Assembly: GCA_039589875.1 (NCBI GenBank)
Contig: JBDHGL010000017.1
Coordinates: forward strand, 5,875 to 69,874
Reading direction: 5' to 3'
From: Gemmatimonadota bacterium
Lineage (GTDB): Bacteria; Gemmatimonadota; Gemmatimonadetes; Palauibacterales; Palauibacteraceae
Length of the DNA stretch: 64,000 nt
Made by a program: the position numbers and the translations under genes. Shown one piece after another: positions 1-64,000 of this stretch; the stretch's first letter is position 1, and every line of letters begins with the position of its first letter. The notes beneath the pieces are model-generated. The model saw only the letters and a list, made by a program, of their open reading frames with translations, was not told the origin of the DNA and did no database searches.

Positions 1-1008
1 CCCCTCGGCGGCCTGTTGGCGCTCGGCTTGTCGACCGTGATTTGGAGCGCCGTAGCAGCGGCCAGCTTCGAGTTCGCCCGGGTTTTCCGCGCCTTCGACT
101 ACCGGAGCTTCTTTCGCCGTCTCCTCGGGCCCGCCTGGATCATCTTCGACCTCGCGCAGGTGAGCATCACCCTGCTGGTCACCGCAGTGATCGCGGCGGC
201 GGCCGGCGAGATCTTCGAGGCGGTTTTCTCGCTCCCCTATCGGCTCGGCGTCGTCACGGTAGTCGTATCCATCGCGTATCTCGTGTTCCGCGGAAGCTCC
301 ACGATCGAACGCGTCTTCGCCGCCTGGTCCGGCGTGCTCTACCTGGTCTTCATAGTGCTGTTCGTCTGGTCGTTTCGGGAGTTCGGCGGCGACATCGTGA
401 ACGCCTTCCGCTCCCATCGAAACACCGAGGGATGGATCATTGGCGGCCTGAGCTACGCCGGTTACAACGTCTCGGTAGTGCCGCTCATTCTGTACGTCGT
501 CAGGCACCAAGAGTCGCGCAGGGAATCGGTGACCGCCGGGCTCCTGGCCGGCCCGATCGCGATCTTCCCCGGCTTCCTTTTCTTCATCGCACTTTGTGGG
601 CAGTACCCGGCGATACTCGAACGCGCCATTCCGGTGGAGATGATCCTCGAGCTTCTTGGCTCTCGAGCCTATCGGTTGACCTATCAGATCGTCCTCTTCG
701 GCACCCTCATCGAGACGGGCGCGGGGATGATCCACGCGATCAACGACCGGATCGCCGGAGCCTTCGAAGAACGACGCCGACCGATGCCGCCGGCAGCCCG
801 GCCGGTCGTGGCGTTTCTCTTCCTGGGAACCGCCGCGGGCCTTTCGCGGTTTGGACTGATCGATCTGATCGCGCGCGGGTATGGATCGCTCACCTGGGTG
901 TTTCTGGCTGCGTTCGTCCTCCCTGTACTCACCTGGGGAGTCTTTCTGTCTCGTCAGACGACCGCGCGACCGCCAACCGAAGGAGACCGAGCGGCCGGAG
1001 AATCCTGA
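1..1008 (+). CDS. polytopic integral membrane protein, 5' end probably outside the window (frame is open to position 1; first in-window start candidate is TTG at 16)
   Basis: 330-aa translation with multiple hydrophobic helices; no recognisable catalytic motif; reading frame has no stop upstream to the window edge. Confidence 0.55.
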   Translation, partial: PLGGLLALGLSTVIWSAVAAASFEFARVFRAFDYRSFFRRLLGPAWIIFDLAQVSITLLVTAVIAAAAGEIFEAVFSLPYRLGVVTVVVSIAYLVFRGSSTIERVFAAWSGVLYLVFIVLFVWSFREFGGDIVNAFRSHRNTEGWIIGGLSYAGYNVSVVPLILYVVRHQESRRESVTAGLLAGPIAIFPGFLFFIALCGQYPAILERAIPVEMILELLGSRAYRLTYQIVLFGTLIETGAGMIHAINDRIAGAFEERRRPMPPAARPVVAFLFLGTAAGLSRFGLIDLIARGYGSLTWVFLAAFVLPVLTWGVFLSRQTTARPPTEGDRAAGES

Positions 1009-1145
1009 CGAACCGCCGCCGCGTGTGGAGATCCCGCTTGTCCGGTCTGGGGCGCATCGGGTAGTTTGGCCGCCCCGGCGGAACGGCTCGAGCGTCCGTT
1101 GGCCGGGCCGTACGGGAGCACTTTTCCAATCGAAACGAGGGTCCA

Positions 1146-1934
1146 ATGGCTGATAAGCTCATCGACTACGAAGCGCAGGACGGGATCGGCATCATCACGA
1201 TGGACGACCCTCCGGCCAATACCTACACGCACGACATGATGCGCCAGATGGATGATGCCATCCTGGAGGCGCGCTTCGACGAGGCCGTTCACGTCATCCT
1301 GATCCGCGGCGCCGGCGAGAAGTTCTTCTCCGCCGGAGCCAACATCGGCATGCTTCAGACGGCAAACCCGTACTTCAAGTACTACTTCTGCCTGCACGCC
1401 AACGAGACGCTGAACCGTCTCGAGCAGACGCCGAAGATCGTCATCGGTGCGCTGAATGGGCACACCGTGGGCGGAGGGCTCGAGATCGCCCTCGCCTGCG
1501 ACCTCCGCGTCGCCAAGAAGGGCGGCGGCAAGATCGGTCTTCCGGAGGTCACGCTCGGCGTGCTCCCGGGCACGGGCGGCACGCAGCGACTCGGCCGCAT
1601 GCTGGGCAAGTCCAAGTCGATCGAGCTGATGGCCACGGGCCGCACCTTCGAGTTCGAAGAAGCGCTCGACCTCGGTATCGTCAACCAGGTGCTGGACGGC
1701 GAGGACTTCATGGCCGAAGCGATGGAGTATGCCCGGCAGTTCGCGCCGCCGGGGAAAGCGTCGAAGGCGGTCGGACGGATCAAGCGCGCGGTGTGCAGCG
1801 GCATCGAGGTGCCTTTCTCAGAGGGCCTCGCGATCGAACGGGAGATGCAGCAGCAGCTCTTCGAGTCGGCCGACGCTCGCGAAGGGCTGGACGCCTACGT
1901 CGAGAAGCGTAAGCCGGAGTTCGCCGGCCGCTGA
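1146..1934 (+). CDS. enoyl-CoA hydratase/isomerase (crotonase family)
   Basis: 262 aa; crotonase-fold motifs (..ILIRGAGEKFFSAGANI.., GHTVGGGLEIALACDLRVA). Confidence 0.9.
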   Translation: MADKLIDYEAQDGIGIITMDDPPANTYTHDMMRQMDDAILEARFDEAVHVILIRGAGEKFFSAGANIGMLQTANPYFKYYFCLHANETLNRLEQTPKIVIGALNGHTVGGGLEIALACDLRVAKKGGGKIGLPEVTLGVLPGTGGTQRLGRMLGKSKSIELMATGRTFEFEEALDLGIVNQVLDGEDFMAEAMEYARQFAPPGKASKAVGRIKRAVCSGIEVPFSEGLAIEREMQQQLFESADAREGLDAYVEKRKPEFAGR

Positions 1935-2064
1935 GCTTCGCCCAACCCACATCTTTCCGCGGGTTAACCGCTCGTCTTCGAGGCGGGCGGCCCGCCGGAC
2001 ATGCCGGTAGGAAACGCTCCGGCCGCGGCTCTTCGATCCGTGGCCGAGCTCAAAGGAGATCGTC

Positions 2065-3540
2065 ATGGCGGAAGCGACGTTGACGCGCTCGGTGCCGGAT
2101 ATCCTGGCCCCGGGCCGATTGTTCATCGGCGGCGAGTGGCAGGACGCCGGAAGCGGCCAAACCTTCGAGGTAGTGGACCCGGCACGCGCCGAAGTGGTGA
2201 CCGAGGTCGCCGAAGGAGATGCCGACGACGTCGACCGAGCGGTCCGCGCAGCCCGGGAGGCGTTCGAGGGCTCCTGGCAGCAGACCAGCCCTCGGGAGCG
2301 CGGCCGCCTGCTCTTCAAGCTCGCCGAGCGCCTGGAGGAGCGGAAGAAGGAGATCGCGACGGCCGAGACCCTGAACAACGGGAAGCCGTTGTTCGAGAGC
2401 GGAATCGACGTCGCAATGGCGATCCAGACCTTCGAGTACTATGCCGGCTGGGCGACCAAGATCGAGGGCGAGACGATCCCGGTCTCGGTCCCGTTCCAAT
2501 TCAACTACACGCTGCGCGAGCCGGTCGGCGTGGTCGGCGCGATCGTACCCTGGAACTTCCCGCTGAACCTGGCTTCATGGAAAGTGGCGCCGGCCCTCGC
2601 GGCCGGCTGCACCGTAGTCCTGAAGCCCGCCACCGAGACGCCGCTCACCGCGCTCCTTCTCGCCGACGCGGCCGCGGAGGTCGGCTTTCCGCCCGGCGTG
2701 CTCAATGTCGTTCCCGGCCACGGCTCGACGGCAGGCGAAGCGCTCGTTGCTCACCCCGGAGTGGACAAGATCGCGTTCACCGGCTCGACATCCGTCGGCC
2801 AGAGGATCGCCAGGACGGCCGCCGAGACGGTTAAGCGTGTCTCGCTCGAGTTGGGCGGCAAGAGCCCGAACATCGTCTTCGCCGACGCCAACCTGAAGTA
2901 CGCCGCCAAGGGTGCGTTGAGCGGGATCTTCTACGGAAAAGGCGAGGTGTGCGCGGCCGGCAGCCGGCTGCTCGTGGAGAGCAGCGCCCATCCAGAGCTC
3001 GTCGGGATGGTGGCGGAAGGGGCGAACCAGATGAAGGTCGGCGACCCGTTCGAGAAGGACACCCGGATCGGCGCGGTGGTCTCGGAGAAGCAGATGGAGA
3101 CCGTCCTCGGCTACATCGACAAGGGCGTCGAAGAGGGTGGCCGAGTGGTGGCCGGGGGAGGACGGGCCGACATCCGGCCGGGCTACTTCGTCCAGCCCAC
3201 CGTCTTCGATGATGTGACGCCCGAGATGACGATCGCCCGGGAGGAGATCTTCGGGCCGGTGCTCGCGACGCTCACGTTCGACGACGTGGACGGCGCGATC
3301 GAACAGGCCAACGACTCTCCCTACGGCCTGGCCGCCGCGGTCTGGACAAGCGACGTGAAGAAGGCGCACTACGTGGCGTCGCGTCTCAAGGCCGGCACCG
3401 TCTGGATCAATACGTACAATCTGTACGACCCGGCGAGTCCGTTCGGCGGCTACAAGGAGAGCGGGTACGGCCGTGACCTCGGGCGTCACGCGCTCGACCT
3501 CTACACGCAGACGAAATCGGTATGGGTAAACCTCAGGTGA
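2065..3540 (+). CDS. NAD(P)-dependent aldehyde dehydrogenase
   Basis: 491 aa; ALDH family layout with catalytic-Cys region ([17 protein letters not shown]) and Glu motif; AAGGAG RBS 6 nt upstream of ATG. Confidence 0.9.
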
Positions 3541-4751
3541 ACGATCGCGACCCCGTCGTCATCGGCGCCGTGCGGACGCCTGTGGGCCGGCACGGCGGTG
3601 CCCTGTCCGGCGTTCGGCCGGACGACCTCCTGGCCATCGCGATTCGAGCTCTCGTGGACCGGACGGGGGTTCCAGCGGACCGGGTTGAGGACGTGATCGC
3701 GGGCGCAGCGAACCAGGCAGGAGAAGACAACCGGAATGTCGCCCGTATGGCCGGCCTCCTCGCCGGACTGCCGATCGAAGTGGCCGGACAAACCGTGAAC
3801 CGTCTTTGTGGGTCCGGTCTTCAGGCCATCGTTTCGGCCGGCCACGCGATCCGGGCGGGCGAGGGGGATGTGTTCATCGCCGGCGGCGTGGAGAGCATGT
3901 CCAGGGCTCCGTGGGTGATGCTCAAGCCCGCTGCCGGATTCTCGCGGGTGCCCCCACCGACGGCCGATACGACCGTCGGCTGGCGGTTCATCAACCCGAA
4001 GATGCCGGAGGAGTGGACCATATCGCTCGGCGAGACGGCGGAGGTCGTGGCCGACGAGCATGGAGTCACTCGGGAAGAGCAGGACGCCTTCGCGCTGGAG
4101 AGTCAGCGACGGACGGCGAGAGCGATGGAAGAGGACCGATTCGCGGCGGAGATCGTCCCGGTCGAAGTGCCACAGCGAAAAGGCGACCCACTCGTCGTGA
4201 ACCGCGATGAGCACCCGAGGCCCGAGGTCACCTCGGAAGGGCTCGGAAAGCTCCGGCCGGCGTTTCGCAAAGGCGGCACGGTCACGGCCGGTTCCGCGTC
4301 GGGAATCAACGACGGCGCTGCCGCGGTGCTCCTCACCAGCCGTGAGGTTGCGCGCGAGCTCGGCCTCCAGCCGATGGCGCGGCTCGTTGCCTCAGCCGTC
4401 GCGGGCGTGGATCCGTCGCGGATGGGGATCGGCCCCGTACCGGCAACCCGGAAAGCTCTGGAGCGGGCGGGGCTCACCGTGGCGGACCTGGACCTGGTCG
4501 AGCTGAACGAGGCTTTCGCGGCGCAGGCGCTACCCTGCATTCGGGAGCTTGGGCTCGATCCGGAGAAGGTGAACGTGAACGGAGGCGCGATCGCGCTCGG
4601 ACACCCGCTTGGATGCACCGGTGCCAAGCTGTTCACGACGCTCGTGCACGAGCTGGATCGACGGGACGACCGGACCGGCCTCGTCACCATGTGCATCGGC
4701 GTGGGCCAGGGGATCGCCACCCTGGTGCACCGCGAGTCATCGGACGGATGA
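3522..4751 (+). CDS. acetyl-CoA C-acyltransferase (thiolase II, PcaF/PaaJ-like)
   Basis: 409 aa; thiolase N- and C-terminal signatures ([29 protein letters not shown]); 19-nt overlap with upstream ALDH. Confidence 0.9.
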
Positions 4752-5626
4752 GCGAGGATAACGGCGTGAACGACGAAGCCCGCATCCTGGTCTCCGTGGA
4801 CGGAGCCGTCGGCACACTGACGCTCAACCGCCCGGAGAAGCTCAACTCCTTCGTCGACACCATGCGTGACGAGCTGGCTGAGGGGCTGGAGAGCCTCGCT
4901 CGGGACGATCGCGTGCGCGCGGTGATCGTAACCGGCCGCGGCCGGGCTTTCTGTACCGGAGCGGACATCCGCTACCTGTCCGAGATGGTCGAAAGCGACC
5001 GGTCGGAGGAGTTTCGCAGCCTCGTCGAGGCGGGGCGGCGAGTGGTCTTGACGATCGCCGAGATGCCCAAGCCGGTCATCGCTGCGATCAACGGCCCGGC
5101 CGCTGGAGGAGGCGCCAATCTGGCGCTGGCCTGCGATCTCAGATGGGCCTCCGATCGGGCATCGATCGGCCAGACGTTCAGCAATATCGGGCTGCACCCC
5201 GACTGGGGGGGAGCCTACTTCGTCCCCCGCCTCGTGGGACCGGCGCGCGCCGCCGAGCTCTTTTTCCTCGGGGAAATGGTGGATGCGCAGACGGCCCTGG
5301 AGATCGGACTGTTGAACCGCGTCGTGCCGCACGACGATCTGATGGATGACGTTCGACAGTTGGCGGAACGCCTTGTTGCCCGACCCGCTCTGGCCGTTCG
5401 GCTGGCGAAGCAGGCGGTTCGACGGAGCCTGGCAGCCGACATCGAGGAGATGCTGCAATACGAACTCGAGGCACAGGCGGCATGCTTCCGCACCGCCGAC
5501 GCCCTCGAGGGAACCCGGGCGTTTCTGGAGAAGAGAGCTCCCCGGTTCGGCGGTCGCTCGGCCGAAGAAGCTTCAGGCGAGAAAGATCTCGCCGCCGCAG
5601 CCGCCGCCGCGGACGAGGCGCGATGA
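4748..5626 (+). CDS. enoyl-CoA hydratase/isomerase
   Basis: Crotonase fold ([37 protein letters not shown]); ATG overlaps thiolase stop (ATGA); track ORF 4613 has a spurious N-extension. Confidence 0.85.
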
Positions 5627-6162
5627 GGGAGGACGGCGGGCTGCGCGAAGCGACCGAGAGCGACCTCGATGAGCTGGTTGCTCTGTGGATCCATTACATC
5701 CGGGACCACCGGCACAACCCCGCCTACAACCGCGTGGCGCGTACCGGGTTCGTGAGTCGGCGAGCCGCGTTCGCGAACGACATCAGCGACGAAGCGGCGG
5801 CCGTTTTCGTGGTGGCGAGGGAGGATGGCGGTTTGGATGGCATGATCACGTGCCGGACCGAGGGGAACCTGCCCTACTTCCAGCCGCACCGGATCGGCCG
5901 GATCCAAACGCCCTATGTCCGGCCCGACGCCCGCAAGAAGGGTAATCTGAAGAAGCTGTTGACGGCCGCGTACCGGTGGGCACGCGAGCGGGAACTCCTC
6001 GAAGTCCGGCTGTATGTCGGTGCCGACAACGTCCTGGCCAACGTGATCGCCGAGGAGCTCGGATTCGACGCCGTTGGAGTCGTCCGGCGAAAGGCGATCG
6101 ACTGGAGTCGCCCACCGGAGCAACAGATCCGAAAACCGGGGGGACCTGACCATGAACGCTGA
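5623..6162 (+). CDS. GNAT family N-acetyltransferase
   Basis: 179 aa from internal ATG overlapping upstream stop (ATGA); acetyl-CoA binding-like motif (RPDARKKGNLKKLL); N-extended track ORF rejected. Confidence 0.65.
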   Translation: MREDGGLREATESDLDELVALWIHYIRDHRHNPAYNRVARTGFVSRRAAFANDISDEAAAVFVVAREDGGLDGMITCRTEGNLPYFQPHRIGRIQTPYVRPDARKKGNLKKLLTAAYRWARERELLEVRLYVGADNVLANVIAEELGFDAVGVVRRKAIDWSRPPEQQIRKPGGPDHER

Positions 6163-7018
6163 GGGAGCGCCGGGACCGGCACTCGCTGTAATCGGGGCCG
6201 GCACCATGGGACATGGGATAGCTCAGGTGGCGGCGCTGGCGGGCTACGACGTCAGCCTGATCGATGTGAGCGAAGAAGCGCTGGAGAAGGCGCTGGGCCG
6301 GGTCCGCGCTCAGCTCGACAGAGGCGTCGAGCTCGGGAAAGTAGAGCCCGGAGCACGCGACGCGGCCGTCGGCCGGCTCACTGCATCGTCCGATCCCGCT
6401 GCGATGCGCGGGGCCGAGATCGTCGTCGAAGCCGTTCCGGAGATCATCGACCTCAAGCGCCAGATTCTAGCGAGCGCAGCGGAACGCGTGGACCCGGACA
6501 CCCTCCTCGCAACGAACACCTCTTCCTTGTCGATCACCGCCATTGCGGACGCCGTGCCCGGACCGGAGCGCGTCATCGGCATGCACTTCTTCAACCCGGT
6601 CCACATCATGGAGCTCGTCGAGATCGTGCGCGGAGACCGCACCGGTCCCGACGCTGTCGAACGAGCCCGTGACGTCGCGGAGAAGCTCGGCAAGACGCCG
6701 ATCGTGGTGAGCGACTCACCGGGCTTCGCATCCTCGCGTCTCGGTATCGCCCTGGGTCTGGAAGCGATTCGAATGGTCGAGACCGGCGTGGCCACGGCAG
6801 AGGATATCGATCGGGCGATGGAGCTCGGTTATCGGCATCCCATGGGTCCCTTGCGACTCACGGACCTGGTGGGCCTGGACGTGCGGCTCGAGATCGCCCG
6901 CTACCTGCACCGCGAGCTGGGAGATCGCTTCCAGCCGCCGGAGCTGCTCGAGCGGATGGTGGAGGAAGGAAACCTCGGGAAGAAGGCCGGTCGAGGCTTC
7001 TACGTCTGGCGAGAATGA
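6152..7018 (+). CDS. 3-hydroxyacyl-CoA / 3-hydroxybutyryl-CoA dehydrogenase
   Basis: Rossmann GxGxxG (VIGAGTMGHGIA) plus 3HCDH C-terminal domain (..GFASSRLG.., GPLRLTDLVGLDV). Confidence 0.9.
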   Translation: MNAEGAPGPALAVIGAGTMGHGIAQVAALAGYDVSLIDVSEEALEKALGRVRAQLDRGVELGKVEPGARDAAVGRLTASSDPAAMRGAEIVVEAVPEIIDLKRQILASAAERVDPDTLLATNTSSLSITAIADAVPGPERVIGMHFFNPVHIMELVEIVRGDRTGPDAVERARDVAEKLGKTPIVVSDSPGFASSRLGIALGLEAIRMVETGVATAEDIDRAMELGYRHPMGPLRLTDLVGLDVRLEIARYLHRELGDRFQPPELLERMVEEGNLGKKAGRGFYVWRE

Positions 7019-7062
7019 ATCCGGCGCTCGCAGAGCGCCGGCAGTGATAAGGAGCGATCGAG

Positions 7063-7842
7063 ATGAGTGACGTTCTGCTGAAGGAGAAACTGGACGGCCG
7101 CGTGGCCCTCCTCACCATAAACCGACCCGACAAGCTGAACGCCCTGAACGGCGAGGTTCGCTGCGCCCTGATCGGGGCTCTCGAGGAGTTTCGGACCGAC
7201 GACGATGTCCGAGTCGTCGTGCTGACGGGGGCAGGCGAGAAGGCGTTTATCGCCGGAGCCGACATCGGTGAATTCAAGGACGCGAGGCCGACCGAGCAGT
7301 ATCGGTCCATGCAGGCGGGCAACATCTACTCGGCCATGGAGGCTTTCCCCAAGCCGATCATCGCCATGATTAACGGCTACTGCCTGGGCGGGGGCTGCGA
7401 GCTATCGATGGCCTGCGACATCCGGATCGCCTCGGACCGGGCCCGGATCGGCCAGCCGGAGATCAACCTCGGGCTGATTCCGGGGGGCGGCGGAACCCAG
7501 CGACTGCCGCGCCTCGTCGGCGAGGGCCGCGCCATGAAGATGATTTACACGGGAGAGATGATCTCCGGAGAAGATGCCGGAAGGATCGGCCTGGTCGACG
7601 AGGTCGTCCCGGCAGACGAGCTGAAAGAGCGCACGCTGGAGATCGCCCGCGTGATCGGCTCTCGGTCACCGATCGCACTCCAGGCAGCCAAGGAGAGCAT
7701 CCTGGCGGCCCGCCGCATGCCGATGGACCAGGGCCTGCAGTTCGAGCGGGCCTGGTTCAGCCTGCTCTTCTCGACCAGCGACATGGACGAGGGCGTGAGC
7801 GCCTTCTTGGAGAAGCGACCGGCTGAGTTCACGGGCGATTAG
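7063..7842 (+). CDS. enoyl-CoA hydratase (short-chain crotonase)
   Basis: 259 aa; crotonase motifs (VVVLTGAGEKAFIAGADI, INGYCLGGGCELSMACDIRIA). Confidence 0.9.
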   Translation: MSDVLLKEKLDGRVALLTINRPDKLNALNGEVRCALIGALEEFRTDDDVRVVVLTGAGEKAFIAGADIGEFKDARPTEQYRSMQAGNIYSAMEAFPKPIIAMINGYCLGGGCELSMACDIRIASDRARIGQPEINLGLIPGGGGTQRLPRLVGEGRAMKMIYTGEMISGEDAGRIGLVDEVVPADELKERTLEIARVIGSRSPIALQAAKESILAARRMPMDQGLQFERAWFSLLFSTSDMDEGVSAFLEKRPAEFTGD

Positions 7843-7911
7843 AGAACCCGGACGCCCCGATCCGCATGAATCGCCGCGGAACCGGGCGCTGAAACGGTAA
7901 GGCCTGATAAC

Positions 7912-7946
7912 ACGAAGGCCCCGCCGCCAGCAGGGCCTTCTTTTCG
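7912..7946. terminator. putative bidirectional intrinsic terminator between crotonase (+) and rpmA (-)
   Basis: 8-bp perfect stem GAAGGCCC/GGGCCTTC followed by TTTT on the + strand; sits in a convergent intergenic region. Confidence 0.45.
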
Positions 7947-7975
7947 AAATCCGGTCGCGGGATCGCGCGCCTACC

Positions 7976-8233
7976 TCAAACCTCTGCCAGCACGCTTACC
8001 GTCTTTCGCCCGGCCCGGCCGGTCGAGAACTCCACAACGCCGTCGGCGAGGGCGAACAGCGTGTCATCCCGCCCCCGGCCCACGTTCCGCCCCGGATGGA
8101 TCCGAGTGCCGCGCTGCCGGACGATGATGCTCCCGGCGCTTACAATCTGACCGCCATACCGCTTCACACCGAGGTATTTCGGCTTGCTGTCACGGCCGTT
8201 GCGGCTCGAGCCTACACCCTTCTTATGAGCCAT
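7976..8233 (-). CDS. rpmA: 50S ribosomal protein L27
   Basis: 85 aa, [16 protein letters not shown]... canonical L27 N-terminus. Confidence 0.95.
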
Positions 8234-8238
8234 CTGGT

Positions 8239-8814
8239 CTACTCCTCGTCAGCCTGGGCGCGGATCGCCTTCTGTACATCGCCCTTGAGAATACGGCCGC
8301 CGGCGCCCGAACCCTCGATCTTGGTGAGATCGAGCCCGTTTTCCTCGGCGAGCGTCCGCGCGGCATCGGTGATATCGATCTCAGCGGCCGGCGCCTCGGC
8401 CTCCGGCTCGGCCGCTGCCACCACATCCGGTTCAGCTGCCGCCTCGGTGATGACGGCCTCCTCAGCGGCCGGCACCTCTTCCTTCTTGGGCCGAGGCTTC
8501 GCCTTTCCAACCGTGATCTCGGTCACCCGGACCTCCGTGAAGCCCTGCCGATGACCCTGCTTCTTTCGGTAGCCCTTCCGCCGCTTCCGCTTGAACACCA
8601 CTATCTTCTCGCCCTTGCCGTGCCGGACGACTTCCGCGGCGACGGACGCGCCGTCCAGGGACGGCTGGCCGACCTGAATCTGCCCGTTCGTCTCGGCGAG
8701 GAGAACGTCGAACGTGACGGTATCTCCCGGCTCCGCCTTCAGGCGCGGCAGACGAAGGGTCGATTCGGGCTCGGCCCGAAACTGCTTCCCGCTGGCTTCT
8801 ATGATGGCATACAT
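8239..8814 (-). CDS. rplU: 50S ribosomal protein L21 with C-terminal Ala/Pro/Glu linker and peripheral subunit-binding (E3-binding) domain
   Basis: N-terminal ~105 aa is canonical L21 ([17 protein letters not shown]..); residues ~110-150 are an [11 protein letters not shown]-type linker; C-terminus [34 protein letters not shown] matches the PSBD consensus of 2-oxoacid dehydrogenase E2. Confidence 0.9.
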
Positions 8815-9125
8815 GCAGTCGATCTCTTGGCTTTGACGAATTTACGAAAGCCCACAAAGCTAGTCGGCCCATCTGCGGCGGTCAACTTCACCTCGTGACC
8901 GAGCCGTTGCGGCGAGCCGCACTCATCTACAGCGGGAACCGTTGCTCGTTCCGCTCCTCGTTACGCGGCCTCCTGGTCGCAGGACCGGGCAAGATTCGGC
9001 ACTTCCGAAGGCTCGAACCCAACGCCTCGGAAATCCCGTATGGAAAAGGAGGGTGGCTTCCCGCGGGCCCAGCCAGGCAGGACGGACCGACCGCTCAATC
9101 GACCGACTGACAGAGAGATGAAACG

Positions 9126-9698
9126 ATGGAGATGTTTTTAGCCCTGATCCTCGGTGTCGGCCTATCCGCCGCCGCGGGGTTTCGCGTGTTCGTTCCTCTG
9201 CTCGGCATGAGCATCGCCGCGCAAAGCGGCCATCTCGAGCTCGCCGCCGGGTTCACCTGGCTGGCCAACCCGATCGTGACGGTCGCCCTCGGTCTGGCCA
9301 CCGTGCTCGAGATCGGAGCCTACTTCATTCCGTGGCTGGACAACGCGCTGGACACCGTCGCCACGCCCGCGGCCGTCGTGGCGGGTACGGTGATGACGGC
9401 CTCTCTGGTTGGTGACATGTCGCCGTTCCTCCGTTGGGGGCTCGCCGCCATCGCAGGTGGCAGCGTCGCCGGAGCGGTGCAGGGGGCCACGGTCGTGGCG
9501 CGGGGAACGTCCTCGCTGACGACCGCCGGCCTCGGCAACCCGCTCCTCGCCCTGACCGAGCTTTCGGCCTCGGCCGCCATTACGGTTCTGGCGATCGCGC
9601 TGCCCCTGGTCGCGCTCGCCCTGGTGGCGGTCGCCCTGCTGGCGATGCCGATGCGAAGACAGCGAAGACGAGCGCTGCCCGCCTATGGCCCTGGCTAG
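9126..9698 (+). CDS. DUF4126-like integral membrane protein
   Basis: 190 aa, 5-6 predicted TM helices, Gly/Ala-rich; RBS-like GAGAGA upstream. Confidence 0.6.
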   Translation: MEMFLALILGVGLSAAAGFRVFVPLLGMSIAAQSGHLELAAGFTWLANPIVTVALGLATVLEIGAYFIPWLDNALDTVATPAAVVAGTVMTASLVGDMSPFLRWGLAAIAGGSVAGAVQGATVVARGTSSLTTAGLGNPLLALTELSASAAITVLAIALPLVALALVAVALLAMPMRRQRRRALPAYGPG

Positions 9699-9709
9699 CT
9701 ACAGGGAGG

Positions 9710-11236
9710 TTACGCCACCGCGTAGCGGCTCGTGACGTCCTGATCGGAGGGAGCGGCAAGCAGCCGGTACTCATCCGCCTTGATCAGCGGATCGTCGCGA
9801 AAGTCGAGATCGATCTTGCACTCCCGCTTCATGATCTTGATGAATTCGGGTTCCTTCTCCAGCAGATAGAGCGCCACATCCGGGTGGATCCGGACGGTGA
9901 GCCTCCGGTTCTCGCCGGCCGACGCCGCACGCCGGATCGCCTGCTCGACCCTCCTGAGCACGGTCTCCGGTGAGAAGACGCGGCCCGTGCCATCGCAGTA
10001 CGGACAGGGCTCGGACAGCATGTGGTACAGGCTCGGCCGCACGCGCTGGCGGCTCATCTCGAGCAGCCCGAGATCTGAGATCCCGAACACCTTGGTGCGC
10101 GCCCGGTCCCTGCCGACGTGGGACTTCATGGCCTGTTGGACTCGGTCGCGAAACTCCGGCTCGTCCATGTCGATGAAATCGACGACGATGATCCCACCGA
10201 TATCCCGAAGGCGGAGCTGTCGGGAGACCTCGGCTGCGGCGTCCAGGTTGGTGCGGAGGATCGTCTGTTCCGCATCCTTTTTCCCGGTGTAGCGACCGGT
10301 GTTCACATCGATCGCTACGAGCGCCTCAGTGGCCTCAATCACGATGTGCCCACCGGATGCGAGCTCCACCTTGCGGCCGTACGCCCGGAGGATCTGCTCC
10401 TCGATCCCCAGCTCGTCGAATATCGGCGTCGCCCCACCATAGACCTTCACCCGATCGAGCAGCTCAGGACTCACCTGGCCGAGGTACGATTTGATCTCGC
10501 GAGCCAGCTCGCGCGAATCGACGGTGAGCGAGTCGATCCGATCGCTGAACAGGTCGCGGATGATCCCGCTCGTCAGCTTGGCTTCCTCGTGAACGAGGGC
10601 CGGTGCTTCGACCCCCTTCATGGCCTCCTGGACCTTCTCCCAAGCGGTGAGCAGCGAGGTGAGCTCCTGCTTGAAGGCCTTCTTGGTGAGCTCCTCGCCC
10701 ACGGTGCGAACGATCACACCGCCCGGCTTCTTGGCCAGCATGTCCCGAGCCATCTTCCGCAGTCGCGATCGCTCGTCGCGATCGTCAATCTTCCGGCTCA
10801 CTCCGACATGGTCGCTGCCCGGCATGTATACGAGGAAGCGTCCTGGCAGGGATACCTGGGTCGTGACGCGCGGACCCTTGGTGCTGATCGGCTCCTTCGT
10901 AACCTGTACGAGGAGATCCTGACCGCGGGACACGAGATCCTGGATTGGCGGATACCGACCGGATCGCCGTCCGCCGCCGCCACCGCCGTTATCCTCGTCG
11001 TCGTCTTCGCGCTCGGCAGCGTCGGAGGCGTGGAGGAAGCCCGACTTCTCGGTGCCGATATCGACGAAGGCCGCCTGGATGCCGGGAAGGACGGCGTCTA
11101 CACGACCGAGGTATACATCGCCGACCATGCGCTGAGCGTCCTCACGCTCGTGCATGAGCTCGACCAGACGGCCGTCCTCGAGGATCGCGACCCGCGTCTC
11201 TTGACCGGCCGCGTTGATGACGATCTCGCGCCGCAT
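9710..11236 (-). CDS. rng: ribonuclease G (RNase E/G family)
   Basis: 508 aa; S1 domain then RNase E/G catalytic core (DVYLGRV, IVVDFIDM, zinc-link CPYCDGTGRV). Confidence 0.9.
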   Translation of the reverse strand: MRREIVINAAGQETRVAILEDGRLVELMHEREDAQRMVGDVYLGRVDAVLPGIQAAFVDIGTEKSGFLHASDAAEREDDDEDNGGGGGGRRSGRYPPIQDLVSRGQDLLVQVTKEPISTKGPRVTTQVSLPGRFLVYMPGSDHVGVSRKIDDRDERSRLRKMARDMLAKKPGGVIVRTVGEELTKKAFKQELTSLLTAWEKVQEAMKGVEAPALVHEEAKLTSGIIRDLFSDRIDSLTVDSRELAREIKSYLGQVSPELLDRVKVYGGATPIFDELGIEEQILRAYGRKVELASGGHIVIEATEALVAIDVNTGRYTGKKDAEQTILRTNLDAAAEVSRQLRLRDIGGIIVVDFIDMDEPEFRDRVQQAMKSHVGRDRARTKVFGISDLGLLEMSRQRVRPSLYHMLSEPCPYCDGTGRVFSPETVLRRVEQAIRRAASAGENRRLTVRIHPDVALYLLEKEPEFIKIMKRECKIDLDFRDDPLIKADEYRLLAAPSDQDVTSRYAVA

Positions 11237-11248
11237 CGATTCGGCGCG

Positions 11249-12481
11249 CTAGGTCCGGAAGTGTTCCAGGATGTCTCGCGAGATCACGATCTTCTGGATC
11301 TCGCTCGTTCCTTCTCCGATCTCAGTGATTTTTGCGTCTCTCATCATCCGTTCGACCGCGTATTCGCGTGAGTAGCCGTACCCGCCGTGGAGCTGCACAG
11401 CCTTCGTCGTGACATCCATGGCCGCCTCCGAAGAGAACAGCTTGGCCATGGATGCCTCGGTCTTGTGAGGCTTGCCCTCCATACGGAGGCGAGCGGCGTG
11501 ATAGGTCATGAGGCGCGATGCATGAATCTGCGTGGCCATCTCGGCCAGCATGAACTGCACGCCCTGGAAACGATTGATCTTCTTACCGAACTGCTCGCGC
11601 TCATCCGTGTATCTGGCGGCCAGCTCGAACGCCCCCTGGGCGATGCCGAGCGCGTGCGCGGCGATCCCGATCCGGCCACCGTCCAGCGTGTCCAGAAAGA
11701 CGGGAAAGCCCTTGTTCTCTTCCCCCAACATGTTTTCGGCCGGCACCTCCACGTCCTCGAGAATGAGCTCACGAGTGTCGGAGGCGTTCCAGCCCAGCTT
11801 GCGGAGTTTCTGGCCGGATGCGAAGCCAGCCATCGGCTCGAGCTCGTCGCTGTGGCCGAAACCCAGGCCCTTCGCGACATCGAGATCACAGGTTTCCTTC
11901 GTGAGGATGAAGGCGCTGATCCCGCGGTTTCCCTCTCCGGGCGACGTCGATGCGGCAAGAACGAACACCTCGCCGACCCCACCGTGCGTGATCCATGTCT
12001 TCTGACCGTTGAGGACGTACCGGTCACCCTTACGCTCGGCGACCGTCTGCGTCCCACCGGCATCGGAACCGGCGTTCGGCTCCGTGAGCGCCAAGCCGCC
12101 CAGCACCTGGCCGCCAGCCAGCGGCGTCAGATATTTGCGCTTCTGCTCCTCCGTTCCCCAGCGGTGGATTGGCGTGCAGCAAAGTGATATGTGGGCGCCG
12201 ATCGTAATCGAGTGGCTGGCATCGATCCTGGCGAGCTCTTCGCCGGCGATCACGCTGGCGAGCAGATCCATGCCGGCGCCGCCGTACTCCTCCTCGAATG
12301 GAATCCCGAACAGGCCGAGCTCCGCCATCTTGGCGGCGTTCTCCCACGGGAACTCCTCGGTCTCATCGTGATGCTCCGCGACCGGAGCGATCTCCGATTC
12401 TGCAAACTCGCGAACCATGTCACGCATCATGACGTGATGGTCCTCGAGATAAACGCCCAAATCGCCGGATATCCCGGCCAT
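11249..12481 (-). CDS. acyl-CoA dehydrogenase
   Basis: 410 aa ACAD fold; GGGAGG RBS 7 nt upstream. Confidence 0.9.
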
Positions 12482-12571
12482 CTATGTCCTCCCGACCCTC
12501 GATATTCGGATCTGCGAAACCTCCCAATGTACGAGGCGGGCCGGGCCCAGCAAACTCGCCGGCTCAAAAGT

Positions 12572-14017
12572 TCAGCGGCTGGCGGACCCTCCAGAGCAAC
12601 GATCACACCCGGTGCAGCGAGGCACGCTCTCACCGAAATACCTGGCGATCGTGGCGCGACGACAGAGGCAGGCGGTTACGTATTTTCTCATTTGAGCGAA
12701 CCGCCAAGACGCTCGGCGCCGACCGCGCGTCACGACGCTGATGTCGATCCGACGCTCTGAGCCTGGCCCTCGGATGTAAAGCACACGCGGGCCGGTCGAG
12801 CGCGACCCTCTCCGCACGCAACCGAACTCCTCGAGCAGGCGAAGCGCGGCCCGAAGCTCGGGCTCCGGCACATGCCTCAGATTGCGGCGCAGCATACGCA
12901 ACGGCACCGGCCCGGGAGGGAGCGCCTGGTACACGCGCAGTAGGCTCCGTCCGGAGGGCCAGCTCTGCCGGATCAGACTGTCCTGAACACGGCCGTCGGT
13001 ACTTCCCGCGATCAGCAGACACTTCGCCGGCTCACCATCTCGGCCTGCCCTCCCGGCCTGCTGAACGTACGCCTCCAGCGATCCGGGCAAACCCAGGTGG
13101 CAGACGAGCCGGACGGAGGGATGGTCGATGCCCATGCCGAAAGCACTGGTCGCGCACACGGCTCGCAGCTGGCCGGCCAGAAAGCGCACCTGGATGTCCG
13201 ATCGAGTCTTTGCGGGAAGCCCCGCGTGATAGGGCTCGACCGCGATCCCTCGCCGCTTCAGAACTTCGCACAGCCGAACCGATCGTTCCCGGGTGGTCAC
13301 GTAGACAATCGCAGGCCCATCGGCTTCGCGAACAGCGGCGATGACCTGCCTGACTCCCTGATCCAAGCGTTTTGTCTGCGTCACCCGGTAGCTCAGGTTC
13401 CGCCGGTTGACGCTGTTGACGATCCGGCGCGGCGACCTCAGCCGCAGCGACTCGACGATGTCGTCCCGTGTCTCGGGCGTAGCCGTCGCCGTGAGCGCCA
13501 GGCACGGCGGGGCACCGGTGATGCGGCGAAAGGGAGCGATCCGGCGGTAGGCGGGACGGAAGTCGTGCCCCCACTCGCTGATGCAGTGAGCCTCGTCGAC
13601 GGCCAGCCGGGCCACGCTCCGGCCGGCGAGGAGCTCATGAAAGCCCCTCGCCTGTAGCCGCTCCGGCGACACATAGAGCAGCCTGATCTCCCCCGAGCGA
13701 ACGGCGCGGGAGAGGCGCACCCGTTCGGACGGCACCGTGACGCTGGTGAGCGCGGCAGCCGGAATGCCCCGCCGTGAAGCTGCGCTCACCTGATCTTGCA
13801 TCAGCGAGATGAGGGGCGAGACGACGATCGTCAGACGGGAGTCGAGCAGCGCAGGGACCTGGAAGCAGATTGATTTTCCGCCCCCCGTCGGCAGAACTCC
13901 GAGAACGTCCCCACCCGACAGGACGGCGCGGAGGACTCTCTTTTGAGCCGGGCGGAATTCCCGGAAGCCGTAGTGCCGGCGAAGGACAGCGAGTGCAGGC
14001 TCGAGATCCGGCGGCAT
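12572..14017 (-). CDS. recQ: RecQ-family ATP-dependent DNA helicase (short form, no HRDC)
   Basis: Helicase motifs (LPTGGGKS, VDEAHCISEWGHDFRP) and RecQ zinc-binding C-terminus (CRR..C..CDRC). Confidence 0.9.
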   Translation of the reverse strand: MPPDLEPALAVLRRHYGFREFRPAQKRVLRAVLSGGDVLGVLPTGGGKSICFQVPALLDSRLTIVVSPLISLMQDQVSAASRRGIPAAALTSVTVPSERVRLSRAVRSGEIRLLYVSPERLQARGFHELLAGRSVARLAVDEAHCISEWGHDFRPAYRRIAPFRRITGAPPCLALTATATPETRDDIVESLRLRSPRRIVNSVNRRNLSYRVTQTKRLDQGVRQVIAAVREADGPAIVYVTTRERSVRLCEVLKRRGIAVEPYHAGLPAKTRSDIQVRFLAGQLRAVCATSAFGMGIDHPSVRLVCHLGLPGSLEAYVQQAGRAGRDGEPAKCLLIAGSTDGRVQDSLIRQSWPSGRSLLRVYQALPPGPVPLRMLRRNLRHVPEPELRAALRLLEEFGCVRRGSRSTGPRVLYIRGPGSERRIDISVVTRGRRRASWRFAQMRKYVTACLCRRATIARYFGESVPRCTGCDRCSGGSASR

Positions 14018-14039
14018 GCACCAGCGTCAGGCCACCCTC

Positions 14040-14741
14040 TCAACTCTCCCTCAACACCTCCGCAGTCCAGCGCTCGATCACATCGGCCAGCTCGCCCAGC
14101 ACCTCGTCCCAGGTCCGGCCCGTGCGCTTCAGGACCTTGAACGAGTGGTCCGCGTCCTGGACCACGTGCAGGGTGCTACCTGCCAGCTCCTCGCAGATCG
14201 GTCTGAGCAGATCCAGGTCGGCCAAGCGATCCCGGGTCCCCTGGAGAAACAGCATCGGCTTGCCGACATCGGGCAGATGACCTGCGCGATCGATGGACGG
14301 CCGGCCGACGGCGTGAAGGGGAAAGCCGAGAAACACGAGTCCTTCGACCGGCTGCAGCGGAGCGGCCGCCGCCGCGAGGGAGGCCATCCGCCCACCCATC
14401 GACTTGCCGCCCGCGAACAGCGGTAGGCCCGGAGCCTCACGCACGGCGGCGGCAACGGCCGACCGGATGGTAGCCAACAGGATCGGTTGAGGATTGGGAC
14501 GCCGCTTCCCCTGCTCCATGTAGGGGAACTGGTAGCGCAGAGTAGCCAGCCCCCGGTTCGCCAGCAGCCCGGCCACACACTCCATGAACGGGTGGCGCAT
14601 GCCGGCGCCAGCGCCATGGCCCAGAACGAGAAGCGCCCGCGAGCCGGGGGGCGCGATCAGCAGGCCCGACACCTCCCCGGAGCTCCTCGACGCCTCGAAC
14701 CGAACTTCCTTTGCCGCACCGGCCATCAGATTCCCCAGCAA
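14040..14741 (-). CDS. alpha/beta-fold hydrolase (COG3571/KANL3-like)
   Basis: 233 aa; nucleophile-elbow GGKSMGG, acid and His (DHSF) in canonical order. Confidence 0.75.
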   Translation of the reverse strand: MLGNLMAGAAKEVRFEASRSSGEVSGLLIAPPGSRALLVLGHGAGAGMRHPFMECVAGLLANRGLATLRYQFPYMEQGKRRPNPQPILLATIRSAVAAAVREAPGLPLFAGGKSMGGRMASLAAAAAPLQPVEGLVFLGFPLHAVGRPSIDRAGHLPDVGKPMLFLQGTRDRLADLDLLRPICEELAGSTLHVVQDADHSFKVLKRTGRTWDEVLGELADVIERWTAEVLRES

Positions 14742-14748
14742 CCGGCGC

Positions 14749-15483
14749 TCATACCGTGAGCTCCAGGCCGTCCTCCGCGCACTCCAGCTCGAGCGAACCG
14801 GCGCGAGCCAACATCTCGTCGCTCATGTGGGTGCAGACCAGCCGGTCGCAGCTCAGCTCGTCTCGCTTGCCAAGAAGCGTGACGTAGTCGGTGTGAAGCG
14901 GAACCGTTCGATCGAAGGTGTACGCCTCGCAGATGAACAGATCGGCACCTTCCGCGGTCCGGAGAAGCACATCCGTCCACTCGGTGTCCCCGGAGTAGGC
15001 GATCACCTTGCCGGCGATCTCGATTCGCAGGGCGTGCGGGAGGGAAGCGGGAGCGTGAAGCACTTGGAAAGCCGTGACGACACAAGCATCCACCGGCACG
15101 GGTTCTTCGGCCACCCACTCGACGAAACGCAGATCGTACAGAGGCGTGACCTGAGAGGAGCCTGGAAACAGGACTTCCATCGCGGCCTTGACCCGCCCCT
15201 CGACCCCCGGAGGACCGGCGATCGTGAGCGGCTCGGTGCGCCGCGAGACGAGCTGCGTGTCGATCAGGAAGAACGGGATCCCACCGAAGTGATCCCCGTG
15301 GAAATGCGTGACGAGGATCGCGTCGATCTCGTTCGGCGGGACGCCCCAGCGCTTCATCGCGATGAGGGCCGAGGCTCCACAGTCGATCAGAAAGCGTCCC
15401 CCGGGATGGCGCACGTCGAAGCAAGTGAAAAAGCGGCCGCCGCTGGCGAAGGCGTCGCCGCTGCCAAGAACGCGGAGCGTCAC
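14749..15483 (-). CDS. MBL-fold metallo-hydrolase
   Basis: 244 aa from a GTG start; HxHxDH (THFHGDHFGG) and downstream His/Asp ligands; C-terminal part of a composite 487-aa track ORF. Confidence 0.7.
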   Translation of the reverse strand: MTLRVLGSGDAFASGGRFFTCFDVRHPGGRFLIDCGASALIAMKRWGVPPNEIDAILVTHFHGDHFGGIPFFLIDTQLVSRRTEPLTIAGPPGVEGRVKAAMEVLFPGSSQVTPLYDLRFVEWVAEEPVPVDACVVTAFQVLHAPASLPHALRIEIAGKVIAYSGDTEWTDVLLRTAEGADLFICEAYTFDRTVPLHTDYVTLLGKRDELSCDRLVCTHMSDEMLARAGSLELECAEDGLELTV

Positions 15484-15494
15484 CCGGCCGTCGG

Positions 15495-16061
15495 TCAAGC
15501 GCCCCCTACCTTCGCGTGGCGAAAACAGTCGACCGTGTGATCGTTTACCAGACCGGCCGCCTGCATGAACGAGTAGCAGGTGGTCGGTCCGACAAAGCGG
15601 AAGCCCCGCTGCCTCATATCGCGGCTCATCGCACGGGATTCGGCGGTCTCTGCAGGAAGCTCCGACAGCTCCCGCCATCCGTTCACGATCGGCTCTCCGC
15701 CGACGAAGCTCCACACGTAATCCGCGAAGCTCCCGATCTCGGACTGGACCTCCAGGACCTTTCGGGCGTTGGTGATCGTCGACTCGATCTTGCCTCTGTG
15801 GCGCACGATCCCCGCGTCGCCCAGAAGCTGCTCGACCTTCCGGTCGTCGAACGCCGCGACGTTGGACGGTTCGAAGCCCCCGAACGCCCGCCGGTAGTTC
15901 TCGCGCTTGTTCAGGATCGTCGACCAGCTGAGGCCGGCCTGCGCGCCCTCCAGGGTAATGAGCTCGAATAGTCGTCTGTCGTTGCGCAGCGGGACGCCCC
16001 ACTCGAGATCGTGGTACTCGATCATCAGCGGCGACCCCCCGGCCCAGCTGCATCGCGTCAC
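15495..16061 (-). CDS. tag: DNA-3-methyladenine glycosylase I
   Basis: Near-colinear with E. coli Tag (..RCSWAGGSPLMIEYHDLEWGVP..YSFMQAAGLVNDH..C..H); GTG start at 16061 overlaps the upstream stop (GTGA); alternative ATG at 16025. Confidence 0.85.
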   Translation of the reverse strand: MTRCSWAGGSPLMIEYHDLEWGVPLRNDRRLFELITLEGAQAGLSWSTILNKRENYRRAFGGFEPSNVAAFDDRKVEQLLGDAGIVRHRGKIESTITNARKVLEVQSEIGSFADYVWSFVGGEPIVNGWRELSELPAETAESRAMSRDMRQRGFRFVGPTTCYSFMQAAGLVNDHTVDCFRHAKVGGA

Positions 16062-16282
16062 GACGAAGCGTCCTCCATCGGATCCCGATCGTCGGGGGCG
16101 GCCGCCCTTCGGCCCAACCGGAGGGTGAGAGCCGCGATGAGAAGTCCGGCTCCCAGTCCCGCGAAGAAGTCGTTGTCCCGGATCGCGCCGACCAGCCAGA
16201 CGGCGCCTCCACCCACGGCGAGGCCGATCTGCAGCCGAAGCCACCAACCGACCGTGGCGGTGGACTCCTCGGAGCTGCTCAT
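16058..16282 (-). CDS. hypothetical small 2-TM membrane protein (74 aa)
   Basis: Internal ATG of a longer spurious ORF; two hydrophobic helices (VGWWLRLQIGLAVGGGAVWLVGAI / FFAGLGAGLLIAALTL); stop overlaps tag GTG. Confidence 0.35.
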   Translation of the reverse strand: MSSSEESTATVGWWLRLQIGLAVGGGAVWLVGAIRDNDFFAGLGAGLLIAALTLRLGRRAAAPDDRDPMEDASS

Positions 16283-16313
16283 GCGGGGTGTGGCCGGGTC
16301 CCGAGCGGGTCGG

Positions 16314-16967
16314 CTATTCCAGGTGGCGGCTGATCGGGGCTTCTTCCGTGCGGGCGCCCCAAGCGATCGTGGCCGAGCAGGCGATGCCCCAAACGATTCC
16401 GAAAAGAGCGACGGCCACGAAGGCCAGCGGTCCGTAGTCCAGCCCGAACCAACCGGCGTGGCGGTCGAGCGGGAGCACCTTGAGCAGCATGTAGGCGGTT
16501 CCCGCGCCGCCTGCCACGATCCCTCTCGCCAGATAGGACCCGCCGGGGACGTAGGCATACAGGACGCCGAACGCGATTCCCCCGAAGAGCGCGTGCCCGA
16601 TGCCGAGCCCTAGGACGACCACCCCTTCTCCCGAGCCGATCGGGAGCCCAAGGAGGCCGAGCACGCCGGATGAAGCGGAGAGCCACGCTGCTATCCGCAC
16701 CGCCATTAATCCGAGCAGACCACCCAACAGCCCGAGACCCAGGCGTGCACTCAGGTCAAGCGCTCCTTCCGAAGCCGGGCCGTAAGCTCCCTGGGCCAGC
16801 GCGAGGGCCGTGAACGCCAACGCGGCCACGAGCAGCAGAACTCCGCCTCCAACCGCGTTTCGGCTGCCGGCGGCGACCAGCTGAAGGCCGACGCCCAGAG
16901 ACACGACGGCCAGCACGAGCGCCAGGCCCGATGGAAACATCTCCACGCCCGTCTCTGAATCCGTCAT
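16314..16967 (-). CDS. hypothetical Gly-rich polytopic membrane protein
   Basis: 217 aa, ~7 TM helices, no recognised family. Confidence 0.55.
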   Translation of the reverse strand: MTDSETGVEMFPSGLALVLAVVSLGVGLQLVAAGSRNAVGGGVLLLVAALAFTALALAQGAYGPASEGALDLSARLGLGLLGGLLGLMAVRIAAWLSASSGVLGLLGLPIGSGEGVVVLGLGIGHALFGGIAFGVLYAYVPGGSYLARGIVAGGAGTAYMLLKVLPLDRHAGWFGLDYGPLAFVAVALFGIVWGIACSATIAWGARTEEAPISRHLE

Positions 16968-16986
16968 CGCCGCGAGCCGTCTCCCT

Positions 16987-17754
16987 TCATCGATCCAGAA
17001 AGCGCCGGATTCCGGCCTGGCAATCCGGCGTGAGCCTGGCCAGCGCGTTCACGTCCGCCCCCGTGCGGATGGACGCCTCGAAGCTGGCTCCATCGATCTG
17101 GTACAACAGCGACTTGGAGAGGGCCAACGCGGAGGCGCTGTGTTCGGCGAGCCGCGCGGCGAACTGCTGCGCCAGCCCTCGGAATCCCTCAGGCGAGAAG
17201 ACCCGGTTTACCAGACCGTACTCGCGCGCGGTTTCCGCGTCGATGTGTTCGCCAAGGGCCACCAGCTCGAAAGCCTTCTTTTCACCGACCTCCCTCCGAA
17301 GCATCGCCATGACCATCGCCGGCACGAATCCGAGGCGGACCTCAGGGTAGCCGAGCCGAGAGTCCGCGGCGGCCACGACCAGATCACACGCCGAGGCAAG
17401 CCCGCAGCCTCCGGCCAGTGCGCGACCATGCACGGCCGCCACCACCGGCTTGCTCAGGCGCCGGAGCAGGATGAACAGATCGCCGAGCGACTCGGCGTCT
17501 GCCAGGCTCTCGAGAACCCCGCCCTCCACCGACGCCTGCACTTCCCGCAGGTCGGCGCCGGCGCAGAAGTCGGGTCCCTCGCCTGCCAGAAGGACGACCC
17601 GAACACGCTTATCGGCATCGGCCTGAGCGAGCGCTTCCTTCAGCTCGGACACGAGCGCCGCGTTGAGCGCGTTGCGCGCCTCGGGACGGTTCAGCGAGAT
17701 CAGGAGCACTCCGCTGTCGCCGTCGATCTCGGTCAGGATCTGCTCGTAGCTCAT
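16987..17754 (-). CDS. enoyl-CoA hydratase/isomerase (AtuE/LiuC-like position)
   Basis: Crotonase motifs (VVLLAGEGPDFCAGADL, HGRALAGGCGLASACDLVVA). Confidence 0.85.
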   Translation of the reverse strand: MSYEQILTEIDGDSGVLLISLNRPEARNALNAALVSELKEALAQADADKRVRVVLLAGEGPDFCAGADLREVQASVEGGVLESLADAESLGDLFILLRRLSKPVVAAVHGRALAGGCGLASACDLVVAAADSRLGYPEVRLGFVPAMVMAMLRREVGEKKAFELVALGEHIDAETAREYGLVNRVFSPEGFRGLAQQFAARLAEHSASALALSKSLLYQIDGASFEASIRTGADVNALARLTPDCQAGIRRFLDR

Positions 17755-17772
17755 TTCTCCGCTCGAAATCTC

Positions 17773-18135
17773 CTAGTCTCCGGCGAACCCGGAGACCTCA
17801 TCCGCTTCGCGGACCAGCTCATCCGGGACGTCCAGCTCCATGCGGAGCAACGCAGCCCCGAACGTCTTGCCCTGCGCGTCCAGCATCAGCGAAACCGTCC
17901 CGCCTCCGCCCAGGGACTCGTGGAGAAGAAAGTTGAGGGCCTTCAGGTTCGGGAGCTCGTATCGATCCACCGGCCCTTTACAGATGCCTGTGAAGTGCTC
18001 CTTTACACGAGCGGCCGTAACTTCTGTCACCAGAATATTATAAATCGGCTCTGTGTAGGCGATCAAACCGACGTTCGCCGTGTCTCCCTTATCTCCGGAG
18101 CGGGCGAAGCCGACCCGCCAGAGAGGGACTCTCAT
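17773..18135 (-). CDS. DUF4387 protein (C-terminal module of AtuA family)
   Basis: 120 aa; 4-nt overlap with upstream DUF1446 gene; typical DUF1446/DUF4387 split pair. Confidence 0.65.
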   Translation of the reverse strand: MRVPLWRVGFARSGDKGDTANVGLIAYTEPIYNILVTEVTAARVKEHFTGICKGPVDRYELPNLKALNFLLHESLGGGGTVSLMLDAQGKTFGAALLRMELDVPDELVREADEVSGFAGD

Positions 18136-19505
18136 GCCTCCGTCACCTCGACCTGGACGACGCTCTCCACCGCGTCGCGGTCGATTAGCGCGGGCCAGTA
18201 CGCCATCACATCGTGGATCTTCGGTCGGCCGGCCGCGAACCCGGTTACGCTCGGAGGGCCGGCCAAGATCAGTGGTGCCAGCTCTCGCGTGAAACGCTCG
18301 ACTTCGGCCCGCTTCTCACTGCGGACGCTGACCAACAGTCCTACCTCCGGCAGCTCCGGATCGGGAGAGCCGGCCAGCGGGCCATGGCACGCTCCCGCAC
18401 CCACGTACTCCGTCCGGATCTCCTCGAACCCGAGGCCGAGCCGTTCGAGCCTCCCACGCAACACGTGATCCGCCCGGACCGCTTTCTCGTAGGCTTCCGG
18501 ATAGGCATAGGTGAGACTGCCGGTGGCCTTGTAGCCGGCTCGATAGGCGATGGAGACCTTGAGCGATTCGGGCCTTGGGCGCCCTTCGATGCCGGACACA
18601 CGAACGCGGTCGTTGCCGAGGTCGTCCAGCCGGATCGTCGAAAAGTCGGCCACGCAGTCCGGTGTGATGTATTCCGAAGGGTCCCCCATCTCGTAGACCA
18701 GCTGCTCGGTGACGCTAGCCCAGTTGACGCGCCCCCCCAGTGATGGATGCTTCGTGACCACGAAGCTCCCGTCGGCCGATGCCTCGATGATCGGATATCC
18801 CGCCTCGACGAGGTCGACCTCGCGCCAGCGAAACAGCGTGTTTCCGCCGCAAGCCTGAGCGCCGCACTCGTTGATGTGACCGGCAACCACGCCAGCGGCG
18901 ATCCGGTTCCAATCGTCGTCGGCCCACCCGAACTCATGGATCAGGGGAGCGTAGGTCAGCGCCGTGTCCGTCGAGCGACCAGTCACGACGAGGTCCGCGT
19001 CCTGCCGGAGGGCCTCGAGGATCGGGCCCGCGCCCATGTACGCGTTGGCCGCCGTCACCCGCTCGCGCACCGCGCTGAGCGGCTCTCCCGTCTCCATGTT
19101 GAGAAGCTCGTGGCCGGCCGACATCAGCTCATCCAGCCGGCTCATCAGGTCGTCGCCCCGAACGATCGCGATCCTCACAGGCCGCTCCGTGTAGACCTCC
19201 TGGAGGCGCTCCACCAGAGCATCTCTGCAAGCATCCGGATTGACGCCACCCGCGTTGGTCACGACCCGGACTCCCCGTGCTACCAGGTCGGGCGCGAGGT
19301 CGATGATCAGGTCGACGAAGTCTCGCGCATATCCGGCGGACGGATGCCGCTCGCGCTGCTTCTCCAGGATCGACATGGTGATCTCGGCCAGATAATCCAG
19401 CATGATGTAGTCGATCGGACCACGCCGGATCTGGAGCTTCGGGGCCTCTTGCCAATCGCCCCAGAAGCCCTGTCCGGAGGCTACTCGAACCTTGTGCTCA
19501 GGCAT
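18132..19505 (-). CDS. acyclic terpene utilisation AtuA-family protein (DUF1446)
   Basis: 457 aa; AtuA N-terminal conserved block (QGFWGDW.., IDYIMLDYLAEITMSIL). Confidence 0.75.
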   Translation of the reverse strand: MPEHKVRVASGQGFWGDWQEAPKLQIRRGPIDYIMLDYLAEITMSILEKQRERHPSAGYARDFVDLIIDLAPDLVARGVRVVTNAGGVNPDACRDALVERLQEVYTERPVRIAIVRGDDLMSRLDELMSAGHELLNMETGEPLSAVRERVTAANAYMGAGPILEALRQDADLVVTGRSTDTALTYAPLIHEFGWADDDWNRIAAGVVAGHINECGAQACGGNTLFRWREVDLVEAGYPIIEASADGSFVVTKHPSLGGRVNWASVTEQLVYEMGDPSEYITPDCVADFSTIRLDDLGNDRVRVSGIEGRPRPESLKVSIAYRAGYKATGSLTYAYPEAYEKAVRADHVLRGRLERLGLGFEEIRTEYVGAGACHGPLAGSPDPELPEVGLLVSVRSEKRAEVERFTRELAPLILAGPPSVTGFAAGRPKIHDVMAYWPALIDRDAVESVVQVEVTEA

Positions 19506-21111
19506 CGTCGGGAAGCGTGAAGGCGCCCACGTGGGGTGCCGGGTTGTTCAGAGCCGCTCGGAAGGCGAGGTCGAGCACGCTGCGCGTATCCTCGGGCCGG
19601 ATGATCGCATCGACGAAACCTCTCGCCGCCGCGTACCGGGCATCGAGTTGCTCGTCGTATTCCTCACGCGTCTGCTCGATGGCCGTCGCCGTCTCCTCGT
19701 CGAGCGGCTCGCCCTCCTGTGCCGCGTCGAGCTTCGGGCCGTAAATGGCACGGACTGCCGACTCCCCTTCCATCACTCCCATCCTGCCCGTAGGCCACGT
19801 GAAGATGAAGTCCGGGTCGAAGCCCTGACCGGCCATGGCGTAGTATCCCGCGCCGCTCGCGTGATTGACCGTAATCACGATCTTCGGCACTCGGGCCGTT
19901 GCCATCGCCTCGACCATCCTGGCGCCGGCCCGGATGATTCCGGAATGCTCGGCCTCCTTACCCACCATGAAGCCGCTCACATCCTGTACGAACAGGAGGG
20001 GGATGCGGTGACGGTCGCACACGTCCATGAAGTATGCCGTCTTCTCAGCCGTGTCCGTGTAGACGATGCCGCCGAACTTCGGAGGCCCGCCACCCTTGAC
20101 GGGATACATCCCCCGGCGGTTTGCCATTACGCCGACCGAGCGTCCCTCGATGCGTGCTACGGCGGTCAGCAGCTCCGGTGCATGATCGGCCTGGAACTCG
20201 TCCCAACCGCCTCCGTCCAGGAACGTCCCTAGCAGGGCTTCCATGTCGTACGGCTGCCGGTGGTTGGCCGGCATGATCTCGTAGGTGTCCTCGGCGGAGC
20301 GCTCCGGCGGGCTCGGCTCCGCTTGGGGCGGCGGCTTCAGCGGCGCCGGTAGCTCCGCAACCAGCTCCCGTAGCCTATTCAGGCACTCATCGTCGTCCTT
20401 CACCTTGTAATGCGCGACGCCACTGATCTCCGTGTGGGTCGAAGCGCCGCCAAGCTCCTCGCGCCCCACCTCCTGACCGGTGGCGCCTTTGACGAGGTTG
20501 GGACCGCCGAGCCCCATGAAGCTCGTCCCCTCGACCATCACGATCACGTCCGAGAGCGCAGGAAGGTAGGCGCCGCCCGCGATACACGAGCCCATCACGG
20601 CCGAGAGCTGCGGCACTTTCAGATAGTGCCGCATGATCGAGTTGTAGTAGAAGATCCGGCTCGCTCCGTACTTGCCGGGGAAGACGCCGCCCTGGTAGGG
20701 CAGGTTCACCCCCGCGGAGTCGACCAGATATATGATCGGGATGCGGCAGCGCATCGCGATCTCCTGGGCGCGGAGCATCTTGGTGATCGTTTCGGGCCAC
20801 CAGCTGCCGGCCTTCACCGTGGCGTCGTTGGCGACGATCACGACTTCCCGGCCGCACACCTCGCCGACCCCGGTCAGCACCCCTGCCGCCGGCGCGCGTC
20901 CATCGTACTGGTCGAACGCAACGAGCAGGCCGATCTCCAGGAACCCGCCTCCGGGATCGAGCAAACGCTCGACACGCTCGCGCGCGGTCAGCTTCCCCTG
21001 GGTGTGCTGCCGCTCGATCCTCTCGGGTCCGCCGCCCTGGCGAAGCCGGTCCTCCAGCTCTTGGAGCTGGGACACGAGCTGGGCCATGCGCGAGTTCGCG
21101 GCGGTAGTCAC
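19498..21111 (-). CDS. acyl-CoA carboxylase carboxyltransferase (beta) subunit (AtuC/MccB/PccB family)
   Basis: 537 aa two-domain carboxyltransferase (N-CT and C-CT). Confidence 0.9.
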
Positions 21112-21560
21112 GAAGCCTCGGGCGCCTCGCCCACCGAATCTCGCTTCTCCACCCAGGCCCGGATGTACTCCACGGCTTCCGACGTGGCGGTGCCCGGGGT
21201 GAAGAGCTGGCCGATCCCGATTCGCTCGAGCTCCTCGGCATCCTCGGCCGGAATGATGCCGCCGCCGGTGACCAACACGTCGGCCATTCCCTGCTCGTCC
21301 ATTATCCGCTTGACCCTGGGGAAGAGCGTCATGTGGGCCCCGGAGAGGATCGACAGCGCGACGACGTCCACATCCTCCTGAAGCGCCGTGCTGGCAATCA
21401 TTTCCGGCGTTTGGTGCAGCCCGGTGTAGATCACCTCCATGCCGGCGTCCCGGAGAGCCGCCGCCATCACCTTGGCGCCGCGATCGTGTCCATCCAGGCC
21501 CGGCTTGGCTACGAGAACCCTGATTCTCCGTTCTGTCATCACCACCACGGCGTTGATCAT
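21108..21560 (-). CDS. cobalamin-binding small subunit of an acyl-CoA mutase (B12-binding domain)
   Basis: B12 DxHxxG-type motif ([23 protein letters not shown]); start ambiguous (ATG 21560 or 21539). Confidence 0.8.
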
Positions 21561-21701
21561 TCGCCCGCTTCCGGCGAGGAGCACCGCGCTCTCCGCTCGG
21601 CGCGAACCAGATTCGTCCAAGTTACCGGTGGCCGGTGGAAGGCTGCAACGAGACTCCAGCCGGTGGCAGGCCGGGTCGGCAAGCCGCTATGTTGGGCGGA
21701 G

Positions 21702-22799
21702 ATGGCCAGACTCCGAACCGCCGCCGAGAGCCTCCCACCGCGCCGTAGCGTGCTGCTGAGCGCCGCCGCCTTCGTGGTCGCGGTCGCCGGCATGCGCGCG
21801 GCCGCAGACATCCTCGTCCCGTTCCTCCTCGCCGTGTTCATCGCGATCCTCTGCTCCGAGCCGATGGGCCTCCTCCGGCGGCTCGGGGTGCCGCGTTGGA
21901 TCGCGGTGACGGTCGTCGTTCTCGGAGTGTTGGGCCTGGGCGCAGCGGTGACCACCCTGCTCGGTACATCGCTCATCGATTTCACGCGCACCCTGCCCCT
22001 CTATCAGCAGCGTCTCGAATCGGAGACCGAGGCGCTTTTGGGGTGGCTACGGGGGCTCGGGTTGGACGTCTCGGGAGACCTACTGCTCAGCTATTTCGAG
22101 CTCGGCCGGATCCTCCAGCTGGTCGGCGGCATTCTCACGGGACTCCGGGGCCTGGTGACGGATGCCTTCCTCATCATCCTCACCATGATCTTCATTCTCA
22201 TCGAGATGTCCAGCTTCCCGGCCAAGCTCGGCGCCGCCCTGGGGGAAGCCGATGCCTCCGAGGCGAGCGGCGCTTTCTCCGACTTCGTGGTGGACGTCCG
22301 GAAGTACGTCGGCCTCAAGACGCTGGTGAGTCTCGGAACAGGAGCACTCGTGGCCGCGTGGCTTGCGTTCCTCGGAGTCGACTACTCCCTGCTCTGGGGC
22401 GTCGTCGCCTTTCTGCTGAACTACGTGCCCACGATCGGGTCGTGGATCGCGGCGTTGCCGGCCGTCCTGTTCGCGTTTCTCCAGCTCGGCCCGGGAGCGG
22501 GGCTGGCGGCGGCGCTCGGCTACCTGGTCGTGAACACTCTGATGGGTAACGTGGTCGAGCCGCGCGTGATGGGCCGGGGCATGGGGCTATCCACCCTGGT
22601 CGTCTTCCTCTCCCTGATCTTCTGGGGATGGGTGCTCGGCCCAATCGGGATGCTGCTCTCCGTCCCGCTCACCGTGATCCTCAAGCGGGCGCTGGAGCTT
22701 CAGGACAGCACGCGATGGATCGGTATCCTTCTCGGTCCCGCCATGCCGGCGGGCACGCCGGTAGCCTTGCCCGTCACGGAGGAGGCCTCGGCGGGCTAG
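21702..22799 (+). CDS. AI-2E family transporter (PerM-like)
   Basis: 365 aa, 8 TM helices, AI-2E family architecture; track ORF N-extension rejected. Confidence 0.8.
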   Translation: MARLRTAAESLPPRRSVLLSAAAFVVAVAGMRAAADILVPFLLAVFIAILCSEPMGLLRRLGVPRWIAVTVVVLGVLGLGAAVTTLLGTSLIDFTRTLPLYQQRLESETEALLGWLRGLGLDVSGDLLLSYFELGRILQLVGGILTGLRGLVTDAFLIILTMIFILIEMSSFPAKLGAALGEADASEASGAFSDFVVDVRKYVGLKTLVSLGTGALVAAWLAFLGVDYSLLWGVVAFLLNYVPTIGSWIAALPAVLFAFLQLGPGAGLAAALGYLVVNTLMGNVVEPRVMGRGMGLSTLVVFLSLIFWGWVLGPIGMLLSVPLTVILKRALELQDSTRWIGILLGPAMPAGTPVALPVTEEASAG

Positions 22800-22843
22800 C
22801 CCCTACCTGACCGCCAAACGGAGCAAAGAAAGCGAGGGTTCGA

Positions 22844-23101
22844 ATGGATCGGGACGATCTGAAAGACCTGGCGCAGCGACTGGAGCGTCAGCGCGACGAG
22901 CTCAGGGTGCAGGCGCACCTGGCGAAGGCCGAGGCGCGGGAGGAGTGGGAGGAGCTGGAGGAGAAGTGGGAACAGCTGAAAGGGAAGCTGAGGACGGCCG
23001 GCGAGGAAGCGGATGACGCCTCGGATGACGTCAAGGCGGCCGCGTCTCTGCTGATGGACGAGCTCAAGAAAGGCTACGACCGGATCCGCAGTCGCCTGTA
23101 G
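22844..23101 (+). CDS. hypothetical small acidic coiled-coil protein (85 aa)
   Basis: Heptad-like E/K/R/L-rich sequence; GAGGG 8 nt upstream of ATG. Confidence 0.4.
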   Translation: MDRDDLKDLAQRLERQRDELRVQAHLAKAEAREEWEELEEKWEQLKGKLRTAGEEADDASDDVKAAASLLMDELKKGYDRIRSRL

Positions 23102-23128
23102 AGCCCGAGGCTGGCGGCGCCGCCGGTG

Positions 23129-24847
<1,719 letters not shown>

Positions 24848-24906
24848 CTCGACCCCATACTACCGCCCGCTATCACCCGTCGTTCCGGCGAGAAGCGGAG
24901 CTAAGA

Positions 24907-25950
24907 TCAGCCCTCCGACAGTCGGTCGGCCACCGAATAGGGAGTGATCCGGCCGGTGAGAAGATCCTCCAGGAGATCCCCTTTCCGGGCGTTCCAAGCC
25001 TTCAATGTGGAAGACTCTGCTCGGCGCAGCAGGATCCGCCTGGTCTGGTCCAGCAGGGCGTTGGCCCTTCGTACCGCCAGCTCGCCCGACTCGGTCAGGG
25101 AGCCGAAGTGCTCATCCAGTCGCTTCGCGAGCTCCTCGACGCCCTCTCCCTGCGTGGCGATCGTCTTGAAAACAGGGACATCCCAGTCGCCTGACTCGCT
25201 CTCCTCGTCTTCCTTCCCCTGGTCCGTCTCCACCTCCGCGCTGCCGTGGGCGCGGGCGTGGTGACGTGGAATCCCACGCAACGCCCTTCCCGCCCGGATG
25301 GTCTTCATTACCTCGATTTCCTTGACCAACCGGTCGGCTCCGGGACGGTCCGCCTTGTTCACGCAGAATAGATCCGCCACCTCCATCAGCCCCGCCTTCA
25401 TCGCCTGAATTCCATCCCCGGATTCGGGGACCAGAACCACAACCGTCGTGTCGGCCGCGACGGCAATTTCAAGCTCGGACTGGCCCACCCCCAACGTCTC
25501 GAGGATCACCCGGTCGAACCCGAACGCATCCATGAGATCGGCCGCCTCTGTCGCGGCGGTGGCGAGCCCTCCGAGTGATCCGCGGCTCGCCATCGAGCGG
25601 ACGAACATGCCCGGCTCGACCGCGAGCTCCGCCATCCGTATCCGGTCTCCCAGAAGCGCCCCGCCGGTGAACGGGCTCGTCGGGTCGACGGCAATCACCC
25701 CCACCCGGGCTCCTTCGTCACGGAACAGCCTTGCTAGACCCGCCGTGAGGGTGGACTTCCCGGCCCCCGGTGGACCCGTAATCCCGATGCGGCGCGCCCG
25801 GCCCACTGCAGAGCGCAGCTCGTCCAGAAGACCCTCGAAGCCCGGAGCCTGGTCTTCGACGATCGAGATGGCTCGAGCCAGGGCGCGCGGATCACCGGCT
25901 TGAAAGGATTTGACCAGGACCGGCGGGCCGCCGGAAGGAAAGGCACGCAT
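24907..25950 (-). CDS. meaB: methylmalonyl-CoA mutase-associated GTPase MeaB (ArgK)
   Basis: P-loop GITGPPGAGKST and MeaB G-motifs. Confidence 0.9.
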   Translation of the reverse strand: MRAFPSGGPPVLVKSFQAGDPRALARAISIVEDQAPGFEGLLDELRSAVGRARRIGITGPPGAGKSTLTAGLARLFRDEGARVGVIAVDPTSPFTGGALLGDRIRMAELAVEPGMFVRSMASRGSLGGLATAATEAADLMDAFGFDRVILETLGVGQSELEIAVAADTTVVVLVPESGDGIQAMKAGLMEVADLFCVNKADRPGADRLVKEIEVMKTIRAGRALRGIPRHHARAHGSAEVETDQGKEDEESESGDWDVPVFKTIATQGEGVEELAKRLDEHFGSLTESGELAVRRANALLDQTRRILLRRAESSTLKAWNARKGDLLEDLLTGRITPYSVADRLSEG

Positions 25951-25972
25951 CCGAAGGGCTACTCCTCAGGCC

Positions 25973-27319
25973 TCAGAGAAGAAGGCTCGTTGCCAGGGCG
26001 AGGAGCAGAAAGAACCCCGCCAGGTCGGTCAGCGTCGTAACGAACACCGATGAAGCGACGGCCGGATCCACGCCGATGCTCTCCAGGAAGATCGGGATGA
26101 ATCCGCCGACCGTGGATGCGACGACGAGGTTGCCCCACATGGCGAGCATGACGACCAGGCCGAACCTCGCATCGCTGACGAGAAGGAGACCGGCTACGGC
26201 CGCGATGCTGCCGATCACGACTCCGTTCAGAAGTCCCACCGTGAGCTCCTTTGCGACCACCGACCAACGCTTCGTCAGCGATTCGTCCGAGATAGCGATC
26301 CGGCGGATCGTGACGGCGAGCGCCTGGGTGCCCGCGTTGCCGCCGAGCGCGGCGATAACCGGCATCACGGCGGCAAGGATGACCAGCTGCTCGATCGTAT
26401 CACGGTACAGGTAGACGATCGAAGAGGCCGCGGCGGTGGTGACCAGACTCAGTACGAGCCACGGGAGACGACTGCGGGCGGCATCGACGGTCGATCCTCG
26501 GACCTCCTCTTCTTCCGAGACCGAGGCGAAGCGGAGGATGTCCTCGGTGGTCTCCGCCTCCATCACATCGATCACGTCGTCGAACGTGATCCGACCCACC
26601 AGCCGATCCAGCGCATCCACGACGCCGATCGACGCCAGGTTGTAACGTGCCAGGATCCGGCCTACCTCCTCCTGATCCATATCTACGGGCACGACGGCCG
26701 GGGGCTCATCGGTGAACTCGGTAATCGGGCGTTGGGGATCGGCCAGGACCAGGCTCTGGAGGTTCGTGACGCCCCGCAGGGCGCCGCGGGGACCGACAAC
26801 GAAGATCGTGAAGAAGTCGGGAACGTCGCGCGCCTGGCGGCGGATCTCGGCCAACGCTTCGCCCGCCGTGACATGCACGGGGAGAGCGACCAGCTCGCGG
26901 GTCATGATCCCGCCCGCACTCTCCTCCGGATAGTGGAGGAGATCCTCGATCGTGCTCGGGTCGTCGAGAGACGCGAGAACGCGCGCCTGATCCTCTGGCT
27001 CCAGCTCGCCGATGAGATCGGCCGCGTCGGCGTCGGGCATCTCCTCGACGACCTGGGCCATCTTCTCCGGTTCGAGCTGGGCGAGAAGCTCTTCCGGATG
27101 CTCGATCTCCTCCATCTCCACGAGCGTCCCGGCGGCTGCGGTAGAGGGAAGCAGGGAGATCACCCGAAGCCGCTGCTCTTCCTCCAGCTCCTCGAGAACG
27201 TCGGCCAGGTCGCTCGCGTGGACGTTCTCGACGAGGTGGCGCAGCTCGTCACTGTCGCCCCGGGTGAGCAACTCCTGCAGGCGCTTCACCTGTTCCTCGA
27301 GTTCGGTGTGCTCGCTCAA
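25973..27319 (-). CDS. mgtE: magnesium transporter MgtE
   Basis: 448 aa; MgtE-N, tandem CBS and 5-TM MgtE domains. Confidence 0.9.
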   Translation of the reverse strand: MSEHTELEEQVKRLQELLTRGDSDELRHLVENVHASDLADVLEELEEEQRLRVISLLPSTAAAGTLVEMEEIEHPEELLAQLEPEKMAQVVEEMPDADAADLIGELEPEDQARVLASLDDPSTIEDLLHYPEESAGGIMTRELVALPVHVTAGEALAEIRRQARDVPDFFTIFVVGPRGALRGVTNLQSLVLADPQRPITEFTDEPPAVVPVDMDQEEVGRILARYNLASIGVVDALDRLVGRITFDDVIDVMEAETTEDILRFASVSEEEEVRGSTVDAARSRLPWLVLSLVTTAAASSIVYLYRDTIEQLVILAAVMPVIAALGGNAGTQALAVTIRRIAISDESLTKRWSVVAKELTVGLLNGVVIGSIAAVAGLLLVSDARFGLVVMLAMWGNLVVASTVGGFIPIFLESIGVDPAVASSVFVTTLTDLAGFFLLLALATSLLL

Positions 27320-27382
27320 GGTGCCTCGACCGACCTACTGGGTGGGCCCGACGTCACGGAGTATCAGCCCGCGGACGGTGCC

Positions 27383-27829
27383 TCAAGGAATGCCTCGCGT
27401 CAAGCGGCCAACCAACTCCTCCTGAAGCCGGAACATCGGGGAAGCGTAGCGATCGTCTCCCTCGGGATGGTCATGTCCGAGCAGGTGCAGGATGCCGTGC
27501 ACCACAAGACGCACGAGCTCCTCTTCTTCGGAGATTCCCAGCTCGGCCGCCGTGCGCGCGGCCACCTCGGGAGCGACGTACACATCGCCGATCAGAACTC
27601 CGTCGTCGCCGAGCTCGAAAGCGATGACGTCCGTGCTCCCGGACCGGCCGAGATAGCGGAGGTTGAGCTCGCGCATCACCACATCGGTGACGAAGGTGAT
27701 GCCGATCTCGCCGCTCGGGGGCTCGGGCGTCGTGCGGAGAGCGGCCTTTGCGGCCTCGCTCAACGTGGCGGCGATGCCCGCCACGGCCGGCCAATTTTCG
27801 GTGAGGTTGAGAACGATCCGGACAGTCAT
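27383..27829 (-). CDS. ybeY: rRNA maturation endoribonuclease YbeY
   Basis: 148 aa; HGxLHLxGxDH zinc motif (HGILHLLGHDH). Confidence 0.9.
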   Translation of the reverse strand: MTVRIVLNLTENWPAVAGIAATLSEAAKAALRTTPEPPSGEIGITFVTDVVMRELNLRYLGRSGSTDVIAFELGDDGVLIGDVYVAPEVAARTAAELGISEEEELVRLVVHGILHLLGHDHPEGDDRYASPMFRLQEELVGRLTRGIP

Positions 27830-27884
27830 CGGCCGTGGCTCTCCACGCCGGGCTCGATCGCTCCCCGTCCGGCCGAAGCGAGGA

Positions 27885-30227
27885 TCAATCGGAGCCGGTA
27901 CGAGCCTCGCGCGGTGCCGCCGTCTCGACGCCAGCCAACGGCGCCTCGAGCGGCGCCTCGCTCTGTTGGGGGGGAGCTTCCTCGGCGCTGGAGGCCGGAG
28001 GCGCTGGCGCGGGGCGGTCTGCGGTGTCCGGATAGTCTATCCGGTGGTGGTAGAAGCTCGTCAACGTTTGGGCGAATTCCGCCTTAATCCGGTGCAGATC
28101 GTCCAGCGTGAGAGGTGACTGATCGAGCTGCCCCTCGCGTATCCTGGAGTTCACCAACTGGTCGATCAGCGAACGGACTCGTTCCGGGGTGGGATCTGCC
28201 AGGGTCCGCGTCGCCGATTCCACGCAGTCGGCAAGCATGACGATCGCGGTTTCCTTGGATTGAGGCTTCGGCCCTGGATAGGAGAAGTCCCACAGATTGA
28301 TGTCGAGATCCGGCTCCTCCTGTTTGGCCTTGTTGAGGAAGAACGAGATGGTGAGCGTCCCGTGGTGCTCGCAGATGAAATCCTTGATCGCCTGCGGCAG
28401 GTGCGCCTCGTCCGCCAACCGAAGGCCTTCGCGCACGTGCTCCTTGATCACCTCGGCGCTTCTCGACGGCCGCATCCGGTCGTGCGGGTTTCGCCCGGGT
28501 GGCTGGTTCTCCACGAAGTACTGCGGCTGCTGCATCTTCCCGATGTCGTGATAGTAGGTTCCCACGCGAGCGAGCAGCGCGTTTGCTCCTATTGCCGTGC
28601 AGGCGGCTTCGGCCAGGTTGGCGACGCTTACCGAGTGCGCGTAAGTGCCGGACGCCTTCTTTGCCAGCTGGCGCAGCACCGGACGGTTCAGGTCCGAGAG
28701 CTCGAGCAGGGTCTGCCGGGTGGTGGTGCCTGTAAAGCTCTCGAGCGCCGGCAGGAGTCCGCCCACCACGAGCACGGTGCACACCGTCGCGTTCAGCGCG
28801 CCGAAGGCCGTCGTGATCGCGAGCTCGCGGGCCGGCCACCCGAACAAGAGGCCGAGGGCCAGCGCGGCCAGGAAGTAGGACAGGGTGATGATCGCGATCA
28901 GCTTCCAGCTGTCGGCCCTGCGCCGCAGGACACGGATCGCCGTGGCGCCGGCCGCACCACCAGCCATCGTGAGGAACGGCGCGCTCAGTCCGGGAAACAC
29001 GGTCTGACCGGCAAGCAGCGCGGCGATCACCAGTACGGTGACGGTCGCCAGCAGCCCATCGTAGACGGCCGCCACCAGCAGAGCCGCGAGAGCGACGGGG
29101 ATCAGCGCCGGAGAAGTGTCCGCCCGCGCCACTACGCTGGCCAACACCATCACCACGAAGATGAGACCGAGGACGATCGAGAAGCTGCGGAAGCTCTCGT
29201 AGACCTGCGTGCGGTGATAGTAGAGCACGCCCCACAGGATGCCGATCACGACCAACGAGTAGAGCACGCCACCGAAGGAGCGGAAGATCGAGCCGACCCC
29301 GCTGGCCAGACTCGTGTCCAGCAGAGCCGCCCGGTAGGCACGAAGCTTCTCGATCTCCTCGCGCCCCACCCGCTCGTGGGCGGTCACGATCCGCTCACCC
29401 TCCAGAACGAAACCGGCCGATTCCTGAACAGCGTTTCTCGCCTGTTGCCGGGCTCGCCCCGTGGCATCCGGGTCGAGGCTCAGGCTCTCTTCCAGGTAGT
29501 GCACGACGAGGGTCTGGAATAGCTGCAGGCCATTCACCGAGAGGGCGGTGGGCGCCAGCTCCGACGCCCGCGAGTAAAAGGCGCCTGTATCGAGCAAAGA
29601 GTCGCGCCGGACCAGCCGGTCGCCGCCGGCTTCCCGGATGATCACCTGGGCCGAGAAGACGTCCGACAGGTCTCGGCTGGAGACGACTCCCCGCGGCAAC
29701 AGACTCTCGTACGCCCTCAGGAGAGCGTCCCGCAGACCGCGTCGGCGCGCGCCCACTGTCAGGAAGGTGGCCTGCTCGGTGGTCGGTACCGTCACGTTCT
29801 CCACGTCGCCGAGAACCTGCCGGACCGCCAGCGTGTCGTCTTCGGCGACGGCGAGCGCGCTGTCCAGGCGGGAGAACAACCCACCGACTTTCTGCGTCGT
29901 CCTGGTAACTGCCTCACCATCGTAGATGAAGATCGGCGAGATGCCTCGCTCCGCCTCGGTTCGCTCCAGCTGCAGGCGATCTGGCGATTTCGGCACGTCG
30001 AACGAGATATCGGCGATCACGTCCTCCGTCGCGACCTGGCCCTGCTCGAGAAGCGCGAAATCCGGGAGGGGAGCGGTCGGGAAGAGTACCGCAACGACCA
30101 CCGCCAATGCGACGAGGAGGAGCCCGCGCACCCCGTGATGGACCACGTTGGACCGCCAGCCGCTTCCCGGCGACCGCCCGATCGCCCGGAGCGCATCCCG
30201 CCAGCTCTCGGAGTAGTGCGCGATCAC
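27885..30227 (-). CDS. 7TM receptor with intracellular HD/HDIG phosphohydrolase (PgpH-like)
   Basis: 780 aa; extracellular N-domain, 7 TM block, C-terminal HD domain (HSVSVANLAEAA.., YHDIGK). Confidence 0.85.
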   Translation of the reverse strand: MIAHYSESWRDALRAIGRSPGSGWRSNVVHHGVRGLLLVALAVVVAVLFPTAPLPDFALLEQGQVATEDVIADISFDVPKSPDRLQLERTEAERGISPIFIYDGEAVTRTTQKVGGLFSRLDSALAVAEDDTLAVRQVLGDVENVTVPTTEQATFLTVGARRRGLRDALLRAYESLLPRGVVSSRDLSDVFSAQVIIREAGGDRLVRRDSLLDTGAFYSRASELAPTALSVNGLQLFQTLVVHYLEESLSLDPDATGRARQQARNAVQESAGFVLEGERIVTAHERVGREEIEKLRAYRAALLDTSLASGVGSIFRSFGGVLYSLVVIGILWGVLYYHRTQVYESFRSFSIVLGLIFVVMVLASVVARADTSPALIPVALAALLVAAVYDGLLATVTVLVIAALLAGQTVFPGLSAPFLTMAGGAAGATAIRVLRRRADSWKLIAIITLSYFLAALALGLLFGWPARELAITTAFGALNATVCTVLVVGGLLPALESFTGTTTRQTLLELSDLNRPVLRQLAKKASGTYAHSVSVANLAEAACTAIGANALLARVGTYYHDIGKMQQPQYFVENQPPGRNPHDRMRPSRSAEVIKEHVREGLRLADEAHLPQAIKDFICEHHGTLTISFFLNKAKQEEPDLDINLWDFSYPGPKPQSKETAIVMLADCVESATRTLADPTPERVRSLIDQLVNSRIREGQLDQSPLTLDDLHRIKAEFAQTLTSFYHHRIDYPDTADRPAPAPPASSAEEAPPQQSEAPLEAPLAGVETAAPREARTGSD

Positions 30228-31219
30228 TCGTCCCCCTCGGGGCCGGTTTCGTTCGAGCCGTCGCGCTCACCGTAGGCCCGGATGATCTCCTTCACCAACC
30301 GGTGGCGAACGACGTCCATCTCCGTCAGGTAGACGAAGCCGATCCCTTCGATTCCCTTCAGGACCTCCTCGATCTCGAGTAGGCCCGAATCGATACGGCG
30401 CGGAAGGTCGATCTGGGTCTTGTCGCCGGTGATCACGGTCTTGGAGTTCAGGCCCAACCGCGTCAGGAACATCTTCATCTGGGCGGTGGTCGCGTTCTGG
30501 GCCTCGTCCAGGATGAGGAAGGCATCGGACAGCGTCCGGCCGCGCATGTAAGCGAGAGGAGCGATCTCGATCGTGTGCTCTTCGATCGCTCGCCTCACCT
30601 TGTCAGCCGGCATCATGTCTTCCAGCGCGTCGTACAGAGGCCGCAGATAAGGATCGACCTTCTCCCGGATGTCGCCAGGAAGGAAGCCGAGCGCCTCGCC
30701 GGCTTCGACGGCGGGTCGAGTCAGAATGATCCGTCGCACCCGCTTCAGGTGAAGCGCTTCGACCGCCCGCGCCACCGCCAGGTACGTCTTGCCCGTGCCG
30801 GCCGGTCCGATGCCTACGACGATGTCGTTGTCGCGGATCGAGTCCAGATACTCGAGCTGCCCTTTCGAGCGGGACCGGATCAGCTTCCGCGCCCGGGGAA
30901 GAATCAGCGGCTCCGGCTGTTCTCCGTCCGAGATCTCGGCGGGCTCATCCCGGAAAAAGCGCTCCAGATCGCCAAGGGAGAATGTCTTCCGGTGGCGAGC
31001 CCGCTCGATCATCCGTCGCGCCACGGGCATGGCCTGCTCGACGGATTCCGGAGTTCCGGAGAGGATGAGGTGGTCGCCCCGTAGGATGACCCTGGCGTCG
31101 GTAAGGCGCGCGAGCTCCGCGAGATGGGCGTCGTTGACGCCCGCCAGTAGAAGCTGGTCTGCGCCTACGGCATCGAGCCGCTCTTGGACGGCGCGGGTCT
31201 CGGGGGACGATGTGCTCAC
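30224..31219 (-). CDS. phoH: PhoH-like ATPase
   Basis: Walker A GPAGTGKTY plus PhoH domain; GTG start at 31219 chosen because the track ORF start (31312) would overlap aspS by 80 nt. Confidence 0.85.
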   Translation of the reverse strand: MSTSSPETRAVQERLDAVGADQLLLAGVNDAHLAELARLTDARVILRGDHLILSGTPESVEQAMPVARRMIERARHRKTFSLGDLERFFRDEPAEISDGEQPEPLILPRARKLIRSRSKGQLEYLDSIRDNDIVVGIGPAGTGKTYLAVARAVEALHLKRVRRIILTRPAVEAGEALGFLPGDIREKVDPYLRPLYDALEDMMPADKVRRAIEEHTIEIAPLAYMRGRTLSDAFLILDEAQNATTAQMKMFLTRLGLNSKTVITGDKTQIDLPRRIDSGLLEIEEVLKGIEGIGFVYLTEMDVVRHRLVKEIIRAYGERDGSNETGPEGDE

Positions 31220-31229
31220 GGACGCCTCT

Positions 31230-33056
31230 TCAGTCGTCCTCGCATAGCTGAATATGTAGCCCGGCGAGGTCGTCCGGTTCCACCCGCGAGGGGGTACCCT
31301 CCATGAGCCCACGCGCCGCCGTCGTCTTGGGAAAGGCGATCACATCGCGGAGTGAAGAGGCTCCGACCATCAACGCGATCGTGCGGTCCAACCCGAGCGC
31401 ATAGCCGCCATGCGGCGGAGCGCCGTATCGGAACGCCTCCAGGAGGAAGCCGAACCGACGCTCTGCTTCGTCTCGGTCGAACCCGAGCGCCTCGAGGATC
31501 GCGCGCTGGATCTCCGGATCGTGACACCGGATGCTGCCGCTGGCCAGTTCGCTTCCGTTGTACACGACGTCATAGGCGAGGGCCATGACATCGAAGGGCG
31601 CTTCGCGGATCCGGTCCGCATCCGCATCCAGAGGCATGGTAAAGGGATGGTGGGACGCCATCGGCGACCCCGTCTCCGGATCTACCTCGAACAGGGGAAA
31701 GTCTACGACCCATAACCAGCGGTGATCATCCGTATCGAACGCATTAAGCCGAGCGGCCACCTCGCGCCGCAGAGCATCAAGGGCCTGACCCGTCTCGCTG
31801 TCGGGGCCGGCCACCACGAGAAGCAGGTCGCCCTCTTCGACGGCCACTATTTTTTTCAAGGCTGCATCCACTTCGGCATCTACATACTTGGCGAACGGCC
31901 CCGACCACCCGTCGGCTGACCGCTTGACCCAGAGCGTCCCCTTGGCCCCGTTCTTCTGGGCGATCTCGTCGAGGCGGCCGATCTCCGTGCGGGAGAAGGA
32001 CGCGCCTCCGCTCGCCACGAAGCCCCGCACCCGCCCGCCTGCATCTGCCGTGCCGTCGAAGATTCCGAAGCCGATGCCGGTCAGAACATCCGTGAGATCG
32101 GCCAACTGCCAGGCTATTCTCAGATCCGGCTTGTCGGTGCCGTAGAGCTCCAGCGCTTCACGGTGCGTTAGACGGGGAAACGGAAGGTCGAGCTCGATGC
32201 CGGCCGCCCGGCTCCACATCCGCTTCAGCATGCGCTCGCAGACGCCCAGGACGTCGTTCATGTCCACGAACGCCATCTCTACGTCGATCTGACTGAACTC
32301 GGGTTGGCGATCGGCCCGCAGGTCCTCATCACGCAGGCAACGTGCGACCTGGAAGTACCGGTCGAAGCCGGCAACCATGAGAAGCTGCTTGTACAGCTGG
32401 GGCGACTGCGGCAGAGCGTAGAACTCTCCCGGGTTCACGCGGCTGGGCACCAGGTAATCGCGGGCGCCCTCCGGCGTCCGCTTCGTGAGAAGCGGGGTCT
32501 CAACCTCGACGAATCCCTCCTCCGAGAGCGCCTCGCGGGCGCCGGCGACTGCCGCATCGCGAATCTCGAAGTTCCGGATCATCTCGGCACGCCTCAGATC
32601 GAGCACCCGGTGCCGGAGGCGAAGCTCTTCGGCCGGCAGAGACTCCTCCTCGTAGCCCGCGACGAGGATCGGCAGCGGCTCCGACTTGGAGATCAGGCTA
32701 AACCGGTCCACGTGGACTTCGATCGACCCCGTCTTCATCTCTGGGTTCAGCGCTTCCGGCGGGCGGCCGACGACCTCTCCTTCGATTTGGATCACGTCCT
32801 CCGAGCCCAACTTCCGGGCTGTCGCCAAGACAGGCTCCTCGCACCAGTCGGGTCCGAACGCCAGCTGCACGCGTCCCGCGCGGTCCCGGAGGTCGATGAA
32901 CAGCACGCCGCCGAGATCGCGGACCTTATGCACCCAGCCGGCGAGCTTCACTCGCCGTCCGAGCCAGGCGTCCGAAACATCGCCGCATCGGGCTTCCCGC
33001 CAGGCGGTCGCATAGCTGCCCGTCGACTTCGAATCTAGCGTGCTTCGGCCTTCCAT
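31230..33056 (-). CDS. aspS: aspartate--tRNA ligase
   Basis: Anticodon-binding OB fold then class II core; aligns to E. coli/Thermus AspRS N-terminus (..CGDVSDAWLGRRVKLAGWVHKVRDLGG..). Confidence 0.9.
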   Translation of the reverse strand: MEGRSTLDSKSTGSYATAWREARCGDVSDAWLGRRVKLAGWVHKVRDLGGVLFIDLRDRAGRVQLAFGPDWCEEPVLATARKLGSEDVIQIEGEVVGRPPEALNPEMKTGSIEVHVDRFSLISKSEPLPILVAGYEEESLPAEELRLRHRVLDLRRAEMIRNFEIRDAAVAGAREALSEEGFVEVETPLLTKRTPEGARDYLVPSRVNPGEFYALPQSPQLYKQLLMVAGFDRYFQVARCLRDEDLRADRQPEFSQIDVEMAFVDMNDVLGVCERMLKRMWSRAAGIELDLPFPRLTHREALELYGTDKPDLRIAWQLADLTDVLTGIGFGIFDGTADAGGRVRGFVASGGASFSRTEIGRLDEIAQKNGAKGTLWVKRSADGWSGPFAKYVDAEVDAALKKIVAVEEGDLLLVVAGPDSETGQALDALRREVAARLNAFDTDDHRWLWVVDFPLFEVDPETGSPMASHHPFTMPLDADADRIREAPFDVMALAYDVVYNGSELASGSIRCHDPEIQRAILEALGFDRDEAERRFGFLLEAFRYGAPPHGGYALGLDRTIALMVGASSLRDVIAFPKTTAARGLMEGTPSRVEPDDLAGLHIQLCEDD

Positions 33057-33415
33057 CTGCGTCTCCACAAGACGATGTACATCACATATGCGGTGATCAG
33101 GCCGGCGATATCGGCCACCCAATCGGCCAGCTGTGGCACGCGCCTCGGGACCCAGCCCTGAAGAAGCTCATCGAGAGCCGCGAACGCGACGCCCGCCAGG
33201 AGCAGGCCCAGCAGTGCCGGGGCGCCGCTGAAGCCCGATATGCGGGCGGCACGGGCGAGGGTCCAGCCGAGCCCGAAGTACAGGCCGAAATGTACGAGCT
33301 TGTCGAGGTCGGAGCCTGGGGCGCCCGACCATGTCGGCAGCGGCACACCGGTGAGCAGGATGATCACGAGCGTCCAGCCGACCACCGGCCACCAGGCGTT
33401 CGTACGCTGTTTCAC
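33035..33415 (-). CDS. VanZ-family membrane protein
   Basis: 126 aa, 4 TM helices; 3' end overlaps the aspS start by ~22 nt. Confidence 0.55.
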   Translation of the reverse strand: MKQRTNAWWPVVGWTLVIILLTGVPLPTWSGAPGSDLDKLVHFGLYFGLGWTLARAARISGFSGAPALLGLLLAGVAFAALDELLQGWVPRRVPQLADWVADIAGLITAYVMYIVLWRRRWKAEAR

Positions 33416-33513
33416 CTGTAGACAATCGATGGAGACACGGCGCCCTCAGGCAGGTGTGGAGGAACGACGATCGGGGCCAACAGTAGAACGCCTGGCAGTA
33501 TATTCCCGGTGTT

Positions 33514-34647
33514 TTGACCCAGCAAGCGGCCCCAACCCGGCCTTTTCCTGACATGTCCAACCGAGCCGATCGTCAAGCCGTCCGTCCATCGCAACCTCCC
33601 GAAGGGGTCGTTGAGTTGCTCGGCCTCGGACCCGAAGACTTTTCGCGGTGCGTCGGCGCGACCCTGGAATCTCTCGGGGAGCCCGCCTACCGGACCGCAC
33701 AACTGCGCGAGTGGGTGTTCGGGCACAAGGCCCGTGCGTTCGAGGAGGCGACCAACCTGCCCGGGAGCCTCCGGACTCTGCTGACGGCCGAGTTCTCGCT
33801 CACACCGCTCGAGCCGGCGCACACGGCGCGCTCCCGGGACGGCACCGTGAAACACCTCTGGCAGCTGCCGGACGGTGAGCGCGTCGAGTCGGTGTTGATC
33901 CCAACCTCCGATCGTCTCACGCTCTGCCTCTCGTCGCAGGCGGGCTGTGCCCTCGGCTGTGTCTTCTGCGCGACCGGCCATTACGGTTTCCGCCGACAGC
34001 TGTCCGCTGCCGAGATCTGTGCCCAGTACAGGGAAGCCGCACGCTTCGCCGATGCGGAGTGGGGACGCGGTGTAACCAACGTCGTCTACATGGGGATGGG
34101 CGAACCGCTCGCCAATCTGGACGCCGTGCTTACGTCGCTGGAGGTCTTGCACGGCGGGTTCGGGCTGGGCGCGCGCCGTCTCACGGTCTCGACCGTCGGC
34201 CTCGTTCCCGGGATTCTCGAGCTTGGCGGTCGTCCCGAACAATTCGGGCTGGCGGTCTCGCTGCACGCACCGGAGCACCAGCTTCGGGCTCGCCTGATGC
34301 CGATCGAGAGGCGCTACCCGATTCCCGAGCTCTTCGCCGCCATCCGGGAGTACGCGCGCGTGCGGGGGCGGCGGATCACGTTCGAGTACACCTTGATGGA
34401 TGGGATCAACGACGACCCGCAGCTGGCCCGACAGTTGGCCGGACTACTCAAGGGGCTTACCGCTTTCGTCAACCTGATCCCCTTGAACCCGATACCGTTC
34501 GTCGATTGGAGACCAAGTCCGCCGCAGAAGGTGGCCGCCTTCGCCGGCGCTCTTCGCGAGCTCGGCGTCCAAACCGCCGTACGCACGCCCCGGGGCCGAG
34601 ACATCGCGGCGGCCTGTGGGCAGCTGCGGCTCGACGCGGGCGACTAA
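33514..34647 (+). CDS. rlmN: 23S rRNA/tRNA (adenine-C2)-methyltransferase RlmN (radical SAM)
   Basis: CxxxCxxC (CALGCVFC), MGMGEP and C-terminal catalytic Cys (AACGQL); start may be the internal ATG at 33553. Confidence 0.9.
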   Translation: MTQQAAPTRPFPDMSNRADRQAVRPSQPPEGVVELLGLGPEDFSRCVGATLESLGEPAYRTAQLREWVFGHKARAFEEATNLPGSLRTLLTAEFSLTPLEPAHTARSRDGTVKHLWQLPDGERVESVLIPTSDRLTLCLSSQAGCALGCVFCATGHYGFRRQLSAAEICAQYREAARFADAEWGRGVTNVVYMGMGEPLANLDAVLTSLEVLHGGFGLGARRLTVSTVGLVPGILELGGRPEQFGLAVSLHAPEHQLRARLMPIERRYPIPELFAAIREYARVRGRRITFEYTLMDGINDDPQLARQLAGLLKGLTAFVNLIPLNPIPFVDWRPSPPQKVAAFAGALRELGVQTAVRTPRGRDIAAACGQLRLDAGD

Positions 34648-34679
34648 GCCGGGAACCGCCGACCCGCTTCCGAAGAAGC

Positions 34680-35213
34680 TCAGCGGTCGGGACCTTCCCC
34701 TTGGCCCACGGAGTCCCCCGCGAGCCTGAAGCGATCCCGCCAGTCGGCTCCGAGAATGATCGTCGCATCGAGGTGGGCCTGCAGGTCCGGCTCGGTCTCG
34801 GTGCGGTCGACGCCAAGCCAACCGGCCACGGAGTCCGCGCGCGGGCCGGAGCCCACCCGATCGATGACCCGGGTCCGGGTGACCCCGAAGTCGGGCGCGT
34901 TCCCGAAATGGACGACGTCGAAGCCGGCCCGACGAAGGACTTCGGCTGCCCGCCGGGCCGCTCCGGGCTCTCCGGCGCCATTGAGAACTTCGACGCGCGC
35001 ATACGGATCCGGCTCCGGCGCGACTTGAAGTTGCTCGCCGAAAGGGTCGTCCGCCGGAGCAACCGCTTCCCTGGCCTGCCTCCACCCCCACCAGGCGGAC
35101 CCGGCCAGCACCATCACCGCTACGATCGCACCGATGAAGGCCGCCCTGGGCGGCCTCGGCCGGCTTCGCCTGCGACTCACCCTTCCTCCTCGGCCACGCG
35201 ATTCCAAAAGCAC
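34680..35213 (-). CDS. LytR_C-domain membrane-anchored protein
   Basis: Arg-rich N-terminus, one TM helix, C-terminal LytR_C-like domain. Confidence 0.5.
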   Translation of the reverse strand: MLLESRGRGGRVSRRRSRPRPPRAAFIGAIVAVMVLAGSAWWGWRQAREAVAPADDPFGEQLQVAPEPDPYARVEVLNGAGEPGAARRAAEVLRRAGFDVVHFGNAPDFGVTRTRVIDRVGSGPRADSVAGWLGVDRTETEPDLQAHLDATIILGADWRDRFRLAGDSVGQGEGPDR

Positions 35214-35674
35214 AGGGTCTCCGGAAGCATATTGCTCCTTTGATCGATCAGATAGCGGATCCTCAGGCCGATCACCTCCTGAAGAACGGCCCTCCGCTCC
35301 TCGGGAAGCCTCTCCCGCATGGCCCGACGCTCCTCATGCCGAAAGTGGCGCCCAGGGTCCAGAAAATCGGCCAGATACAGGTACTCGCCCATCTCGTCCA
35401 GGTCGGCGTGTCCCGTGGTGTGATAGGCCACGGCACGAAGCAGAGGGATATCCTCCACGCCCTCGGAACGCAGCAGGAAGGCGCAGGCTGGACCGTGCAG
35501 AAGGTGGCGGGGCCACGAGGCCCCCGTTTCTTCGGGGTAGACGGAATCCGGCCCGAACCCGGCCGCGTCGGCGTCTCGCATCGCATCGTGTAGCGTGGCG
35601 GCGGCCTTCCACCTCAGCAGCTCTTCAGGAGCCAGGTTCAGGATCGTGCCCCAATCGATCACGAGCTCACGCAC
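35177..35674 (-). CDS. HD-domain phosphohydrolase-like protein
   Basis: 165 aa with H..HD..H..D pattern; 5' end uncertain. Confidence 0.5.
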   Translation of the reverse strand: MRELVIDWGTILNLAPEELLRWKAAATLHDAMRDADAAGFGPDSVYPEETGASWPRHLLHGPACAFLLRSEGVEDIPLLRAVAYHTTGHADLDEMGEYLYLADFLDPGRHFRHEERRAMRERLPEERRAVLQEVIGLRIRYLIDQRSNMLPETLCFWNRVAEEEG

Positions 35675-35766
35675 CCGGCGGATGTGCTCGCACCGTTCCG
35701 GAGTGCAATGGGCCCAGGGGGGAAGCCGCTCTTCCGCGGCCAGCGCTATTAGGGGATGAAGCGGAT

Positions 35767-36141
35767 TCAGACCGCCGTGCCGGAGCGGAGATCCGGAAGG
35801 AGACGGTTGTGCTCATCTACGTGCACGACCGTGGGCACATGCCCGGCCAGTTCCGCTTCCTCGTACTCAGCGTAGCTGACGATGATGACCTGATCGCCAG
35901 CGTGCCCGAGGCGAGCGGCCGGGCCGTTCAGCTGAACCTCTCCGCTGCCACGCGGAGCCTCGATCACATAGGTCTCGAGACGGGCACCGTTGGAGAGGTT
36001 CAGGACCTGGACCCTCTCGTACGAAACCAGATCCGCCGCATCCATCAGGTCGCGATCGACCCCGATGGAGCCCTCGTAGTCGAGGTGGGCGCCCGTCAAG
36101 CAGGCCCGGTGGATCTTCGACTTGAACAGCGTTCTTCGCAT
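35767..36141 (-). CDS. panD: aspartate 1-decarboxylase
   Basis: [13 protein letters not shown]..; self-cleavage site GS(24-25); 124 aa. Confidence 0.9.
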
Positions 36142-37026
36142 CTATGCCCCCGAATCATCCAGGGAGGATCGTCCTGCGAGCGATGCGTTGTCAATCAACC
36201 GCGTCGCCCCAACCCATCCCGCAACAGCGCAAACCAAGCCCGGCTCAGCTTCCGAAGCGGGCGCCAGGTCCTCCGGATCGACGATCTCAACGTAGTCCAC
36301 TCGCACTCCCGCCGCTTCCATTCGCTCGCGAGCAACGGCGCGGAGGATCTCGACGGATCGCTCGCCCGAACGAAACGCCTCCCGAGCAGCTCGTAGCGCC
36401 AGAGACAGGCCGCGGGCGGCGGGCCGTTCAGCGGCCGCAAGATTCGCGTTTCGGGAACTCCTGGCCATCCCGTCGCGCTCTCGAGCGATTGGCGCCAGTT
36501 CTATGCGAATTGGTAGGCTGAGTTCCCGCACCATCCTCCGTATGAGGACCGCCTGCTGGTAGTCTTTGCGGCCGAACACCGCCAGCTCGGGCTGCACGAT
36601 CCCGAATAGCTTGGCTACGACCGTGAGGACGCCCCGAAAATGGGTAGGCCGGCTCGACCCGCAGAGTCGGTCGGCCATGTGCTCCGGCGGCTCCACCCAG
36701 AGCGATTGCGGCTCCGGGTACATCTCCTGGTCTGAGGGGATGAAGGCGACATCGACCCCGCGGGAGTTTGCGAGCTCCAAATCGCGTTCCAGGTCCCGCG
36801 GATACTCCGCCAGATCCTCGCCCGCCGCGAACTGCGTTGGGTTAACGTAGATGGAGAGCACGACGAGATCCGAGCGACGTCGGGCGACATCGAGGAGGCT
36901 GAGGTGTCCCTCGTGCAGGTAGCCCATTGTGGGTACGAAGCCGATCGTCCGGCGCGTCGCCGTTGCGGCCTCTCGGACCCGGCGCATCTCACTGACCGTG
37001 TGCGCGACCTGCAGATCGCGGCTCAC
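36142..37026 (-). CDS. panC: pantoate--beta-alanine ligase
   Basis: PTMGYLHEGH HIGH motif; GTG start at 37026 aligned to the E. coli PanC N-terminus; abuts panD. Confidence 0.9.
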   Translation of the reverse strand: MSRDLQVAHTVSEMRRVREAATATRRTIGFVPTMGYLHEGHLSLLDVARRRSDLVVLSIYVNPTQFAAGEDLAEYPRDLERDLELANSRGVDVAFIPSDQEMYPEPQSLWVEPPEHMADRLCGSSRPTHFRGVLTVVAKLFGIVQPELAVFGRKDYQQAVLIRRMVRELSLPIRIELAPIARERDGMARSSRNANLAAAERPAARGLSLALRAAREAFRSGERSVEILRAVARERMEAAGVRVDYVEIVDPEDLAPASEAEPGLVCAVAGWVGATRLIDNASLAGRSSLDDSGA

Positions 37027-37136
37027 CTTGATCCTCGACTCCGCTGCGGTTCTGCTGCCTTTCCCGGGTGGAAAGCTGGAAAGCGGCGTAGAATATACCG
37101 ATTCGTCACCACTGCTCCAAAGCGAGCCGGAGGGCA

Positions 37137-38852
37137 ATGGCAGTACGATACGATGCGCTCTTGGCCAGGACGCTGGCCGATGAGCTGCACGAGCGTTACG
37201 CGGGCGAGCCCGTCGCCGCGCTCGGCATGCAGCCGGAGGCGTGGACGTCAGCGATCGCCTTCGGTGGCGGAAGCGTGCTGTGGTCCTTCCTTCATCCGCG
37301 GGCCGGACAGTTCGTCACCGGCAACGCATCACCGATCGATTCCCTGCTCGCGGATCGATCGGCATGGCGAAAGGCTCTCAAGGCGGGGAGCCTCAGAGCC
37401 GACGGGTGGAGCTGGTTCCTGTTTCGGAGTCTCCGGCTGACCGGTATCGAGGCAGTGCCGGACGAGCGCATGATTCTCCTGGATCTGGCCGGAAGAGACC
37501 GGATCTCTCGCTACCGGATCGCGTTCGACCTTCCCCGTAATCGCCGCAACGTCCTGCTCCTGGACACGGCAACCGTAGCGACCGGTAGGATCCGCGCCGT
37601 TCTCCGCCGACGGCCCGGACGGTTGGGAGCCGGTCAGGCCTACCGGATGCCAGTCGGGCGGCGCGCCGGCGTCAACAGGCCGCTCGATCCCGCCGAATGG
37701 GAGGAGCGCTTCACCGGAAGCGAACGGGAGGGTCTGCGCGAGCGGCTGCTCCGGCAGGTCGCATACTCGAGCCCGCTCAACGCTGACTACATCCTGCGTG
37801 ATCAAGACCTCGAGCTTGCGCACGCCCGCTATCTCGAGATCCTCGAGGGCGAGGGCCGGTGGCTGTTGACTCGCGATTGGGGGCTTCAGCCCTACGTCCA
37901 CCGCCTCGGCGAGGAGGACGCGGTCTCGGTACCGACGATTAGCGAGGGGATGGCGCGCGCGGCCACCGAGGAAGGCGTGGAAGAACCGGCCGCCGATCCC
38001 GCACCTGTCTTCGCGGCCATGCAGCGGATCGCCGAAGCGCTCCTCCGTCGACGGAAGCGCCTCCGCCGCCGGATTACCAGCCTGGAATCCGAGCTCGAGG
38101 AGGGGGATCCACCAGAGCTTCTCCGGGAGACCGGGCATCTGCTTCTGGCTCATCTGAAGGAGGTGCGCCGCGGGGAGGCGAGCGTCGAGCTGACGGGTTT
38201 CGAAGGCGAGCGCCGGACGATCCCGCTCGATCCGGCACTCGGACCTGCCGACAACGCCGACCGCTACTACCGGGCCGCCGCCCGCCGCGAGAGAGCGCTC
38301 GGGCGGCTGCCGGTCCTGATCGCCGAGGCACGCGAAACGGTGGAGCGCATCGAGGCGGGACTCGGTCGCCTGAACGAGACCGGAGAGGCCGACCCCGAGA
38401 TCAACGAGCTTGCCGGGCTCGCTGCCGATTCGCCGGGCGGCACCCGTGAGACCACTGAGAAGCGTCTGCCCTACCGCCGCTACTTCTCCAGCGGAGGGCT
38501 CGAGGTCCGGGTGGGCAGAAGCTCGAAGGAGAACGATGCTCTCACCTTCCGTAACTCCTCGCCAAACGACATCTGGCTGCATGCGCGCCAGGTTCCCGGA
38601 GCGCACGTGATCCTTCGGTGGGGCGATGGCGAGCAGAACCCGCCAGAGCGCGCCCTGACGGAGGCGGCGATCCTCGCGGCCCTGCACAGCGACGCACGAA
38701 GCAGCGGCGTCGTCGCCGTCGACTGGACGCGGCGGAAGTACGTGCGAAAGCCACGGAAGTCGGCACCGGGCATCGTCACGGCGGAGCGGCTCAAAACGGT
38801 GTTCGTGGAGCCGGACTCCGCCGCCGCCGAGAGGATGTCGCGGGACTCCTGA
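37137..38852 (+). CDS. NFACT-family protein (RqcH/FbpA homolog, ribosome-associated quality control)
   Basis: 571 aa; N-terminal NFACT-N, central coiled coil, C-terminal NFACT-R/DUF814. Confidence 0.8.
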   Translation: MAVRYDALLARTLADELHERYAGEPVAALGMQPEAWTSAIAFGGGSVLWSFLHPRAGQFVTGNASPIDSLLADRSAWRKALKAGSLRADGWSWFLFRSLRLTGIEAVPDERMILLDLAGRDRISRYRIAFDLPRNRRNVLLLDTATVATGRIRAVLRRRPGRLGAGQAYRMPVGRRAGVNRPLDPAEWEERFTGSEREGLRERLLRQVAYSSPLNADYILRDQDLELAHARYLEILEGEGRWLLTRDWGLQPYVHRLGEEDAVSVPTISEGMARAATEEGVEEPAADPAPVFAAMQRIAEALLRRRKRLRRRITSLESELEEGDPPELLRETGHLLLAHLKEVRRGEASVELTGFEGERRTIPLDPALGPADNADRYYRAAARRERALGRLPVLIAEARETVERIEAGLGRLNETGEADPEINELAGLAADSPGGTRETTEKRLPYRRYFSSGGLEVRVGRSSKENDALTFRNSSPNDIWLHARQVPGAHVILRWGDGEQNPPERALTEAAILAALHSDARSSGVVAVDWTRRKYVRKPRKSAPGIVTAERLKTVFVEPDSAAAERMSRDS

Positions 38853-38876
38853 CCTGCGCGGAACCTCCAGCTTGCG

Positions 38877-38926
38877 TTTCGGTACTTCTTCGGGTACGTT
38901 ATCTTCGGTTTACGTTCGGTATCGGC
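38877..38926 (+). promoter_or_regulatory. tandem repeat array (TTCGG-N(1-3)-TAC x4; TACGTT x2) overlapping a TTGCGT-N17-TACGTT promoter-like element upstream of lexA
   Basis: Repeats read directly from the sequence 40-100 nt upstream of the lexA GTG; candidate LexA operator. Confidence 0.3.
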
Positions 38927-38979
38927 CCACCGGGTCGACGCCGCCAGATCCCGACGGAACCGTAACGGAGGCCCGACCG

Positions 38980-39588
38980 GTGGCCCTCACGAGACGCCAA
39001 AAAGAGATCCTCGACTTCATCGAGAGCTTCCTCGACGCACGCGGCTATTCGCCCAGCTTCGAGGAGATCGCCGAGGGATTCGGCTTTCGATCCCTCGCGA
39101 CCGTGCACGAGCACCTCTCGAACCTCGAGGCGAAGGGATATATCAGGAAGAGCTACAACGAGAGCCGCTCGATAGAGCTCGCTCGGACCGAGTTCAAGCT
39201 CGGAGCGGTCGAACTCCCACTCCTCGGCAGAGTCGCCGCCGGCGAACCGATCGAAGCGATCGAGAATACGGAAGCTCTCGCAGTACCGGAGAGCATGATC
39301 GGCACGGGGGCCGAGCACTACGTGCTCCGCGTGCGCGGCGACTCGATGATTCAAGAGCAGATCCGCGACGGCGACTACGTCGTCGTGCAGTCGCGAGAGT
39401 GGGCCCACAACGGCGAGATGGTGATCGCCCTGGTAGACGGAGAAAGCGCCACGATGAAGAAGTACTATCGTGACGGGAACGGGCGCGTTCGCCTCCAGCC
39501 CGCGAATCCGGAGCTCTCCCCGCTCCTGTACCCTGAGGATCGGGTGCAAGTGCAGGGCATCGTCGTGGGCGTCCTGCGGAAGTACTGA
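38980..39588 (+). CDS. lexA: LexA repressor
   Basis: N-terminal wHTH (LTRRQKEILDFI..) and S24 peptidase domain with Ala-Gly cleavage site and Ser/Lys dyad; GTG start. Confidence 0.9.
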   Translation: MALTRRQKEILDFIESFLDARGYSPSFEEIAEGFGFRSLATVHEHLSNLEAKGYIRKSYNESRSIELARTEFKLGAVELPLLGRVAAGEPIEAIENTEALAVPESMIGTGAEHYVLRVRGDSMIQEQIRDGDYVVVQSREWAHNGEMVIALVDGESATMKKYYRDGNGRVRLQPANPELSPLLYPEDRVQVQGIVVGVLRKY

Positions 39589-39734
39589 AGCGGCCCCGAC
39601 GAGACCACCGTCTCGCCACCATCGCAACTGCTCCGGGCTCTAGCCCGGAGCGCCCCTGGCCCGGTACCGACCCCCACTCGGCGCCGGGCCTTCCTTCCAT
39701 CTAGGGCGATTACCGGCCAGTTCCGAGCCCCGTC

Positions 39735-39764
39735 TTGACACCCGCGAAAAGCCCCAGGTAGCTT
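39735..39764 (+). promoter_or_regulatory. sigma70-like promoter TTGACA-N18-TAGCTT ending 6 nt before the truA GTG (possible leaderless transcript)
   Basis: Exact TTGACA at 39735-39740 and TAGCTT at 39759-39764; truA start GTG at 39771 has no room for an RBS. Confidence 0.35.
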
Positions 39765-39770
39765 CGCGCC

Positions 39771-40637
39771 GTGCCGGACCTCGAGCACGCCCGCTTCAGG
39801 GCGACAATCCAATACGACGGCACGGCCTTTCGAGGCTGGCAGCTACAGCCCGACGAGCGCACCGTCCAGGGCGTCGTCGAAGACGCACTCTCCCGTCTCC
39901 TTCCCACCCACCAGGGGACCACTGCCGCCGGACGAACCGACGGTGGAGTCCATGCCGCGGGCCAAGAGATCGCTTTCGAGGCTCCCGACGTCCGGCAACC
40001 GAAGGAACTCCGCCGCGGTCTGAACGCCCTGCTTCCGGAGGACGTCTGGATCCCGCGGCTTGGTTACGCGGAGGAGAGCTTCCACCCGCGCTTCGACGCA
40101 ATCGCCCGGCGCTATGAGTATCTCGCGAGCGACACGGGCGACCTCACCTCGCCGCTCATCAGAGACCGGGTCTGGCAGCTGGCGCGCAACGACGCCGAAC
40201 CGGTCGAGGCGGAGCACTTGTCGGAGATCAGCCTGTCGGTCGTCGGAAGAGGGTCTTTCGCGGCGTTCAGCAAGGCGGGGCAACCGAAGCGCGGAACGAT
40301 GTGCGAGGTCAGGCAGGCGATCTGGTCGCGAACTCCGGCAGGTCTCCTGCACTTCACCATCGTGGCGGATCGGTTCCTCCACAGGATGGTACGATACCTC
40401 GTTGCCACACTGATCGAGGTGGCGACAGGTCGCCGCGGCCGCGACGAGCTCGAGCGGCTTCTCGCCGAGGCCGGTGAGGACCCCAGCCGTCCGGTCGAAG
40501 GCGTACGGCCTCCGGTACCCGCTCCAGCCTGGGGGCTCTACCTTACCGGAGTGCGATACGCCGATGGTTGGAACCGGCCGCCCGGAATCCCGGGCTTTCT
40601 CGGCGCGACCCGAACCTCGCGGGCACAGGACGACTGA
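39771..40637 (+). CDS. truA: tRNA pseudouridine(38-40) synthase TruA
   Basis: ATIQYDGTAFRGWQ.. catalytic-Asp region (GRTDGGVHA). Confidence 0.9.
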   Translation: MPDLEHARFRATIQYDGTAFRGWQLQPDERTVQGVVEDALSRLLPTHQGTTAAGRTDGGVHAAGQEIAFEAPDVRQPKELRRGLNALLPEDVWIPRLGYAEESFHPRFDAIARRYEYLASDTGDLTSPLIRDRVWQLARNDAEPVEAEHLSEISLSVVGRGSFAAFSKAGQPKRGTMCEVRQAIWSRTPAGLLHFTIVADRFLHRMVRYLVATLIEVATGRRGRDELERLLAEAGEDPSRPVEGVRPPVPAPAWGLYLTGVRYADGWNRPPGIPGFLGATRTSRAQDD

Positions 40638-40644
40638 ACACGCG

Positions 40645-41983
40645 ATGGTCGCGACCACGGACGGCCGCATGGCCCGGTTTCTGAGCGCACTCGGCGTCAC
40701 TCTCCTGCTGGGCGTCGCGGTCGGCTGGTCCCTGACGACGCAGGGATCCTCCCGCCTGACCGGCGACGACGGCGTCTCGAGCGACGCGCGGCTGAACAAC
40801 TCTGCCCTGGCGACGTCACTGATCGTCGGCGACCCGCCTCCGGCCGGGAACCATGAGCTCGGGGCGGTCGGCCTGCAGAGCGCACAGGACACGACGCGGG
40901 AAGGAAGCCGCGTCACGCCAACCGTTCAGGCCGTCCGCCGGGTGCTTCCCTCGGTGGTCAGCGTCAGCGTCTTTCGGCGAGAGAGGCGGGGAGCGCGAAA
41001 CCTCCTCGAGCTGTTCGGTCCTTCGCGCGATCGCGTGGTCTCGGGCCTGGGCTCGGGCTTCGCGATCGACAACCAGGGCACGATCCTGACGAACGATCAC
41101 GTCGTGCAGAGCGCCGACTCGGTGATCGTGGTCGATGCGGACGGCCGGACGTTTCAGGCCGCAGTCATCGGTCGGGACGAGCTGACTGACCTGGCCGTTC
41201 TTCGAATCCCTCCGGGACGCATCCCCGCCGCACCGCTCGGCCGTTCCAGCGACCTGATGGTGGGCGAGCCGGCAATCGCGATCGGCAACCCGTATGGATC
41301 CTTCCTCGCCAACTCCGAGGCGACGGTCACGCGCGGCGTGATCTCCGGTGTCGACCGTGATATCCGAGCAACGGGCCAGCGGGATGTGCTGTACGCCGAC
41401 ATGGTTCAGACGGATGCGTCGATCAACCCGGGCAACTCGGGCGGTCCCCTGGTCAATATTCAGGGTGAGGTGATCGGTGTAAACTCCTCTATTTTCTCGA
41501 GTTCCGGAGGATCACAAGGACTCGCCTTCGCGATCCCAATCGACCGGGCCGTCCGGGTCGCACGCGAGCTTCGTGACTTCGGCCGCATCCGCCGCCCGTG
41601 GGTGGGGGCAGATATCGCCACGATCTCCTCCGACACCTTCGTTGCGGTGGCGAGCGTCCGCCGCGTGGCACCCGCCTCGCCGGCGTCACGGGCCGGACTG
41701 GAGGAGAGCGACGTCATCGCTGGTGACCCTCACGGCCGGCATCGCGATCGAGCGAGACCTGGCGGTCGAGAGCGGGGCGCTCATCGTGCAGGTGGAAGGC
41801 GCCCTCGCCCGCCGGACGGGCATTCGGGAGAACGACGTGATCGTGGCGATCAACCGCCGCGAGGTGCGCTCGGCCGAGGAAGCTCGGGATTATCTCGGGG
41901 CCGCGGCCCAGGCCGGCTGGGTCGAGCTCGTTATCAGCCGGAGGGGAGCGACGCTGGTCACCTCCTTCCCGATTCGTCGCTAG
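40645..41983 (+). CDS. htrA: HtrA/DegP-family serine protease with an apparent +1 frameshift in the PDZ region (~41716-41740)
   Basis: Signal/TM N-terminus, trypsin fold with H/D/S triad (TNDHVV, DLAVL, GNSGGPL); PDZ continues in the +1 frame (track ORF 41573..41983) while the original frame runs into Arg-rich nonsense to 42030. Confidence 0.75.
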
Positions 41984-41993
41984 GGCAACGTCG

Positions 41994-43427
41994 ATGCCGG
42001 CCGATCGCGCTCGCTACCCACACCCCCTGATCGACCGGTACGCATCGGCCGAGATGGCCGATCTTTTCTCGCCGACCCGAAAGGCGCTTCTCTGGCGGGA
42101 CCTCTGGATCGCTCTCGCCGAGATCGAGCGCGACCTGGGGGTCGACATCCCCGCCTCGGCGATCGCCGAGATGAAAGAGGCGCGAGACGCGCTGGATCTC
42201 GACCGCGTCGCCGAGCTGGAGGCCGAGCTCCGGCACGATGTGATGGCGCACGTGCATCATTTCGGCGAGGTGGCCCCGGCAGCGCGAGGCTACATCCACC
42301 TCGGCGCGACGAGCGCTTTCGTAGGCGACAACGCCTCGCTCGTTCAGCAGCGGGATGGCCTCACGCTTCTTAGGGAGCGGCTGCTCGGCGTCGTGGCTGC
42401 TCTGACCGCCTTCGCCACCGAGTACCGCACGGTTCCGACGCTCGGTTACACGCATCTCCAGGCGGCCCAGCCGACGACGGTCGGCAAGCGCGCCTGCCTG
42501 TGGCTGCAGGATTACCTGTTCGATTTGGAGGAGATCGACGCCGCCCTTGCCTCCCTGCGGCTGCGTGGGGCACGTGGCACGACGGGCACGGAGGCCACCT
42601 TCCTCGAGCTATTGGGCAGCAGCGACCGGGTCGAAGAGCTGAATCGGCAGTTGGCGGAGCGATTCGGCTTCAAGGGCACTTACGGCGTCGTTGGACAGGT
42701 CTACCCGAGAAAAGTGGATCATCGCCTCCTCTCGGTTCTGGCCGGAATCGGAGCCAGCTCATCCCGCTTCGGCCATGACATCCGCCTGCTGCAGGGTCTG
42801 GGAGAGATCGAGGAACCGTTCGGTGACCGGCAGATCGGTTCATCCGCGATGCCCTACAAACGGAACCCGATGCGCTCGGAGCGGATGTGCGCGCTATCGC
42901 GTCACCTGCACGCCCTGCAGCTCGAGTCCGGCTGGACGGCCGCCGTCCAGTGGCTGGAGCGCTCGCTGGACGACTCGGCATCCCGGCGCATCGTGATCCC
43001 CGAGGCGTTTCTCACGGCCGACGCCGTCTTGCTGATCGGCCACAACGTGGCGGGGGGATTGGTGGTGCACCGGGGGACCATCGAACGCCGTCTCCGCCGC
43101 GAGCTTCCGTTTCTGCTCGCCGAGACTCTGCTCATCGCTGGCGTGCGCGGTGGCGGCGATCGGCAGGAGCTGCACGAGCGAATCCGGCAACACGCCATGA
43201 CAGCCCGCGAGCGACTCGAGGCGGGGCAGACCGAGAGCGACTTCCTGGAGCGCGTGGCCAGCGACGAAGCAATCCCGCTCGATCAGGAAGAACTTCGCGA
43301 GCTGGCCGACCCCATCCGGCTCACCGGCCGGGCGGCGGAGCAGGTCGAGGGTTTCCTCGCCGAACGGGTCGAGCCCGTGTTGGCGGGCGCCGAGGCGCCG
43401 CATCAGCCTGCCAGCCTCCGCGTATGA
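41994..43427 (+). CDS. purB: adenylosuccinate lyase
   Basis: 477 aa fumarase/ASL superfamily (GSSAMPYKRNP signature). Confidence 0.95.
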   Translation: MPADRARYPHPLIDRYASAEMADLFSPTRKALLWRDLWIALAEIERDLGVDIPASAIAEMKEARDALDLDRVAELEAELRHDVMAHVHHFGEVAPAARGYIHLGATSAFVGDNASLVQQRDGLTLLRERLLGVVAALTAFATEYRTVPTLGYTHLQAAQPTTVGKRACLWLQDYLFDLEEIDAALASLRLRGARGTTGTEATFLELLGSSDRVEELNRQLAERFGFKGTYGVVGQVYPRKVDHRLLSVLAGIGASSSRFGHDIRLLQGLGEIEEPFGDRQIGSSAMPYKRNPMRSERMCALSRHLHALQLESGWTAAVQWLERSLDDSASRRIVIPEAFLTADAVLLIGHNVAGGLVVHRGTIERRLRRELPFLLAETLLIAGVRGGGDRQELHERIRQHAMTARERLEAGQTESDFLERVASDEAIPLDQEELRELADPIRLTGRAAEQVEGFLAERVEPVLAGAEAPHQPASLRV

Positions 43428-44320
43428 CCACACCGCCGCCCTTCCCGCTTCTGCGCCGCGGCAAGGTCCGAGAGGTGTACGATCTGGGCGAGCAGCTTCT
43501 GCTGGTGGCCTCCGACCGGATCAGCGCTTTCGATTTCGTGCTCCCGCAGGCGATCCCGCGGAAGGGCGAGGTGCTGACCCAGCTGTCGCGGTTCTGGTTC
43601 GAGCGGACGGGGCACCTGGTGCAGAACCACTACCTGGCGGGCGATCCGCAGCGGATGATCGCGCTGCGCCCAGAGCTGGCGGAGTCGCAGGACGTGTGGG
43701 CCGGCCGCGGACTTCTTGTCCACAAGGCCACGCCCTTTCCCGTGGAGTGTATAGTCAGAGGGTATCTGGCCGGGTCGGCCTGGAAAGAATATAGGGAGAG
43801 CGGGAGCCTGGCCGGCGAGAAGCTCGAGGAGGGGCTCCGAGAGAGCGACCGCCTGCCGGGGGTGCTGTTCTCGCCATCGACGAAAGCCGTGGAAGGGCAT
43901 GACGAGAACATCACGTTCGACGAGCTGAAGCGCCGGCTCGGCCAGAAGACCAGCCTGCTGCTACGTGAGCTCAGCCTCGCCCTGTACCGTTTCGGCCGAG
44001 ATCTGGCGGCCCGGCGGGGCATCATCGTGGCCGACACGAAGTTCGAGTTCGGAGTTTCCGACACCGGCGAGGTCCTCCTGATCGACGAGGTTCTCACTCC
44101 CGACTCGTCCCGGTTCTGGCCGGCGGATCGATACGAGCCCGGGCGCGGCCAGGAGTCGTTGGACAAGCAGCCGGTACGTGATTATCTGGAATCATTAAGA
44201 GAGGCCGGAGAGTGGGACGGAGAGGCCCCTCCCCCTGAGCTGTCGGGCGAGATCGTGTCGGCGACGACGGAGCGTTACATGGATGTGTACCGTAGGCTCA
44301 CCGGCCAGGAGCTTTCATGA
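43424..44320 (+). CDS. purC: phosphoribosylaminoimidazole-succinocarboxamide (SAICAR) synthase
   Basis: ATG overlaps purB stop (ATGA); MTTPPPFPLLRRGKVREVYD.. SAICAR synthetase fold. Confidence 0.9.
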   Translation: MTTPPPFPLLRRGKVREVYDLGEQLLLVASDRISAFDFVLPQAIPRKGEVLTQLSRFWFERTGHLVQNHYLAGDPQRMIALRPELAESQDVWAGRGLLVHKATPFPVECIVRGYLAGSAWKEYRESGSLAGEKLEEGLRESDRLPGVLFSPSTKAVEGHDENITFDELKRRLGQKTSLLLRELSLALYRFGRDLAARRGIIVADTKFEFGVSDTGEVLLIDEVLTPDSSRFWPADRYEPGRGQESLDKQPVRDYLESLREAGEWDGEAPPPELSGEIVSATTERYMDVYRRLTGQELS

Positions 44321-44574
44321 ATTACCAGATCGAGATCCGCGTAACCCCGAGGGAGGGGATTGTCGATCCGGAGGGTCACACGATCGGACAGGCGCTCGCG
44401 AACCTCGGCTACGAGGGCGTGCAGGACGTGCAGGCCGGCCGACTCGTGCGGTTCGATCTGGAGGCTCCGGATCGGGAGGGTGCGCATCAGAGCGTCGTTC
44501 GGATGTGCGAGGAGCTCATCGCCAACCCGGTGATCGAGCGCTACGCGATCGAAATCCAGCAAACGGAAGCGTGA
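44317..44574 (+). CDS. purS: FGAM synthase PurS subunit
   Basis: 85 aa; ATGA overlap with purC. Confidence 0.9.
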
Positions 44575-44578
44575 CCCG

Positions 44579-45277
44579 GTGAAGGTCGGCGTCGTTCGTT
44601 TCCCCGGATCCAACTGCGACCAGGACTGCTTCCGGGCGGTCGAGGACGGCATCGGTGCCGAGGCGACCTATCTCTGGCACAAGTCGCACGACCTGCAGGC
44701 GTCGGACGCGATCATTCTCCCCGGCGGCTTCTCGTACGGCGACCACCTGCGAGCCGGCGCGATCGCCCGCTTCAGTCCGATCATGCGGGAGGTGATCGGC
44801 TTCGCCCGGGACGGCGGTCCGGTGCTCGGGATCTGCAACGGCTTTCAGATTCTCTGTGAGGCCGGCCTGCTGCCCGGAGCCCTCATGCGGAACCGCTCCC
44901 TGCGTTTCCGCTCCCACCAGGTGCACCTCCGGGTCGAGCGGACCGACACTCCGTTCACCTGCGCGTACGATGAGGGAGCAGTGCTGGCCATGCCGATCGC
45001 CCACGGAGAGGGGCAGTACGTGGCCGACGGCCCGACGGTGGCAGAGCTGGAAGAGGGAGGCCGCGTGGTATTTCGCTACGTGACTGCACACGGCGAGACA
45101 ACGGAAGAGGCGAACCCGAACGGATCGATACGGAACATTGCCGGAGTGTGTGACGCGGGAAGGAGTGTCGTGGGCCTGATGCCGCATCCCGAACGCGTTG
45201 CGCTGCCCCTCCTCGGATCGGATGGCCTCGGCGTATTCCGGTCGCTGCTGGAGAGCGCGGGAGCGAGCGTGGCTTGA
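44579..45277 (+). CDS. purQ: FGAM synthase glutaminase subunit PurQ
   Basis: Class I amidotransferase Cys/His (GICNGFQ.., HPE); GTG start. Confidence 0.9.
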
Positions 45278-47544
45278 GCGCTCCAGCCACCGAAACGATC
45301 ATCGAGATCACGCCGTCCCTGGTCGAAGACCACGGACTCCTGCCCGAGGAGTACGAGCAGATCGTCGAGATCCTCGGGCGCGAGCCCACCTTCTCCGAGC
45401 TGGGGGTGTTCAGCGCCATGTGGTCGGAGCATTGCGGCTACAAGAACTCGCGGCCGCTTCTGCGCACCCTTCCGACAGAGGGGCCGCAGGTCGTCCAGGG
45501 GCCGGGCGAGAACGCCGGCGTGATCGACGCCGGCGAGGGCTGGGGAGTCGCCTTCAAGATCGAGTCCCACAACCACCCCTCGGCGGTGGAGCCATACCAG
45601 GGCGCGGCCACGGGCGCCGGAGGCATCCTTCGGGACGTCTTCACGATGGGCGCCCGCCCGATCGCCCTCTTCGACAGCCTCCACTTCGGATCCCTGGATT
45701 CACCGAGAGCGCGATACCTTCTGGACGGCGTCGTCCGCGGCGTGGGCGACTACGGAAACTGCGTGGGCGTCCCGACGGTGGGCGGCGAAGCGGTGTTCGA
45801 CGCCGCCTACGAGCGCAACCCGATCATCAACGTGATGTGCGTCGGCCTGCTCCGGCTCGAGGATCTCGTTCGGGGACTAGCGGAAGGCGTGGGCAACGCG
45901 GTGATGGCCGTCGGAGCCCGGACGGGCCGCGATGGGATCCACGGAGCCACCTTCGCCTCGGAGGAGCTGGATGAGGGATCGGACAGCCGGCCGCAGGTTC
46001 AGGTCGGCGATCCGTTCACCGAGAAGCTGCTGCTCGAGGCCAGCCTGGAGCTCATCGAGAAGGATCTGCTGATCGGAATCCAGGACATGGGCGCCGCGGG
46101 CCTGACCTCGAGCGGCTCGGAGATGGCGGCGCGAAGCGGCTCCGGCATCGACATCGATGTCGCACTCGTGCCGACGCGCGAGCCTGGAATGACGCCGTAC
46201 GAGATCCTTCTCTCCGAGTCGCAGGAGCGCATGCTGCTCGTGGCGAAGCCGGGCCTCGAGAGCGAGGTCGAGGACGTTTTGGCCAAGTGGGATCTCGAAG
46301 CAGCAGTGATCGGTCGCGTGACCGACGACCAGGTCTTCCGGGTGCGCGATGGCGGAGAGGTAGTGGTGGAGATCCCCGTGATCCCTCTGGTCGAGGGCTG
46401 TCCGACCTACACCCGTGAAGGGGTGGACGACCCCGAGATCCGCATGCGGCGTGAGGCCGATCTGTCTGCCTACTCGGAACTTCCGTCCGATGGCGAGGCC
46501 GCCGAAGCGCTGCTCGCGCTCCTCGATTCTCCATCGGTGGCATCCCGCCGATGGATCTACGAGCAATACGACACGACCGTGGGCACGAACACGATCGTAG
46601 GTCCCGGCTCCGACGCCGCCGTCCTGCGCCTGGCGGACACGGGGCGCGGAGTCGCTGCCTCGTTGGACGGTAACGGCCGCTATGTCTTCCTGGCGCCGCG
46701 ACGCGGCGCCCAGATCGCGGTGGCCGAGGCGGCGAGGAACGTGGCCTGCAGCGGCGGGCGCCCGGTTGCGATCACCAACTGCCTGAACTTCGGAAACCCA
46801 CTGAAACCGACCGTCTACCATCACTTTACGGAGGCGGTCGAGGGCGTCGGCGAGGCATGTCGGGTCCTCGGCACTCCTGTCACAGGCGGGAACGTCTCCT
46901 TCTATAACGAGACGCCGGACGGAGCCGTCTACCCGACTCCGGTCATCGGCATGCTGGGCCTGCTCGATGATTTGGATCAGGTCGTTCCTTCCCGCTTCCA
47001 GGAGCCGGGAAGCACTGTCCTGCTGATCGGAGAGACGCAGGACGAGCTGGGCGCGAGCGAGTATCTAGCGGTGTGCCATGGGCTCGTCGCCGGACAGCCG
47101 CCCGCGATCGACCTTGATGAGGCGAAGCGGCTCGTGGATTTCCTGGTTAGCGCCGCCTCGCGACGGCTACTTCTCTCGGCGCATGACTGCTCCGATGGCG
47201 GCCTGGCCGTGGCGCTGGCCGAGTGCGTTATTCGGGAGCACCTCCCCGCGCTGGGGGTCGAAGCCGCGCTGGCCTCCGAGATCCCGGCGGCCGCGGCGCT
47301 GTTCGGCGAATCACAGTCGCGCGTCGTACTCAGCTGCGCGGCGGCCGCGGTCGACGACATCCTGGAGCTCGCAAGCCGACACGGTCTACGGGCGGCGGCG
47401 ATCGGAACCGTTGGAGAGCCGGGCGGCACGTTCCGGCTGAGCGCCGGCAGCCGGACGATCGAGGTCGACGCAACCCACCTCGCCGAGGTGTACGAGTCCG
47501 CGCTCCCCCGACGGATGGAGAAGGAAGCCGGCCTGACGACATGA
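45274..47544 (+). CDS. purL: FGAM synthase PurL (small form)
   Basis: 756 aa; TTG start overlapping purQ stop (TTGA); AIR-synthase-related duplicated domains. Confidence 0.95.
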
Positions 47545-47554
47545 TCGAGTCCGA

Positions 47555-48976
47555 ATGAGGCACCTCGAGAGCCCCGGCCCCGACCGGCCGCGCGAAGAAT
47601 GCGGCATCTTTGCCATCAGCGGATCGCCGGCCGCCGCGGAGCTCGCCTTCATGGGCCTCTACGCGCTCCAGCACCGGGGTCAGGAGTCCGCCGGGATCGT
47701 GTCGATCGACGACCTCGGGATCGCGAGGAGCCACCGGGGCATGGGGCTGGTGGCGGATGTGTTCGACGAAGACAACCTGCACCGGTTGGTCGGGACGACG
47801 GCGATCGGGCACGTTCGCTACTCGACCTCGGGCGGCTCTGAGCTGCGGAACGCACAACCGGTGCTCGTCGAGTACCGGCACGGCTCGATGGCCCTCGCGC
47901 ACAACGGCAACATCACGAACGGCCGAGAGCTCCGGCAAAGACTCTCGGAAGAGGGTGCGATCTTCCAGACGGACTCCGACTCGGAGGTCGTCATCCACCT
48001 GATCGCCCGGTCGCGGCGAGAGGACGAGTGCCAGCAGGTCGACGATGCGCTGTCGCAGCTGGTCGGCGCCTTCTCGCTGGTCCTCAGCGTGGGCAAGAGC
48101 GTGTATGCGGCGCGCGATCCCCGCGGATACCGGCCTCTCGTGCTCGGACGCCTCGGCGAGGCCAGCATCGTCTGCTCCGAGACCTGCGCGCTGGACCTGA
48201 TCGGTGCCGAGTACATCCGCGACGTGGAGCCGGGCGAGGTGCTGCGCATCCGGGACGGCCGCATCGAGAACCTCCGTCCGCTCCCGCCGGAATCGCCAGC
48301 ACCCTGCCTGTTCGAGCTCGTCTACTTCGCGCGCCCCGACTCGCAGGTTTGGGGCTGTTCGGTCGACGGTGCGCGGCGGGCCTTCGGCCGGCGGCTGGCG
48401 GTCGAACACCCGGTCGAGGCCGACTGCGTGTTCTCGGTCCCCGATTCGTCCAACTCGGCTGCCCTCGGATACGCTGAGGAATCCGGGATCCCGTTCGAGC
48501 TCGCCCTGATCAGGAACCACTACGTCGGGCGGACGTTCATCTACCCGACGCAGACCGGACGCGACTTCAGGGTCCGGGTCAAATACAATCCGGTCACCGA
48601 GCTGATCTCCGGAAAGCGAACGGTCATCGTGGACGACTCGTTGGTCCGGGGTACGACGAGTAAAGGCCTCGTCGCCCTGCTCCGCGAAGCCGGGGCACGC
48701 GAGATCCACTTCCGCATCGCCTCGCCACCGATCCGCTTCCCCTGCTATTACGGAGTCGACATGCCCACCCGCACGGAGCTCCTCGGCGCCGAGCACTCCG
48801 TCGATGAGATCCGGAAGCATCTCGGCGTCGACTCGCTCGGCTATCTCTCGATGGATGGCATGCAGGCGGCGGTCGAAGAGTTCGGGCCGTTTTGCAACGC
48901 CTGTTGGACGGGAGAGTACGCCGCGCCGTTGATCGACCTGGAGGCCGGTCACGATCTGGCGGGCGTCACGGAGTGA
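47555..48976 (+). CDS. purF: amidophosphoribosyltransferase
   Basis: Propeptide then catalytic Cys (EECGIFAI), PRT motif (VDDSLVRGTT), 4Fe-4S cysteines in C-terminus. Confidence 0.95.
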   Translation: MRHLESPGPDRPREECGIFAISGSPAAAELAFMGLYALQHRGQESAGIVSIDDLGIARSHRGMGLVADVFDEDNLHRLVGTTAIGHVRYSTSGGSELRNAQPVLVEYRHGSMALAHNGNITNGRELRQRLSEEGAIFQTDSDSEVVIHLIARSRREDECQQVDDALSQLVGAFSLVLSVGKSVYAARDPRGYRPLVLGRLGEASIVCSETCALDLIGAEYIRDVEPGEVLRIRDGRIENLRPLPPESPAPCLFELVYFARPDSQVWGCSVDGARRAFGRRLAVEHPVEADCVFSVPDSSNSAALGYAEESGIPFELALIRNHYVGRTFIYPTQTGRDFRVRVKYNPVTELISGKRTVIVDDSLVRGTTSKGLVALLREAGAREIHFRIASPPIRFPCYYGVDMPTRTELLGAEHSVDEIRKHLGVDSLGYLSMDGMQAAVEEFGPFCNACWTGEYAAPLIDLEAGHDLAGVTE

Positions 48977-50619
48977 GCCGAAAGCCCCGTACGCTTCGCG
49001 CCGCTGCGGTCGCGTTGCTCGTCCTCCCGCTCCTCGCGGCCATCGTCTACCGCTTCGCCCCGGCAACCCTCCCTGCGGCCCTCTCGGGCGCGGTCGACCT
49101 TCCCGCGGACTCGGCCTGCGCCGTGATCCTGTCGACCAACGACGAGCATGGCGGGCTGCTCCCATCCAGGTACCCGTGGGCGGGCGATACGCCGGTCGGA
49201 GGCGCCGAGGCGCTCGCCGGCTACGTGCGCACGGTCCGGGAAACTTCCGACTGTCCCGTCTTCCTGGTCAGCGGCGGGGACATGATGCAGGGCACCCTCA
49301 TCTCGAACCTCTCAGCAGGACGTGCCACGATCGAAGTGATGAACGAGATCGGCTACGACGCCGCCGCGATCGGAAACCATGAGTTCGACTGGGGCATCGG
49401 GACCCTCGAAGAGCGACTCGAGCAGTCCCGCTTCCCGGTCCTCGGCGCGAACATCTTCGTGGAGGGAACCAACCGCCATCCGAAGTGGGTGCAGCCGTAC
49501 GCCATTCTGGAGAAGCAGGGCGTCAGGCTCGGCGTGATCGGCGCGGCCACCCGTTCCACCCCGTCTACCACCCACCCCGACAGCGTCGCGGGGCTCGAGT
49601 TCCGCTCCATCGCCGAGGCGCTCGACCGATACATCCCCGAGGTTCGCGCGAAGGGGGCCGACTTCGTCGTCGCCGTGATGCATGCCGGCGGCTTTTGCGA
49701 CCGCCCGTCAGAGGAGCCGGGATCAGGGGCAGCGGCGACACGCTGCGCCGGCGAGGCCATCGACGAGCTGTCGGCGACCAAGGAGGTTTTCGATTACGCC
49801 GCGACCGGACACACGCACAGCCGGGTGGACGACCGGATCCACGGGGCGCCGGTCGTCCAGTCGTACGCGAACCTGGGCGCGATCGGCATCGGCCGCCTGG
49901 TGCGCTACGCCTCCGGCGAGGTGGTCGGTGAGCTGGAGGGCATCTATCCGCTCTTTCCGGACTCGACACCCGCCAGCCCGGCAATCGCCCGTCTCGTGCG
50001 GCACTACGAGGAGGAGGCGACCGCGACCGCCGAGGCCGAGGTTATGACGTTGGCCGAAGCGCTGCCGAAGACGCGGCGGGGCGGCTACGGCCTCGGCCGG
50101 CTCATCGCCGACGCCCAGCGGGAGGCCGCCGACGCAGACGTGGCGATGATGAACAACGGAGGGATCCGAACCCCTCTGCCGGCCGGCCTGATCAGCTACA
50201 GCGACATCTTCCGCGTGCAGCCGTTTCAGACCACGCTCATCCGCCTCCAGCTCAGCGGCTCTCAGCTCCTGTCTGCTTTGGAGCACTCGATCACCGACGC
50301 TGGCCCGCGGGATAATCTGAGTGGACTCACCGTCGAATACGATCCGGAAGCCGTGGCGGGAAACCGGATCCGCTGCGCCCGTCTCGCGGACGGAAGCATC
50401 CTCTCCGCTGAAGCCATCTATATCGTTGCTGTAAATAACTTTATGGCAGCTGGCGGCGATGGTTTCGAGGTCTTCAAGGAGGCCCGGATGGCCCAGCAAA
50501 CGGGCATCGTGGATCTGGATGCGCTCGTCTCCCACCTCCGGCAGCTACCGCAACCGGTCACCGCTCCGCAGGAGCCGCGATGGATCGCGATCCCGGGACT
50601 CTCGCGAGGCTGCTCGTGA
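48973..50619 (+). CDS. secreted bifunctional metallophosphatase/5'-nucleotidase (UshA-like)
   Basis: GTG start overlapping purF stop (GTGA) then signal peptide (LRAAAVALLVLPLLAAIV); calcineurin-like GDxxQG/GNHEF motifs; C-terminal 5'-nucleotidase domain. Confidence 0.8.
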   Translation: MSRKPRTLRAAAVALLVLPLLAAIVYRFAPATLPAALSGAVDLPADSACAVILSTNDEHGGLLPSRYPWAGDTPVGGAEALAGYVRTVRETSDCPVFLVSGGDMMQGTLISNLSAGRATIEVMNEIGYDAAAIGNHEFDWGIGTLEERLEQSRFPVLGANIFVEGTNRHPKWVQPYAILEKQGVRLGVIGAATRSTPSTTHPDSVAGLEFRSIAEALDRYIPEVRAKGADFVVAVMHAGGFCDRPSEEPGSGAAATRCAGEAIDELSATKEVFDYAATGHTHSRVDDRIHGAPVVQSYANLGAIGIGRLVRYASGEVVGELEGIYPLFPDSTPASPAIARLVRHYEEEATATAEAEVMTLAEALPKTRRGGYGLGRLIADAQREAADADVAMMNNGGIRTPLPAGLISYSDIFRVQPFQTTLIRLQLSGSQLLSALEHSITDAGPRDNLSGLTVEYDPEAVAGNRIRCARLADGSILSAEAIYIVAVNNFMAAGGDGFEVFKEARMAQQTGIVDLDALVSHLRQLPQPVTAPQEPRWIAIPGLSRGCS

Positions 50620-50653
50620 TCCCGCTCCATGCGGCGGCGCTCGGCCCAGGGAG

Positions 50654-51988
50654 ATGAACGCAGACGACAAGATCCGTGTATACGTGGACGATGCGCCGCT
50701 GGACATCTGGCCGTGGGCGCTCGTGCGGGATGCTCTGACCTGGCACTCCGGAGAGCTCGGTGCCTCCCAGCCGGAGAACCCCCTGACGGTTTACGACGGG
50801 GCTGGCTATCCCGTCGACCCGAACGGCCAGCTCGTTCAGGGAGCCCGGCTGTACTTGCGCTCCGATCGAGAAGCTGACACAACGGGCGCAAGCCGATCCG
50901 CGAGCAACGCGGGTGCGAAACGAGACAGGAGCGAAGCGGTGAACGATCAGACCGCAGAGCAGGATGCGCGCGAGCGCATCCACGCGATGCCGAAGACCGA
51001 CCTTCATGTTCACCTGGACGGGTCGTTGCGCCCTTCCACGATCCTCGAGCTTGCCGACCAGTACTCCGTCACGCTGCCCGCGAGCGATCCGGAGAGCCTG
51101 GCCGACTACATGCACGTCAAGGACGCGCGCAATCTGGAAGACTATCTGGAGCGCTTCGCGATCACCCTGTCGGTCATGCAGCATTCCGACGCGCTCGAAC
51201 GAATCGCTTACGAGCTCTGCGAAGATGCGGCGGCCGAGAACGTGCGCTACATGGAGATCCGCTACTCCCCGATCCTCATGACCCGAGAAGGTCTGCCGCT
51301 GCCGGAGACCGTCGAGGCCCCGCTCCGCGGGATCCGGAGGGCACGAGAGGAGTTCGGAATCGACTCGTCTCTGATCGTCTGCGGCATCCGCAACATGGAG
51401 CCGGACGTCTCACGCGACCTGGCCGACCTCACGATCGCCTTCAAGAACCGTGGAGTGGTTGCCTTCGACCTGGCCGGAGCCGAGTACAACTACCCGGCCA
51501 AGAAGCACAAGAACGCCTTCTACATGGTTCGGAACGCCAACGTCAGCGCCACCATCCACGCTGGCGAGGCCTACGGCCCCGAGTCCATCCATCAGGCGCT
51601 CCATTACTGCGGCGCGCATCGGATCGGCCACGGCACCCGGCTCTACGAGGATCCCGATCTCATGCAGTTCGTCAACGATCACCGGATCCCGCTCGAGATC
51701 TGCCTCACGAGCAACGTCCAGACGCGGGCGGTCGAGGACTTCCGGAGCCACCCCGTGCGCCTCTACTTCGATCGGGGCCTGGTGGTCAGCTTGCACACCG
51801 ACAACCGGCTGATGAGCGGAACCACCGTGACCGAGGAGCATGTGCGCGCCTGGAAGCACCTCGACTTCACGCTGGACGAGATCGCTGAGCTGGTCCTCAA
51901 CGGCTTCCGCAGCGCCTTTCTCCACGAACCCCAAAGAGAGGCCCTGCTGGCCGAAGTCGAGCCCAAGATCCGCGAACAGGTCGCCTGA
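50654..51988 (+). CDS. add: adenosine deaminase with ~110-aa N-terminal extension
   Basis: Core from ..MPKTDLHVHLDGS.. to SLHTDN and HAGE motifs; in-frame upstream MNADDKIRVYVDDAPLDIWPW.. region with no stop. Confidence 0.8.
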   Translation: MNADDKIRVYVDDAPLDIWPWALVRDALTWHSGELGASQPENPLTVYDGAGYPVDPNGQLVQGARLYLRSDREADTTGASRSASNAGAKRDRSEAVNDQTAEQDARERIHAMPKTDLHVHLDGSLRPSTILELADQYSVTLPASDPESLADYMHVKDARNLEDYLERFAITLSVMQHSDALERIAYELCEDAAAENVRYMEIRYSPILMTREGLPLPETVEAPLRGIRRAREEFGIDSSLIVCGIRNMEPDVSRDLADLTIAFKNRGVVAFDLAGAEYNYPAKKHKNAFYMVRNANVSATIHAGEAYGPESIHQALHYCGAHRIGHGTRLYEDPDLMQFVNDHRIPLEICLTSNVQTRAVEDFRSHPVRLYFDRGLVVSLHTDNRLMSGTTVTEEHVRAWKHLDFTLDEIAELVLNGFRSAFLHEPQREALLAEVEPKIREQVA

Positions 51989-52269
51989 TCACGGGGAGCC
52001 CGCCAAGCCCGTAAGCCGTTGCAAAGGCGGCTGATCCTTACTGACTCCCGCGCCAAGCCAGCTTTTACGCCAACATAGTTGCGCGGGGCCCACGGCGTCG
52101 CGAGTTCGCCGCTCTTGCGCCCCGGCCCAGGATCCTCTCATCGTGCTCGTCCGGCGCTGCCCTGGAGGGGCCCGATTCCGCTCCACCGCAGCGTCGAGGC
52201 TGTCTTGCCTGCCCGGCACGGAGGTCTCGCAGGCGAGGCTACGCCGTCGACACAGTTAGGGAGGTAGCC

Positions 52270-53571
52270 ATGCGACGACAAAGTCTCGCCCTGTTGCCCC
52301 TGTTCGCCGTCCTGGCGCTGGGGTGCGGAGACTCACCGACGACACCACCGGGCATCGATGCGACTCGGGGCGGCGTCCCCGCGAAGGCGGGCCCGCGGAA
52401 GGTCGTGAAGTTTGCGACTTTCAACGCATCGCTGAACCGGAACTTCCCCGATCAGCTCATGTCCGACATGGCAAGTGGAACGGACACGCAAGCGCAGGCC
52501 GTCGCCGAGATCATTCAGCGCACGCGGCCCGACGTCCTGCTCGTCAACGAGTTCGACTTCGACGCCGGCGGCGTGTCGATGCAGGGCTTCCAGGACAACT
52601 ACCTGTCCGTTCCTCAAAACTTCTCGGGACAAGGGCCGACGCAGCCGATCGTCTACCCCTTCCGCTACTCGGCGCCATCGAACACCGGCATACACTCGGG
52701 CTTCGACCTGGACCGGAGCGGAACCGTGGTAGACAATCCGGGACCGTTCCGCTTCGACCATGCGGGTGACGCGTTCGGCTTCGGGACGTTCGAGGGGCAA
52801 TTCGGGATGGCCGTCTACTCCATGTACCCGATCGACGTGGCGACGATAAGAACGTTTCAGCTCTTCGTATGGGCCGATATGCCCGGCGCGAACCTCCCCG
52901 TCGATCCCGGCACGGGTATGTCCTTTTATACGGACGAGGAACTCGAGGTCTTTCGGCTGTCCTCGAAGAGTCACTGGGATCTCCCGATTCAGATCGGAAA
53001 CAAGGTCGTCCACTTCCTCGTCAGCCATCCGACACCTCCGGTGTTCGACGGACCCGAGGACCGGAACGGGACCCGGAATAACGACGAGATCCGTTTCTGG
53101 GCAGACTACGTGATTCCCTCGCGGTCCGGATACATATACGATGACAACGGGATGTACGGCGGCCTGACGGGCGAGCTGTTCGTGATCGCCGGGGACCAGA
53201 ACGCAGACCCGTTCGACGGCGACAGCTTCCCGGGTGCGGCTCAACAGCTTCTCGACCACCCCTTGATCAACACCAAGGCAACGCCGGCCAGCGCCGGTGG
53301 CGTCGAGATGGCCGGACAGGGACCGCCGAACGACACCCACGTGGGCGACCCGGCGTTCGACACGGCCGACTTCAGCGAGGCCGCGTTCGGAGGCCCCGGC
53401 AACCTCCGCGCCGACTACGTGCTCCCGAGAAGGGAGCTCTCCATTCGAGACTCAGGGATCTTCTGGCCGACGTCGAGTGATCCGTTGTTCCCGCTCACCG
53501 GACCGGGATTCCCGGCGGTCAGCTCGGACCACCGGCTCGTGTGGATCGATGTCCAGGTCCCCGGAAGCTAA
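52270..53571 (+). CDS. endonuclease/exonuclease/phosphatase (EEP)-family lipoprotein, secreted
   Basis: Lipobox LALGC after signal; EEP-fold conserved Asn/Glu/Asp/His blocks; GGAGG RBS. Confidence 0.75.
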   Translation: MRRQSLALLPLFAVLALGCGDSPTTPPGIDATRGGVPAKAGPRKVVKFATFNASLNRNFPDQLMSDMASGTDTQAQAVAEIIQRTRPDVLLVNEFDFDAGGVSMQGFQDNYLSVPQNFSGQGPTQPIVYPFRYSAPSNTGIHSGFDLDRSGTVVDNPGPFRFDHAGDAFGFGTFEGQFGMAVYSMYPIDVATIRTFQLFVWADMPGANLPVDPGTGMSFYTDEELEVFRLSSKSHWDLPIQIGNKVVHFLVSHPTPPVFDGPEDRNGTRNNDEIRFWADYVIPSRSGYIYDDNGMYGGLTGELFVIAGDQNADPFDGDSFPGAAQQLLDHPLINTKATPASAGGVEMAGQGPPNDTHVGDPAFDTADFSEAAFGGPGNLRADYVLPRRELSIRDSGIFWPTSSDPLFPLTGPGFPAVSSDHRLVWIDVQVPGS

Positions 53572-53610
53572 GCGAAACGGGCGCTAGCCAGCCCGAATAG
53601 CGAAATACCA

Positions 53611-53650
53611 AAAAGAGGGCCCCCTTAGCCGGGGGCCCTCTGTCATTTAT
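53611..53650 (+). terminator. intrinsic terminator after EEP gene
   Basis: AGAGGGCCCCC-ttagcc-GGGGGCCCTCT hairpin followed by T-rich tract. Confidence 0.5.
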
Positions 53651-53654
53651 GCCT

Positions 53655-53682
53655 TTACGCGTGCGTTACATCCATGTAACAT
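53655..53682 (+). promoter_or_regulatory. TTTACG-N16-TAACAT promoter-like element overlapped by perfect palindrome GTTACAT-CC-ATGTAAC (53665-53680)
   Basis: Only AT-rich island in the window; ~145 nt upstream of the TonB-dependent receptor ATG. Confidence 0.35.
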
Positions 53683-53825
53683 ACGGTTGAGTCTGTTCAT
53701 ACACTTCTCCGCCACTTTGGAGAGGACGCGGTGCGCTATCCGCCCCGGCTATTTGGCTCGCCTCGCAGAGATCCTCACTCGCTGCAGGACTACACACATC
53801 CAACCCCCCCACTCGTGAGGTCCCC

Positions 53826-56800
53826 ATGAGTACACGATTTGTTAGAGCGACTCTGTCCCTAGCACTGGTCGCGATCGCGGCGCTCGTAACGACGGGTACG
53901 GCCTGGTCGCAGGTCGTGACGTCGGAGATTCGCGGCACCGTAACGGGTCAGGACGGCAACGCGATCGACGGTGTGCAGGTGATCGTCACCGACACCCGGA
54001 CGAACGCCACGTTCGGGACGCTCACGAACGCGAGCGGCCGGTACGCCGTGCTGCACCTCCAGCCCGGCGGGCCGTACACCGTGCAGGCGCAGAGCATCGG
54101 CTATCGGTCGGAAATCAAGCAGGGCGTCTCGGTCGTGCTCAGCCAGGCCGCCACGGTCAACTTCCAGCTACAGGTCTCGGCCGTCGAGGTCGAACCCCTC
54201 ACTGTTGGAGTGGACGCAGGCGAGGCCTCCGTGTTCAGCGCCGAGCACACAGGTCAGGCGACCCAGATCTCAGAGAAGGAGATCGAGACCTTCCCGACGC
54301 GATCGCGGAACATTCTGGAGCTGACGCTCCTCTCGCCGTACGTGAACCAGTTCGAGGACGCCCCGACGATCGCCGGGAAACCGAACCGGTACAACAACTT
54401 CCTGGTCGACGGAGCCGTCACCAACGACTTCTTCGGGGTCGGCGAGGGCGGAGCTCCCGGCAGCGACACCAACGCCAAGCCGATCTCCCTCTTGGCGGTG
54501 GAGCAGATGCAGATCCTGGTGGCACCGTTCGACGTCCGGCAGTCCAACTTCACCGGCGGCGTCATCAACGTCGTCACCAAGTCGGGCACGAACGAGTGGA
54601 CAACCAACTTCTTCGCGAGCTACTCCAGCGATGCCCTGACCGGAAGTATCGGTGAAGACCTAGCCGGCGATTTCAACGACACGCAGGTCGGCCTCAGCTT
54701 CGGCGGCCCAATCGCCAAGGACAAGGTGTTCTTCTTCGCGGCGGGCGAGTATCAGTCCGAGAACCGGCCGTTCGACAACCGGCTCATTGAGGAGGGAGGC
54801 GATCCCGCCGAGGCGGCCGAGATCGCGGCGATCCTCGAGAACACGTACGGCGTGAACGCCGGTAGCCCCGGAGCCGCGTCGCTCCCCAACCCGCGCACCA
54901 ACATCTTCGTCCGGTTCGATTTCAACCTGGGCCAGAAGAACCGGATCGTGCTGCGCGACAACTACATCAAGGGTACGGCCCAGACGGCGTGCAGTCGCGG
55001 CTTCTTCGGCTACTGCTTCACGTCCGGCCTCGGGCCGTTCACGACCGACTACAACTCGATCGTGGCAGAATGGTTCTCGCAAGTCGGCACCAACTGGAAC
55101 AACGAGCTGCTCATCAACTACTCGAGGACCCAGGAGAGCCGGAACTGCGACGAGACATACCAAGAGCTCACGGTCGGGAGCTCCGGCCCCGACTACCTCT
55201 TCGGTTGTTCGCGGTTCTCCCAGCGGAACGCGCAGGACCACAAGCTCTTCCAGCTCACGGACAACCTGACGGCGACCATGGGCGCCCACCGCCTCACGTT
55301 CGGAACGTCGAACGAGTTCTACAGCTTCTTCAACGTCTTCCAGGAGTCCGCCATCGGGCTGTACGAGTTCGCCGATGCGGACGCCCTCGCCGCCAATACC
55401 CCGTCCGAATACACGAAGCGCGTGCCCGCACCGGGAATCCCGACCCTCGACGATGCCGCCTCGGAATTCAACGCGATTCAGCTCGGCTTCTACGTCCAGG
55501 ACCAGTGGACAGCAAGTGACAAGCTCACATTCAACTTCGGGATCCGGGCCGACATCCCGATCCTCCCGGACAGCCCGCGCTTCAACCCGGAGGCAATGGA
55601 AATCCTGAACGTCAACACGTCGGAAGTCGCCTCGGGGAACGTGATCTTGCAGCCGCGTTTCGGCTTCAACTGGAACAACCAGGCAGATATGCCGACGCAG
55701 TTCCGGGGAGGCATCGGGATCTTCGCCGGTCGCAATCCGTACGTGTGGATCTCCAACTCCTACCAGAACACGGGTAAGGAGTCGAACATCCTCTCCTGTG
55801 GCGCGCTCAACTCGCCCGGGTTCGACCCGGACGAACGGCCCACGACCTGCACCGACGGGACCGGGGCCGGATCGGCGCTGCAAAGCACCTGGTACATGGA
55901 CCCGGACTTCAAATTCCCGACCGACCTCAAGATCAGCGGCGGGATCGACCAGGCGCTGCCTGGCGGAATCGCCGCGACGTTCGAGATCCTGTACACAAAG
56001 TCCATCAACGACGCGTTCTTCGAGGAACAGAACATTCGCTCGCAACAGGGAACGGACGAGACCCAGGGGAACCGCCCGGTCTACGGCACGCCCGTCGACT
56101 TCGACCCGGTGATCGGCCGCAGCTGCGGCGACAACGGAGGCTGTTTCACGGACTTCCGTATCGACGAGCGGTTCCGGCAGGTCGTGGAGCTGACGAACCA
56201 AAATCAGAACAAGTCCCTGATCCTCACCTTCCAGCTGCAGCGTCAGTTCATGGACTGGCTGGGGTTCAACACCTCCTACACGTTCGCGAACGTGGACGAC
56301 GTCCAGGTCCAGCAGTCGAGCCAGGCCACCTCCAACTTCGGCCGGAACTCGATCGATGCCGACCCCAACGATCCGGATCTGGTCTCGGGCTTTAACGAGC
56401 GGCCTCACAAGGTGGTGTTGGCCGCCACCGGTAGCTGGACATTCGGCGGCGGCTGGCTGTTCGAGGTGACGCCCCAGTACTTCGGGCAGTCGGGCCTACC
56501 GTACAGCCTCACCACCGAGGGTGACATCAACGGCGACGGCTATGCCTCGCCCGAGATCGGCCGGGACAATGACGGCCTCTACATTCCGAACAACTCGGAC
56601 GAGCTCGTCTGGAAGACGCCCGAGGATCAGATGCTATTCGATGAGCTGATCGCATCGAACGAGTGCCTCTCGTCGCAGAGGGGCAGCATCATGAAGCGAA
56701 GCAGCTGCCGCTATGACTGGAACAACCGGCTCTCCATGCAGTTCAGGTTCGGGATCCCGACCGGCTCCAGAGGCCGAATCGACTTCGTCGCGGACGTCAT

Positions 56801-57041
56801 CAACCTGTTCGGCTGGGAGTGGCGTGAGGGGGCCGCCGACCGCGGAGTCATCGTAACGGAAGTCGACGGAGGACGCTGCCCGAACCCCAGCCGCGCCGAC
56901 TGCGGGCCCGGCGACGATGGCGCCTTCATCTTCGACTACATCGGCCCGGAGGCGGACAGCGAAGGCAGGATCGATCCTGCTGGACCCCTGAGCCCCGAGT
57001 CGCGCACGCGCTGGCAGATCGGCATCCAGTTCGCCTTTTAA
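53826..57041 (+). CDS. TonB-dependent outer-membrane receptor with N-terminal carboxypeptidase-regulatory-like domain
   Basis: 1071 aa; signal peptide, CarboxypepD_reg-like beta-sandwich, plug, 22-strand barrel, C-terminal ..IGIQFAF. Confidence 0.9.
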   Translation: MSTRFVRATLSLALVAIAALVTTGTAWSQVVTSEIRGTVTGQDGNAIDGVQVIVTDTRTNATFGTLTNASGRYAVLHLQPGGPYTVQAQSIGYRSEIKQGVSVVLSQAATVNFQLQVSAVEVEPLTVGVDAGEASVFSAEHTGQATQISEKEIETFPTRSRNILELTLLSPYVNQFEDAPTIAGKPNRYNNFLVDGAVTNDFFGVGEGGAPGSDTNAKPISLLAVEQMQILVAPFDVRQSNFTGGVINVVTKSGTNEWTTNFFASYSSDALTGSIGEDLAGDFNDTQVGLSFGGPIAKDKVFFFAAGEYQSENRPFDNRLIEEGGDPAEAAEIAAILENTYGVNAGSPGAASLPNPRTNIFVRFDFNLGQKNRIVLRDNYIKGTAQTACSRGFFGYCFTSGLGPFTTDYNSIVAEWFSQVGTNWNNELLINYSRTQESRNCDETYQELTVGSSGPDYLFGCSRFSQRNAQDHKLFQLTDNLTATMGAHRLTFGTSNEFYSFFNVFQESAIGLYEFADADALAANTPSEYTKRVPAPGIPTLDDAASEFNAIQLGFYVQDQWTASDKLTFNFGIRADIPILPDSPRFNPEAMEILNVNTSEVASGNVILQPRFGFNWNNQADMPTQFRGGIGIFAGRNPYVWISNSYQNTGKESNILSCGALNSPGFDPDERPTTCTDGTGAGSALQSTWYMDPDFKFPTDLKISGGIDQALPGGIAATFEILYTKSINDAFFEEQNIRSQQGTDETQGNRPVYGTPVDFDPVIGRSCGDNGGCFTDFRIDERFRQVVELTNQNQNKSLILTFQLQRQFMDWLGFNTSYTFANVDDVQVQQSSQATSNFGRNSIDADPNDPDLVSGFNERPHKVVLAATGSWTFGGGWLFEVTPQYFGQSGLPYSLTTEGDINGDGYASPEIGRDNDGLYIPNNSDELVWKTPEDQMLFDELIASNECLSSQRGSIMKRSSCRYDWNNRLSMQFRFGIPTGSRGRIDFVADVINLFGWEWREGAADRGVIVTEVDGGRCPNPSRADCGPGDDGAFIFDYIGPEADSEGRIDPAGPLSPESRTRWQIGIQFAF

Positions 57042-57105
57042 GCGACTGGACCAGCTGAAGAGGCGGATCATGCCTGACAGCTGATTCGCCCCAACCTTTA
57101 CAAAA

Positions 57106-57142
57106 CGGCCCCCGTTCCGCTCACGCGGAACGGGGGCTTTCC
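57106..57142. terminator. bidirectional intrinsic terminator between TBDR (+) and lipoprotein gene (-)
   Basis: 13-bp perfect stem GCCCCCGTTCCGC/GCGGAACGGGGGC, loop tcac, flanked by A-tract 5' and TTT 3'. Confidence 0.5.
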
Positions 57143-57164
57143 GCATCTGGAAGCCGTCGGTCGA

Positions 57165-57350
57165 TCAGCCGCCCTCGAGCGGGCGCCGTCCCTGAAGACA
57201 TCTCGACAGGTCCTCGTTGTTGTCGTGGCTGAAGATGCCGCTCAGCTGGTCGGGGTCGCATTCCAACTGACCGGCTCCCGTAATGCCGCCCGCGCTGCAG
57301 GCGGACAGAAGAAGCGCCAGCATCGGCAGCAACATCCAGCGTTGAGCCAT
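57165..57350 (-). CDS. hypothetical small lipoprotein (61 aa)
   Basis: Internal ATG gives MAQRWMLLPMLALLLSAC.. signal with lipobox; otherwise unassigned. Confidence 0.35.
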   Translation of the reverse strand: MAQRWMLLPMLALLLSACSAGGITGAGQLECDPDQLSGIFSHDNNEDLSRCLQGRRPLEGG

Positions 57351-57486
57351 TCTCACGCTATCGCCCCGTACGAGGACCGCGCTCGCGAGTAAACTCCGAG
57401 ATTCCGAAGCGAGCATCGGACGCCATCCGTCGATTGGAGATGTGGGGACTCGATCGCCCGAATTGAGTTAATGGAGGTGCCTTGAG

Positions 57487-57601
57487 CCGGGCGAACGTAT
57501 CCTCGACGAGCGAATTAGCGCGACGGCACCGAGACCCCGCAGCGTAGCGAGGAGGCTCGGGGCCCAAAGCGCGCCAGCGAGGCGAGGATACGTTCGTCCG
57601 G
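57487..57601 (-). repeat. long imperfect inverted repeat (19-nt arms, 1 mismatch) enclosing an inner GC hairpin; structured RNA element or terminator downstream of fbp
   Basis: CCGGGCGAACGTATCCTCG ... CGAGGATACGTTCGTCCGG read directly; inner CCCCG/CGGGG stem. Confidence 0.4.
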
Positions 57602-57617
57602 CTCCTAACTGTACGTC

Positions 57618-58607
57618 TCAACCGCTCAAGCACTCCGCAGCGAGATCCACATACTCTGTGCTCCCCATATACGCCGGCACCCGCTGGTGCAGCTCGTGGG
57701 GCACGATGTCTAGGATCCTCTGCCGACCGTCGATCGCCGCACCACCCGCCTGCTCACACACCATGGCGAGCGGCGAGATCTCGTACAGGAGCCGCAGCTT
57801 GCCGCTCGGCGCGTTTGAGTCGGCCGGATACATGAAGAGCCCCCCGTACAGCAGGGTCCTGTGAAAGTCGGCCACGAGCGAACCGATATAACGCAGCGAG
57901 AAACCGCCCTCCCCCTTCAATCGTTCGACCAGCCTTTTCTGGCCCTCATCCCACCGGTCCGAGTATGCCTCGTTCACACTGTAGATGCGCTTCCCCGGGG
58001 AGGGGATCTGGATCCGGGGATGGGAGAGCAGGAAGGCGCCGATCGAGTTGTCCAGCGTGAAGCCGTGCACGCCTGCCCCGCTCGTGTAAACGAGAAGGGT
58101 CGAGGAACCGTACAGCACGTAGCCGGCAGCGACCTGATCCACGCCCGGCTGGAGCAGATCATCCAGCGCCCCGTCGCCGGTCTGCGGGTCACGCCGGCGG
58201 TGCACCGAGAAGATCGTCCCGATCGACACATTGGCGTCGATGTTGGAGCTCCCGTCCAGCGGATCGTACAGCAGCACGTAGTCTCCCTTGGGGAACTGCT
58301 CGGGGATCGGGATCGGCTGCTCCGATTCCTCGGAGGCCATCAGGCAAAGGTGGCCTCCGTGATCCAGCGCGTTGAAGATGACCTGGTTCGCGTACTCGTC
58401 GAGTTTCTGGACCTGCTCGCCGTGCACGTTCTCATCACCGGTTGCACCGATGATATCGATCAGCCCGGCCTTGTTCACCGCACGGCTGATCACTTTGGCA
58501 GCGAACGCGATGTCGTAGAGGATGCTCGTGAATTCCCCGGTCGCCTCCGGATGTCTTCGCTCTTCCTCTACGATGAACCGGTTGAGGGTGACGACGGCCT
58601 TCTTCAA
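57618..58607 (-). CDS. fbp: fructose-1,6-bisphosphatase class I
   Basis: Aligns with E. coli Fbp from (M)KKAVVTLNRFIVEE..; metal-binding DPLDGSSN; TTG start at 58607 preceded by GGAGG, preferred over ATG at 58667. Confidence 0.9.
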   Translation of the reverse strand: MKKAVVTLNRFIVEEERRHPEATGEFTSILYDIAFAAKVISRAVNKAGLIDIIGATGDENVHGEQVQKLDEYANQVIFNALDHGGHLCLMASEESEQPIPIPEQFPKGDYVLLYDPLDGSSNIDANVSIGTIFSVHRRRDPQTGDGALDDLLQPGVDQVAAGYVLYGSSTLLVYTSGAGVHGFTLDNSIGAFLLSHPRIQIPSPGKRIYSVNEAYSDRWDEGQKRLVERLKGEGGFSLRYIGSLVADFHRTLLYGGLFMYPADSNAPSGKLRLLYEISPLAMVCEQAGGAAIDGRQRILDIVPHELHQRVPAYMGSTEYVDLAAECLSG

Positions 58608-58703
58608 ATGAGCCTCCCGGGTTCGGTTACGGTCCCGCCGGTCTCGCTTCGCAAGATGTGGACGCATAGCGAGCCGCGGTAGCGTCCGGTCACGCCACGC
58701 AGC

Positions 58704-61184
58704 TCAAGCGCCAATCAGGCTCCAACCCCCGTCCGGTTCTACCGCGATGCAGCCCGTGCCTTCCAGATCGGTCCGCCAGATCCGCCTGACGCCCACCGCT
58801 TCCAGCCGATCCACCGTGCTCAGGTGCGGGTGCCCGTAACGGTTCCCTGCGCCCGCCGAGATGAGCGCGAGATCCGCGCCCACCGCTCTCAGCCAGCGGA
58901 GGTTCGACGAGTTCTTGCTCCCGTGGTGGCTCACCTTGAGCACATCGGCGCGCAGGGTGTCGGACGGCCAGAGTTCGACCATACGAGCCTCCTCTGCAGC
59001 CGGTGCGTCCCCGGCGTTGACGTAGGCAAATCCATCACCGACTCCGATCCGCAGGGTAAGGCTGGCATCGTTGGCCCGAATCGGAAGCGGAGAGGATCCC
59101 CCCTGCGGCGCCTCTTCGAAAGAGGCCGCCGGACCCAGTACGAGGAGATCGACCTCGTCGACCCGAAGCCTGGACCCGGGTCTCGCCACGAGCCACGCCG
59201 CACCCTCTTCGGCGACGCGCTGCAGGTGCTCGCGGTAGCGGTCGGTCGGAACGGGCAGCCCGCTGTCCAGGACCCTGCGCACCGGCAGCCGATCGAACAG
59301 GGACGCCGCGCCTCCCACGTGATCCAGATCCGGGTGGGTCAACGCGAAAAGCTCGATCGCGCGGGCCCCGTTGGACAGCAGGAATGGCAGGACGACGCGC
59401 CGGCCCGCATCGGCTCCTCCGAAGCTCGGGCCTGCATCCACGGCGATCCAGCTCCCGCTGCGGGTGCGTACCACCGCGGCGTCCCCCTGCCCCACGTCCA
59501 GTGTGCACACGAGAGTGCGTCCGCTTTCCCACCTGGCCCGCAAGGCGGGAAAAGCCAGAATCAGACCCACCCCCAGACCGATCAACGGGAACGTCCTCCG
59601 GAACCGTCGGCCGCTGGCCAGGAGAACGAGGACGGAAACGAGGCAGCCCACAAGCGTCCACTCGAGGGCTCCCGGACGTCCCACCGACCCGTGGCCGAGC
59701 GGAATCGCGGCGGCCGCCTGGACGAGGGAAAAAAGCCCTCGGATCAGCAGCGTGGAGGCAGCAGCGAAGCTGGCGGCGATCGGCCCGGGCGCGAGAAGGA
59801 CGCCGAGGAGAGCGACGAGAGCCAGCGCAACGAGAGGGGAGCCGAGGAGGCCCGAAAAGACGGAGACCGGGGCGATTCTGTAGAAGTGCCAGGCAGCGAT
59901 CGGGGCGGTCAAGAGAAAGGCTCCGGCGCCCGCCCCGATCATGCGCAGCACCGAGCGCACGGCCTTTCGGGCTTCCTCCCACAGAACCGAGGGACTCTCG
60001 GAAGCCTCGCTCAAAGCGCGGCGGGCGATACGCTCCCCCAACAGAAGACCGGCGAAGCCAGCGAACGAGAGCTGGAACCCGGCATCCAGCAGCGTCAGGG
60101 GATCCGACACGAGCGCGATCAACGCCGCCGCCGCGAGCAGCTCGCTGATCCGAACAGGGCTTCCCCGGGCTCGGCACGCTGCATAGCCGGTGAAGAGCAC
60201 TGCAGCGCGCGCCGCGGCGGGGGGTGCGCCGATCAGAGACACGTAGCCGATTACCAGGGCCGCGGCGGCAAGAAAGCGAGAGCCAGCAACTAGAAACAGA
60301 CCGCTGCCCGCCAGGGCGACGGCGGCCAAAATACCGACATGGAGGCCCGAGATGGCCAACAGGTGAGCTAGCCCTGCGTCGGCGAACGCTCGCGTGGTTC
60401 GCCCATCCAGTCGGCCGCGTTCTGCGAGAAGCAGCGCAACTCCCGCTGGAGCCACATCGGACGGAAGCCGGTTCTCGACTCGATCAATCGCCGCCGCTCT
60501 AGCCGATCGAAGGATGCCCAGTCCCGGCAGCGAAATCGAGAGACCTCCATCCGTCGACTCGGCAGCTCCAGCACCAATGGACCCACGAACGAAACCACGA
60601 CGCTCGGGACGCGTCGGCCACGCCCCCGGCTGACCGTAGGGCAGCCACTGGCCGCTGAGCTCGATCTCCGCGCCGGCAGGGAGACTTTTGGCGGGCCGCC
60701 GGGCGCGGACGGAAACCTCCTTGATTCGGCACGTTCCGGCTGACGCTCTGATGATCGAATGGAGCACCACGAAGCGCGCGGAACGGTCGATAGCCGCCTC
60801 GCCCTGCCGGCCGGCAAGCCCCGACGCGAGCCGACCGCGGAGCTCTACATTGTCGCCGGGCTCGAGGTGGCGAAGGCAGCTCGTCCGGGCGACGGCCCCG
60901 GCCCTCCGACCACCCAAAAGACCGGCCGAGAGCGAAGCGCTCAGCAGCAGAATGATCGGAAGCCATCGCGTGCGTTCCGGTGCGGCTCGGAGCGCAAACC
61001 CTCCGGCCAGACCGACGACGCCGGCCAACAGGATCCCGTAGATGATCGCCAGCGAGCCGGGTGCTGAGAGGGTAGTCGAAGTGCGGAGCCCGATCGCGGT
61101 TCCGGCTCCAAGGGCCAAGGCGGAGAGGCTTAGCGGACCGGGGGACAGACGCACGGCCGGGAGCTGAGCCTTGGCCGGCCTCAC
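58704..61184 (-). CDS. comEC: DNA internalisation competence protein ComEC/Rec2 (with C-terminal MBL domain)
   Basis: 826 aa; N-terminal OB/DUF4131, competence TM core, C-terminal metallo-beta-lactamase (LTHPDLDHVGG). Confidence 0.85.
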   Translation of the reverse strand: MRPAKAQLPAVRLSPGPLSLSALALGAGTAIGLRTSTTLSAPGSLAIIYGILLAGVVGLAGGFALRAAPERTRWLPIILLLSASLSAGLLGGRRAGAVARTSCLRHLEPGDNVELRGRLASGLAGRQGEAAIDRSARFVVLHSIIRASAGTCRIKEVSVRARRPAKSLPAGAEIELSGQWLPYGQPGAWPTRPERRGFVRGSIGAGAAESTDGGLSISLPGLGILRSARAAAIDRVENRLPSDVAPAGVALLLAERGRLDGRTTRAFADAGLAHLLAISGLHVGILAAVALAGSGLFLVAGSRFLAAAALVIGYVSLIGAPPAAARAAVLFTGYAACRARGSPVRISELLAAAALIALVSDPLTLLDAGFQLSFAGFAGLLLGERIARRALSEASESPSVLWEEARKAVRSVLRMIGAGAGAFLLTAPIAAWHFYRIAPVSVFSGLLGSPLVALALVALLGVLLAPGPIAASFAAASTLLIRGLFSLVQAAAAIPLGHGSVGRPGALEWTLVGCLVSVLVLLASGRRFRRTFPLIGLGVGLILAFPALRARWESGRTLVCTLDVGQGDAAVVRTRSGSWIAVDAGPSFGGADAGRRVVLPFLLSNGARAIELFALTHPDLDHVGGAASLFDRLPVRRVLDSGLPVPTDRYREHLQRVAEEGAAWLVARPGSRLRVDEVDLLVLGPAASFEEAPQGGSSPLPIRANDASLTLRIGVGDGFAYVNAGDAPAAEEARMVELWPSDTLRADVLKVSHHGSKNSSNLRWLRAVGADLALISAGAGNRYGHPHLSTVDRLEAVGVRRIWRTDLEGTGCIAVEPDGGWSLIGA

Positions 61185-61435
61185 TCCTTGTCTTCGAGCG
61201 CTCCTCGGTAGTGCTGAAGGAGTTGGCGCGTGCGGAGGTCGGCACGAAGCCCGACGAGGAACACGGCAAGCATGCCGACCAGCGCCGACGCGAAGACCAC
61301 CACAGGGAGCGAGATCGACCGGATCGTCACGAAACCGAGGTTCAAGGTCACGCGTTCACCGGCGTTGGCCGCTGCAAAGCCGAACGAGAACGCGGCCACA
61401 GCCACGAAGCTCAGCGCCCGTGCCCAAAACTTCAT
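61181..61435 (-). CDS. LapA/YciS-like small inner-membrane protein (DUF1049)
   Basis: 84 aa from internal ATG overlapping miaB stop (ATGA); two TM helices; overlaps comEC start by 4 nt. Confidence 0.5.
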   Translation of the reverse strand: MKFWARALSFVAVAAFSFGFAAANAGERVTLNLGFVTIRSISLPVVVFASALVGMLAVFLVGLRADLRTRQLLQHYRGALEDKE

Positions 61436-62841
61436 ACGAGCTCTCCGGCGAAGGTGGCACCGGAAGTGGCTGTCAGTCGGACGCGCCGGTACTCGCCGAT
61501 CCAATCGGCGGGACCGCGGAACGCTACGACCTTGTTCGCTTCCGTTCGACCCAGGAGGTCGCCGGGCGAGCGAGCCTCGCGCTCGACGAGAACCTCACGC
61601 ACGAAACCGACCTCTGCCCGATTGATCTCCGATTGAATCTCCCGCTGCAGATCGATCGTCCGTTCGAGGCGCGACTGGGCGGTCATCGACGGCACGCGCT
61701 CCTCCGACGGGAAGCGGGTGGCAGGCGTTCCGTTCCGCATCGAGAACTTGTAGAGATATGCGTCATCGAACCGTACCTCGGCGAGAAGCGAAAGCGTGGC
61801 CTCGAACTCCTCCTCCGTTTCTCCTGGAAATCCGACGATCACATCTGTGCTGAGGGCCAAATCAGGCACGATTCGCCGGGCGAGCTCGACCTTTTCCAAA
61901 AACGCCGTACGGGTGTACCGTCGCACCATCCTCTTGAGGATCCGGTCAGCACCGGACTGCACCGGAAGGTGAAGCTGTCCGCAAATCACCGGCTCGCTAG
62001 CCATGGCGTCCAGCAGCCGCTCGTTCACATCGTTTGGATGCGGCGAAGTGAACCGCAAGCGGCGAAGACCAGGCACCCGCGCCACGGCCGTAAGCAGGGC
62101 GGCGAAGTCCCAGTCGTCGCTGGAGTACGAGTTCACGGTCTGACCCAAGAGGGTCACCTCGCTGTACCCGCCTTCGACCGCCTCCTCCACTTCCGAGACC
62201 ACCTCGCTCGGTGCTCGGTTTTTCTCTCCGCCGCGAACGTACGGAACGATGCAGAACGTGCAACGGTGGTCGCAGCCCCGCTGGACCGTCACCCATGCCG
62301 AGACCCCTTCCCCACGGATGGAGTGCAGGCCGGCGTAGTCCTCCTCGGGCTCCAGCTCGAGAAGAGACTGTCCTCGTTCCACCGAGCCGCAACGGATCCG
62401 TTCGACGAGCTCGCCGATGAGCCTGTAGGCATCCGGGCCGGCCACGAGATCGACGCCACGCATCTCGTCGAGCAACCGTCCCCCGACTCTCTGGGCCATG
62501 CAACCGGTCACGCCCAACAGGAGATCGGGCTTGTGCTTTCGGAAGCGCTGCAGCTCTCCGAGCCGCCCTCTCACCCGTCGCTCTGCATGCTCCCGGATCG
62601 CACATGTGTTCACCAGGATCACGTCCGCCCTCTCGGGATCGTCGACGCGCACGTAGCCTCGATCGGCGAGGACGCCGGCCATGAGCTCGGTGTCGCCGAT
62701 GTTCATCTGGCAGCCGTAGGTGTCGATGTACACCGTGCCGCCGATCGGGCGGGCGCCGGGCCTCTCGGCTTCCGAGCGGCCACGCTGCAGGTTCACGAGC
62801 TGCGTCACCGCAGGATCCCGTTTTTCCGCCGCACCTGTCAC
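61432..62841 (-). CDS. miaB: tRNA-2-methylthio-N6-dimethylallyladenosine synthase MiaB
   Basis: MTTase N-domain (YIDTYGCQMN), radical SAM CxxxCxxC (CDHRCTFC), TRAM domain. Confidence 0.9.
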   Translation of the reverse strand: MTGAAEKRDPAVTQLVNLQRGRSEAERPGARPIGGTVYIDTYGCQMNIGDTELMAGVLADRGYVRVDDPERADVILVNTCAIREHAERRVRGRLGELQRFRKHKPDLLLGVTGCMAQRVGGRLLDEMRGVDLVAGPDAYRLIGELVERIRCGSVERGQSLLELEPEEDYAGLHSIRGEGVSAWVTVQRGCDHRCTFCIVPYVRGGEKNRAPSEVVSEVEEAVEGGYSEVTLLGQTVNSYSSDDWDFAALLTAVARVPGLRRLRFTSPHPNDVNERLLDAMASEPVICGQLHLPVQSGADRILKRMVRRYTRTAFLEKVELARRIVPDLALSTDVIVGFPGETEEEFEATLSLLAEVRFDDAYLYKFSMRNGTPATRFPSEERVPSMTAQSRLERTIDLQREIQSEINRAEVGFVREVLVEREARSPGDLLGRTEANKVVAFRGPADWIGEYRRVRLTATSGATFAGELV

Positions 62842-62909
62842 CTCATGATTCGATTCGCAATCAACCCACGATCAAAGATGTCGTCTGAGCGACCGAGGAT
62901 CCAGATTGG

Positions 62910-64000
62910 CTATTGGACGAGCGAGGCAGTGAAGTTGAGTCCCGTGAAGCTCTCCTCGGTCCCGGTGGTCTCGAGATCGCCGCGGCTGCCGAACTCGAAG
63001 CCCAGGTCGATTCGTGCCCGGCCTCCGAGAACGACGCCAAGGCCGAAGGTAATCGCCTGCTCCTTGGATTGTTCGAATTCAGGTAGGATGAACGGCAGGT
63101 CCCTCGTGCGGGCGCCCGCCCGGATCGCCACCGGAATGCTGCCGAAGAAGACGCTGTACGCGAGACCGCCGCCCAACCACGACACATCGGCCGTGCCGAA
63201 CGATCCCGGATCGGGTTCTGTCTGCGACCAGCCCGACCAGCCGCCGCCTACGGCGACAAAGAAGCGATTGGTGATCAAGCCGCTGGCGCCGCCCTCGAAC
63301 CCGCTCGGCAGCCTGAACTCTCGTTCCAGAGGGGATTGAAGACGCTCGGCCGTCAGGTCCGTCGCGAAGAAGTAGGCTCCGCTCAGCACGAATCGATCGT
63401 ACAGCTCCGCGTTGAGTCCGGCTTTCACCGACCAGCCTCGGTAGTCGGTTTCCGAGGCCTGGACTACGCCGCCCGGAAGGAAGCCCGATCCATCGATATC
63501 TTCCGTGAAGCGGCGTCGGAAGCTCTGCTGGAGGCTCCCTGTCAAGCGTTGAATACCAACGCCGACCCCCACCGGACCGAGCTTTCGCCCGATCGAGACA
63601 TCGATCTGACTGAGCCCGCCATCGCGAGTCCGCTGTTCCTCGAACTCGAAGCGACCGAGCGATGAGTCCAATGTGTCGGTGACGATGATCCGCATATCCT
63701 GATCCAGCAGGCCGCCGAAGCCGACCCGGACCGCCCAATCACCCAACGGGACCACTGCACCGATCACCGGAAACCAGCTGCGCCCGGTGTTTTGCGTCGC
63801 GCTCGGGCTGGTCAGGTCGACGTTCTCGCCAGCGACGGCGACGGCCACGGCAGCCGAGCTGTGCAGGGTGACGTCGGCCGGGTTCCCCAGCGAGAAGCTC
63901 CCTCCCAGGAGGCCGTTGGTAACGCCGCCCAGTGCGATCGACCGGGCATCGATGGATCGGATCGGATAGCCGAGACCGACGGCCGTGAACGGGATCTGGG
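62910..64000 (-). CDS. outer-membrane beta-barrel protein (FadL/PorV-like), N-terminus beyond window end
   Basis: Alternating amphipathic beta-strand pattern; frame stays open upstream of the track start to position 64000. Confidence 0.55.
   Translation of the reverse strand, partial: QIPFTAVGLGYPIRSIDARSIALGGVTNGLLGGSFSLGNPADVTLHSSAAVAVAVAGENVDLTSPSATQNTGRSWFPVIGAVVPLGDWAVRVGFGGLLDQDMRIIVTDTLDSSLGRFEFEEQRTRDGGLSQIDVSIGRKLGPVGVGVGIQRLTGSLQQSFRRRFTEDIDGSGFLPGGVVQASETDYRGWSVKAGLNAELYDRFVLSGAYFFATDLTAERLQSPLEREFRLPSGFEGGASGLITNRFFVAVGGGWSGWSQTEPDPGSFGTADVSWLGGGLAYSVFFGSIPVAIRAGARTRDLPFILPEFEQSKEQAITFGLGVVLGGRARIDLGFEFGSRGDLETTGTEESFTGLNFTASLVQ

Follow-up and report, generated by a model that had tools for sequence, protein, structure and literature searches.

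A ribosomal protein bL21 carrying a flexible linker and a C-terminal PSBD-type domain in a clade of Gemmatimonadota, and its possible role as a docking arm

The 64-kb stretch of DNA analysed here (the window) contains on its minus strand, at 8239..8814, an rplU gene for a 191-residue protein in which ribosomal protein bL21 is joined through a linker to a peripheral subunit-binding domain (PSBD). The gene is defined by the list of open reading frames, by matches to Pfam families PF00829 and PF02817, and by the occurrence of an identical protein in at least three metagenomes. Its reading frame comprises an ATG start and 191 codons, with the stop codon at 8239-8241. The rpmA gene for bL27 (7976..8233, minus strand; PF01016, E = 3.5e-38) starts 5 nt past this stop codon. 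Upstream of rplU lies an RNase E/G family gene (9710..11236, minus strand), identified through the PF10150 annotation of an identical contig and through tblastn synteny. The genes around rplU have functions in beta-oxidation and housekeeping. No gene for E1, E2 or E3, and no other candidate client of the PSBD, was found in the window or in the other loci that we fetched. An Rfam search of 7800-9300 gave no leader RNA 5' of rplU, even at E<=1, and the L20 gene of the source organism does not lie within the window.

The gene order RNase E/G-rplU-rpmA is common to Gemmatimonadota with and without the tail (tblastn synteny), and rpmA is directly downstream of rplU in 29 of the 29 Gemmatimonadota loci searched (L001-L029), tail or no tail. 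Because this synteny holds in both groups, the tailed gene is orthologous to the plain rplU of related organisms, and it is the ordinary, single-locus rplU of its host.

The all-beta bL21 core occupies residues 1-101 (8512..8814, minus strand; strands E2-E101 in an AlphaFold2 (AF2) model). Pfam Ribosomal_L21p (PF00829) matches residues 1-100 at E = 1.3e-35 and 122 bits against a cut-off of 27, with an alignment that spans the whole domain (profile positions 1-99 of 99), and the NCBIfam L21 equivalog TIGR00061 scores 105 bits against a cut-off of 43.7. These results bear out an earlier note on this DNA, which, without giving a strand, had described the first ~105 residues as a normal L21. The linker follows at residues 102-146 (8377..8511, minus strand). 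It begins with a short basic stretch, GKAKPRPKK, and continues with an acidic stretch rich in Ala, Glu, Pro and Val. The same note had likened this segment to the flexible linkers of E2 chains, in keeping with its Ala/Glu/Pro-rich make-up and its disorder in the AF2 model (pLDDT 39-51).

The PSBD-like domain fills residues 147-190 (8245..8376, minus strand) and is defined by PF02817, AF2 and Foldseek. A PF02817 (E3_binding) search gave a significant match to residues 151-181 (E = 6.2e-12; 46.0 bits against a gathering cut-off of 23.7) that covers profile positions 6-36 of 36. When residues 136-191 were compared with all PDB sequences using phmmer, each of the 33 matches was a PSBD. Weak alignments of several NCBIfam E2 equivalog models cover residues ~104-188, which correspond to the linker plus the PSBD. 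The two peptides quoted in the earlier note (19 and 34 residues) are present in the translation as given. In E2 and E3BP chains the PSBD stands between the lipoyl and catalytic domains, and the L21-tail PSBD does not have this placement: Pfam detects neither a Biotin_lipoyl nor a 2-oxoacid_dh domain in the 191-residue protein, where bL21 is the sole other domain.

We also considered membership in the long-form L21 families NF008915 and NF008916, and rejected it on scores of 98.2 against 193 bits and 91.5 against 281 bits. These matches end at query residues 153 and 171, the 98.2-bit match reaching model position 158 of 223 and the 91.5-bit match position 163 of 216, and the alignments cover the bL21 core and part of the linker.

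Structure prediction gives a consistent picture of the tail. In the AF2 model of the full protein the core has pLDDT >90, residues ~105-145 have the low values already mentioned, and confidence rises again to 92-94 across residues 147-190, where two helices (150-159 and 177-190) are predicted to flank a G-x-G loop. A model of the tail by itself has a pLDDT of about 90. The first 35 matches of this model in a Foldseek search of the PDB are all PSBDs, superposing with an rmsd of about 1 Å (0.6-1.5 Å) and target TM scores of 0.8-0.89. They include PSBDs crystallized on E3 (3rnm, 2eq7, 1ebd) and on E1 (1w85, 9h1n), and the tail is 38-44% identical to PSBDs crystallized with E3 or E1 (3rnm, 2eq7, 1w85, 9h1n). 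Structure prediction of the C terminus, which the earlier note had proposed as a check, thus gives a PSBD fold, and we conclude from these models that the tail domain is predicted to adopt a bona fide PSBD fold.

A fusion of this kind could in principle be a frameshift, an assembly chimaera, a mis-called reading frame or a decaying relic. Several lines of evidence led us to reject these explanations. The identical 191-residue protein, with the same neighbours, occurs on contigs of at least three separate JGI metagenomes. Among 2,874 significant homologues the best 120 (53-100% identity) all combine PF00829 with PF02817, which is the outcome of a check on rplU orthologues that the earlier note had suggested. 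Altogether the L21-PSBD architecture is present in >120 distinct proteins and in 13 GTDB species-representative genomes. At third codon positions the tail and the core have similar GC contents (0.78 and 0.84), and rpmA follows the tailed reading frame after only 5 nt. The earlier note had named two findings that would overturn its proposal: the lack of a significant PF02817 match, whereas such a match was obtained, and a frameshift or assembly fusion with a separate downstream reading frame. In tail-less relatives, neither the interval from rplU to rpmA nor the surrounding +/-6 kb contained a separate PSBD reading frame, and a tail-profile HMM run on all six-frame reading frames of the window and 83 loci matched only L21 tails. 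Codon-aligned Nei-Gojobori estimates for 14 orthologues put dN/dS at 0.19 in the core and at 0.24 in the PSBD, with a dS of about 1, indicating purifying selection on the tail. Given the recurrence of the same protein in separate metagenomes, the shared architecture and this selection, we regard the tail as real and an artefactual or relic origin as almost inconceivable.

The three parts of the protein have diverged to different extents. Mean pairwise identity is 0.76 in the core, 0.71 in the PSBD and 0.34 in the linker. The linker is of low complexity (A 28%, E 18%, P 12%, K 11%, V 10% across homologues), varies in length from 19 to 79 residues, with 107 residues in one locus (L013), and ranges in net charge from -19 to +6 with a median of -3; some orthologues have a basic, Lys-rich linker (up to +6) yet retain the PSBD. 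The retention of the PSBD while the linker drifts in length and sequence suggests that a specific surface is being maintained, as would be expected for a tether that bears a docking domain. Four family members (P0053, P0073, P0123 and P0065) have two or three PSBDs in tandem, and such variation in PSBD number is what would be expected of a recruitment scaffold.

Among GTDB species-representative genomes the tail is found in 13 Gemmatimonadota metagenome-assembled genomes, in proteins of 181-256 residues. Plain L21 is found in the Longimicrobiales (104 residues), in the Gemmatimonadaceae (104-110 residues) and in every other phylum retrieved. All named organisms among the best 120 homologues belong to the Gemmatimonadota, and Candidatus Palauibacterales is represented in this set. 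When the adjacent RNase E/G protein is placed on a neighbour-joining tree, the 14 loci with the tail group in a single clade, and this monophyly fits a single acquisition of the tail. The locus of Candidatus Carthagonibacter (L005) and the tandem-domain protein P0053 place the tailed clade at or near the order Candidatus Palauibacterales. An ancestor of the clade that includes this order probably captured the module from the linker-PSBD segment of an E2. A cluster look-up of the E2s whose PSBDs are nearest to the tail named one taxon, for an Entotheonellia E2, and did not identify the donor.

Canonical PSBDs reportedly bind through an electrostatic zipper with acidic residues of E3, a description credited to Mande et al. 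1996, and the importance of the arginines R135, R139 and R156 is said to have come from that work and from mutagenesis in the Perham laboratory. We aligned the tail with the Bacillus stearothermophilus PSBD, whose sequence we confirmed to be exactly that of PDB 2PDD, 1EBD_C and 1W85_I. In this alignment R135 corresponds to R153, R139 to E157, R156 to R174 and P132 to D150. Across 129 L21-tail domains, R153 is present in 93%, R174 in 100% and a glutamate at position 157 in 89%; in several orthologues, in particular those with tandem PSBDs, A, E or I takes the place of R153. Two interface prolines are typical of E2 chains, where at least one is present in 125 of 127 PSBDs retrieved with the same profile (at the helix-1 N-cap in 93% and after the G-x-G loop in 72%). 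Both are absent from 123 of the 129 L21-tail domains. Across the L21 tails the first position is Asp in 84% and the second is Ala or Lys, with 0% Pro. The source protein has D150 and A171 at these positions, which we matched by their 21-residue spacing to human Pro133 and Pro154. These human prolines, 21 residues apart, are described as making up a hydrophobic patch to which the peripheral subunits bind (PMC11700594).

The net charge of the 38-residue L21-tail domain is about 0 to -1 (median -1) and as low as -10, compared with +3 to +7 for canonical examples taken from the PDB sequence matches. Residues T149, D150, E157, E158, E167, L176 and K177 are invariant and particular to the L21 tails. 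The earlier note had stated that the tail matches the PSBD consensus almost residue for residue; this stands for family and fold, but both typical prolines and one of the three key arginines are replaced. Judged by its residues, therefore, the domain is a PSBD by family and fold yet appears to have a remodelled version of the known partner-binding face. Since the prolines, the R139 equivalent and the charge are all altered, the partner may differ or may be bound in another way. The remodelling does not set the L21 tails cleanly apart from canonical PSBDs, because they score 59 bits against an E2-PSBD profile and 62 bits against a profile of proline-less non-E2 PSBDs.

These features bear directly on the proposal of the earlier note that the domain recruits E3 or an E1-like partner to the large subunit, that is, that the tail is a functional canonical PSBD bringing E3 and/or E1 to the 50S. 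A PF02817 score well over threshold, an rmsd of about 1 Å to E3- and E1-bound PSBDs, an E2-like linker and near-universal retention of the R135 and R156 equivalents are all as this proposal would have it. Set against them are the loss of both interface prolines in 123 of 129 domains, the glutamate in place of R139, the neutral to acidic charge, and the orthologues in which R153 itself has given way to A, E or I. We consider canonical recruitment unlikely, though it deserves to be kept in view. The earlier proposal is thus partly supported: its bL21-linker-PSBD architecture holds and two of the three zipper arginines are kept, but both prolines are lost and the domain is not basic. If the canonical reading were true, translation would be coupled to central carbon or redox metabolism, or E3 would be titrated between ribosomes and E2 cores.

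A search of 1.84 billion representative proteins with the tail profile returned 14,402 matches at E<=1e-3, the top of the list being made up of proteins with multiple PSBDs. One match, P0267, consists of a Ribosomal_L20 domain (E = 1.8e-42), a linker and two E3_binding domains, and is encoded within an rpmI-rplT-pheS-pheT operon. The bL20-linker-PSBD arrangement is present in all 120 of its closest homologues, the named ones being Rubrobacter and including the cultured R. tropicus (P0342). Two PSBDs are present in 97 of the 120, three in 13 and one in 10. Both prolines are missing from 238 of the 243 PSBDs in these proteins, which have a median net charge of -6 and score 61 bits against the proline-less non-E2 profile compared with 48 bits against the E2 profile.

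The Rubrobacter bL20 proteins resemble the tailed bL21 in combining a 50S protein with an Ala/Pro/Glu-rich linker and one or more proline-less acidic PSBDs, lineage-wide and within a canonical ribosomal operon. They differ in their carrier, in their phylum (Actinomycetota), in usually having two domains and in being more acidic, and their equivalent of R135 is shifted or lost. Because carrier, phylum, domain number, charge and profile scores all differ, the Rubrobacter bL20-PSBD is a fusion independent of the bL21-PSBD. In bacterial 50S structures the globular parts of bL20 and bL21 meet directly over an interface of 984 Å2 (PMC4881015). One patch of the 50S has thus been fitted with flexibly tethered PSBD-type domains in two unrelated phyla, and the arrival of unrelated phyla at the same solution on touching 50S proteins argues for a function at that site.

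PSBDs outside E2 chains also occur in a Ser/Thr kinase with three PSBDs, in small proteins with two C-terminal PSBDs, and in proteins with 3-4 PSBDs spaced by Q/A/G-rich repeats. P0129, P0130 and P0124 lie on short contigs among unannotated reading frames. A viral link of the proline-less PSBDs was not detected: nine non-E2 PSBD proteins and the L21 protein gave no PHROG match, and a structural search of BFVD returned nothing significant (best E = 0.22). For canonical recruitment these surveys point in both directions, in that carriers such as the three-PSBD kinase suggest that the PSBD could be a general E3/E1 docking module, but the Rubrobacter bL20 tails are strongly acidic.

The reading that we prefer is that bL21-PSBD is a docking module of the swinging-arm type that captures a soluble client at the solvent face of the 50S, and we judge its chances to be about even. 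We are led to it by the architecture, the predicted fold, the disordered linker, the selection on the tail, the restriction to a clade with a single origin, and the convergence with bL20. The bL21 core would anchor in the 50S beside bL20, ~45 disordered and mostly acidic linker residues would project from the solvent face, and a 40-residue mini-domain of PSBD fold would sit at the tip. Most likely the tethered domain would act by fly-casting, capturing a soluble protein that would then be held within ~10-15 nm of the large-subunit surface; this reach is an estimate that allows up to 0.38 nm for each of ~45 residues, using the conversion in PMC11700594. By analogy, the arm would work as E2 chains do in holding E1 and E3, and as the bL12 stalk does in holding translation GTPases. 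The interaction surface would have been remodelled after capture of the module, with loss of both prolines and one arginine and gain of new invariant residues. On the strength of these losses and gains, binding of the client probably departs from the canonical E2-E3/E1 mode.

This docking-arm reading presupposes that the long form would be incorporated into ribosomes and that the domain would bind a partner. Of the named candidates for this partner, E3 (dihydrolipoamide dehydrogenase) is the strongest, though its chances are below even. Several points weigh against the docking-arm reading. The conservation of R153 and R174, the equivalents of E3/E1 hot spots, would fit retained E3/E1 binding; the nearly equal scores of the L21 tails on the E2 and proline-less profiles sit awkwardly with a remodelled face; the window and the fetched loci offer no E1, E2 or E3 gene or other candidate client; and the tail could be removed after translation.

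Alternatively, the tail might have no specific partner, the linker serving as an acidic entropic bristle and the domain as a stable cap that together alter the properties of the ribosome surface. Surface solubility, hydration or anti-aggregation effects, for example in saline or desiccating habitats, would be the kind of property involved. In favour of this reading, the two lineages with such tails, the Gemmatimonadota related to Palauibacterales and the genus Rubrobacter, both live in settings that are marine, saline or prone to stress. The linkers, for their part, are of low complexity and mostly acidic (median -3, down to -19), but a bristle would hardly call for a folded domain that is kept at 71% identity with a dN/dS of 0.24, nor invariant surface residues such as T149, E157/E158, E167 and K177. 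PSBDs are very small, fast-folding and stable (titles of PDB entries 1w4e-1w4k), as would suit a cap; the same PSBD, however, also follows basic Lys-rich linkers (to +6) in some orthologues, and its tandem duplication argues for valency over bulk charge. We therefore consider a partner-free tail distinctly improbable.

The docking-arm reading can be extended, with less confidence, in two directions. The PSBD arms on the adjacent bL21 and bL20 may be a convergent 'second stalk' of the bacterial 50S that recruits a metabolic or redox enzyme (E3/E1 or a new client of the proline-less PSBD) to translating ribosomes, a proposal that we offer as a doubtful one; if true, protein synthesis would be directly coupled to central carbon or redox state. 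That bL21-PSBD provides a genuine physical coupling of the ribosome to 2-oxoacid dehydrogenase or redox enzymes seems to us similarly improbable.

The L21-tail domain stems from the best-understood swinging-arm system in metabolism. If its client is E3 or E1, the translation machinery would be physically and directly connected to the pyruvate/2-oxoglutarate node. With any other client, the proline-less PSBDs would be a subfamily with a new binding specificity, one that is also present in many uncharacterized non-E2 proteins. As Rubrobacter species with the bL20 version, such as R. tropicus, R. xylanophilus and R. radiotolerans, are in culture, the function is experimentally tractable. Lineage-specific extensions of ribosomal proteins are common, but to our knowledge a folded, selectively maintained docking domain on a long flexible arm is uncommon, the bL12/P-protein stalk aside. 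The parts of the protein (bL21, the PSBD and Ala/Pro linkers) are already known. Full-text literature searches, in which 'bL21' is swamped by the E. coli strain BL21, returned no paper that describes L21-PSBD or L20-PSBD proteins, in agreement with the earlier note, whose author was not aware of any characterization of the architecture, and we found no published description of the L21-PSBD combination. Automated pipelines record both Pfam domains, under source names that read just '50S ribosomal protein L21/L20'.

The PSBD of E2 chains is the relative of the tail in sequence family, in its two-helix fold, in the G-x-G-x-x-G-R-I loop and in its position at the end of an Ala/Pro-rich linker, and the L21 tail retains counterparts of Bacillus R135 and R156. 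The L21 tail differs in residing on a ribosomal protein that has neither a lipoyl nor a catalytic domain, in lacking the prolines and the R139 equivalent, in being neutral to acidic rather than basic, and in having invariant residues of its own.

Other bL21-family proteins are also known to carry additions. In Schizosaccharomyces pombe, Aco2 is an aconitase fused to mitochondrial ribosomal protein L21 (bioRxiv 10.1101/2019.12.16.879015). Here too a bL21-family protein is joined via a fast-evolving linker to a TCA-related component of central carbon metabolism, but Aco2 places a whole enzyme N-terminal of L21, is eukaryotic, involves alternative polyadenylation and has no docking domain. Spinach chloroplast bL21c, with 97 extra residues, demonstrates that bL21 tolerates long solvent-exposed and partly disordered extensions (PMC5071890). 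Unlike the L21-PSBD protein, neither bL21c nor the NF008915/NF008916 long forms have a PSBD reported in their extensions. A further link between a 'ribosomal protein', in the historical sense, and recruitment of E3 is provided by MRPS36/KGD4, which tethers E3 to the E2o core of the eukaryotic OGDHC (PMC9974300). MRPS36/KGD4 differs from the L21 tail in acting within the dehydrogenase complex, off the ribosome, and in not being a PSBD.

The closest functional parallel on the ribosome itself is with the bL12 (L7/L12) stalk and the eukaryotic P-proteins, in which an anchor and a flexible Ala/Pro-rich hinge carry an acidic globular domain of small size, with which soluble factors are caught. The resemblance is one of function only, as bL12 and the P-proteins share no sequence or fold kinship with L21-PSBD and occupy another position on the 50S.

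A profile search with the L21 tail, the linker and PSBD-like domain that end the rplU product, identified a bL20-linker-PSBD protein, P0267 (locus L084, 582-1427), with an associated family (P0271-P0389) that includes P0342 of Rubrobacter tropicus. In this family bL20 carries a C-terminal extension composed of an Ala/Pro/Glu linker followed by PSBDs, usually two but ranging from one to three, which are acidic and proline-less (that is, they lack both of the E2 interface prolines). The architecture is retained in all 120 of the 120 closest homologues, from Rubrobacter (Actinomycetota), and the fused gene is located in the rpmI-rplT-pheST operon. bL21 is the direct neighbour of bL20 on the 50S subunit, and the bL20-PSBD protein arose as a fusion independent of bL21-PSBD.

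The region upstream of rplU (window 8815-9125, about 310 nt) is non-coding. Even with the cut-off relaxed to E<=1 it matches no Rfam family, the known L21 leader included; it could hold a lineage-specific leader or regulatory element. Beyond it, between RNase E/G and rplU and on the opposite strand to both, is a gene for a DUF4126 membrane protein (window 9126-9698, plus strand). This gene is a local insertion: tblastn detected no counterpart of it at the other 29 Gemmatimonadota loci, in which RNase E/G directly adjoins rplU. On both sides of rplU (window 1-7842 and 11249-21111) are densely packed genes for fatty-acid or branched-chain catabolism, comprising enoyl-CoA hydratases, thiolase, 3-hydroxyacyl-CoA dehydrogenase, acyl-CoA dehydrogenase, AtuA and carboxyltransferase, and the second of these blocks is followed by methylmalonyl-CoA mutase and MeaB (window 23129-25950). 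The window also encodes an NFACT/RqcH-like protein (37137-38852, plus strand; PF05833 and PF05670), homologous to the ribosome quality-control factor whose binding target is the stalled 50S subunit; although it shares the window with rplU, no sign of a link to the L21 tail was seen.

Non-classical PSBD carriers extend to proteins of other kinds. The top PDB sequence match to the L21 tail, 7qjm_A (E=1.8e-7), is a PSBD at the N-terminus of an alpha/beta-hydrolase of 388 aa, which is another such carrier. In P0125, a 472-aa protein from a JGI metagenome, three tandem E3_binding domains (161 bits) lie C-terminal to a Ser/Thr protein kinase domain. Because these domains retain the N-cap proline, they may dock the kinase onto E3/E1.

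Two further groups contain the PSBD in multiple copies. Proteins of the first (P0122, P0124, P0126, P0141, P0146, P0148, P0154 and P0240; 310-564 aa) form a family that shares an N-terminus of the general form 'M(T/A)EKQ..ALEKLNRGIQES' and possesses three or four proline-less PSBDs with long Q/A/G-rich repeats between them; no other Pfam domain was found. Their contigs (for example, locus L087, with P0124 at 994-2319) are short and the context is uninformative. Members of the second group (P0129, P0130, P0152, P0155 and P0167; loci L085 1805-2302, L086 94-591 and L088 2239-2739) are only about 150-170 aa long, with two proline-less PSBDs at the C-terminal end. PHROG and BFVD searches gave no support for a phage relationship of these small proteins. 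Their genes sit among co-directional ORFs without Pfam matches, in one example in the order 503-aa ORF, 137-aa ORF, small two-PSBD protein and ~300-aa ORF, a layout similar to that of a phage head module.

Follow-up and report, generated by a model that had tools for sequence, protein, structure and literature searches.

Several described systems resemble parts of the locus studied here. In the Liu pathway of leucine/isovalerate utilisation (LiuA-E), found in Pseudomonas and its relatives, an acyl-CoA dehydrogenase (ACAD) and a methylcrotonyl-CoA carboxylase (MCC)-type carboxylation are followed by crotonase hydration, and a 3-hydroxy-3-methylglutaryl-CoA-type intermediate is finally cleaved at a C-C bond. 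The Atu cluster of Pseudomonas aeruginosa (atuABCDEFGH) and the atu-like clusters of Rhodococcus, Pseudosulfitobacter and Achromobacter combine AtuA, fused or split, with a carboxyltransferase (CT), an ACAD and a crotonase. They carry a biotin carboxylase alpha subunit beside the CT and have no mutase. For the Atu pathway, AtuA has been tentatively assigned the role of acetate-releasing lyase (PMC4847356). The citramalate lyase CmlAB of Raoultella planticola (PDB 9erq/9evf, 2025) consists of two subunits, a large AtuA-family one of some 456 aa and a small one of some 105 aa. It is described as splitting citramalate in a direct reaction into pyruvate and acetate (bioRxiv 10.64898/2026.01.16.699985), and acts on the free acid in a glutamate mutase/methylaspartate context (PMC4682846). 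The isobutyryl-CoA mutase (ICM) of Streptomyces cinnamonensis has split large and small subunits, IcmA and IcmB, with Phe and Gln at its two specificity positions, and a MeaB-type chaperone.

The locus lies in a 64-kb stretch of DNA from a Gemmatimonadota bacterium, referred to here as the window. A sequence-only reading had proposed an operon of five genes, and significant domain-profile matches confirmed all five ORFs, on the minus strand, with the domains it had named. From upstream to downstream, they encode an IcmB-like B12-binding mutase small subunit (21108 to about 21560, starting at either ATG 21560 or ATG 21539; TIGR00640, E 3.6e-50, 169 bits against a cutoff of 57), an MccB-like acyl-CoA carboxylase CT (beta) subunit (19498-21111; PF01039, Carboxyl_trans, E 1.7e-141), the AtuA large subunit, a putative CmlA-like lyase subunit (18132-19505; PF07287, E 2.9e-138), the CmlB-like DUF4387/AtuA ferredoxin-like small subunit (17773-18135; PF23544, AtuA_ferredoxin, E 6.5e-28), and a crotonase-family enoyl-CoA hydratase (ECH, 16987-17754; PF00378/ECH_1, E 3e-51). 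The genes had been said to overlap by 4-8 nt. This was correct at three of the four junctions (4, 8 and 4 nt), whereas ECH and DUF4387 are separated by an 18-nt gap.

About 1.6 kb upstream of icmB, and also on the minus strand, are icmA (23129-24847; PF01642, E 5.5e-221), which encodes an IcmA-like large, substrate-binding acyl-CoA mutase subunit, and meaB (24907-25950; PF03308, E 3e-85; TIGR00750, 312 bits against a cutoff of 240.75), which encodes a MeaB-type G-protein chaperone of the B12 mutase. An AI-2E family transporter gene on the opposite strand (21702-22799, plus; PF01594, E 6e-57) lies between icmA and icmB. This gene is an insertion outside the pathway; among the 80 loci compared, it occurs at this place in just one other (L004). 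A pattern scan placed a terminator-like hairpin just downstream of icmA (23074-23095, minus strand), which is weak evidence because such sites are as numerous as expected from shuffled sequence. A syntenic downstream member of the locus is a short-chain, butyryl-CoA-dehydrogenase-like ACAD gene with ACAD domains (11249-12481, minus). A second cluster, of beta-oxidation/valine type, occupies 1146-7842, and thiolase, hydroxyacyl-CoA dehydrogenase and crotonase genes are present elsewhere in the window.

We compared the 80 loci with the closest AtuA relatives in the genome collection, using as denominators the loci with enough flank. DUF4387 was present in 64 of 73 loci, the CT in 57 of 69 and the B12 small subunit in 54 of 64, usually as the gene immediately preceding the CT. 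ECH was found in 47 of 68 and was absent beside AtuA in about one third. In the related loci, meaB was located upstream in 33 of 54 and the syntenic ACAD was retained in 28 of 52. Clustering of these genes is far beyond chance. The order meaB-icmA-icmB-CT-atuA-DUF4387-ECH is repeated across Gemmatimonadota, and the synteny around it takes in RecQ, RNase G, L21, PhoH, YbeY and MgtE. Since this synteny reaches housekeeping genes, conservation inside the phylum supports a functional link only weakly. The same gene set also occurs in Pyrinomonadaceae and other Acidobacteriota. There it is rearranged, with the mutase and CT-AtuA modules adjacent in a different orientation, and the flanks (SLT, LpxD, PriA) have nothing in common with those in Gemmatimonadota. 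The proposed coupling of the AtuA pair with both CT and B12 mutase is conserved even among other flanking genes.

The AtuA and DUF4387 proteins both scored above the gathering scores of their families (PF07287, 461.8 bits against 22.8; PF23544, 97.7 bits against 27), and their AF2 models had pLDDT values of 95 and 96, respectively. The only significant solved match of the AtuA model was the citramalate lyase chain 9evf_A (TM 0.79/0.80, E 1e-25), and that of the DUF4387 model was 9evf_B (105 aa; TM 0.68/0.76, E 2e-5); nothing else passed E 0.001 in either fold search. The AtuA family profile also matched 9erq_A/9evf, "AtuA family protein / citramalate lyase subunit A" (E 2e-13). Several polar residues are common to both large chains: at the level of aligned positions rather than mapped ligand contacts, R177, D180, E213, C214, Y271, E272 and D275 fall on identical CmlA residues, whereas the invariant AtuA-family His210 is replaced by Lys. 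According to the title of 9evf, the CmlA homologue binds ADP. The predicted structures indicate that AtuA and DUF4387 are the structural counterpart of the two-subunit CmlAB, and the sequence-only statement that AtuA has no known biochemical role is wrong. Identity of CmlA/CmlB with the window pair is only 16-17%. The genes here accompany a CT, a crotonase and an acyl-CoA mutase instead of mal/glutamate mutase genes, and we rejected a Cml orthologue. By analogy, the pair may nevertheless work like Cml, which cleaves acetate off a tertiary hydroxy acid, although the expected substrate here would be a CoA ester and not a free acid. Many relatives have DUF4387 as a C-terminal fusion to AtuA. Elsewhere, AtuA pairs occur in clusters with CT, biotin carboxylase, ACAD and ECH, or beside citrate/tricarboxylate transporters, and these two kinds of context fit a lyase for 3-hydroxy-3-substituted dicarboxylates.

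The best solved relatives of the CT were Mycobacterium tuberculosis AccD1 (409 bits), the MCC beta subunit of P. aeruginosa (405 bits) and human MCCB (397 bits), compared with 298 bits for GCC beta and about 285 bits for PCC beta. By these comparisons the protein is closest to MCC beta (LiuB/AccD1/MCCB). It aligns at full length with biotin-dependent MCC beta at roughly 47-50% identity as read off the alignments, and by eye its glycine-rich motifs showed no loss. The CT clade has its own insertion of about 15 residues, which is kept in all 58 orthologues and was not found in MCC beta or in the CTs of three other loci (L081, L082 and L084). The CTs of the atu-like clusters lack the insertion and are only 34-37% identical to the window CT. 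The expected partner was not seen nearby. Neither a biotin carboxylase motif nor a tblastn match to AccC (an approximate query) was present in the window, as the sequence-only reading had stated for the alpha subunit, and the sole match in a scan of the window for biotinylation motifs was a false one inside a crotonase. With the same approximate AccC query, no alpha subunit was found within 10 kb in any of the 80 loci. In contrast, a biotin carboxylase was adjacent in all three AtuA/CT clusters inspected from Proteobacteria and Actinobacteria. Beta subunits are commonly encoded apart from their alpha subunit, for example in actinobacteria. An adjacent alpha subunit and a non-conserved AtuA pair had been named in advance as grounds for abandoning the proposal; no alpha subunit was adjacent and the pair was conserved, although MccB remains the nearest relative of the CT. 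A Pseudomonas-type atu cluster was rejected on the absent alpha subunit, a CT nearer to MCC than to GCC, and the low identity to atu-like CTs.

The large mutase subunit had been taken for that of methylmalonyl-CoA mutase (MCM). Its position and that of meaB were confirmed, but its specificity residues point to a different enzyme. Phe102 aligns with MCM Tyr89, which was placed directly through the difference between 5req (Y89F) and 1req, and Gln220 aligns with MCM Arg207. The MCM residues at these positions are determinants of substrate specificity (PMC7238569). With the carboxylate-binding Tyr89 and Arg207 replaced, and a score of 654 bits below the cutoff of 876 for the NCBIfam MCM equivalog, we rejected MCM. 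The 2-hydroxyisobutyryl-CoA mutase HcmA/B was also rejected, as Ile90 and Asp117 are absent and Phe and Ala (Ala129 for Asp117) are aligned there. The Phe/Gln signature makes this a predicted mutase of ICM type, and the split subunits and adjacent MeaB are likewise those of an ICM. The signature is shared by 37 of 37 IcmA-like orthologues, which have the motifs WTMRQF and KEY[MI]AQ. The window protein differs from S. cinnamonensis IcmA in that its best solved relative is HcmA (546 bits) and in having Leu for the conserved Gln of WTMRQF, and its activity is a predicted one.

The solved relatives of the operon ECH were generic crotonases, and comparison with profiles and solved relatives did not tie it to known methylglutaconyl-CoA hydratases in particular. 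Two AtuA-ferredoxin-ECH triple fusions (P0234 and P0223) were found, and among the four crotonases of the window their ECH part is closest to that of the operon. The best solved relatives of the ACAD were butyryl-CoA dehydrogenases (5ol2_C, 404 bits; 4l1f, 399; 1buc, 347), and isovaleryl-CoA dehydrogenases scored lower (254-302 bits). Compared with the Liu pathway, the ACAD is Bcd-like and not IVD-like, a B12 mutase is added, and a nearby alpha subunit (LiuD) is missing. A scan for the HMGL-type lyase (LiuE) motif gave no match in the window or in the related loci, and the AtuA/DUF4387 pair stands in its place.

We favor, with a probability of about one half, a cluster of two modules that serves the breakdown of short branched acyl-CoAs. 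In the first, MeaB and the IcmA-like and IcmB-like subunits would form an adenosylcobalamin-dependent mutase for acyl-CoAs without a carboxylate, which most likely interconverts isobutyryl-CoA and n-butyryl-CoA. Through this mutase, the branched C4 unit of valine type would enter straight-chain beta-oxidation by the Bcd-like ACAD, thiolase, hydroxyacyl-CoA dehydrogenase and crotonase. In the second, the MccB-like CT would carboxylate 3-methylcrotonyl-CoA, or a closely similar compound, at its methyl group, drawing on carboxybiotin carried by a biotin carboxylase/BCCP subunit that is presumably encoded elsewhere and acts in trans. The crotonase would hydrate the product to a 3-hydroxy-3-methylglutaryl-CoA-type intermediate, from which AtuA and DUF4387, as a lyase of the CmlAB kind, would free the carboxymethyl arm as acetate and leave a 3-oxoacyl-CoA (acetoacetyl-CoA). 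The end products of both modules would be straight-chain CoA esters of C4 length. Several observations count against the two-module reading, namely the conserved CT insertion of the clade, the lack of a nearby alpha subunit in the 80 loci but not in the three AtuA/CT clusters from other phyla, the butyryl-CoA-dehydrogenase-like ACAD, the generic crotonase, the low identity to a CmlAB that uses a free acid, the loci in which ECH is not beside AtuA, and lone AtuA proteins of 58-59% identity in three loci (L057, L073 and L077).

In the spirit of the sequence-only reading, rearrangement and carboxylation could instead be linked in one linear pathway, in which pivalyl-CoA, for example, would be converted to isovaleryl-CoA and then dehydrogenated, carboxylated, hydrated and cleaved. 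The 4-nt overlap of icmB and the CT, their adjacency in most related loci and the persistence of both modules together in the rearranged Acidobacteriota loci agree with it, and IcmF-type ICMs have side activity on isovaleryl- and pivalyl-CoA. However, nothing shows that both modules act on one substrate, and this pathway seems unlikely given the Phe/Gln residues of an ICM. Better pivalyl-CoA mutase activity requires a residue smaller than Phe, the syntenic ACAD is of the butyryl type, and a phylum-wide cluster is hard to square with a substrate as rare as pivalate.

The mutase and CT-AtuA-ECH genes could also be unrelated neighbors held together by inherited gene order. This is consistent with the housekeeping genes in the Gemmatimonadota synteny, the transporter gene that already splits icmA from icmB in the window, and the terminator-like hairpin after icmA. 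We consider it improbable in view of the icmB/CT overlap, which implies co-translation, and of the adjacency of the modules in Acidobacteriota in another orientation and with wholly different flanks. Poorest of all are the prospects of a CT that works without a dedicated biotin carboxylase, as a decarboxylase or as partner of a nucleotide-binding AtuA pair, in a cluster that would make isovaleryl-/isobutyryl-CoA primers for iso-branched fatty acids, as in the myxobacterial alternative isovaleryl-CoA pathway: the missing biotin carboxylase, the CT insertion, the ADP bound by the CmlA homologue, the access to isobutyryl-CoA from butyryl-CoA by ICM, and the abundance of iso-C15:0 in Gemmatimonadota and Blastocatellia-type Acidobacteriota speak for it, but the CT aligns at full length with biotin-dependent MCC beta, alpha and beta genes are commonly separate, a reductase for the final step of the biosynthesis is missing from the cluster, and the ACAD and neighboring beta-oxidation genes are catabolic in type.

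AtuA beside a CT and a crotonase is the ordinary atu/liu-type arrangement, as in Rhodococcus, Pseudosulfitobacter and Achromobacter. The present cluster stands out only by its additional mutase and the lack of an alpha subunit. Overall, the cluster represents an undescribed arrangement of known kinds of enzymes rather than new chemistry.

The five clustered genes lie on the reverse strand and encode, in order of increasing coordinate, a crotonase (16987-17754), the DUF4387 or AtuA ferredoxin-like protein (17773-18135), AtuA (18132-19505), an acyl-CoA carboxylase carboxyltransferase (CT, or beta) subunit (19498-21111) and a B12-binding mutase small subunit (21108 to about 21560). The sequence-only reading had all five overlapping by 4-8 nt. 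This held for three junctions (4, 8 and 4 nt), but the crotonase gene is separated by an 18-nt gap. The mutase large subunit (23129-24847) and MeaB (24907-25950) are encoded upstream on the same strand. A forward-strand gene of the AI-2E transporter family (21702-22799) parts the two mutase genes, an insertion seen in one further locus (L004) among 80 related ones. The G+C content of the window was 63-68%, and its AtuA was 73-93% identical to proteins from Gemmatimonadota metagenome-assembled genomes. No cobalamin riboswitch or any other Rfam element was found within the window, and promoter and terminator scans gave counts at or near chance. The remainder of the window also holds housekeeping genes. 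Among its other products, ribosomal protein L21 (8239-8814, reverse strand) is unusual in that its C-terminal tail matches the E3-binding domain PF02817 (E 6e-12), and a metallo-beta-lactamase-fold protein (14749-15600, reverse strand) scored 41 bits against the anti-Pycsar family Apyc1, below the cutoff of 50.

What AtuA (DUF1446) does has been an open question from the first description of the atu cluster onward. The AlphaFold model of the window AtuA (pLDDT 95) had a single strong solved match in a fold search, chain A of 9evf (TM 0.79/0.80, E 1e-25), an October 2025 release titled "citramalate lyase - ADP - pyruvate complex". A profile of the AtuA family picked out this protein as well, deposited as "AtuA family protein | citramalate lyase subunit A (cmlA)" (E 2e-13), and several polar residues were identical between the family and CmlA in the profile alignment. 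For the DUF4387 model (pLDDT 96), chain B of the same structure was the only significant match (TM 0.68/0.76, E 2e-5). This counterpart, CmlB, emerged from the fold search only; DUF4387 matched nothing in the PDB by sequence, either as a single sequence or as a profile. The enzyme, Cml (cmlAB) of Raoultella planticola, was used in a 2026 preprint, which describes a direct cleavage of citramalate to pyruvate and acetate (bioRxiv 10.64898/2026.01.16.699985). Its reaction parallels the one tentatively assigned to AtuA in the Atu pathway (PMC4847356), as in both a tertiary alcohol loses its carboxymethyl arm as acetate, although the Cml substrate is a free acid. Because the two models match both 9evf chains and the chemistry is parallel, the window pair is best read as a putative Cml-like lyase of two subunits that would act on the crotonase product. 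To say that AtuA lacks a known role is out of date, and the old guess that AtuA is a lyase becomes testable since both subunits match the CmlAB fold. Such a lyase would be expected to yield acetate and a 3-oxoacyl-CoA, a cleavage different from that of classical HMG-CoA lyase.

The large subunit had been taken for methylmalonyl-CoA mutase (MCM), an assignment that its specificity residues contradict. Two MCM residues, Tyr89 and Arg207, have been cited as specificity determinants (PMC7238569). We fixed Tyr89 as the Y of WTIRQY by comparing 1req (wild-type P. shermanii MCM) with 5req (the Y89F mutant) in the PDB alignments. The window mutase has Phe at the Tyr89 position (WTMRLF) and Gln at the Arg207 position (YMAQH), a pair that we take to be the signature of isobutyryl-CoA mutase (ICM). 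The motifs WTMRQF (or RLF) and KEY[MI]AQ occurred in 37/37 orthologous large subunits of the related loci. The top-scoring solved relative was HcmA, the 2-hydroxyisobutyryl-CoA mutase large subunit, which has Ile90 and Asp117 where the window mutase has Phe and Ala. We therefore rejected both the MCM identity, for which the Tyr/Arg pair is absent, and the HcmA-type identity, for which Ile/Asp are absent. Since Phe and Gln stand at the specificity positions and are kept in all 37 orthologues, the substrate is most likely an acyl-CoA without a carboxylate, probably isobutyryl-/butyryl-CoA. This corrects the routine annotation "methylmalonyl-CoA mutase". Residue 101 of the window mutase, adjoining the specificity-determining Phe, is Leu; the other 36 orthologues have Gln there.

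Judged by alignment scores, the nearest relative of the CT is a methylcrotonyl-CoA carboxylase (MCC) beta subunit. It scored 409 bits against M. tuberculosis AccD1, 405 against P. aeruginosa MCC beta and 397 against human MCCB, with 298 bits for GCC beta and about 285 for PCC beta. An insertion of about 15 residues (residues about 327-345) was kept in 58/58 orthologues from Gemmatimonadota and Acidobacteriota; neither the solved MCC beta chains nor the CTs of atu-like clusters that bear an alpha subunit have it. A loop in E. coli AccA may be similar to it. As the sequence-only reading had stated, neither a biotin carboxylase nor a BCCP (alpha subunit) was found in the 64-kb window, and an approximate AccC query gave no tblastn match to a biotin carboxylase in any of the 80 related loci. 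An alpha subunit for this CT would have to be encoded elsewhere in the genome, and beta subunits commonly depend on an alpha subunit encoded elsewhere. That the CT serves biosynthesis, or acts independently of a biotin carboxylase, is less well supported.

The same 80 loci, which hold the closest AtuA relatives, were used to follow the gene neighbourhood, counting each gene only where the flank sufficed. The usual order was MeaB, mutase large subunit, B12 small subunit, CT, AtuA, DUF4387 and crotonase, then RecQ and an acyl-CoA dehydrogenase (ACAD). The proposed association of AtuA with DUF4387 (64/73 loci), CT (57/69) and the B12 subunit (54/64) was borne out. The crotonase accompanied AtuA in 47/68 loci, the mutase large subunit in 42/57, MeaB in 33/54 and ACAD in 28/52. 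Because housekeeping genes are syntenic too, conservation inside the phylum carries little weight by itself. The Acidobacteriota loci count for more because their flanks are unrelated to the Gemmatimonadota ones; they have CT-AtuA-(NUDIX)-DUF4387-(hydrolase)-crotonase beside a divergent icmB-icmA pair. That the modules are merely adjacent by inheritance is accordingly less well supported. In the Pyrinomonadaceae locus L030, AtuA and DUF4387 are parted by a NUDIX hydrolase gene, and the crotonase is preceded by one for an alpha/beta hydrolase (11356-11958 and 12467-13396). Two proteins (P0234 and P0223) were AtuA-ferredoxin-like-crotonase triple fusions, and their crotonase part best matched the operon crotonase among the four in the window. 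Lone AtuA homologues (58-59% identity) occurred in L057, L073 and L077, at 10001-11344 in each, with no DUF4387, CT or crotonase within 10 kb. Their neighbours were unrelated (a kinase/FGE-sulfatase protein, an amino-acid permease, a glycosyltransferase and RecQ). A further AtuA-family protein, P0123 (1257 aa), is a Ser/Thr protein kinase-TPR-AtuA fusion.

Annotated plasmids showed the AtuA pair in two settings. In Rhodococcus, Pseudosulfitobacter and Achromobacter it lies in atu/liu-like clusters with CT, biotin carboxylase, ACAD and crotonase. Many other pairs stand directly beside a citrate:proton symporter (L083, L087 and L088) or a tripartite tricarboxylate transporter (L085 and L086) with no CoA-pathway genes alongside; these members may act on free hydroxy-tricarboxylates or hydroxy-dicarboxylates. 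A lyase for 3-hydroxy-3-substituted dicarboxylates would suit either setting.

In our reading, the locus comprises two catabolic modules that would act on short branched acyl-CoAs. In the first, ICM with MeaB would link isobutyryl-CoA to butyryl-CoA, which a butyryl-CoA-dehydrogenase-like ACAD (11249-12481, reverse strand) and nearby beta-oxidation genes would then take up. A second acyl-CoA cluster on the forward strand (1146-7842) encodes a crotonase, an aldehyde dehydrogenase (622 bits), a thiolase, a crotonase, a 3-hydroxyacyl-CoA dehydrogenase and another crotonase. It resembles a butyryl-/valine-type beta-oxidation set and could take over what the mutase and the lyase produce. In the second module, CT would carboxylate 3-methylcrotonyl-CoA, the crotonase would hydrate the product, and the AtuA/DUF4387 lyase would cleave it to acetate and acetoacetyl-CoA, much as the Liu and Atu pathways remove a beta-methyl branch. 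The weak points are the missing alpha subunit, the CT insertion, the free-acid substrate of Cml and the lone AtuA genes, and further that the crotonase is generic by its solved relatives and that the ACAD is not isovaleryl-CoA-dehydrogenase-like. The ACAD also has an extra middle-domain segment (residues about 195-225; 115 residues matched to a 97-position profile).

Less well supported than the two modules is one linear route, such as pivalyl- to isovaleryl-CoA and onward. We think it unlikely that the alpha-less CT clade with its conserved insertion, working without a dedicated biotin carboxylase, the ICM-type mutase and a nucleotide-binding AtuA/DUF4387 lyase form one undescribed Gemmatimonadota/Acidobacteriota pathway. 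This could involve biotin-carboxylase-independent (de)carboxylation, making or breaking iso-branched starter units, with HMG-CoA converted to acetate and acetoacetyl-CoA other than by classical HMG-CoA lyase. A glutaconyl-CoA route (carboxylation of crotonyl-CoA, hydration and cleavage) was rejected because it is predicted to give 3-oxopropionyl-CoA, for which there is no sensible fate.

All the kinds of enzyme in the two-module reading are already known, and grouping AtuA with CT and a crotonase is standard for atu-type clusters. What is new is the conserved attachment of an ICM-type mutase, the consistent absence of a nearby alpha subunit, the distinct MCC-beta-like clade and, as the structural models indicate, the correspondence of the split AtuA pair to CmlAB. 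No published description of the cluster was found in the literature searched, in which subscription journals were thinly covered. An MCC-beta-like clade with its own insertion and no linked alpha subunit is a defined biochemical target. Disposal of valine-/leucine-type units or iso-fatty-acid ends is a plausible physiological frame, one that leans on the lipid make-up of Gemmatimonadota and Acidobacteriota. In these two poorly studied soil phyla, the conserved coupling of the cluster to an ICM-type mutase suggests how valine- and leucine-type branched units, or iso-fatty-acid ends, are handled.

Follow-up and report, generated by a model that had tools for sequence, protein, structure and literature searches.

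Between truA and purB, in the 64,000-nt stretch of Gemmatimonadota DNA that we analysed (hereafter the window), lies a gene for an HtrA/DegP-type serine protease that changes reading frame within its PDZ region, which raises the question of what kind of event produced this change. The original prediction placed it at 41700-41760 and listed a small duplication, a genuine pseudogenisation, a sequencing indel and a programmed shift as explanations. The frame change itself was confirmed. In a tblastn search with the closest ortholog, P0002, residues 1-356 matched frame 1 at 40645-41718 and residues 419-505 matched frame 2 at 41720-41980, and the codon-position GC profile, which uses no reference, crosses from frame A to frame B (+1) at approximately 41,710-41,720. 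According to the ORF list and direct reading, frame A is open from 40474 to 42030, with the true htrA start at the ATG at 40645; frame B is open from 41483. The lesion falls inside the predicted range, but it is a single junction at 41718/41719 and not smeared across 41700-41760. The adjoining genes on the plus strand, truA (pseudouridine synthase; 39771-40637, 288-aa ORF) upstream and purB (adenylosuccinate lyase; 41994-43427, 477-aa ORF) downstream, are intact and colinear with the PseudoU_synth_1 and Lyase_1/ADSL_C genes of the genome locus L001, with which the window (66% GC) shares the order lexA-truA-htrA-purB-purC-purS.

The assignment of the gene to the HtrA proteases held up. Its native 5' part (40645-41718, plus strand, frame A, 358 codons) covers a putative membrane anchor, the trypsin-like protease and the N-terminal half of PDZ1, and ends with ..VAPASPASRAGLEESDVI (..GLEESDVI) at 41718. 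It has a Pfam match to Trypsin_2 (E = 2e-34) and is 86% identical to P0002 residues 1-356 by tblastn. The catalytic triad, whose codons were checked in the sequence, consists of His152 (41098-41100), Asp182 (41188-41190) and Ser265 (41437-41439, within GNSGGP), all three of which are invariant columns in the ortholog protein alignment. Compared with L001, dN/dS of this part is 0.10 overall and 0.035 in the core. The hydrophobic N-terminal stretch FLSALGVTLLLGVAVGW is conserved among the orthologs in the protein alignment, and the same region forms a helix (residues 6-34) in the predicted structure of P0002. The gene thus shares with the HtrA/DegP-DegQ family (S1C) a trypsin-like domain with a His-Asp-Ser triad as well as orthology through conserved gene context, whereas a complete C-terminal PDZ in the protease frame, of which the orthologs have at least one, is missing.

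What is missing became clear from the alignment of htrA orthologs that the original prediction had called for to find the exact indel. About 100 Gemmatimonadota orthologs are single uninterrupted proteins of about 500-515 aa with the order protease-PDZ1-PDZ2, and the 11 closest proteins (490-514 aa) all contain the approximately 62 aa that are absent from the window. Across the deletion site, 48 Gemmatimonadota genome loci (L001-L043, L045-L047 and L049-L052) and likewise 43 metagenome loci each gave one unbroken tblastn segment. In DNA alignments to L001, L002, L065, L072 and L076, the gap is exactly 185 nt at 41718/41719, a position also supported by the 5.6-kb syntenic block and by the protein alignment. 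The missing sequence, 62 codons minus one base, corresponds to P0002 residues 357-418, which form the C-terminal half of PDZ1 together with the PDZ1-PDZ2 linker, and a tblastn search for these 62 aa elsewhere in the window found them not encoded. In the AlphaFold model of P0002, which has a pLDDT of 85-95 across both PDZs, the deletion takes from PDZ1 helix 367-377, strands 382-389 and 392-399 and the greater part of strand 355-359. Pfam recognises two PDZ stretches in P0002, but when the window sequence is hypothetically joined in frame, PDZ2 is all that it recognises. The locus therefore combines the loss of conserved coding sequence (62 conserved residues) with a disrupted frame, as in a pseudogene or truncated allele. 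The 185-nt gap is the sole frame-breaking indel in the 5.6 kb colinear with L001, all other coding indels being 3 or 6 nt long. In L001 and L065, CTG follows both breakpoints, and a 186-nt loss from CTG to CTG would have stayed in frame; the junction retains an extra G, and a microhomology-mediated deletion cannot be asserted. A separate 57-nt in-frame deletion affects that half of PDZ1 in L064, another MAG (GCA_039584275.1), and is absent from a close relative of L064.

Downstream of the junction, the complete PDZ that had been predicted in the +1 frame is indeed present. This remnant (41720-41983, plus strand, 87 codons and a stop) is disconnected from the protease reading frame, encodes LVTLTAGIAIERDL...FPIRR over 41720-41980 and matches PDZ_6 (E = 2e-7) and PDZ_2 (E = 3.5e-5). 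It is 90% identical to P0002 residues 419-505 by tblastn and has a dN/dS of 0.10 in frame B, with 29 of the 41 differences at third codon positions. Its stop (41981-41983) is followed 10 nt further by the purB ATG at 41994, as predicted. Frame A runs on as an out-of-frame tail (41719-42030, plus strand, 103 codons and a stop) over the first 37 nt of purB. The description of this tail as Arg-rich nonsense of about 100 codons was accurate: the residues encoded by 41719-42027 include 23 arginines (22%), 21 glycines (20%) and 12 prolines, with a pI of 11.9. Past the junction, GC at codon positions 1/2/3 is 0.93/0.75/0.43 in frame A and 0.75/0.43/0.93 in frame B, and the tail frame is therefore not one that evolved as coding sequence.

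On balance, we lean towards the explanation that htrA, a conserved gene in Gemmatimonadota, is present in the window as a recently disrupted allele, created by a 185-bp deletion; pseudogenisation was among the options of the original prediction and is the one we favour. The ancestral gene would have encoded a DegP/DegQ-type periplasmic serine protease with a putative membrane anchor, protease domain, PDZ1 and PDZ2, and a blunt-junction loss of 185 bp would have taken away PDZ1 from its middle to its C-terminal end along with the linker to PDZ2. As 185 equals 3 x 62 - 1, all downstream sequence would be shifted by +1. A ribosome that begins at the normal start would then make a 461-aa product of 358 native and 103 basic nonsense residues, which would end 37 nt inside purB and leave PDZ2 untranslated; running over the purB start may also disturb the translation of purB. 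The junction is probably present in the reads, because a k-mer assembler would have had no reason to jump where no repeat flanks the deleted segment in the relatives, and we infer that the organism or its population carries the deletion, which would then not be a feature of the assembly alone.

The intact architecture is well known from two-PDZ HtrA proteases of the DegP/DegQ type (MEROPS S1C), such as a DegP-like protein (22kg), a DegQ-family protein (6z05), E. coli DegQ (4a8a) and DegP (1ky9), and P0002 (residues 126-496) aligns end to end with solved two-PDZ DegP-like and DegQ proteins (E = 7e-55 and 2e-54). Compared with these, the window retains the putative N-terminal anchor, the His-Asp-Ser triad and GNSGGP, but PDZ1 is severed after the DVI strand, PDZ2 is out of frame and a 103-aa nonsense tail stands in its place; the window product is an incomplete member of this architecture. 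E. coli DegP builds its cages through PDZ1-PDZ2' contacts. By its sequence, the 461-aa product would resemble engineered PDZ-deletion variants of E. coli DegP and DegS in being a protease domain without a functional PDZ, with the difference that the natural allele is probably destabilised by the half-domain and basic tail that it additionally bears. In E. coli DegP, proteolysis depends on PDZ1 and is abolished by its deletion, whereas PDZ removal in DegS relieves inhibition and activates the enzyme (PMC11642142). The predicted 461-aa product is probably inactive, a loss of function that we extrapolate from E. coli DegP.

The state of the two gene halves limits the age of the event. The PDZ2 remnant is under purifying selection in its own frame and secondary damage is absent, and for this reason the deletion is, judging by these comparisons, either very recent or an artefact of the deposited assembly. 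The window allele resembles ordinary out-of-frame-deletion pseudogenes in its one clean deletion, its changed frame and its spurious readthrough ORF, of a length typical of high-GC DNA, but it has no visible decay and, if real, would be extremely young. The complete absence of decay in both halves is also what an assembly or library artefact would look like. In that case, the two-PDZ htrA (about 505 aa) would be intact in the real genome, and the 185 nt would have been lost through chimeric reads or amplification chimeras, through a faulty contig merge, or because the consensus followed the path of a rare variant in a mixed population. We regard this as a serious possibility, though one we would not bet on. 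Both gene halves look fully functional (dN/dS 0.04-0.10), and private substitutions are not in excess, with 5 private changes at conserved sites in the window lineage compared with 8 in P0002. This lineage and all its relatives are MAGs, the sequence is known from one contig only, htrA is otherwise universally intact, and the 57-nt deletion of L064 in the same PDZ1 half could hint at assembly trouble there. On the other side, no repeat flanking the deleted segment was seen in the closest relatives, and without one of k-mer length a de Bruijn collapse is not expected; moreover, the adjoining 5.6 kb contains no further frame-breaking indel. A reference-free scan of codon-position GC over the whole window, of which a first version gave dozens of false positives at gene boundaries and a stricter one missed htrA before the threshold was lowered, flagged three places. 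Of these, htrA is a true positive, and the other two, the NFACT-lexA intergenic region and an uninterrupted 826-aa membrane-protein-like ORF on the minus strand, proved on inspection to be false positives. As no other true frameshift was flagged, the scan hints that the window is not riddled with frameshifts and the assembly not generally error-ridden.

A 461-aa readthrough protein identical to the predicted product (P0001) is present in NCBI and JGI as a one-member cluster, and the lesion thus belongs to the deposited assembly. A search of metagenome contigs with an exact 24-mer from the left flank gave no match, protein-guided scans of genome and metagenome contigs found no relative above approximately 82% DNA identity, and conspecific sequence, whether intact or deleted, was not found in these searches; the species is seen on a single contig.

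One might also speculate that a natural Gemmatimonadota population has truly fixed the deletion and expresses the truncated protein, which would be tolerated or might even be an advantage; we consider this improbable. The allele might then represent a PDZ-less, deregulated HtrA protease or an adaptive loss of a housekeeping htrA, and the 57-nt deletion of L064 would hint at recurrent PDZ1 remodelling in the lineage. Because htrA is conserved in place across the phylum, with the order truA-htrA-purB-purC retained down to 45% identity (L060-L063), its loss is a priori unlikely unless a paralog compensates. The search for a second intact htrA/degQ paralog suggested in the original prediction found none within the 64-kb window. 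P0052 (45% identity) was considered as a paralog and rejected, its gene context identifying it as a distant ortholog at the same locus.

A programmed +1 ribosomal frameshift or transcriptional slippage near 41718, as listed in the original prediction, would produce a 445-aa single-PDZ HtrA, and we give this very little credence. Both frames are open over the junction (frame B from 41483, frame A to 42030), and an SD-like GGAGGAG lies at 41700-41706, so that the +1 direction and the upstream purine-rich element recall frameshifting in prfB (RF2). However, the likeness ends there, as the window has neither a stop at the shift site nor conservation nor suitable spacing. GGAGGAG, 9 nt upstream, encodes L-E-E and is also present in the intact, unshifted ortholog L065. 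The junction codons are GTC ATC GCT GGT GAC CCT, and 41701-41760 contains no stop, prfB-type hungry-codon or slippery motif or homopolymer. Rfam gave no match, and the downstream RNA folds no better than shuffled sequences (z = +0.63). The proposed site falls precisely on the deletion junction, all orthologous loci spanning it (about 100) read in a single frame, and the resulting protein would still have half a PDZ1. We read the frame change as the mark of an ordinary broken gene or of an assembly error, not of a programmed frameshift.

A single-base sequencing error or indel, or a small tandem duplication of PDZ sequence, would account for the net frame change of one base and for two G-x-x-E-x-D-V-I motifs 124 nt apart, but on the evidence of the ortholog alignments it is already refuted and has next to no chance of being right: 185 bases are absent relative to every ortholog, not one gained or lost, dropping one base would give the 445-aa protein without the 62 conserved residues and would not restore a gene whose orthologous protein has about 505 aa and two PDZs, and the PDZ-like stretches that had seemed redundant map one-to-one onto PDZ1 (its N-terminal half) and the intact PDZ2 of the ancestral architecture. 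The 17-nt, 88% match around G-[LI]-x-E-x-D-V-I is the whole DNA similarity between them, and a duplication was rejected, as all matches that a repeat search gave between the PDZ1 and PDZ2 motifs are short (79-88%).

A single broken copy of a protease gene that is well understood, in the genome of an uncultured Gemmatimonadota bacterium, carries small scientific weight; should the deletion prove real, a quality-control protease conserved throughout the phylum would have been lost very recently. Its main value is for curation: high-GC DNA can hide a frameshift inside a long spurious ORF, and a seeming one-base frameshift may be a large deletion, so that ortholog alignment should precede claims of recoding. 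Here, the annotation pipeline called the disrupted htrA a normal CDS, 'S1-C subfamily serine protease', and the public entry P0001 (461 aa, with its 103-residue out-of-frame tail) should be flagged as disrupted.

The window (66% GC, zero N) carries an HtrA-type gene, htrA, on the forward strand, which according to the ORF listing and reading starts with the ATG at 40645, between truA (+, ending at 40637) and purB (+, ATG at 41994). In the frame set by this ATG (frame A), the protein has a hydrophobic N-terminal anchor, followed by a trypsin-like protease domain (Pfam Trypsin_2, E = 2e-34) with the catalytic residues His152 (41098-41100), Asp182 (41188-41190) and Ser265 (41437-41439), and a PDZ-like start, RRPWVGADIATISSDTFVAVASVRRVAPASPASRAGLEESDVI, whose last base is 41718. 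Past this position, frame A continues for 103 readthrough codons (Arg 23, Gly 21, Pro 12; pI 11.9) to a stop at 42028-42030, 37 nt within purB. A PDZ domain of 87 aa, LVTLTAGIAIERDL...FPIRR, which is matched by Pfam PDZ_6 and PDZ_2, begins at 41720 in the +1 frame (frame B) and ends at a stop at 41981-41983. The reference-free codon-position GC profile leaves frame A for frame B at ~41,710-41,720 and changes to the purB frame at ~42,000. The original prediction of a frame change inside the PDZ region, with a complete +1-frame PDZ ending 10 nt before purB, was therefore correct. Using the two window parts joined as a query, a protein search retrieved the 461-aa frame-A readthrough itself (P0001), an NCBI and JGI entry from one 82,954-bp contig named 'S1-C subfamily serine protease'. 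P0001 is annotated as a normal protease, with its final 103 residues being out-of-frame nonsense and the PDZ2 remnant left without annotation; the main use of our analysis is a curation flag on this public protein.

The same search also recovered a series of 490-514 aa Gemmatimonadota proteins, and an alignment revealed that ~62 residues absent from the window are present in 11/11 of the closest proteins. In P0002, the closest intact ortholog, these residues read LTLDGQPVRGALDWEIGLLDAGVGSEVAVEFRRGGDLRQATLEIEELPSESAERIEALRGLE and lie between ..DVI and LVTL. The tblastn matches of P0002 cover aa 1-356 (frame 1) and aa 419-505 (frame 2), whereas aa 357-418 had no match anywhere in the 64-kb window; nor did the window contain a second htrA, the paralog for which a check had been proposed. 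DNA alignments with L001 (the P0002 locus) and L002, a further relative, show a single clean 185-nt gap with GACGTCATC on its left and GCTGGTGACCCTC on its right (junction 41718/41719), and the gap is identical against three metagenome relatives (L065, L072 and L076). As 185 = 3x62 - 1, the loss produces the +1 shift. The alignment to orthologs thus replaces the suspected single-base indel with 185 missing nucleotides, and a 185-nt out-of-frame deletion inside htrA is secure as a description. The case illustrates how a large deletion can pass for a +1 'frameshift' when the DNA is high in GC. In L001 and L065, CTG directly follows both breakpoints, and a 186-nt deletion between them would be in frame; one extra G is kept at the observed junction, so that no microhomology can be asserted.

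According to the domain anatomy, the two partly redundant PDZ-like stretches noted earlier correspond to one half of PDZ1 and the complete PDZ2. P0002 aa 126-496 align with solved two-PDZ proteases (DegP-like 22kg, E = 7e-55; DegQ-family 6z05, E = 2e-54), and the protein has two Pfam PDZ stretches, compared with one, PDZ2, when the window parts are hypothetically joined in frame. In an AlphaFold model of P0002 built from a 26-sequence alignment (mean pLDDT 77; 85-95 over both PDZs), PDZ1 consists of strands 320-325 and 333-339, helix 344-347, strand 355-359, helix 367-377 and strands 382-389 and 392-399, and PDZ2 starts at 417. The deleted residues 357-418 are predicted to comprise most of strand 355-359, the long helix, the final two PDZ1 strands and the entire linker. 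A separate in-frame deletion of 57 nt (19 aa) affects the same C-terminal half of PDZ1 in the MAG GCA_039584275.1 (JBDGYC010000088.1; L064:3560-3660, P0006). It takes out RGALDW..NGRI, the predicted long helix, and is absent from the close relative L006 (4012-4169), which may reflect recurrent PDZ1 remodelling or recurrent assembly trouble in the region.

At the P0002 locus, htrA lies in the same lexA-truA-htrA-purB-purC-purS block as in the window, and a relative with 45% HtrA identity (L060-L063; JGI metagenomes 3300041074-3300041087) is still located between truA and purB-purC. The truA-htrA-purB-purC order is kept across Gemmatimonadota down to this identity, whereas lexA and an NFACT-family gene are found upstream only in the window and closer relatives. 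This shared context identifies the compared htrA genes as orthologs and the two-PDZ architecture as the ancestral one. P0002 was also searched by tblastn against every fetched locus, counting those that span the deletion site. One unbroken segment through protease, PDZ1 and PDZ2 was obtained for 48 genome loci from Gemmatimonadota MAGs (L001-L043, L045-L047, L049-L052) and 43 metagenome loci, and only the window copy was disrupted. Same-species sequence was found in none of the collections searched, the nearest DNA being ~82% identical. A distant HtrA homolog with ~40% identity on a metagenome contig (L121:2501-3432, Ga0268359_11864) is split by the P0002 tblastn search into two segments that differ in frame (query aa 88-188 in frame 2, query aa 196-406 in frame 1), and may be another frameshifted htrA-like gene.

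Neither part of the window gene shows decay. Compared with L001, the dN/dS is 0.035 for the protease core (14, 5 and 117 differences at codon positions 1, 2 and 3) and 0.10 for the PDZ2 remnant in frame B (8, 4 and 29), which has zero stops and zero further indels. Private amino-acid changes at positions that are conserved among ten outgroup orthologs number 5 for the window lineage and 8 for that of P0002. The deletion is thus either very recent or not biological. We lean towards the deletion being real and very young, and present in the sampled strain or in a sub-population. An artefact, for which chimeric reads, amplification and a faulty merge are possible sources, is a serious rival with a substantial, if less than even, chance of being correct, as htrA otherwise looks pristine and a single contig is all that represents the species. 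However, no relative has a repeat of assembler k-mer length flanking the deleted segment, and with nothing for a k-mer assembler to collapse, junction-containing reads probably exist. Furthermore, the surrounding assembly shows no other frame errors in the whole-window frame scan or in a 5.6-kb colinear block of 82% identity, in which all other within-gene indels measure 3 or 6 nt, a pair of 2-nt gaps is intergenic and the 185-nt gap is the sole frame-breaking difference. A codon-position GC flag near 60625 was a false positive within an uninterrupted 826-aa ORF (58704-61184, -), a ComEC/Rec2-like candidate by eye with many hydrophobic segments.

A programmed frameshift, also raised originally, is unsupported, as the shift coincides with the deletion junction, no ortholog has it, and the shifted product would still have half a PDZ1. 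The junction codons (GTC ATC GCT GGT GAC CCT CAC) contain no stop, homopolymer run or known +1 shift motif, and the SD-like GGAGGAG at 41700-41706 encodes L-E-E and is also present in the intact ortholog L065. Rfam gave zero matches over 41300-42300 (E <= 1), and the predicted fold of the 100 nt downstream is no better than that of shuffles (z = +0.63). A small duplication can be dismissed, since PDZ1 and PDZ2 share only short 79-88% DNA matches at the G-x-x-E-x-D-V-I motif.

If the favoured deletion is real, the product would consist of the anchor, the protease domain, 40 PDZ1 residues and a 103-aa basic tail. By orthology, the gene is assigned to the DegP/DegQ-type HtrA proteases, a family for which a complete in-frame PDZ is required, which the window allele lacks. 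In E. coli DegP, PDZ1 deletion abolishes proteolysis and higher oligomers are built via PDZ1-PDZ2' contacts, whereas PDZ removal activates DegS (review PMC11642142). By analogy with the distant homolog DegP, the window product would have lost its function. The family is well known, and the allele, whether a disrupted gene of the ordinary sort or an assembly error, is nothing new in kind. Intact orthologs have a 10-nt htrA-purB spacer (L001 5518 to 5529), whereas frame-A ribosomes would overrun the purB start, which might affect purB translation if the allele is real.

Follow-up and report, generated by a model that had tools for sequence, protein, structure and literature searches.

A probable core promoter and an overlapping candidate operator upstream of a TonB-dependent-receptor-like gene in Gemmatimonadota

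The window, meaning the whole stretch of 64,000 nucleotides analysed here, belongs to the Gemmatimonadota, bacteria that are frequent in soils and sediments and seldom cultured, and whose promoters and regulators are little known. Its G+C content is 65.9%, lower than the ~68% background stated in an initial annotation. On the plus strand, an operon made up of purB-C-S-Q-L-F is continued by genes for a 5'-nucleotidase, an adenosine deaminase and an Exo_endo_phos (EEP) nuclease/phosphatase, the last of which stops at 53571; purB, purC, purS and purQ were assigned by reading their translations, and purL and purF from Pfam matches. It is followed at 53826..57041, also on the plus strand, by a gene for a TonB-dependent-receptor-like outer-membrane protein of 1071 aa, which combines a CarboxypepD_reg domain with an OMP_b-brl_4 barrel. 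The Pfam matches of this receptor are PF25183 (E=1e-33) and PF13620 (E=5e-19), with PF00593 reaching 23.5 bits, under its cut-off of 27. A perfect hairpin with 13-bp arms (57108-57137) closes the receptor gene.

Beyond this hairpin, the gene of a small conserved lipoprotein (61-66 aa) runs convergently towards the receptor gene (57165-57350 on the minus strand of the window; 9347-9547, also minus, in the related locus L086). Its product, which matches nothing in NCBIfam, carries a lipobox (LLSAC or LLAC), and its C-terminal end, GIFSHDNNEDLSRCLQGRRPL.GG, is conserved. Between the start of this gene and the stop of a fructose-1,6-bisphosphatase gene lies an inverted repeat (57484-57505 / 57583-57604) whose 22-nt arms are 95% complementary and 77 nt apart, and which has no Rfam match.

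Orthologous loci were collected from Gemmatimonadota genome and metagenome assemblies in three ways: by scanning one genome per species, by scanning metagenomes, and by taking the contigs of proteins found in a homology search. The receptor orthologues come from Gemmatimonadota MAGs, as do the loci closest to the window; one contig, from a JGI metagenome (L084), has the same sequence as the window itself. The resulting set holds 11 distinct orthologous upstream regions, whose receptors are 69-84% identical to that of the window. We divided them by promoter sequence into five clades: A (the window and L085), B (L001, L003, L004, L089 and L096), C (L093 and L095), D (L086-L088) and E (L002 and L090-L092). 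A further four orthologues (L005, L097, L098 and L099) are more distant, at ~50% identity.

As a measure of background divergence, four-fold degenerate sites of the adjacent gene are 0.54-0.76 identical between the window and the other loci, and 0.53-0.91 identical over all pairs. Over the intergenic region as a whole, ~28% of columns are invariant. The gene tree and the promoter tree conflict: the receptors of L086 and L004 are 92% identical, with a four-fold identity of 0.91, and their promoters are strongly divergent and fall into different clades. This mismatch points to recombination, with a breakpoint apparently near the gene start, and because the two trees disagree, recombination could inflate the apparent conservation at this locus.

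The upstream operon, from purB to the EEP gene, ends in a predicted intrinsic terminator at 53614..53641 (+), with an 11-bp GC-rich stem, a 6-nt loop and a T-rich tail continuing into the -35 region described below. Nine of the 11 stem pairs are G-C, the predicted energy is -26.4 kcal/mol (z -4.65), and none of 200 shuffled sequences is as stable. The tail, GTCATTTATG, has 5 T in the 8 bases from TCATTTAT, 1 base past the stem. A hairpin occupies this position in most orthologous loci (the 5' arm is lost in L095 and L096, and the terminator is absent in L002), and its 3' arm has a between-clade identity of 0.82. The T/A-rich tract between terminator and -35 element (GTCATTTATGC, 53642..53652, +) is T-rich in all clades, with its sequence only 0.52 conserved; it would act as the terminator tail, and possibly also as an UP-like element. 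Since so strong a terminator stands immediately upstream, the receptor gene needs a promoter of its own.

The initial annotation had drawn attention to this intergenic region as the only AT-rich island of the window. The 80-nt stretch at 53639-53718 indeed has the lowest G+C content of all (44%), but it is not alone, as other stretches come close (45% at 17978-18057, 46% at 8779-8858 and 47% at 50398-50477). Both hexamers of the promoter proposed there are present, TTTACG at 53654-53659 and TAACAT at 53677-53682; their spacing had been miscounted as 16 bp, and the actual spacer is 17 bp long.

Comparison of the 11 upstream regions bears the promoter reading out: each of them, in whichever of the five clades, has CTTTAC, a spacer of 17 bp and TAnnAT. 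The -35 element, CTTTACG (53653..53659, +), has a between-clade identity of 0.94, and its hexamer TTTACG agrees with TTGACA at 4/6 positions. The spacer (53660..53676, +) consists of five variable nucleotides, the hexamer GTTACA (53665-53670), a variable TCCA centre and the dinucleotide TG. In the -10 element, TAACAT (53677..53682, +; between-clade identity 0.87), T1, A2, A5 and T6 are invariant, and the variants TAGCAT and TAAAAT occur. T-12, A-11 and T-7 are the best-conserved positions of known promoters, and all three forms of the element retain them. The hexamers are thus under constraint, for four-fold sites of the adjacent gene are only 0.54-0.76 identical between the window and the other loci; likewise, all 30 nt from -35 to -10 are identical between the window and L085, yet 32% of their four-fold sites differ. 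Because the -35 element, spacer and -10 element are conserved in all 11 orthologous upstream regions, we consider the AT-rich patch to be very probably the receptor gene's own core promoter, of the housekeeping type.

The site thus described resembles a sigma-70-type promoter in its -35-like hexamer, its 17-bp spacer and its TAnnAT -10 element, but neither hexamer is strong, the two together matching 8 of 12 consensus positions, and a sigma-70 consensus scan of 52000-55000, with a threshold of 9, accordingly called no promoter-like site at all. Nor is it an extended -10 promoter of the usual form, in which TG lies one base upstream of the -10 element, as TG here abuts the element directly. A second promoter using GTTACA as its -35 element was considered and rejected: the hexamers 16-17 bp downstream (TTGAGT, TAGGTG, TTGGAT, GTGAGG and CTCGGT) do not have the TAnnnT form. 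Our literature searches, which were aimed at LexA motifs and operators, met with no description of a Gemmatimonadota promoter.

Within this promoter lies the palindrome GTTACAT-CC-ATGTAAC, found at 53665-53680 exactly as first reported. Its 7-nt arms are exact, but the description as a 16-bp perfect inverted repeat holds for the arms only, the 16-mer being 7+2+7 with a non-symmetric CC centre. The palindrome, with the core GTTACA-N4-TGTAAC, is unique in the window and identical in L085, and in these two sequences the dyad extends imperfectly to 53660-53685. It joins the conserved spacer hexamer GTTACA and the dinucleotide TG to the start of the -10 element, and so overlaps the -10 that the initial annotation had it straddle: the left arm lies within the spacer, and the right arm covers -10 positions 1-4. 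The centres of the two half-sites are 10 bp apart, which is the spacing of a helical turn.

The palindrome by itself is not beyond chance, because 71 perfect 7+7 inverted repeats with a spacer of 0-6 nt occur in the window, compared with 61±10 expected from Markov simulations; with A/T-rich arms there are five, compared with 2.7±1.8 simulated. Its weight is in its position and its partial conservation. The core is complete (12/12) in clade A. It retains 11/12 positions in clade B (GTTACAT CC GTGTAGC), 10-11/12 in clade C (G(G/T)TACAA CC ATGTAAA) and 11/12 in clade D (GTGACAG TC TTGTAAC). In clade E (GTGACGA AA GCATAAC) only 8/12 remain, the promoter being retained and the dyad degraded. The palindrome is perfect in two of the 11 sequences, those of the window's lineage and L085. 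The more distant orthologues L005, L097, L098 and L099, which still lie beside adenosine deaminase, have no dyad upstream, and their upstream regions are unrelated to the window's promoter. Three of them carry promoter-like pairs of their own, likewise free of a dyad: TTGATG-N17-TAAAAT in L097, TTTCAA-N17-TAGGTT in L098 and TTGTTG-N17-TAGGAT in L005. Conservation upstream of orthologous receptors, one of the two points on which the initial annotation would have its proposal judged, is thus partial: the core persists at 10-12 of 12 positions in four clades, is degraded in clade E and is absent from the distant orthologues.

The profile of identity along the promoter speaks for an operator. Between clades, identity falls from the -35 element to 0.55 in the first five spacer bases, rises to 0.80 in the left arm, drops to 0.33 at the dyad centre, and recovers through TG (0.60) to the -10 element; the mean for the leader is 0.55. 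The peaks are thus at the -35 element, the left arm and the -10 element, and the troughs at the start of the spacer and the dyad centre. Two half-sites with a free centre are what a dimeric DNA-binding protein would be expected to give. RNA polymerase is not known to read the part of the spacer in which the left arm lies, yet the left-arm block ranks 29th of 188 six-column intergenic blocks and is one of about eight discrete conserved islands of the intergenic region. Against an operator, the conservation of the right arm is largely accounted for by the -10 element.

A first alternative is that the promoter is all there is, and that the palindrome has no binding protein: its right arm would be the -10 element with the preceding TG, and its left arm would match by chance and owe its conservation to common descent, to recombination or to some influence on the strength of the promoter. 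The chance frequency of such palindromes agrees with this, as does the imperfect symmetry in nine of the 11 sequences, with loss in clade E and the distant orthologues. The invariant columns of the spacer (4/17) are also close to the intergenic proportion given above, and recombination is evident at the locus. What the alternative explains poorly is that the left arm forms a discrete island between flanks of much lower identity, and that its distance from the right arm is exactly one helical turn. Moreover, the eight dyad positions outside the -10 element (GTTACA plus TG) show 0, 0, 0-1 and 1 changes in clades A-D, which is fewer than the four-fold sites predict. We regard a promoter with an incidental palindrome as possible, though on the doubtful side.

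Searches for recurrence gave the operator reading no help. No second site of the motif turned up in the 64 kb of the window, nor, outside the orthologous positions, in 0.94 Mb of loci from relatives. With up to three mismatches allowed, the sole other match to the palindrome in the window is 44274-44289 (GTTACATGGATGTGTA, 3 mismatches), which lies within the purC coding sequence (ERYMDVY) and was treated as chance; a degenerate core pattern, with up to two mismatches, matches the palindrome alone in the window. Over the 0.94 Mb, the exact core is confined to L084, which is the window's sequence, and L085. A repeated or mobile element was rejected as an explanation, there being no further copies: a DNA profile of promoter and leader matched orthologous sites only over the same 0.94 Mb.

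No transcription-factor gene was found within about 15 kb of the receptor gene or in its conserved neighbourhood. Together with the lack of recurrence, this favours the promoter-only alternative. The sole regulator found in the 64-kb window is lexA (~38977-39588), 15 kb away. LexA was rejected as the regulator, as the region upstream of its own gene has direct repeats of the form TTCGG(N0-2)TAC, with no dyad. These four repeats, at 38878, 38889, 38904 and 38915 within 38870-38925 (spacings 11, 15 and 11), fall in the promoter region of lexA and are candidate LexA boxes for this lineage. They are unlike the Bacteroidetes LexA motifs GGA-N5-TCC and CTAA-N5-TTAG (PMC8565304), and the published literature that we searched yielded no LexA motif for Gemmatimonadota.

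Known binding sites were compared by means of their consensus sequences. No match beating shuffled sequences was obtained for Fur, PurR, the E. coli Pho box, three LexA types, PadR, CRP, Zur, FadR, HutC or LacI-type sites, and the half-site GTTACA itself resembles the Fur, PurR, LexA, CRP, PadR, FadR, HutC and LacI-type consensus no better than shuffled sequence does. PadR-type sites (ATGT-N8-ACAT) have similar half-sites in the opposite arrangement. A literature search for GTTACA/TGTAAC operators turned up PadR, KstR, GalR, Rex and HypR, none of them with a matching arrangement.

The same bases can also be read as direct repeats, because GTTAC and GTAAC are nearly self-complementary. TTTACG begins at 53654, GTTACA at 53665 and GTAACA at 53676, an 11-bp phasing that lies within the 10-11 bp of OmpR/PhoB-type response-regulator sites, and would make the array a site for a phosphate- or nutrient-responsive regulator. 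The three hexamers are conserved and the two 5-nt gaps largely variable, with the exception of 53664, the last base of the first gap, which is invariant. Both strands match the pattern KTWACR-N5-KTWACR here with 0-1 mismatch, and one other site in the window matches it as well; there are five matches in the window compared with 0.62 expected, four of the five being at the palindrome and none in the lexA upstream region. The Bacillus PhoP-type repeat fits with two mismatches, a marginal result that 19 of 300 shuffles reach. A phosphate regulator would suit the neighbouring 5'-nucleotidase and nuclease/phosphatase genes; in other bacteria, enzymes for nucleotide and eDNA scavenging are reported to be part of phosphate-starvation responses (PMC4714964).

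Several points speak against direct repeats. Apart from GTTACA, the repeats are simply the -35 and -10 elements, and the E. coli Pho box has 7/18 mismatches, which 199 of 300 shuffles equal. OmpR/PhoB-type activator sites lie upstream of the -10 element, in place of the -35 element, and the array here is contrary to this in running over the -10. There is no response-regulator gene nearby. A response-regulator site of this type seems to us very unlikely.

The most likely reading is that the dyad GTTACA-N4-TGTAAC, with its half-sites 10 bp apart, is the putative operator of a dimeric helix-turn-helix repressor. Situated immediately behind the upstream operon's terminator, the predicted promoter would drive a receptor mRNA with a leader of ~137 nt, and the putative repressor would sit on the spacer and the -10 element and so block RNA polymerase. 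In its layout the site is like the promoter-overlapping operators that act by steric occlusion (TetR/tetO, LexA boxes and the E. coli PurR boxes): it is a 16-bp dyad with half-sites of 6-7 bp, it lies between -35 and -10 and reaches into the -10 element of a transporter gene, and its half-sites are conserved around a variable centre. It is unlike them in that no cognate regulator was found in the conserved neighbourhood and no second site in the sequence searched. The proposal of a repressor operator, made in the initial annotation, accordingly fares unevenly, the overlap with the promoter and the partial conservation of the dyad standing for it, and the lack of recurrence and of a nearby regulator against it; the whole is only suggestive. 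We consider it plausible, at about even odds, that the palindrome is a repressor operator, and give the combination of promoter plus operator even odds as well.

TonB-dependent receptor genes are usually controlled by Fur boxes, by ECF sigma/anti-sigma pairs or by cobalamin or TPP riboswitches. The present gene belongs to the same broad class and likewise has a long leader, but none of these controls is apparent. The Fur box has 10/19 mismatches here, no riboswitch was detected in the window's leader by Rfam, and no ECF sigma gene adjoins the receptor gene, whose product has the CarboxypepD_reg N-terminal domain and no detected signalling extension. An ECF sigma gene does adjoin a 55%-identical relative of the receptor in L094 (687-7707), which directly follows genes for an ECF sigma factor and a large Ser/Thr kinase-TPR protein. 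This relative is probably a paralogue at a different locus, and its regulatory context differs from that of the window's receptor gene.

The predicted 5' leader extends over 53689..53825 (+), its start being placed from the geometry of the -10 element. If transcription begins near 53689, the leader to the ATG at 53826 is ~137 nt long, which agrees with the ~140 nt first proposed, subject to that predicted start. A small hairpin, CUUCUCCG / UGGAGAGG, lies at 53704..53725 (+; -10.2 kcal/mol, z -3.4). Its core is CTCC...GGAG in clades A, B, C and E and CTCA...TGAG in clade D, a double compensatory change, and the GGAG of its 3' arm resembles a ribosome-binding site for an upstream GTG at 53731. 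The E. coli ompA mRNA, which encodes an abundant outer-membrane protein, also has a long 5' leader with a stem-loop at its 5' end. The predicted leader here is similar in exceeding 130 nt and in having a stem-loop near the 5' end, but differs in that the hairpin is ~15 nt from the predicted 5' end and not at it.

The translation-initiation region (53811..53831, +) includes the Shine-Dalgarno sequence GAGG (53817-53820), the ATG at 53826 and a possible 7-bp hairpin, ACUCGUG/CAUGAGU, that would enclose the start codon. GTGAGG, CCCC (53822-53825) and the ATG are invariant in the 11 sequences, and 53821 is T except in clade D, where it is C. The hairpin is weak (-7.4 kcal/mol, z -1.5), and clades D and E disrupt its pairing.

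An upstream start codon is present at the position aligned to 53731 in all 11 sequences, as GTG in the window and ATG in relatives, 4-7 nt after GGAG or TGAG, and in three clades the frame begins MRYPP.... In seven of the 11 this frame joins the receptor ATG in frame and free of stops, and would add 30-31 aa. Of the other four, the window, L001 and L002 carry a frameshift and L085 a stop codon; the window's version of the frame ends at a TGA that shares ATGA with the receptor ATG. A leader peptide or N-terminal extension from the upstream ATG/GTG was rejected, as the frame is shifted or stopped in four of the 11. In the window, a tandem 5-nt duplication (CTCGC CTCGC, 53757-53766), specific to this sequence, shifts the upstream frame relative to the other clades.

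These features raise the alternative that the long conserved leader houses an RNA element, whether a riboswitch, an attenuator or a leader-peptide device, and that the palindrome is incidental. The conserved islands of the leader, its small hairpin, the invariant region at the ribosome-binding site and ATG, and the conserved upstream start codon with its spacing from GGAG or TGAG would all fit. However, RNAalifold on the 11 leaders found no covariation (term +0.7), with one of 17 pairs compensatory; the leader folds no better than its shuffles (z -0.59); the upstream frame is not conserved; and the palindrome, being upstream of the predicted start, would not be part of the transcript. Rfam gave nothing at the gathering threshold in the whole window, and only chance-level matches in 53500-53900 when searched to E=10. 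A riboswitch was rejected on the grounds of Rfam, covariation and leader stability, and an RNA element of any of these kinds appears extremely unlikely.

What the locus offers is a promoter supported by comparison of lineages, CTTTAC-N18-TAnnAT, together with a testable candidate operator. A promoter overlapped by a palindrome is a textbook layout that would not surprise a specialist, and the gene context is the more useful lead. In the window's orthologue group, the receptor gene lies in or after a block of purB-C-S-Q-L-F, 5'-nucleotidase and adenosine deaminase, to which three of the five clades add the EEP gene. L002, L090-L092, L093, L095 and L096 lack this last gene, and in L099, one of the more distant orthologues, it is divergently oriented. 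Adenosine deaminase is linked to the receptor gene in both orthologue groups, which are ~50% identical to each other (41994-57041 in the window; L084-L093 and L097-L099). This conserved linkage with genes for purine synthesis, for 5'-nucleotidase and adenosine deaminase, and for a nuclease/phosphatase suggests that the receptor serves in the uptake or scavenging of nucleic-acid breakdown products.

From the same gene context, purines, nucleosides or phosphate would be the obvious candidates for the signal sensed by the putative repressor. Taken to its most specific form, the dyad would be the operator of an undescribed Gemmatimonadota repressor responding to purine, nucleoside or phosphate, and controlling a receptor for nucleosides, nucleotides or DNA fragments; stated in such detail, the proposal is unlikely to hold in full. 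We know of no TonB-dependent transporter for nucleic-acid breakdown products with a regulator of this kind.

Elsewhere in the window, a gene at 8239-8814 on the minus strand joins a ribosomal protein L21 domain to a C-terminal E3_binding tail (PF02817, E=6e-12), an unusual combination.
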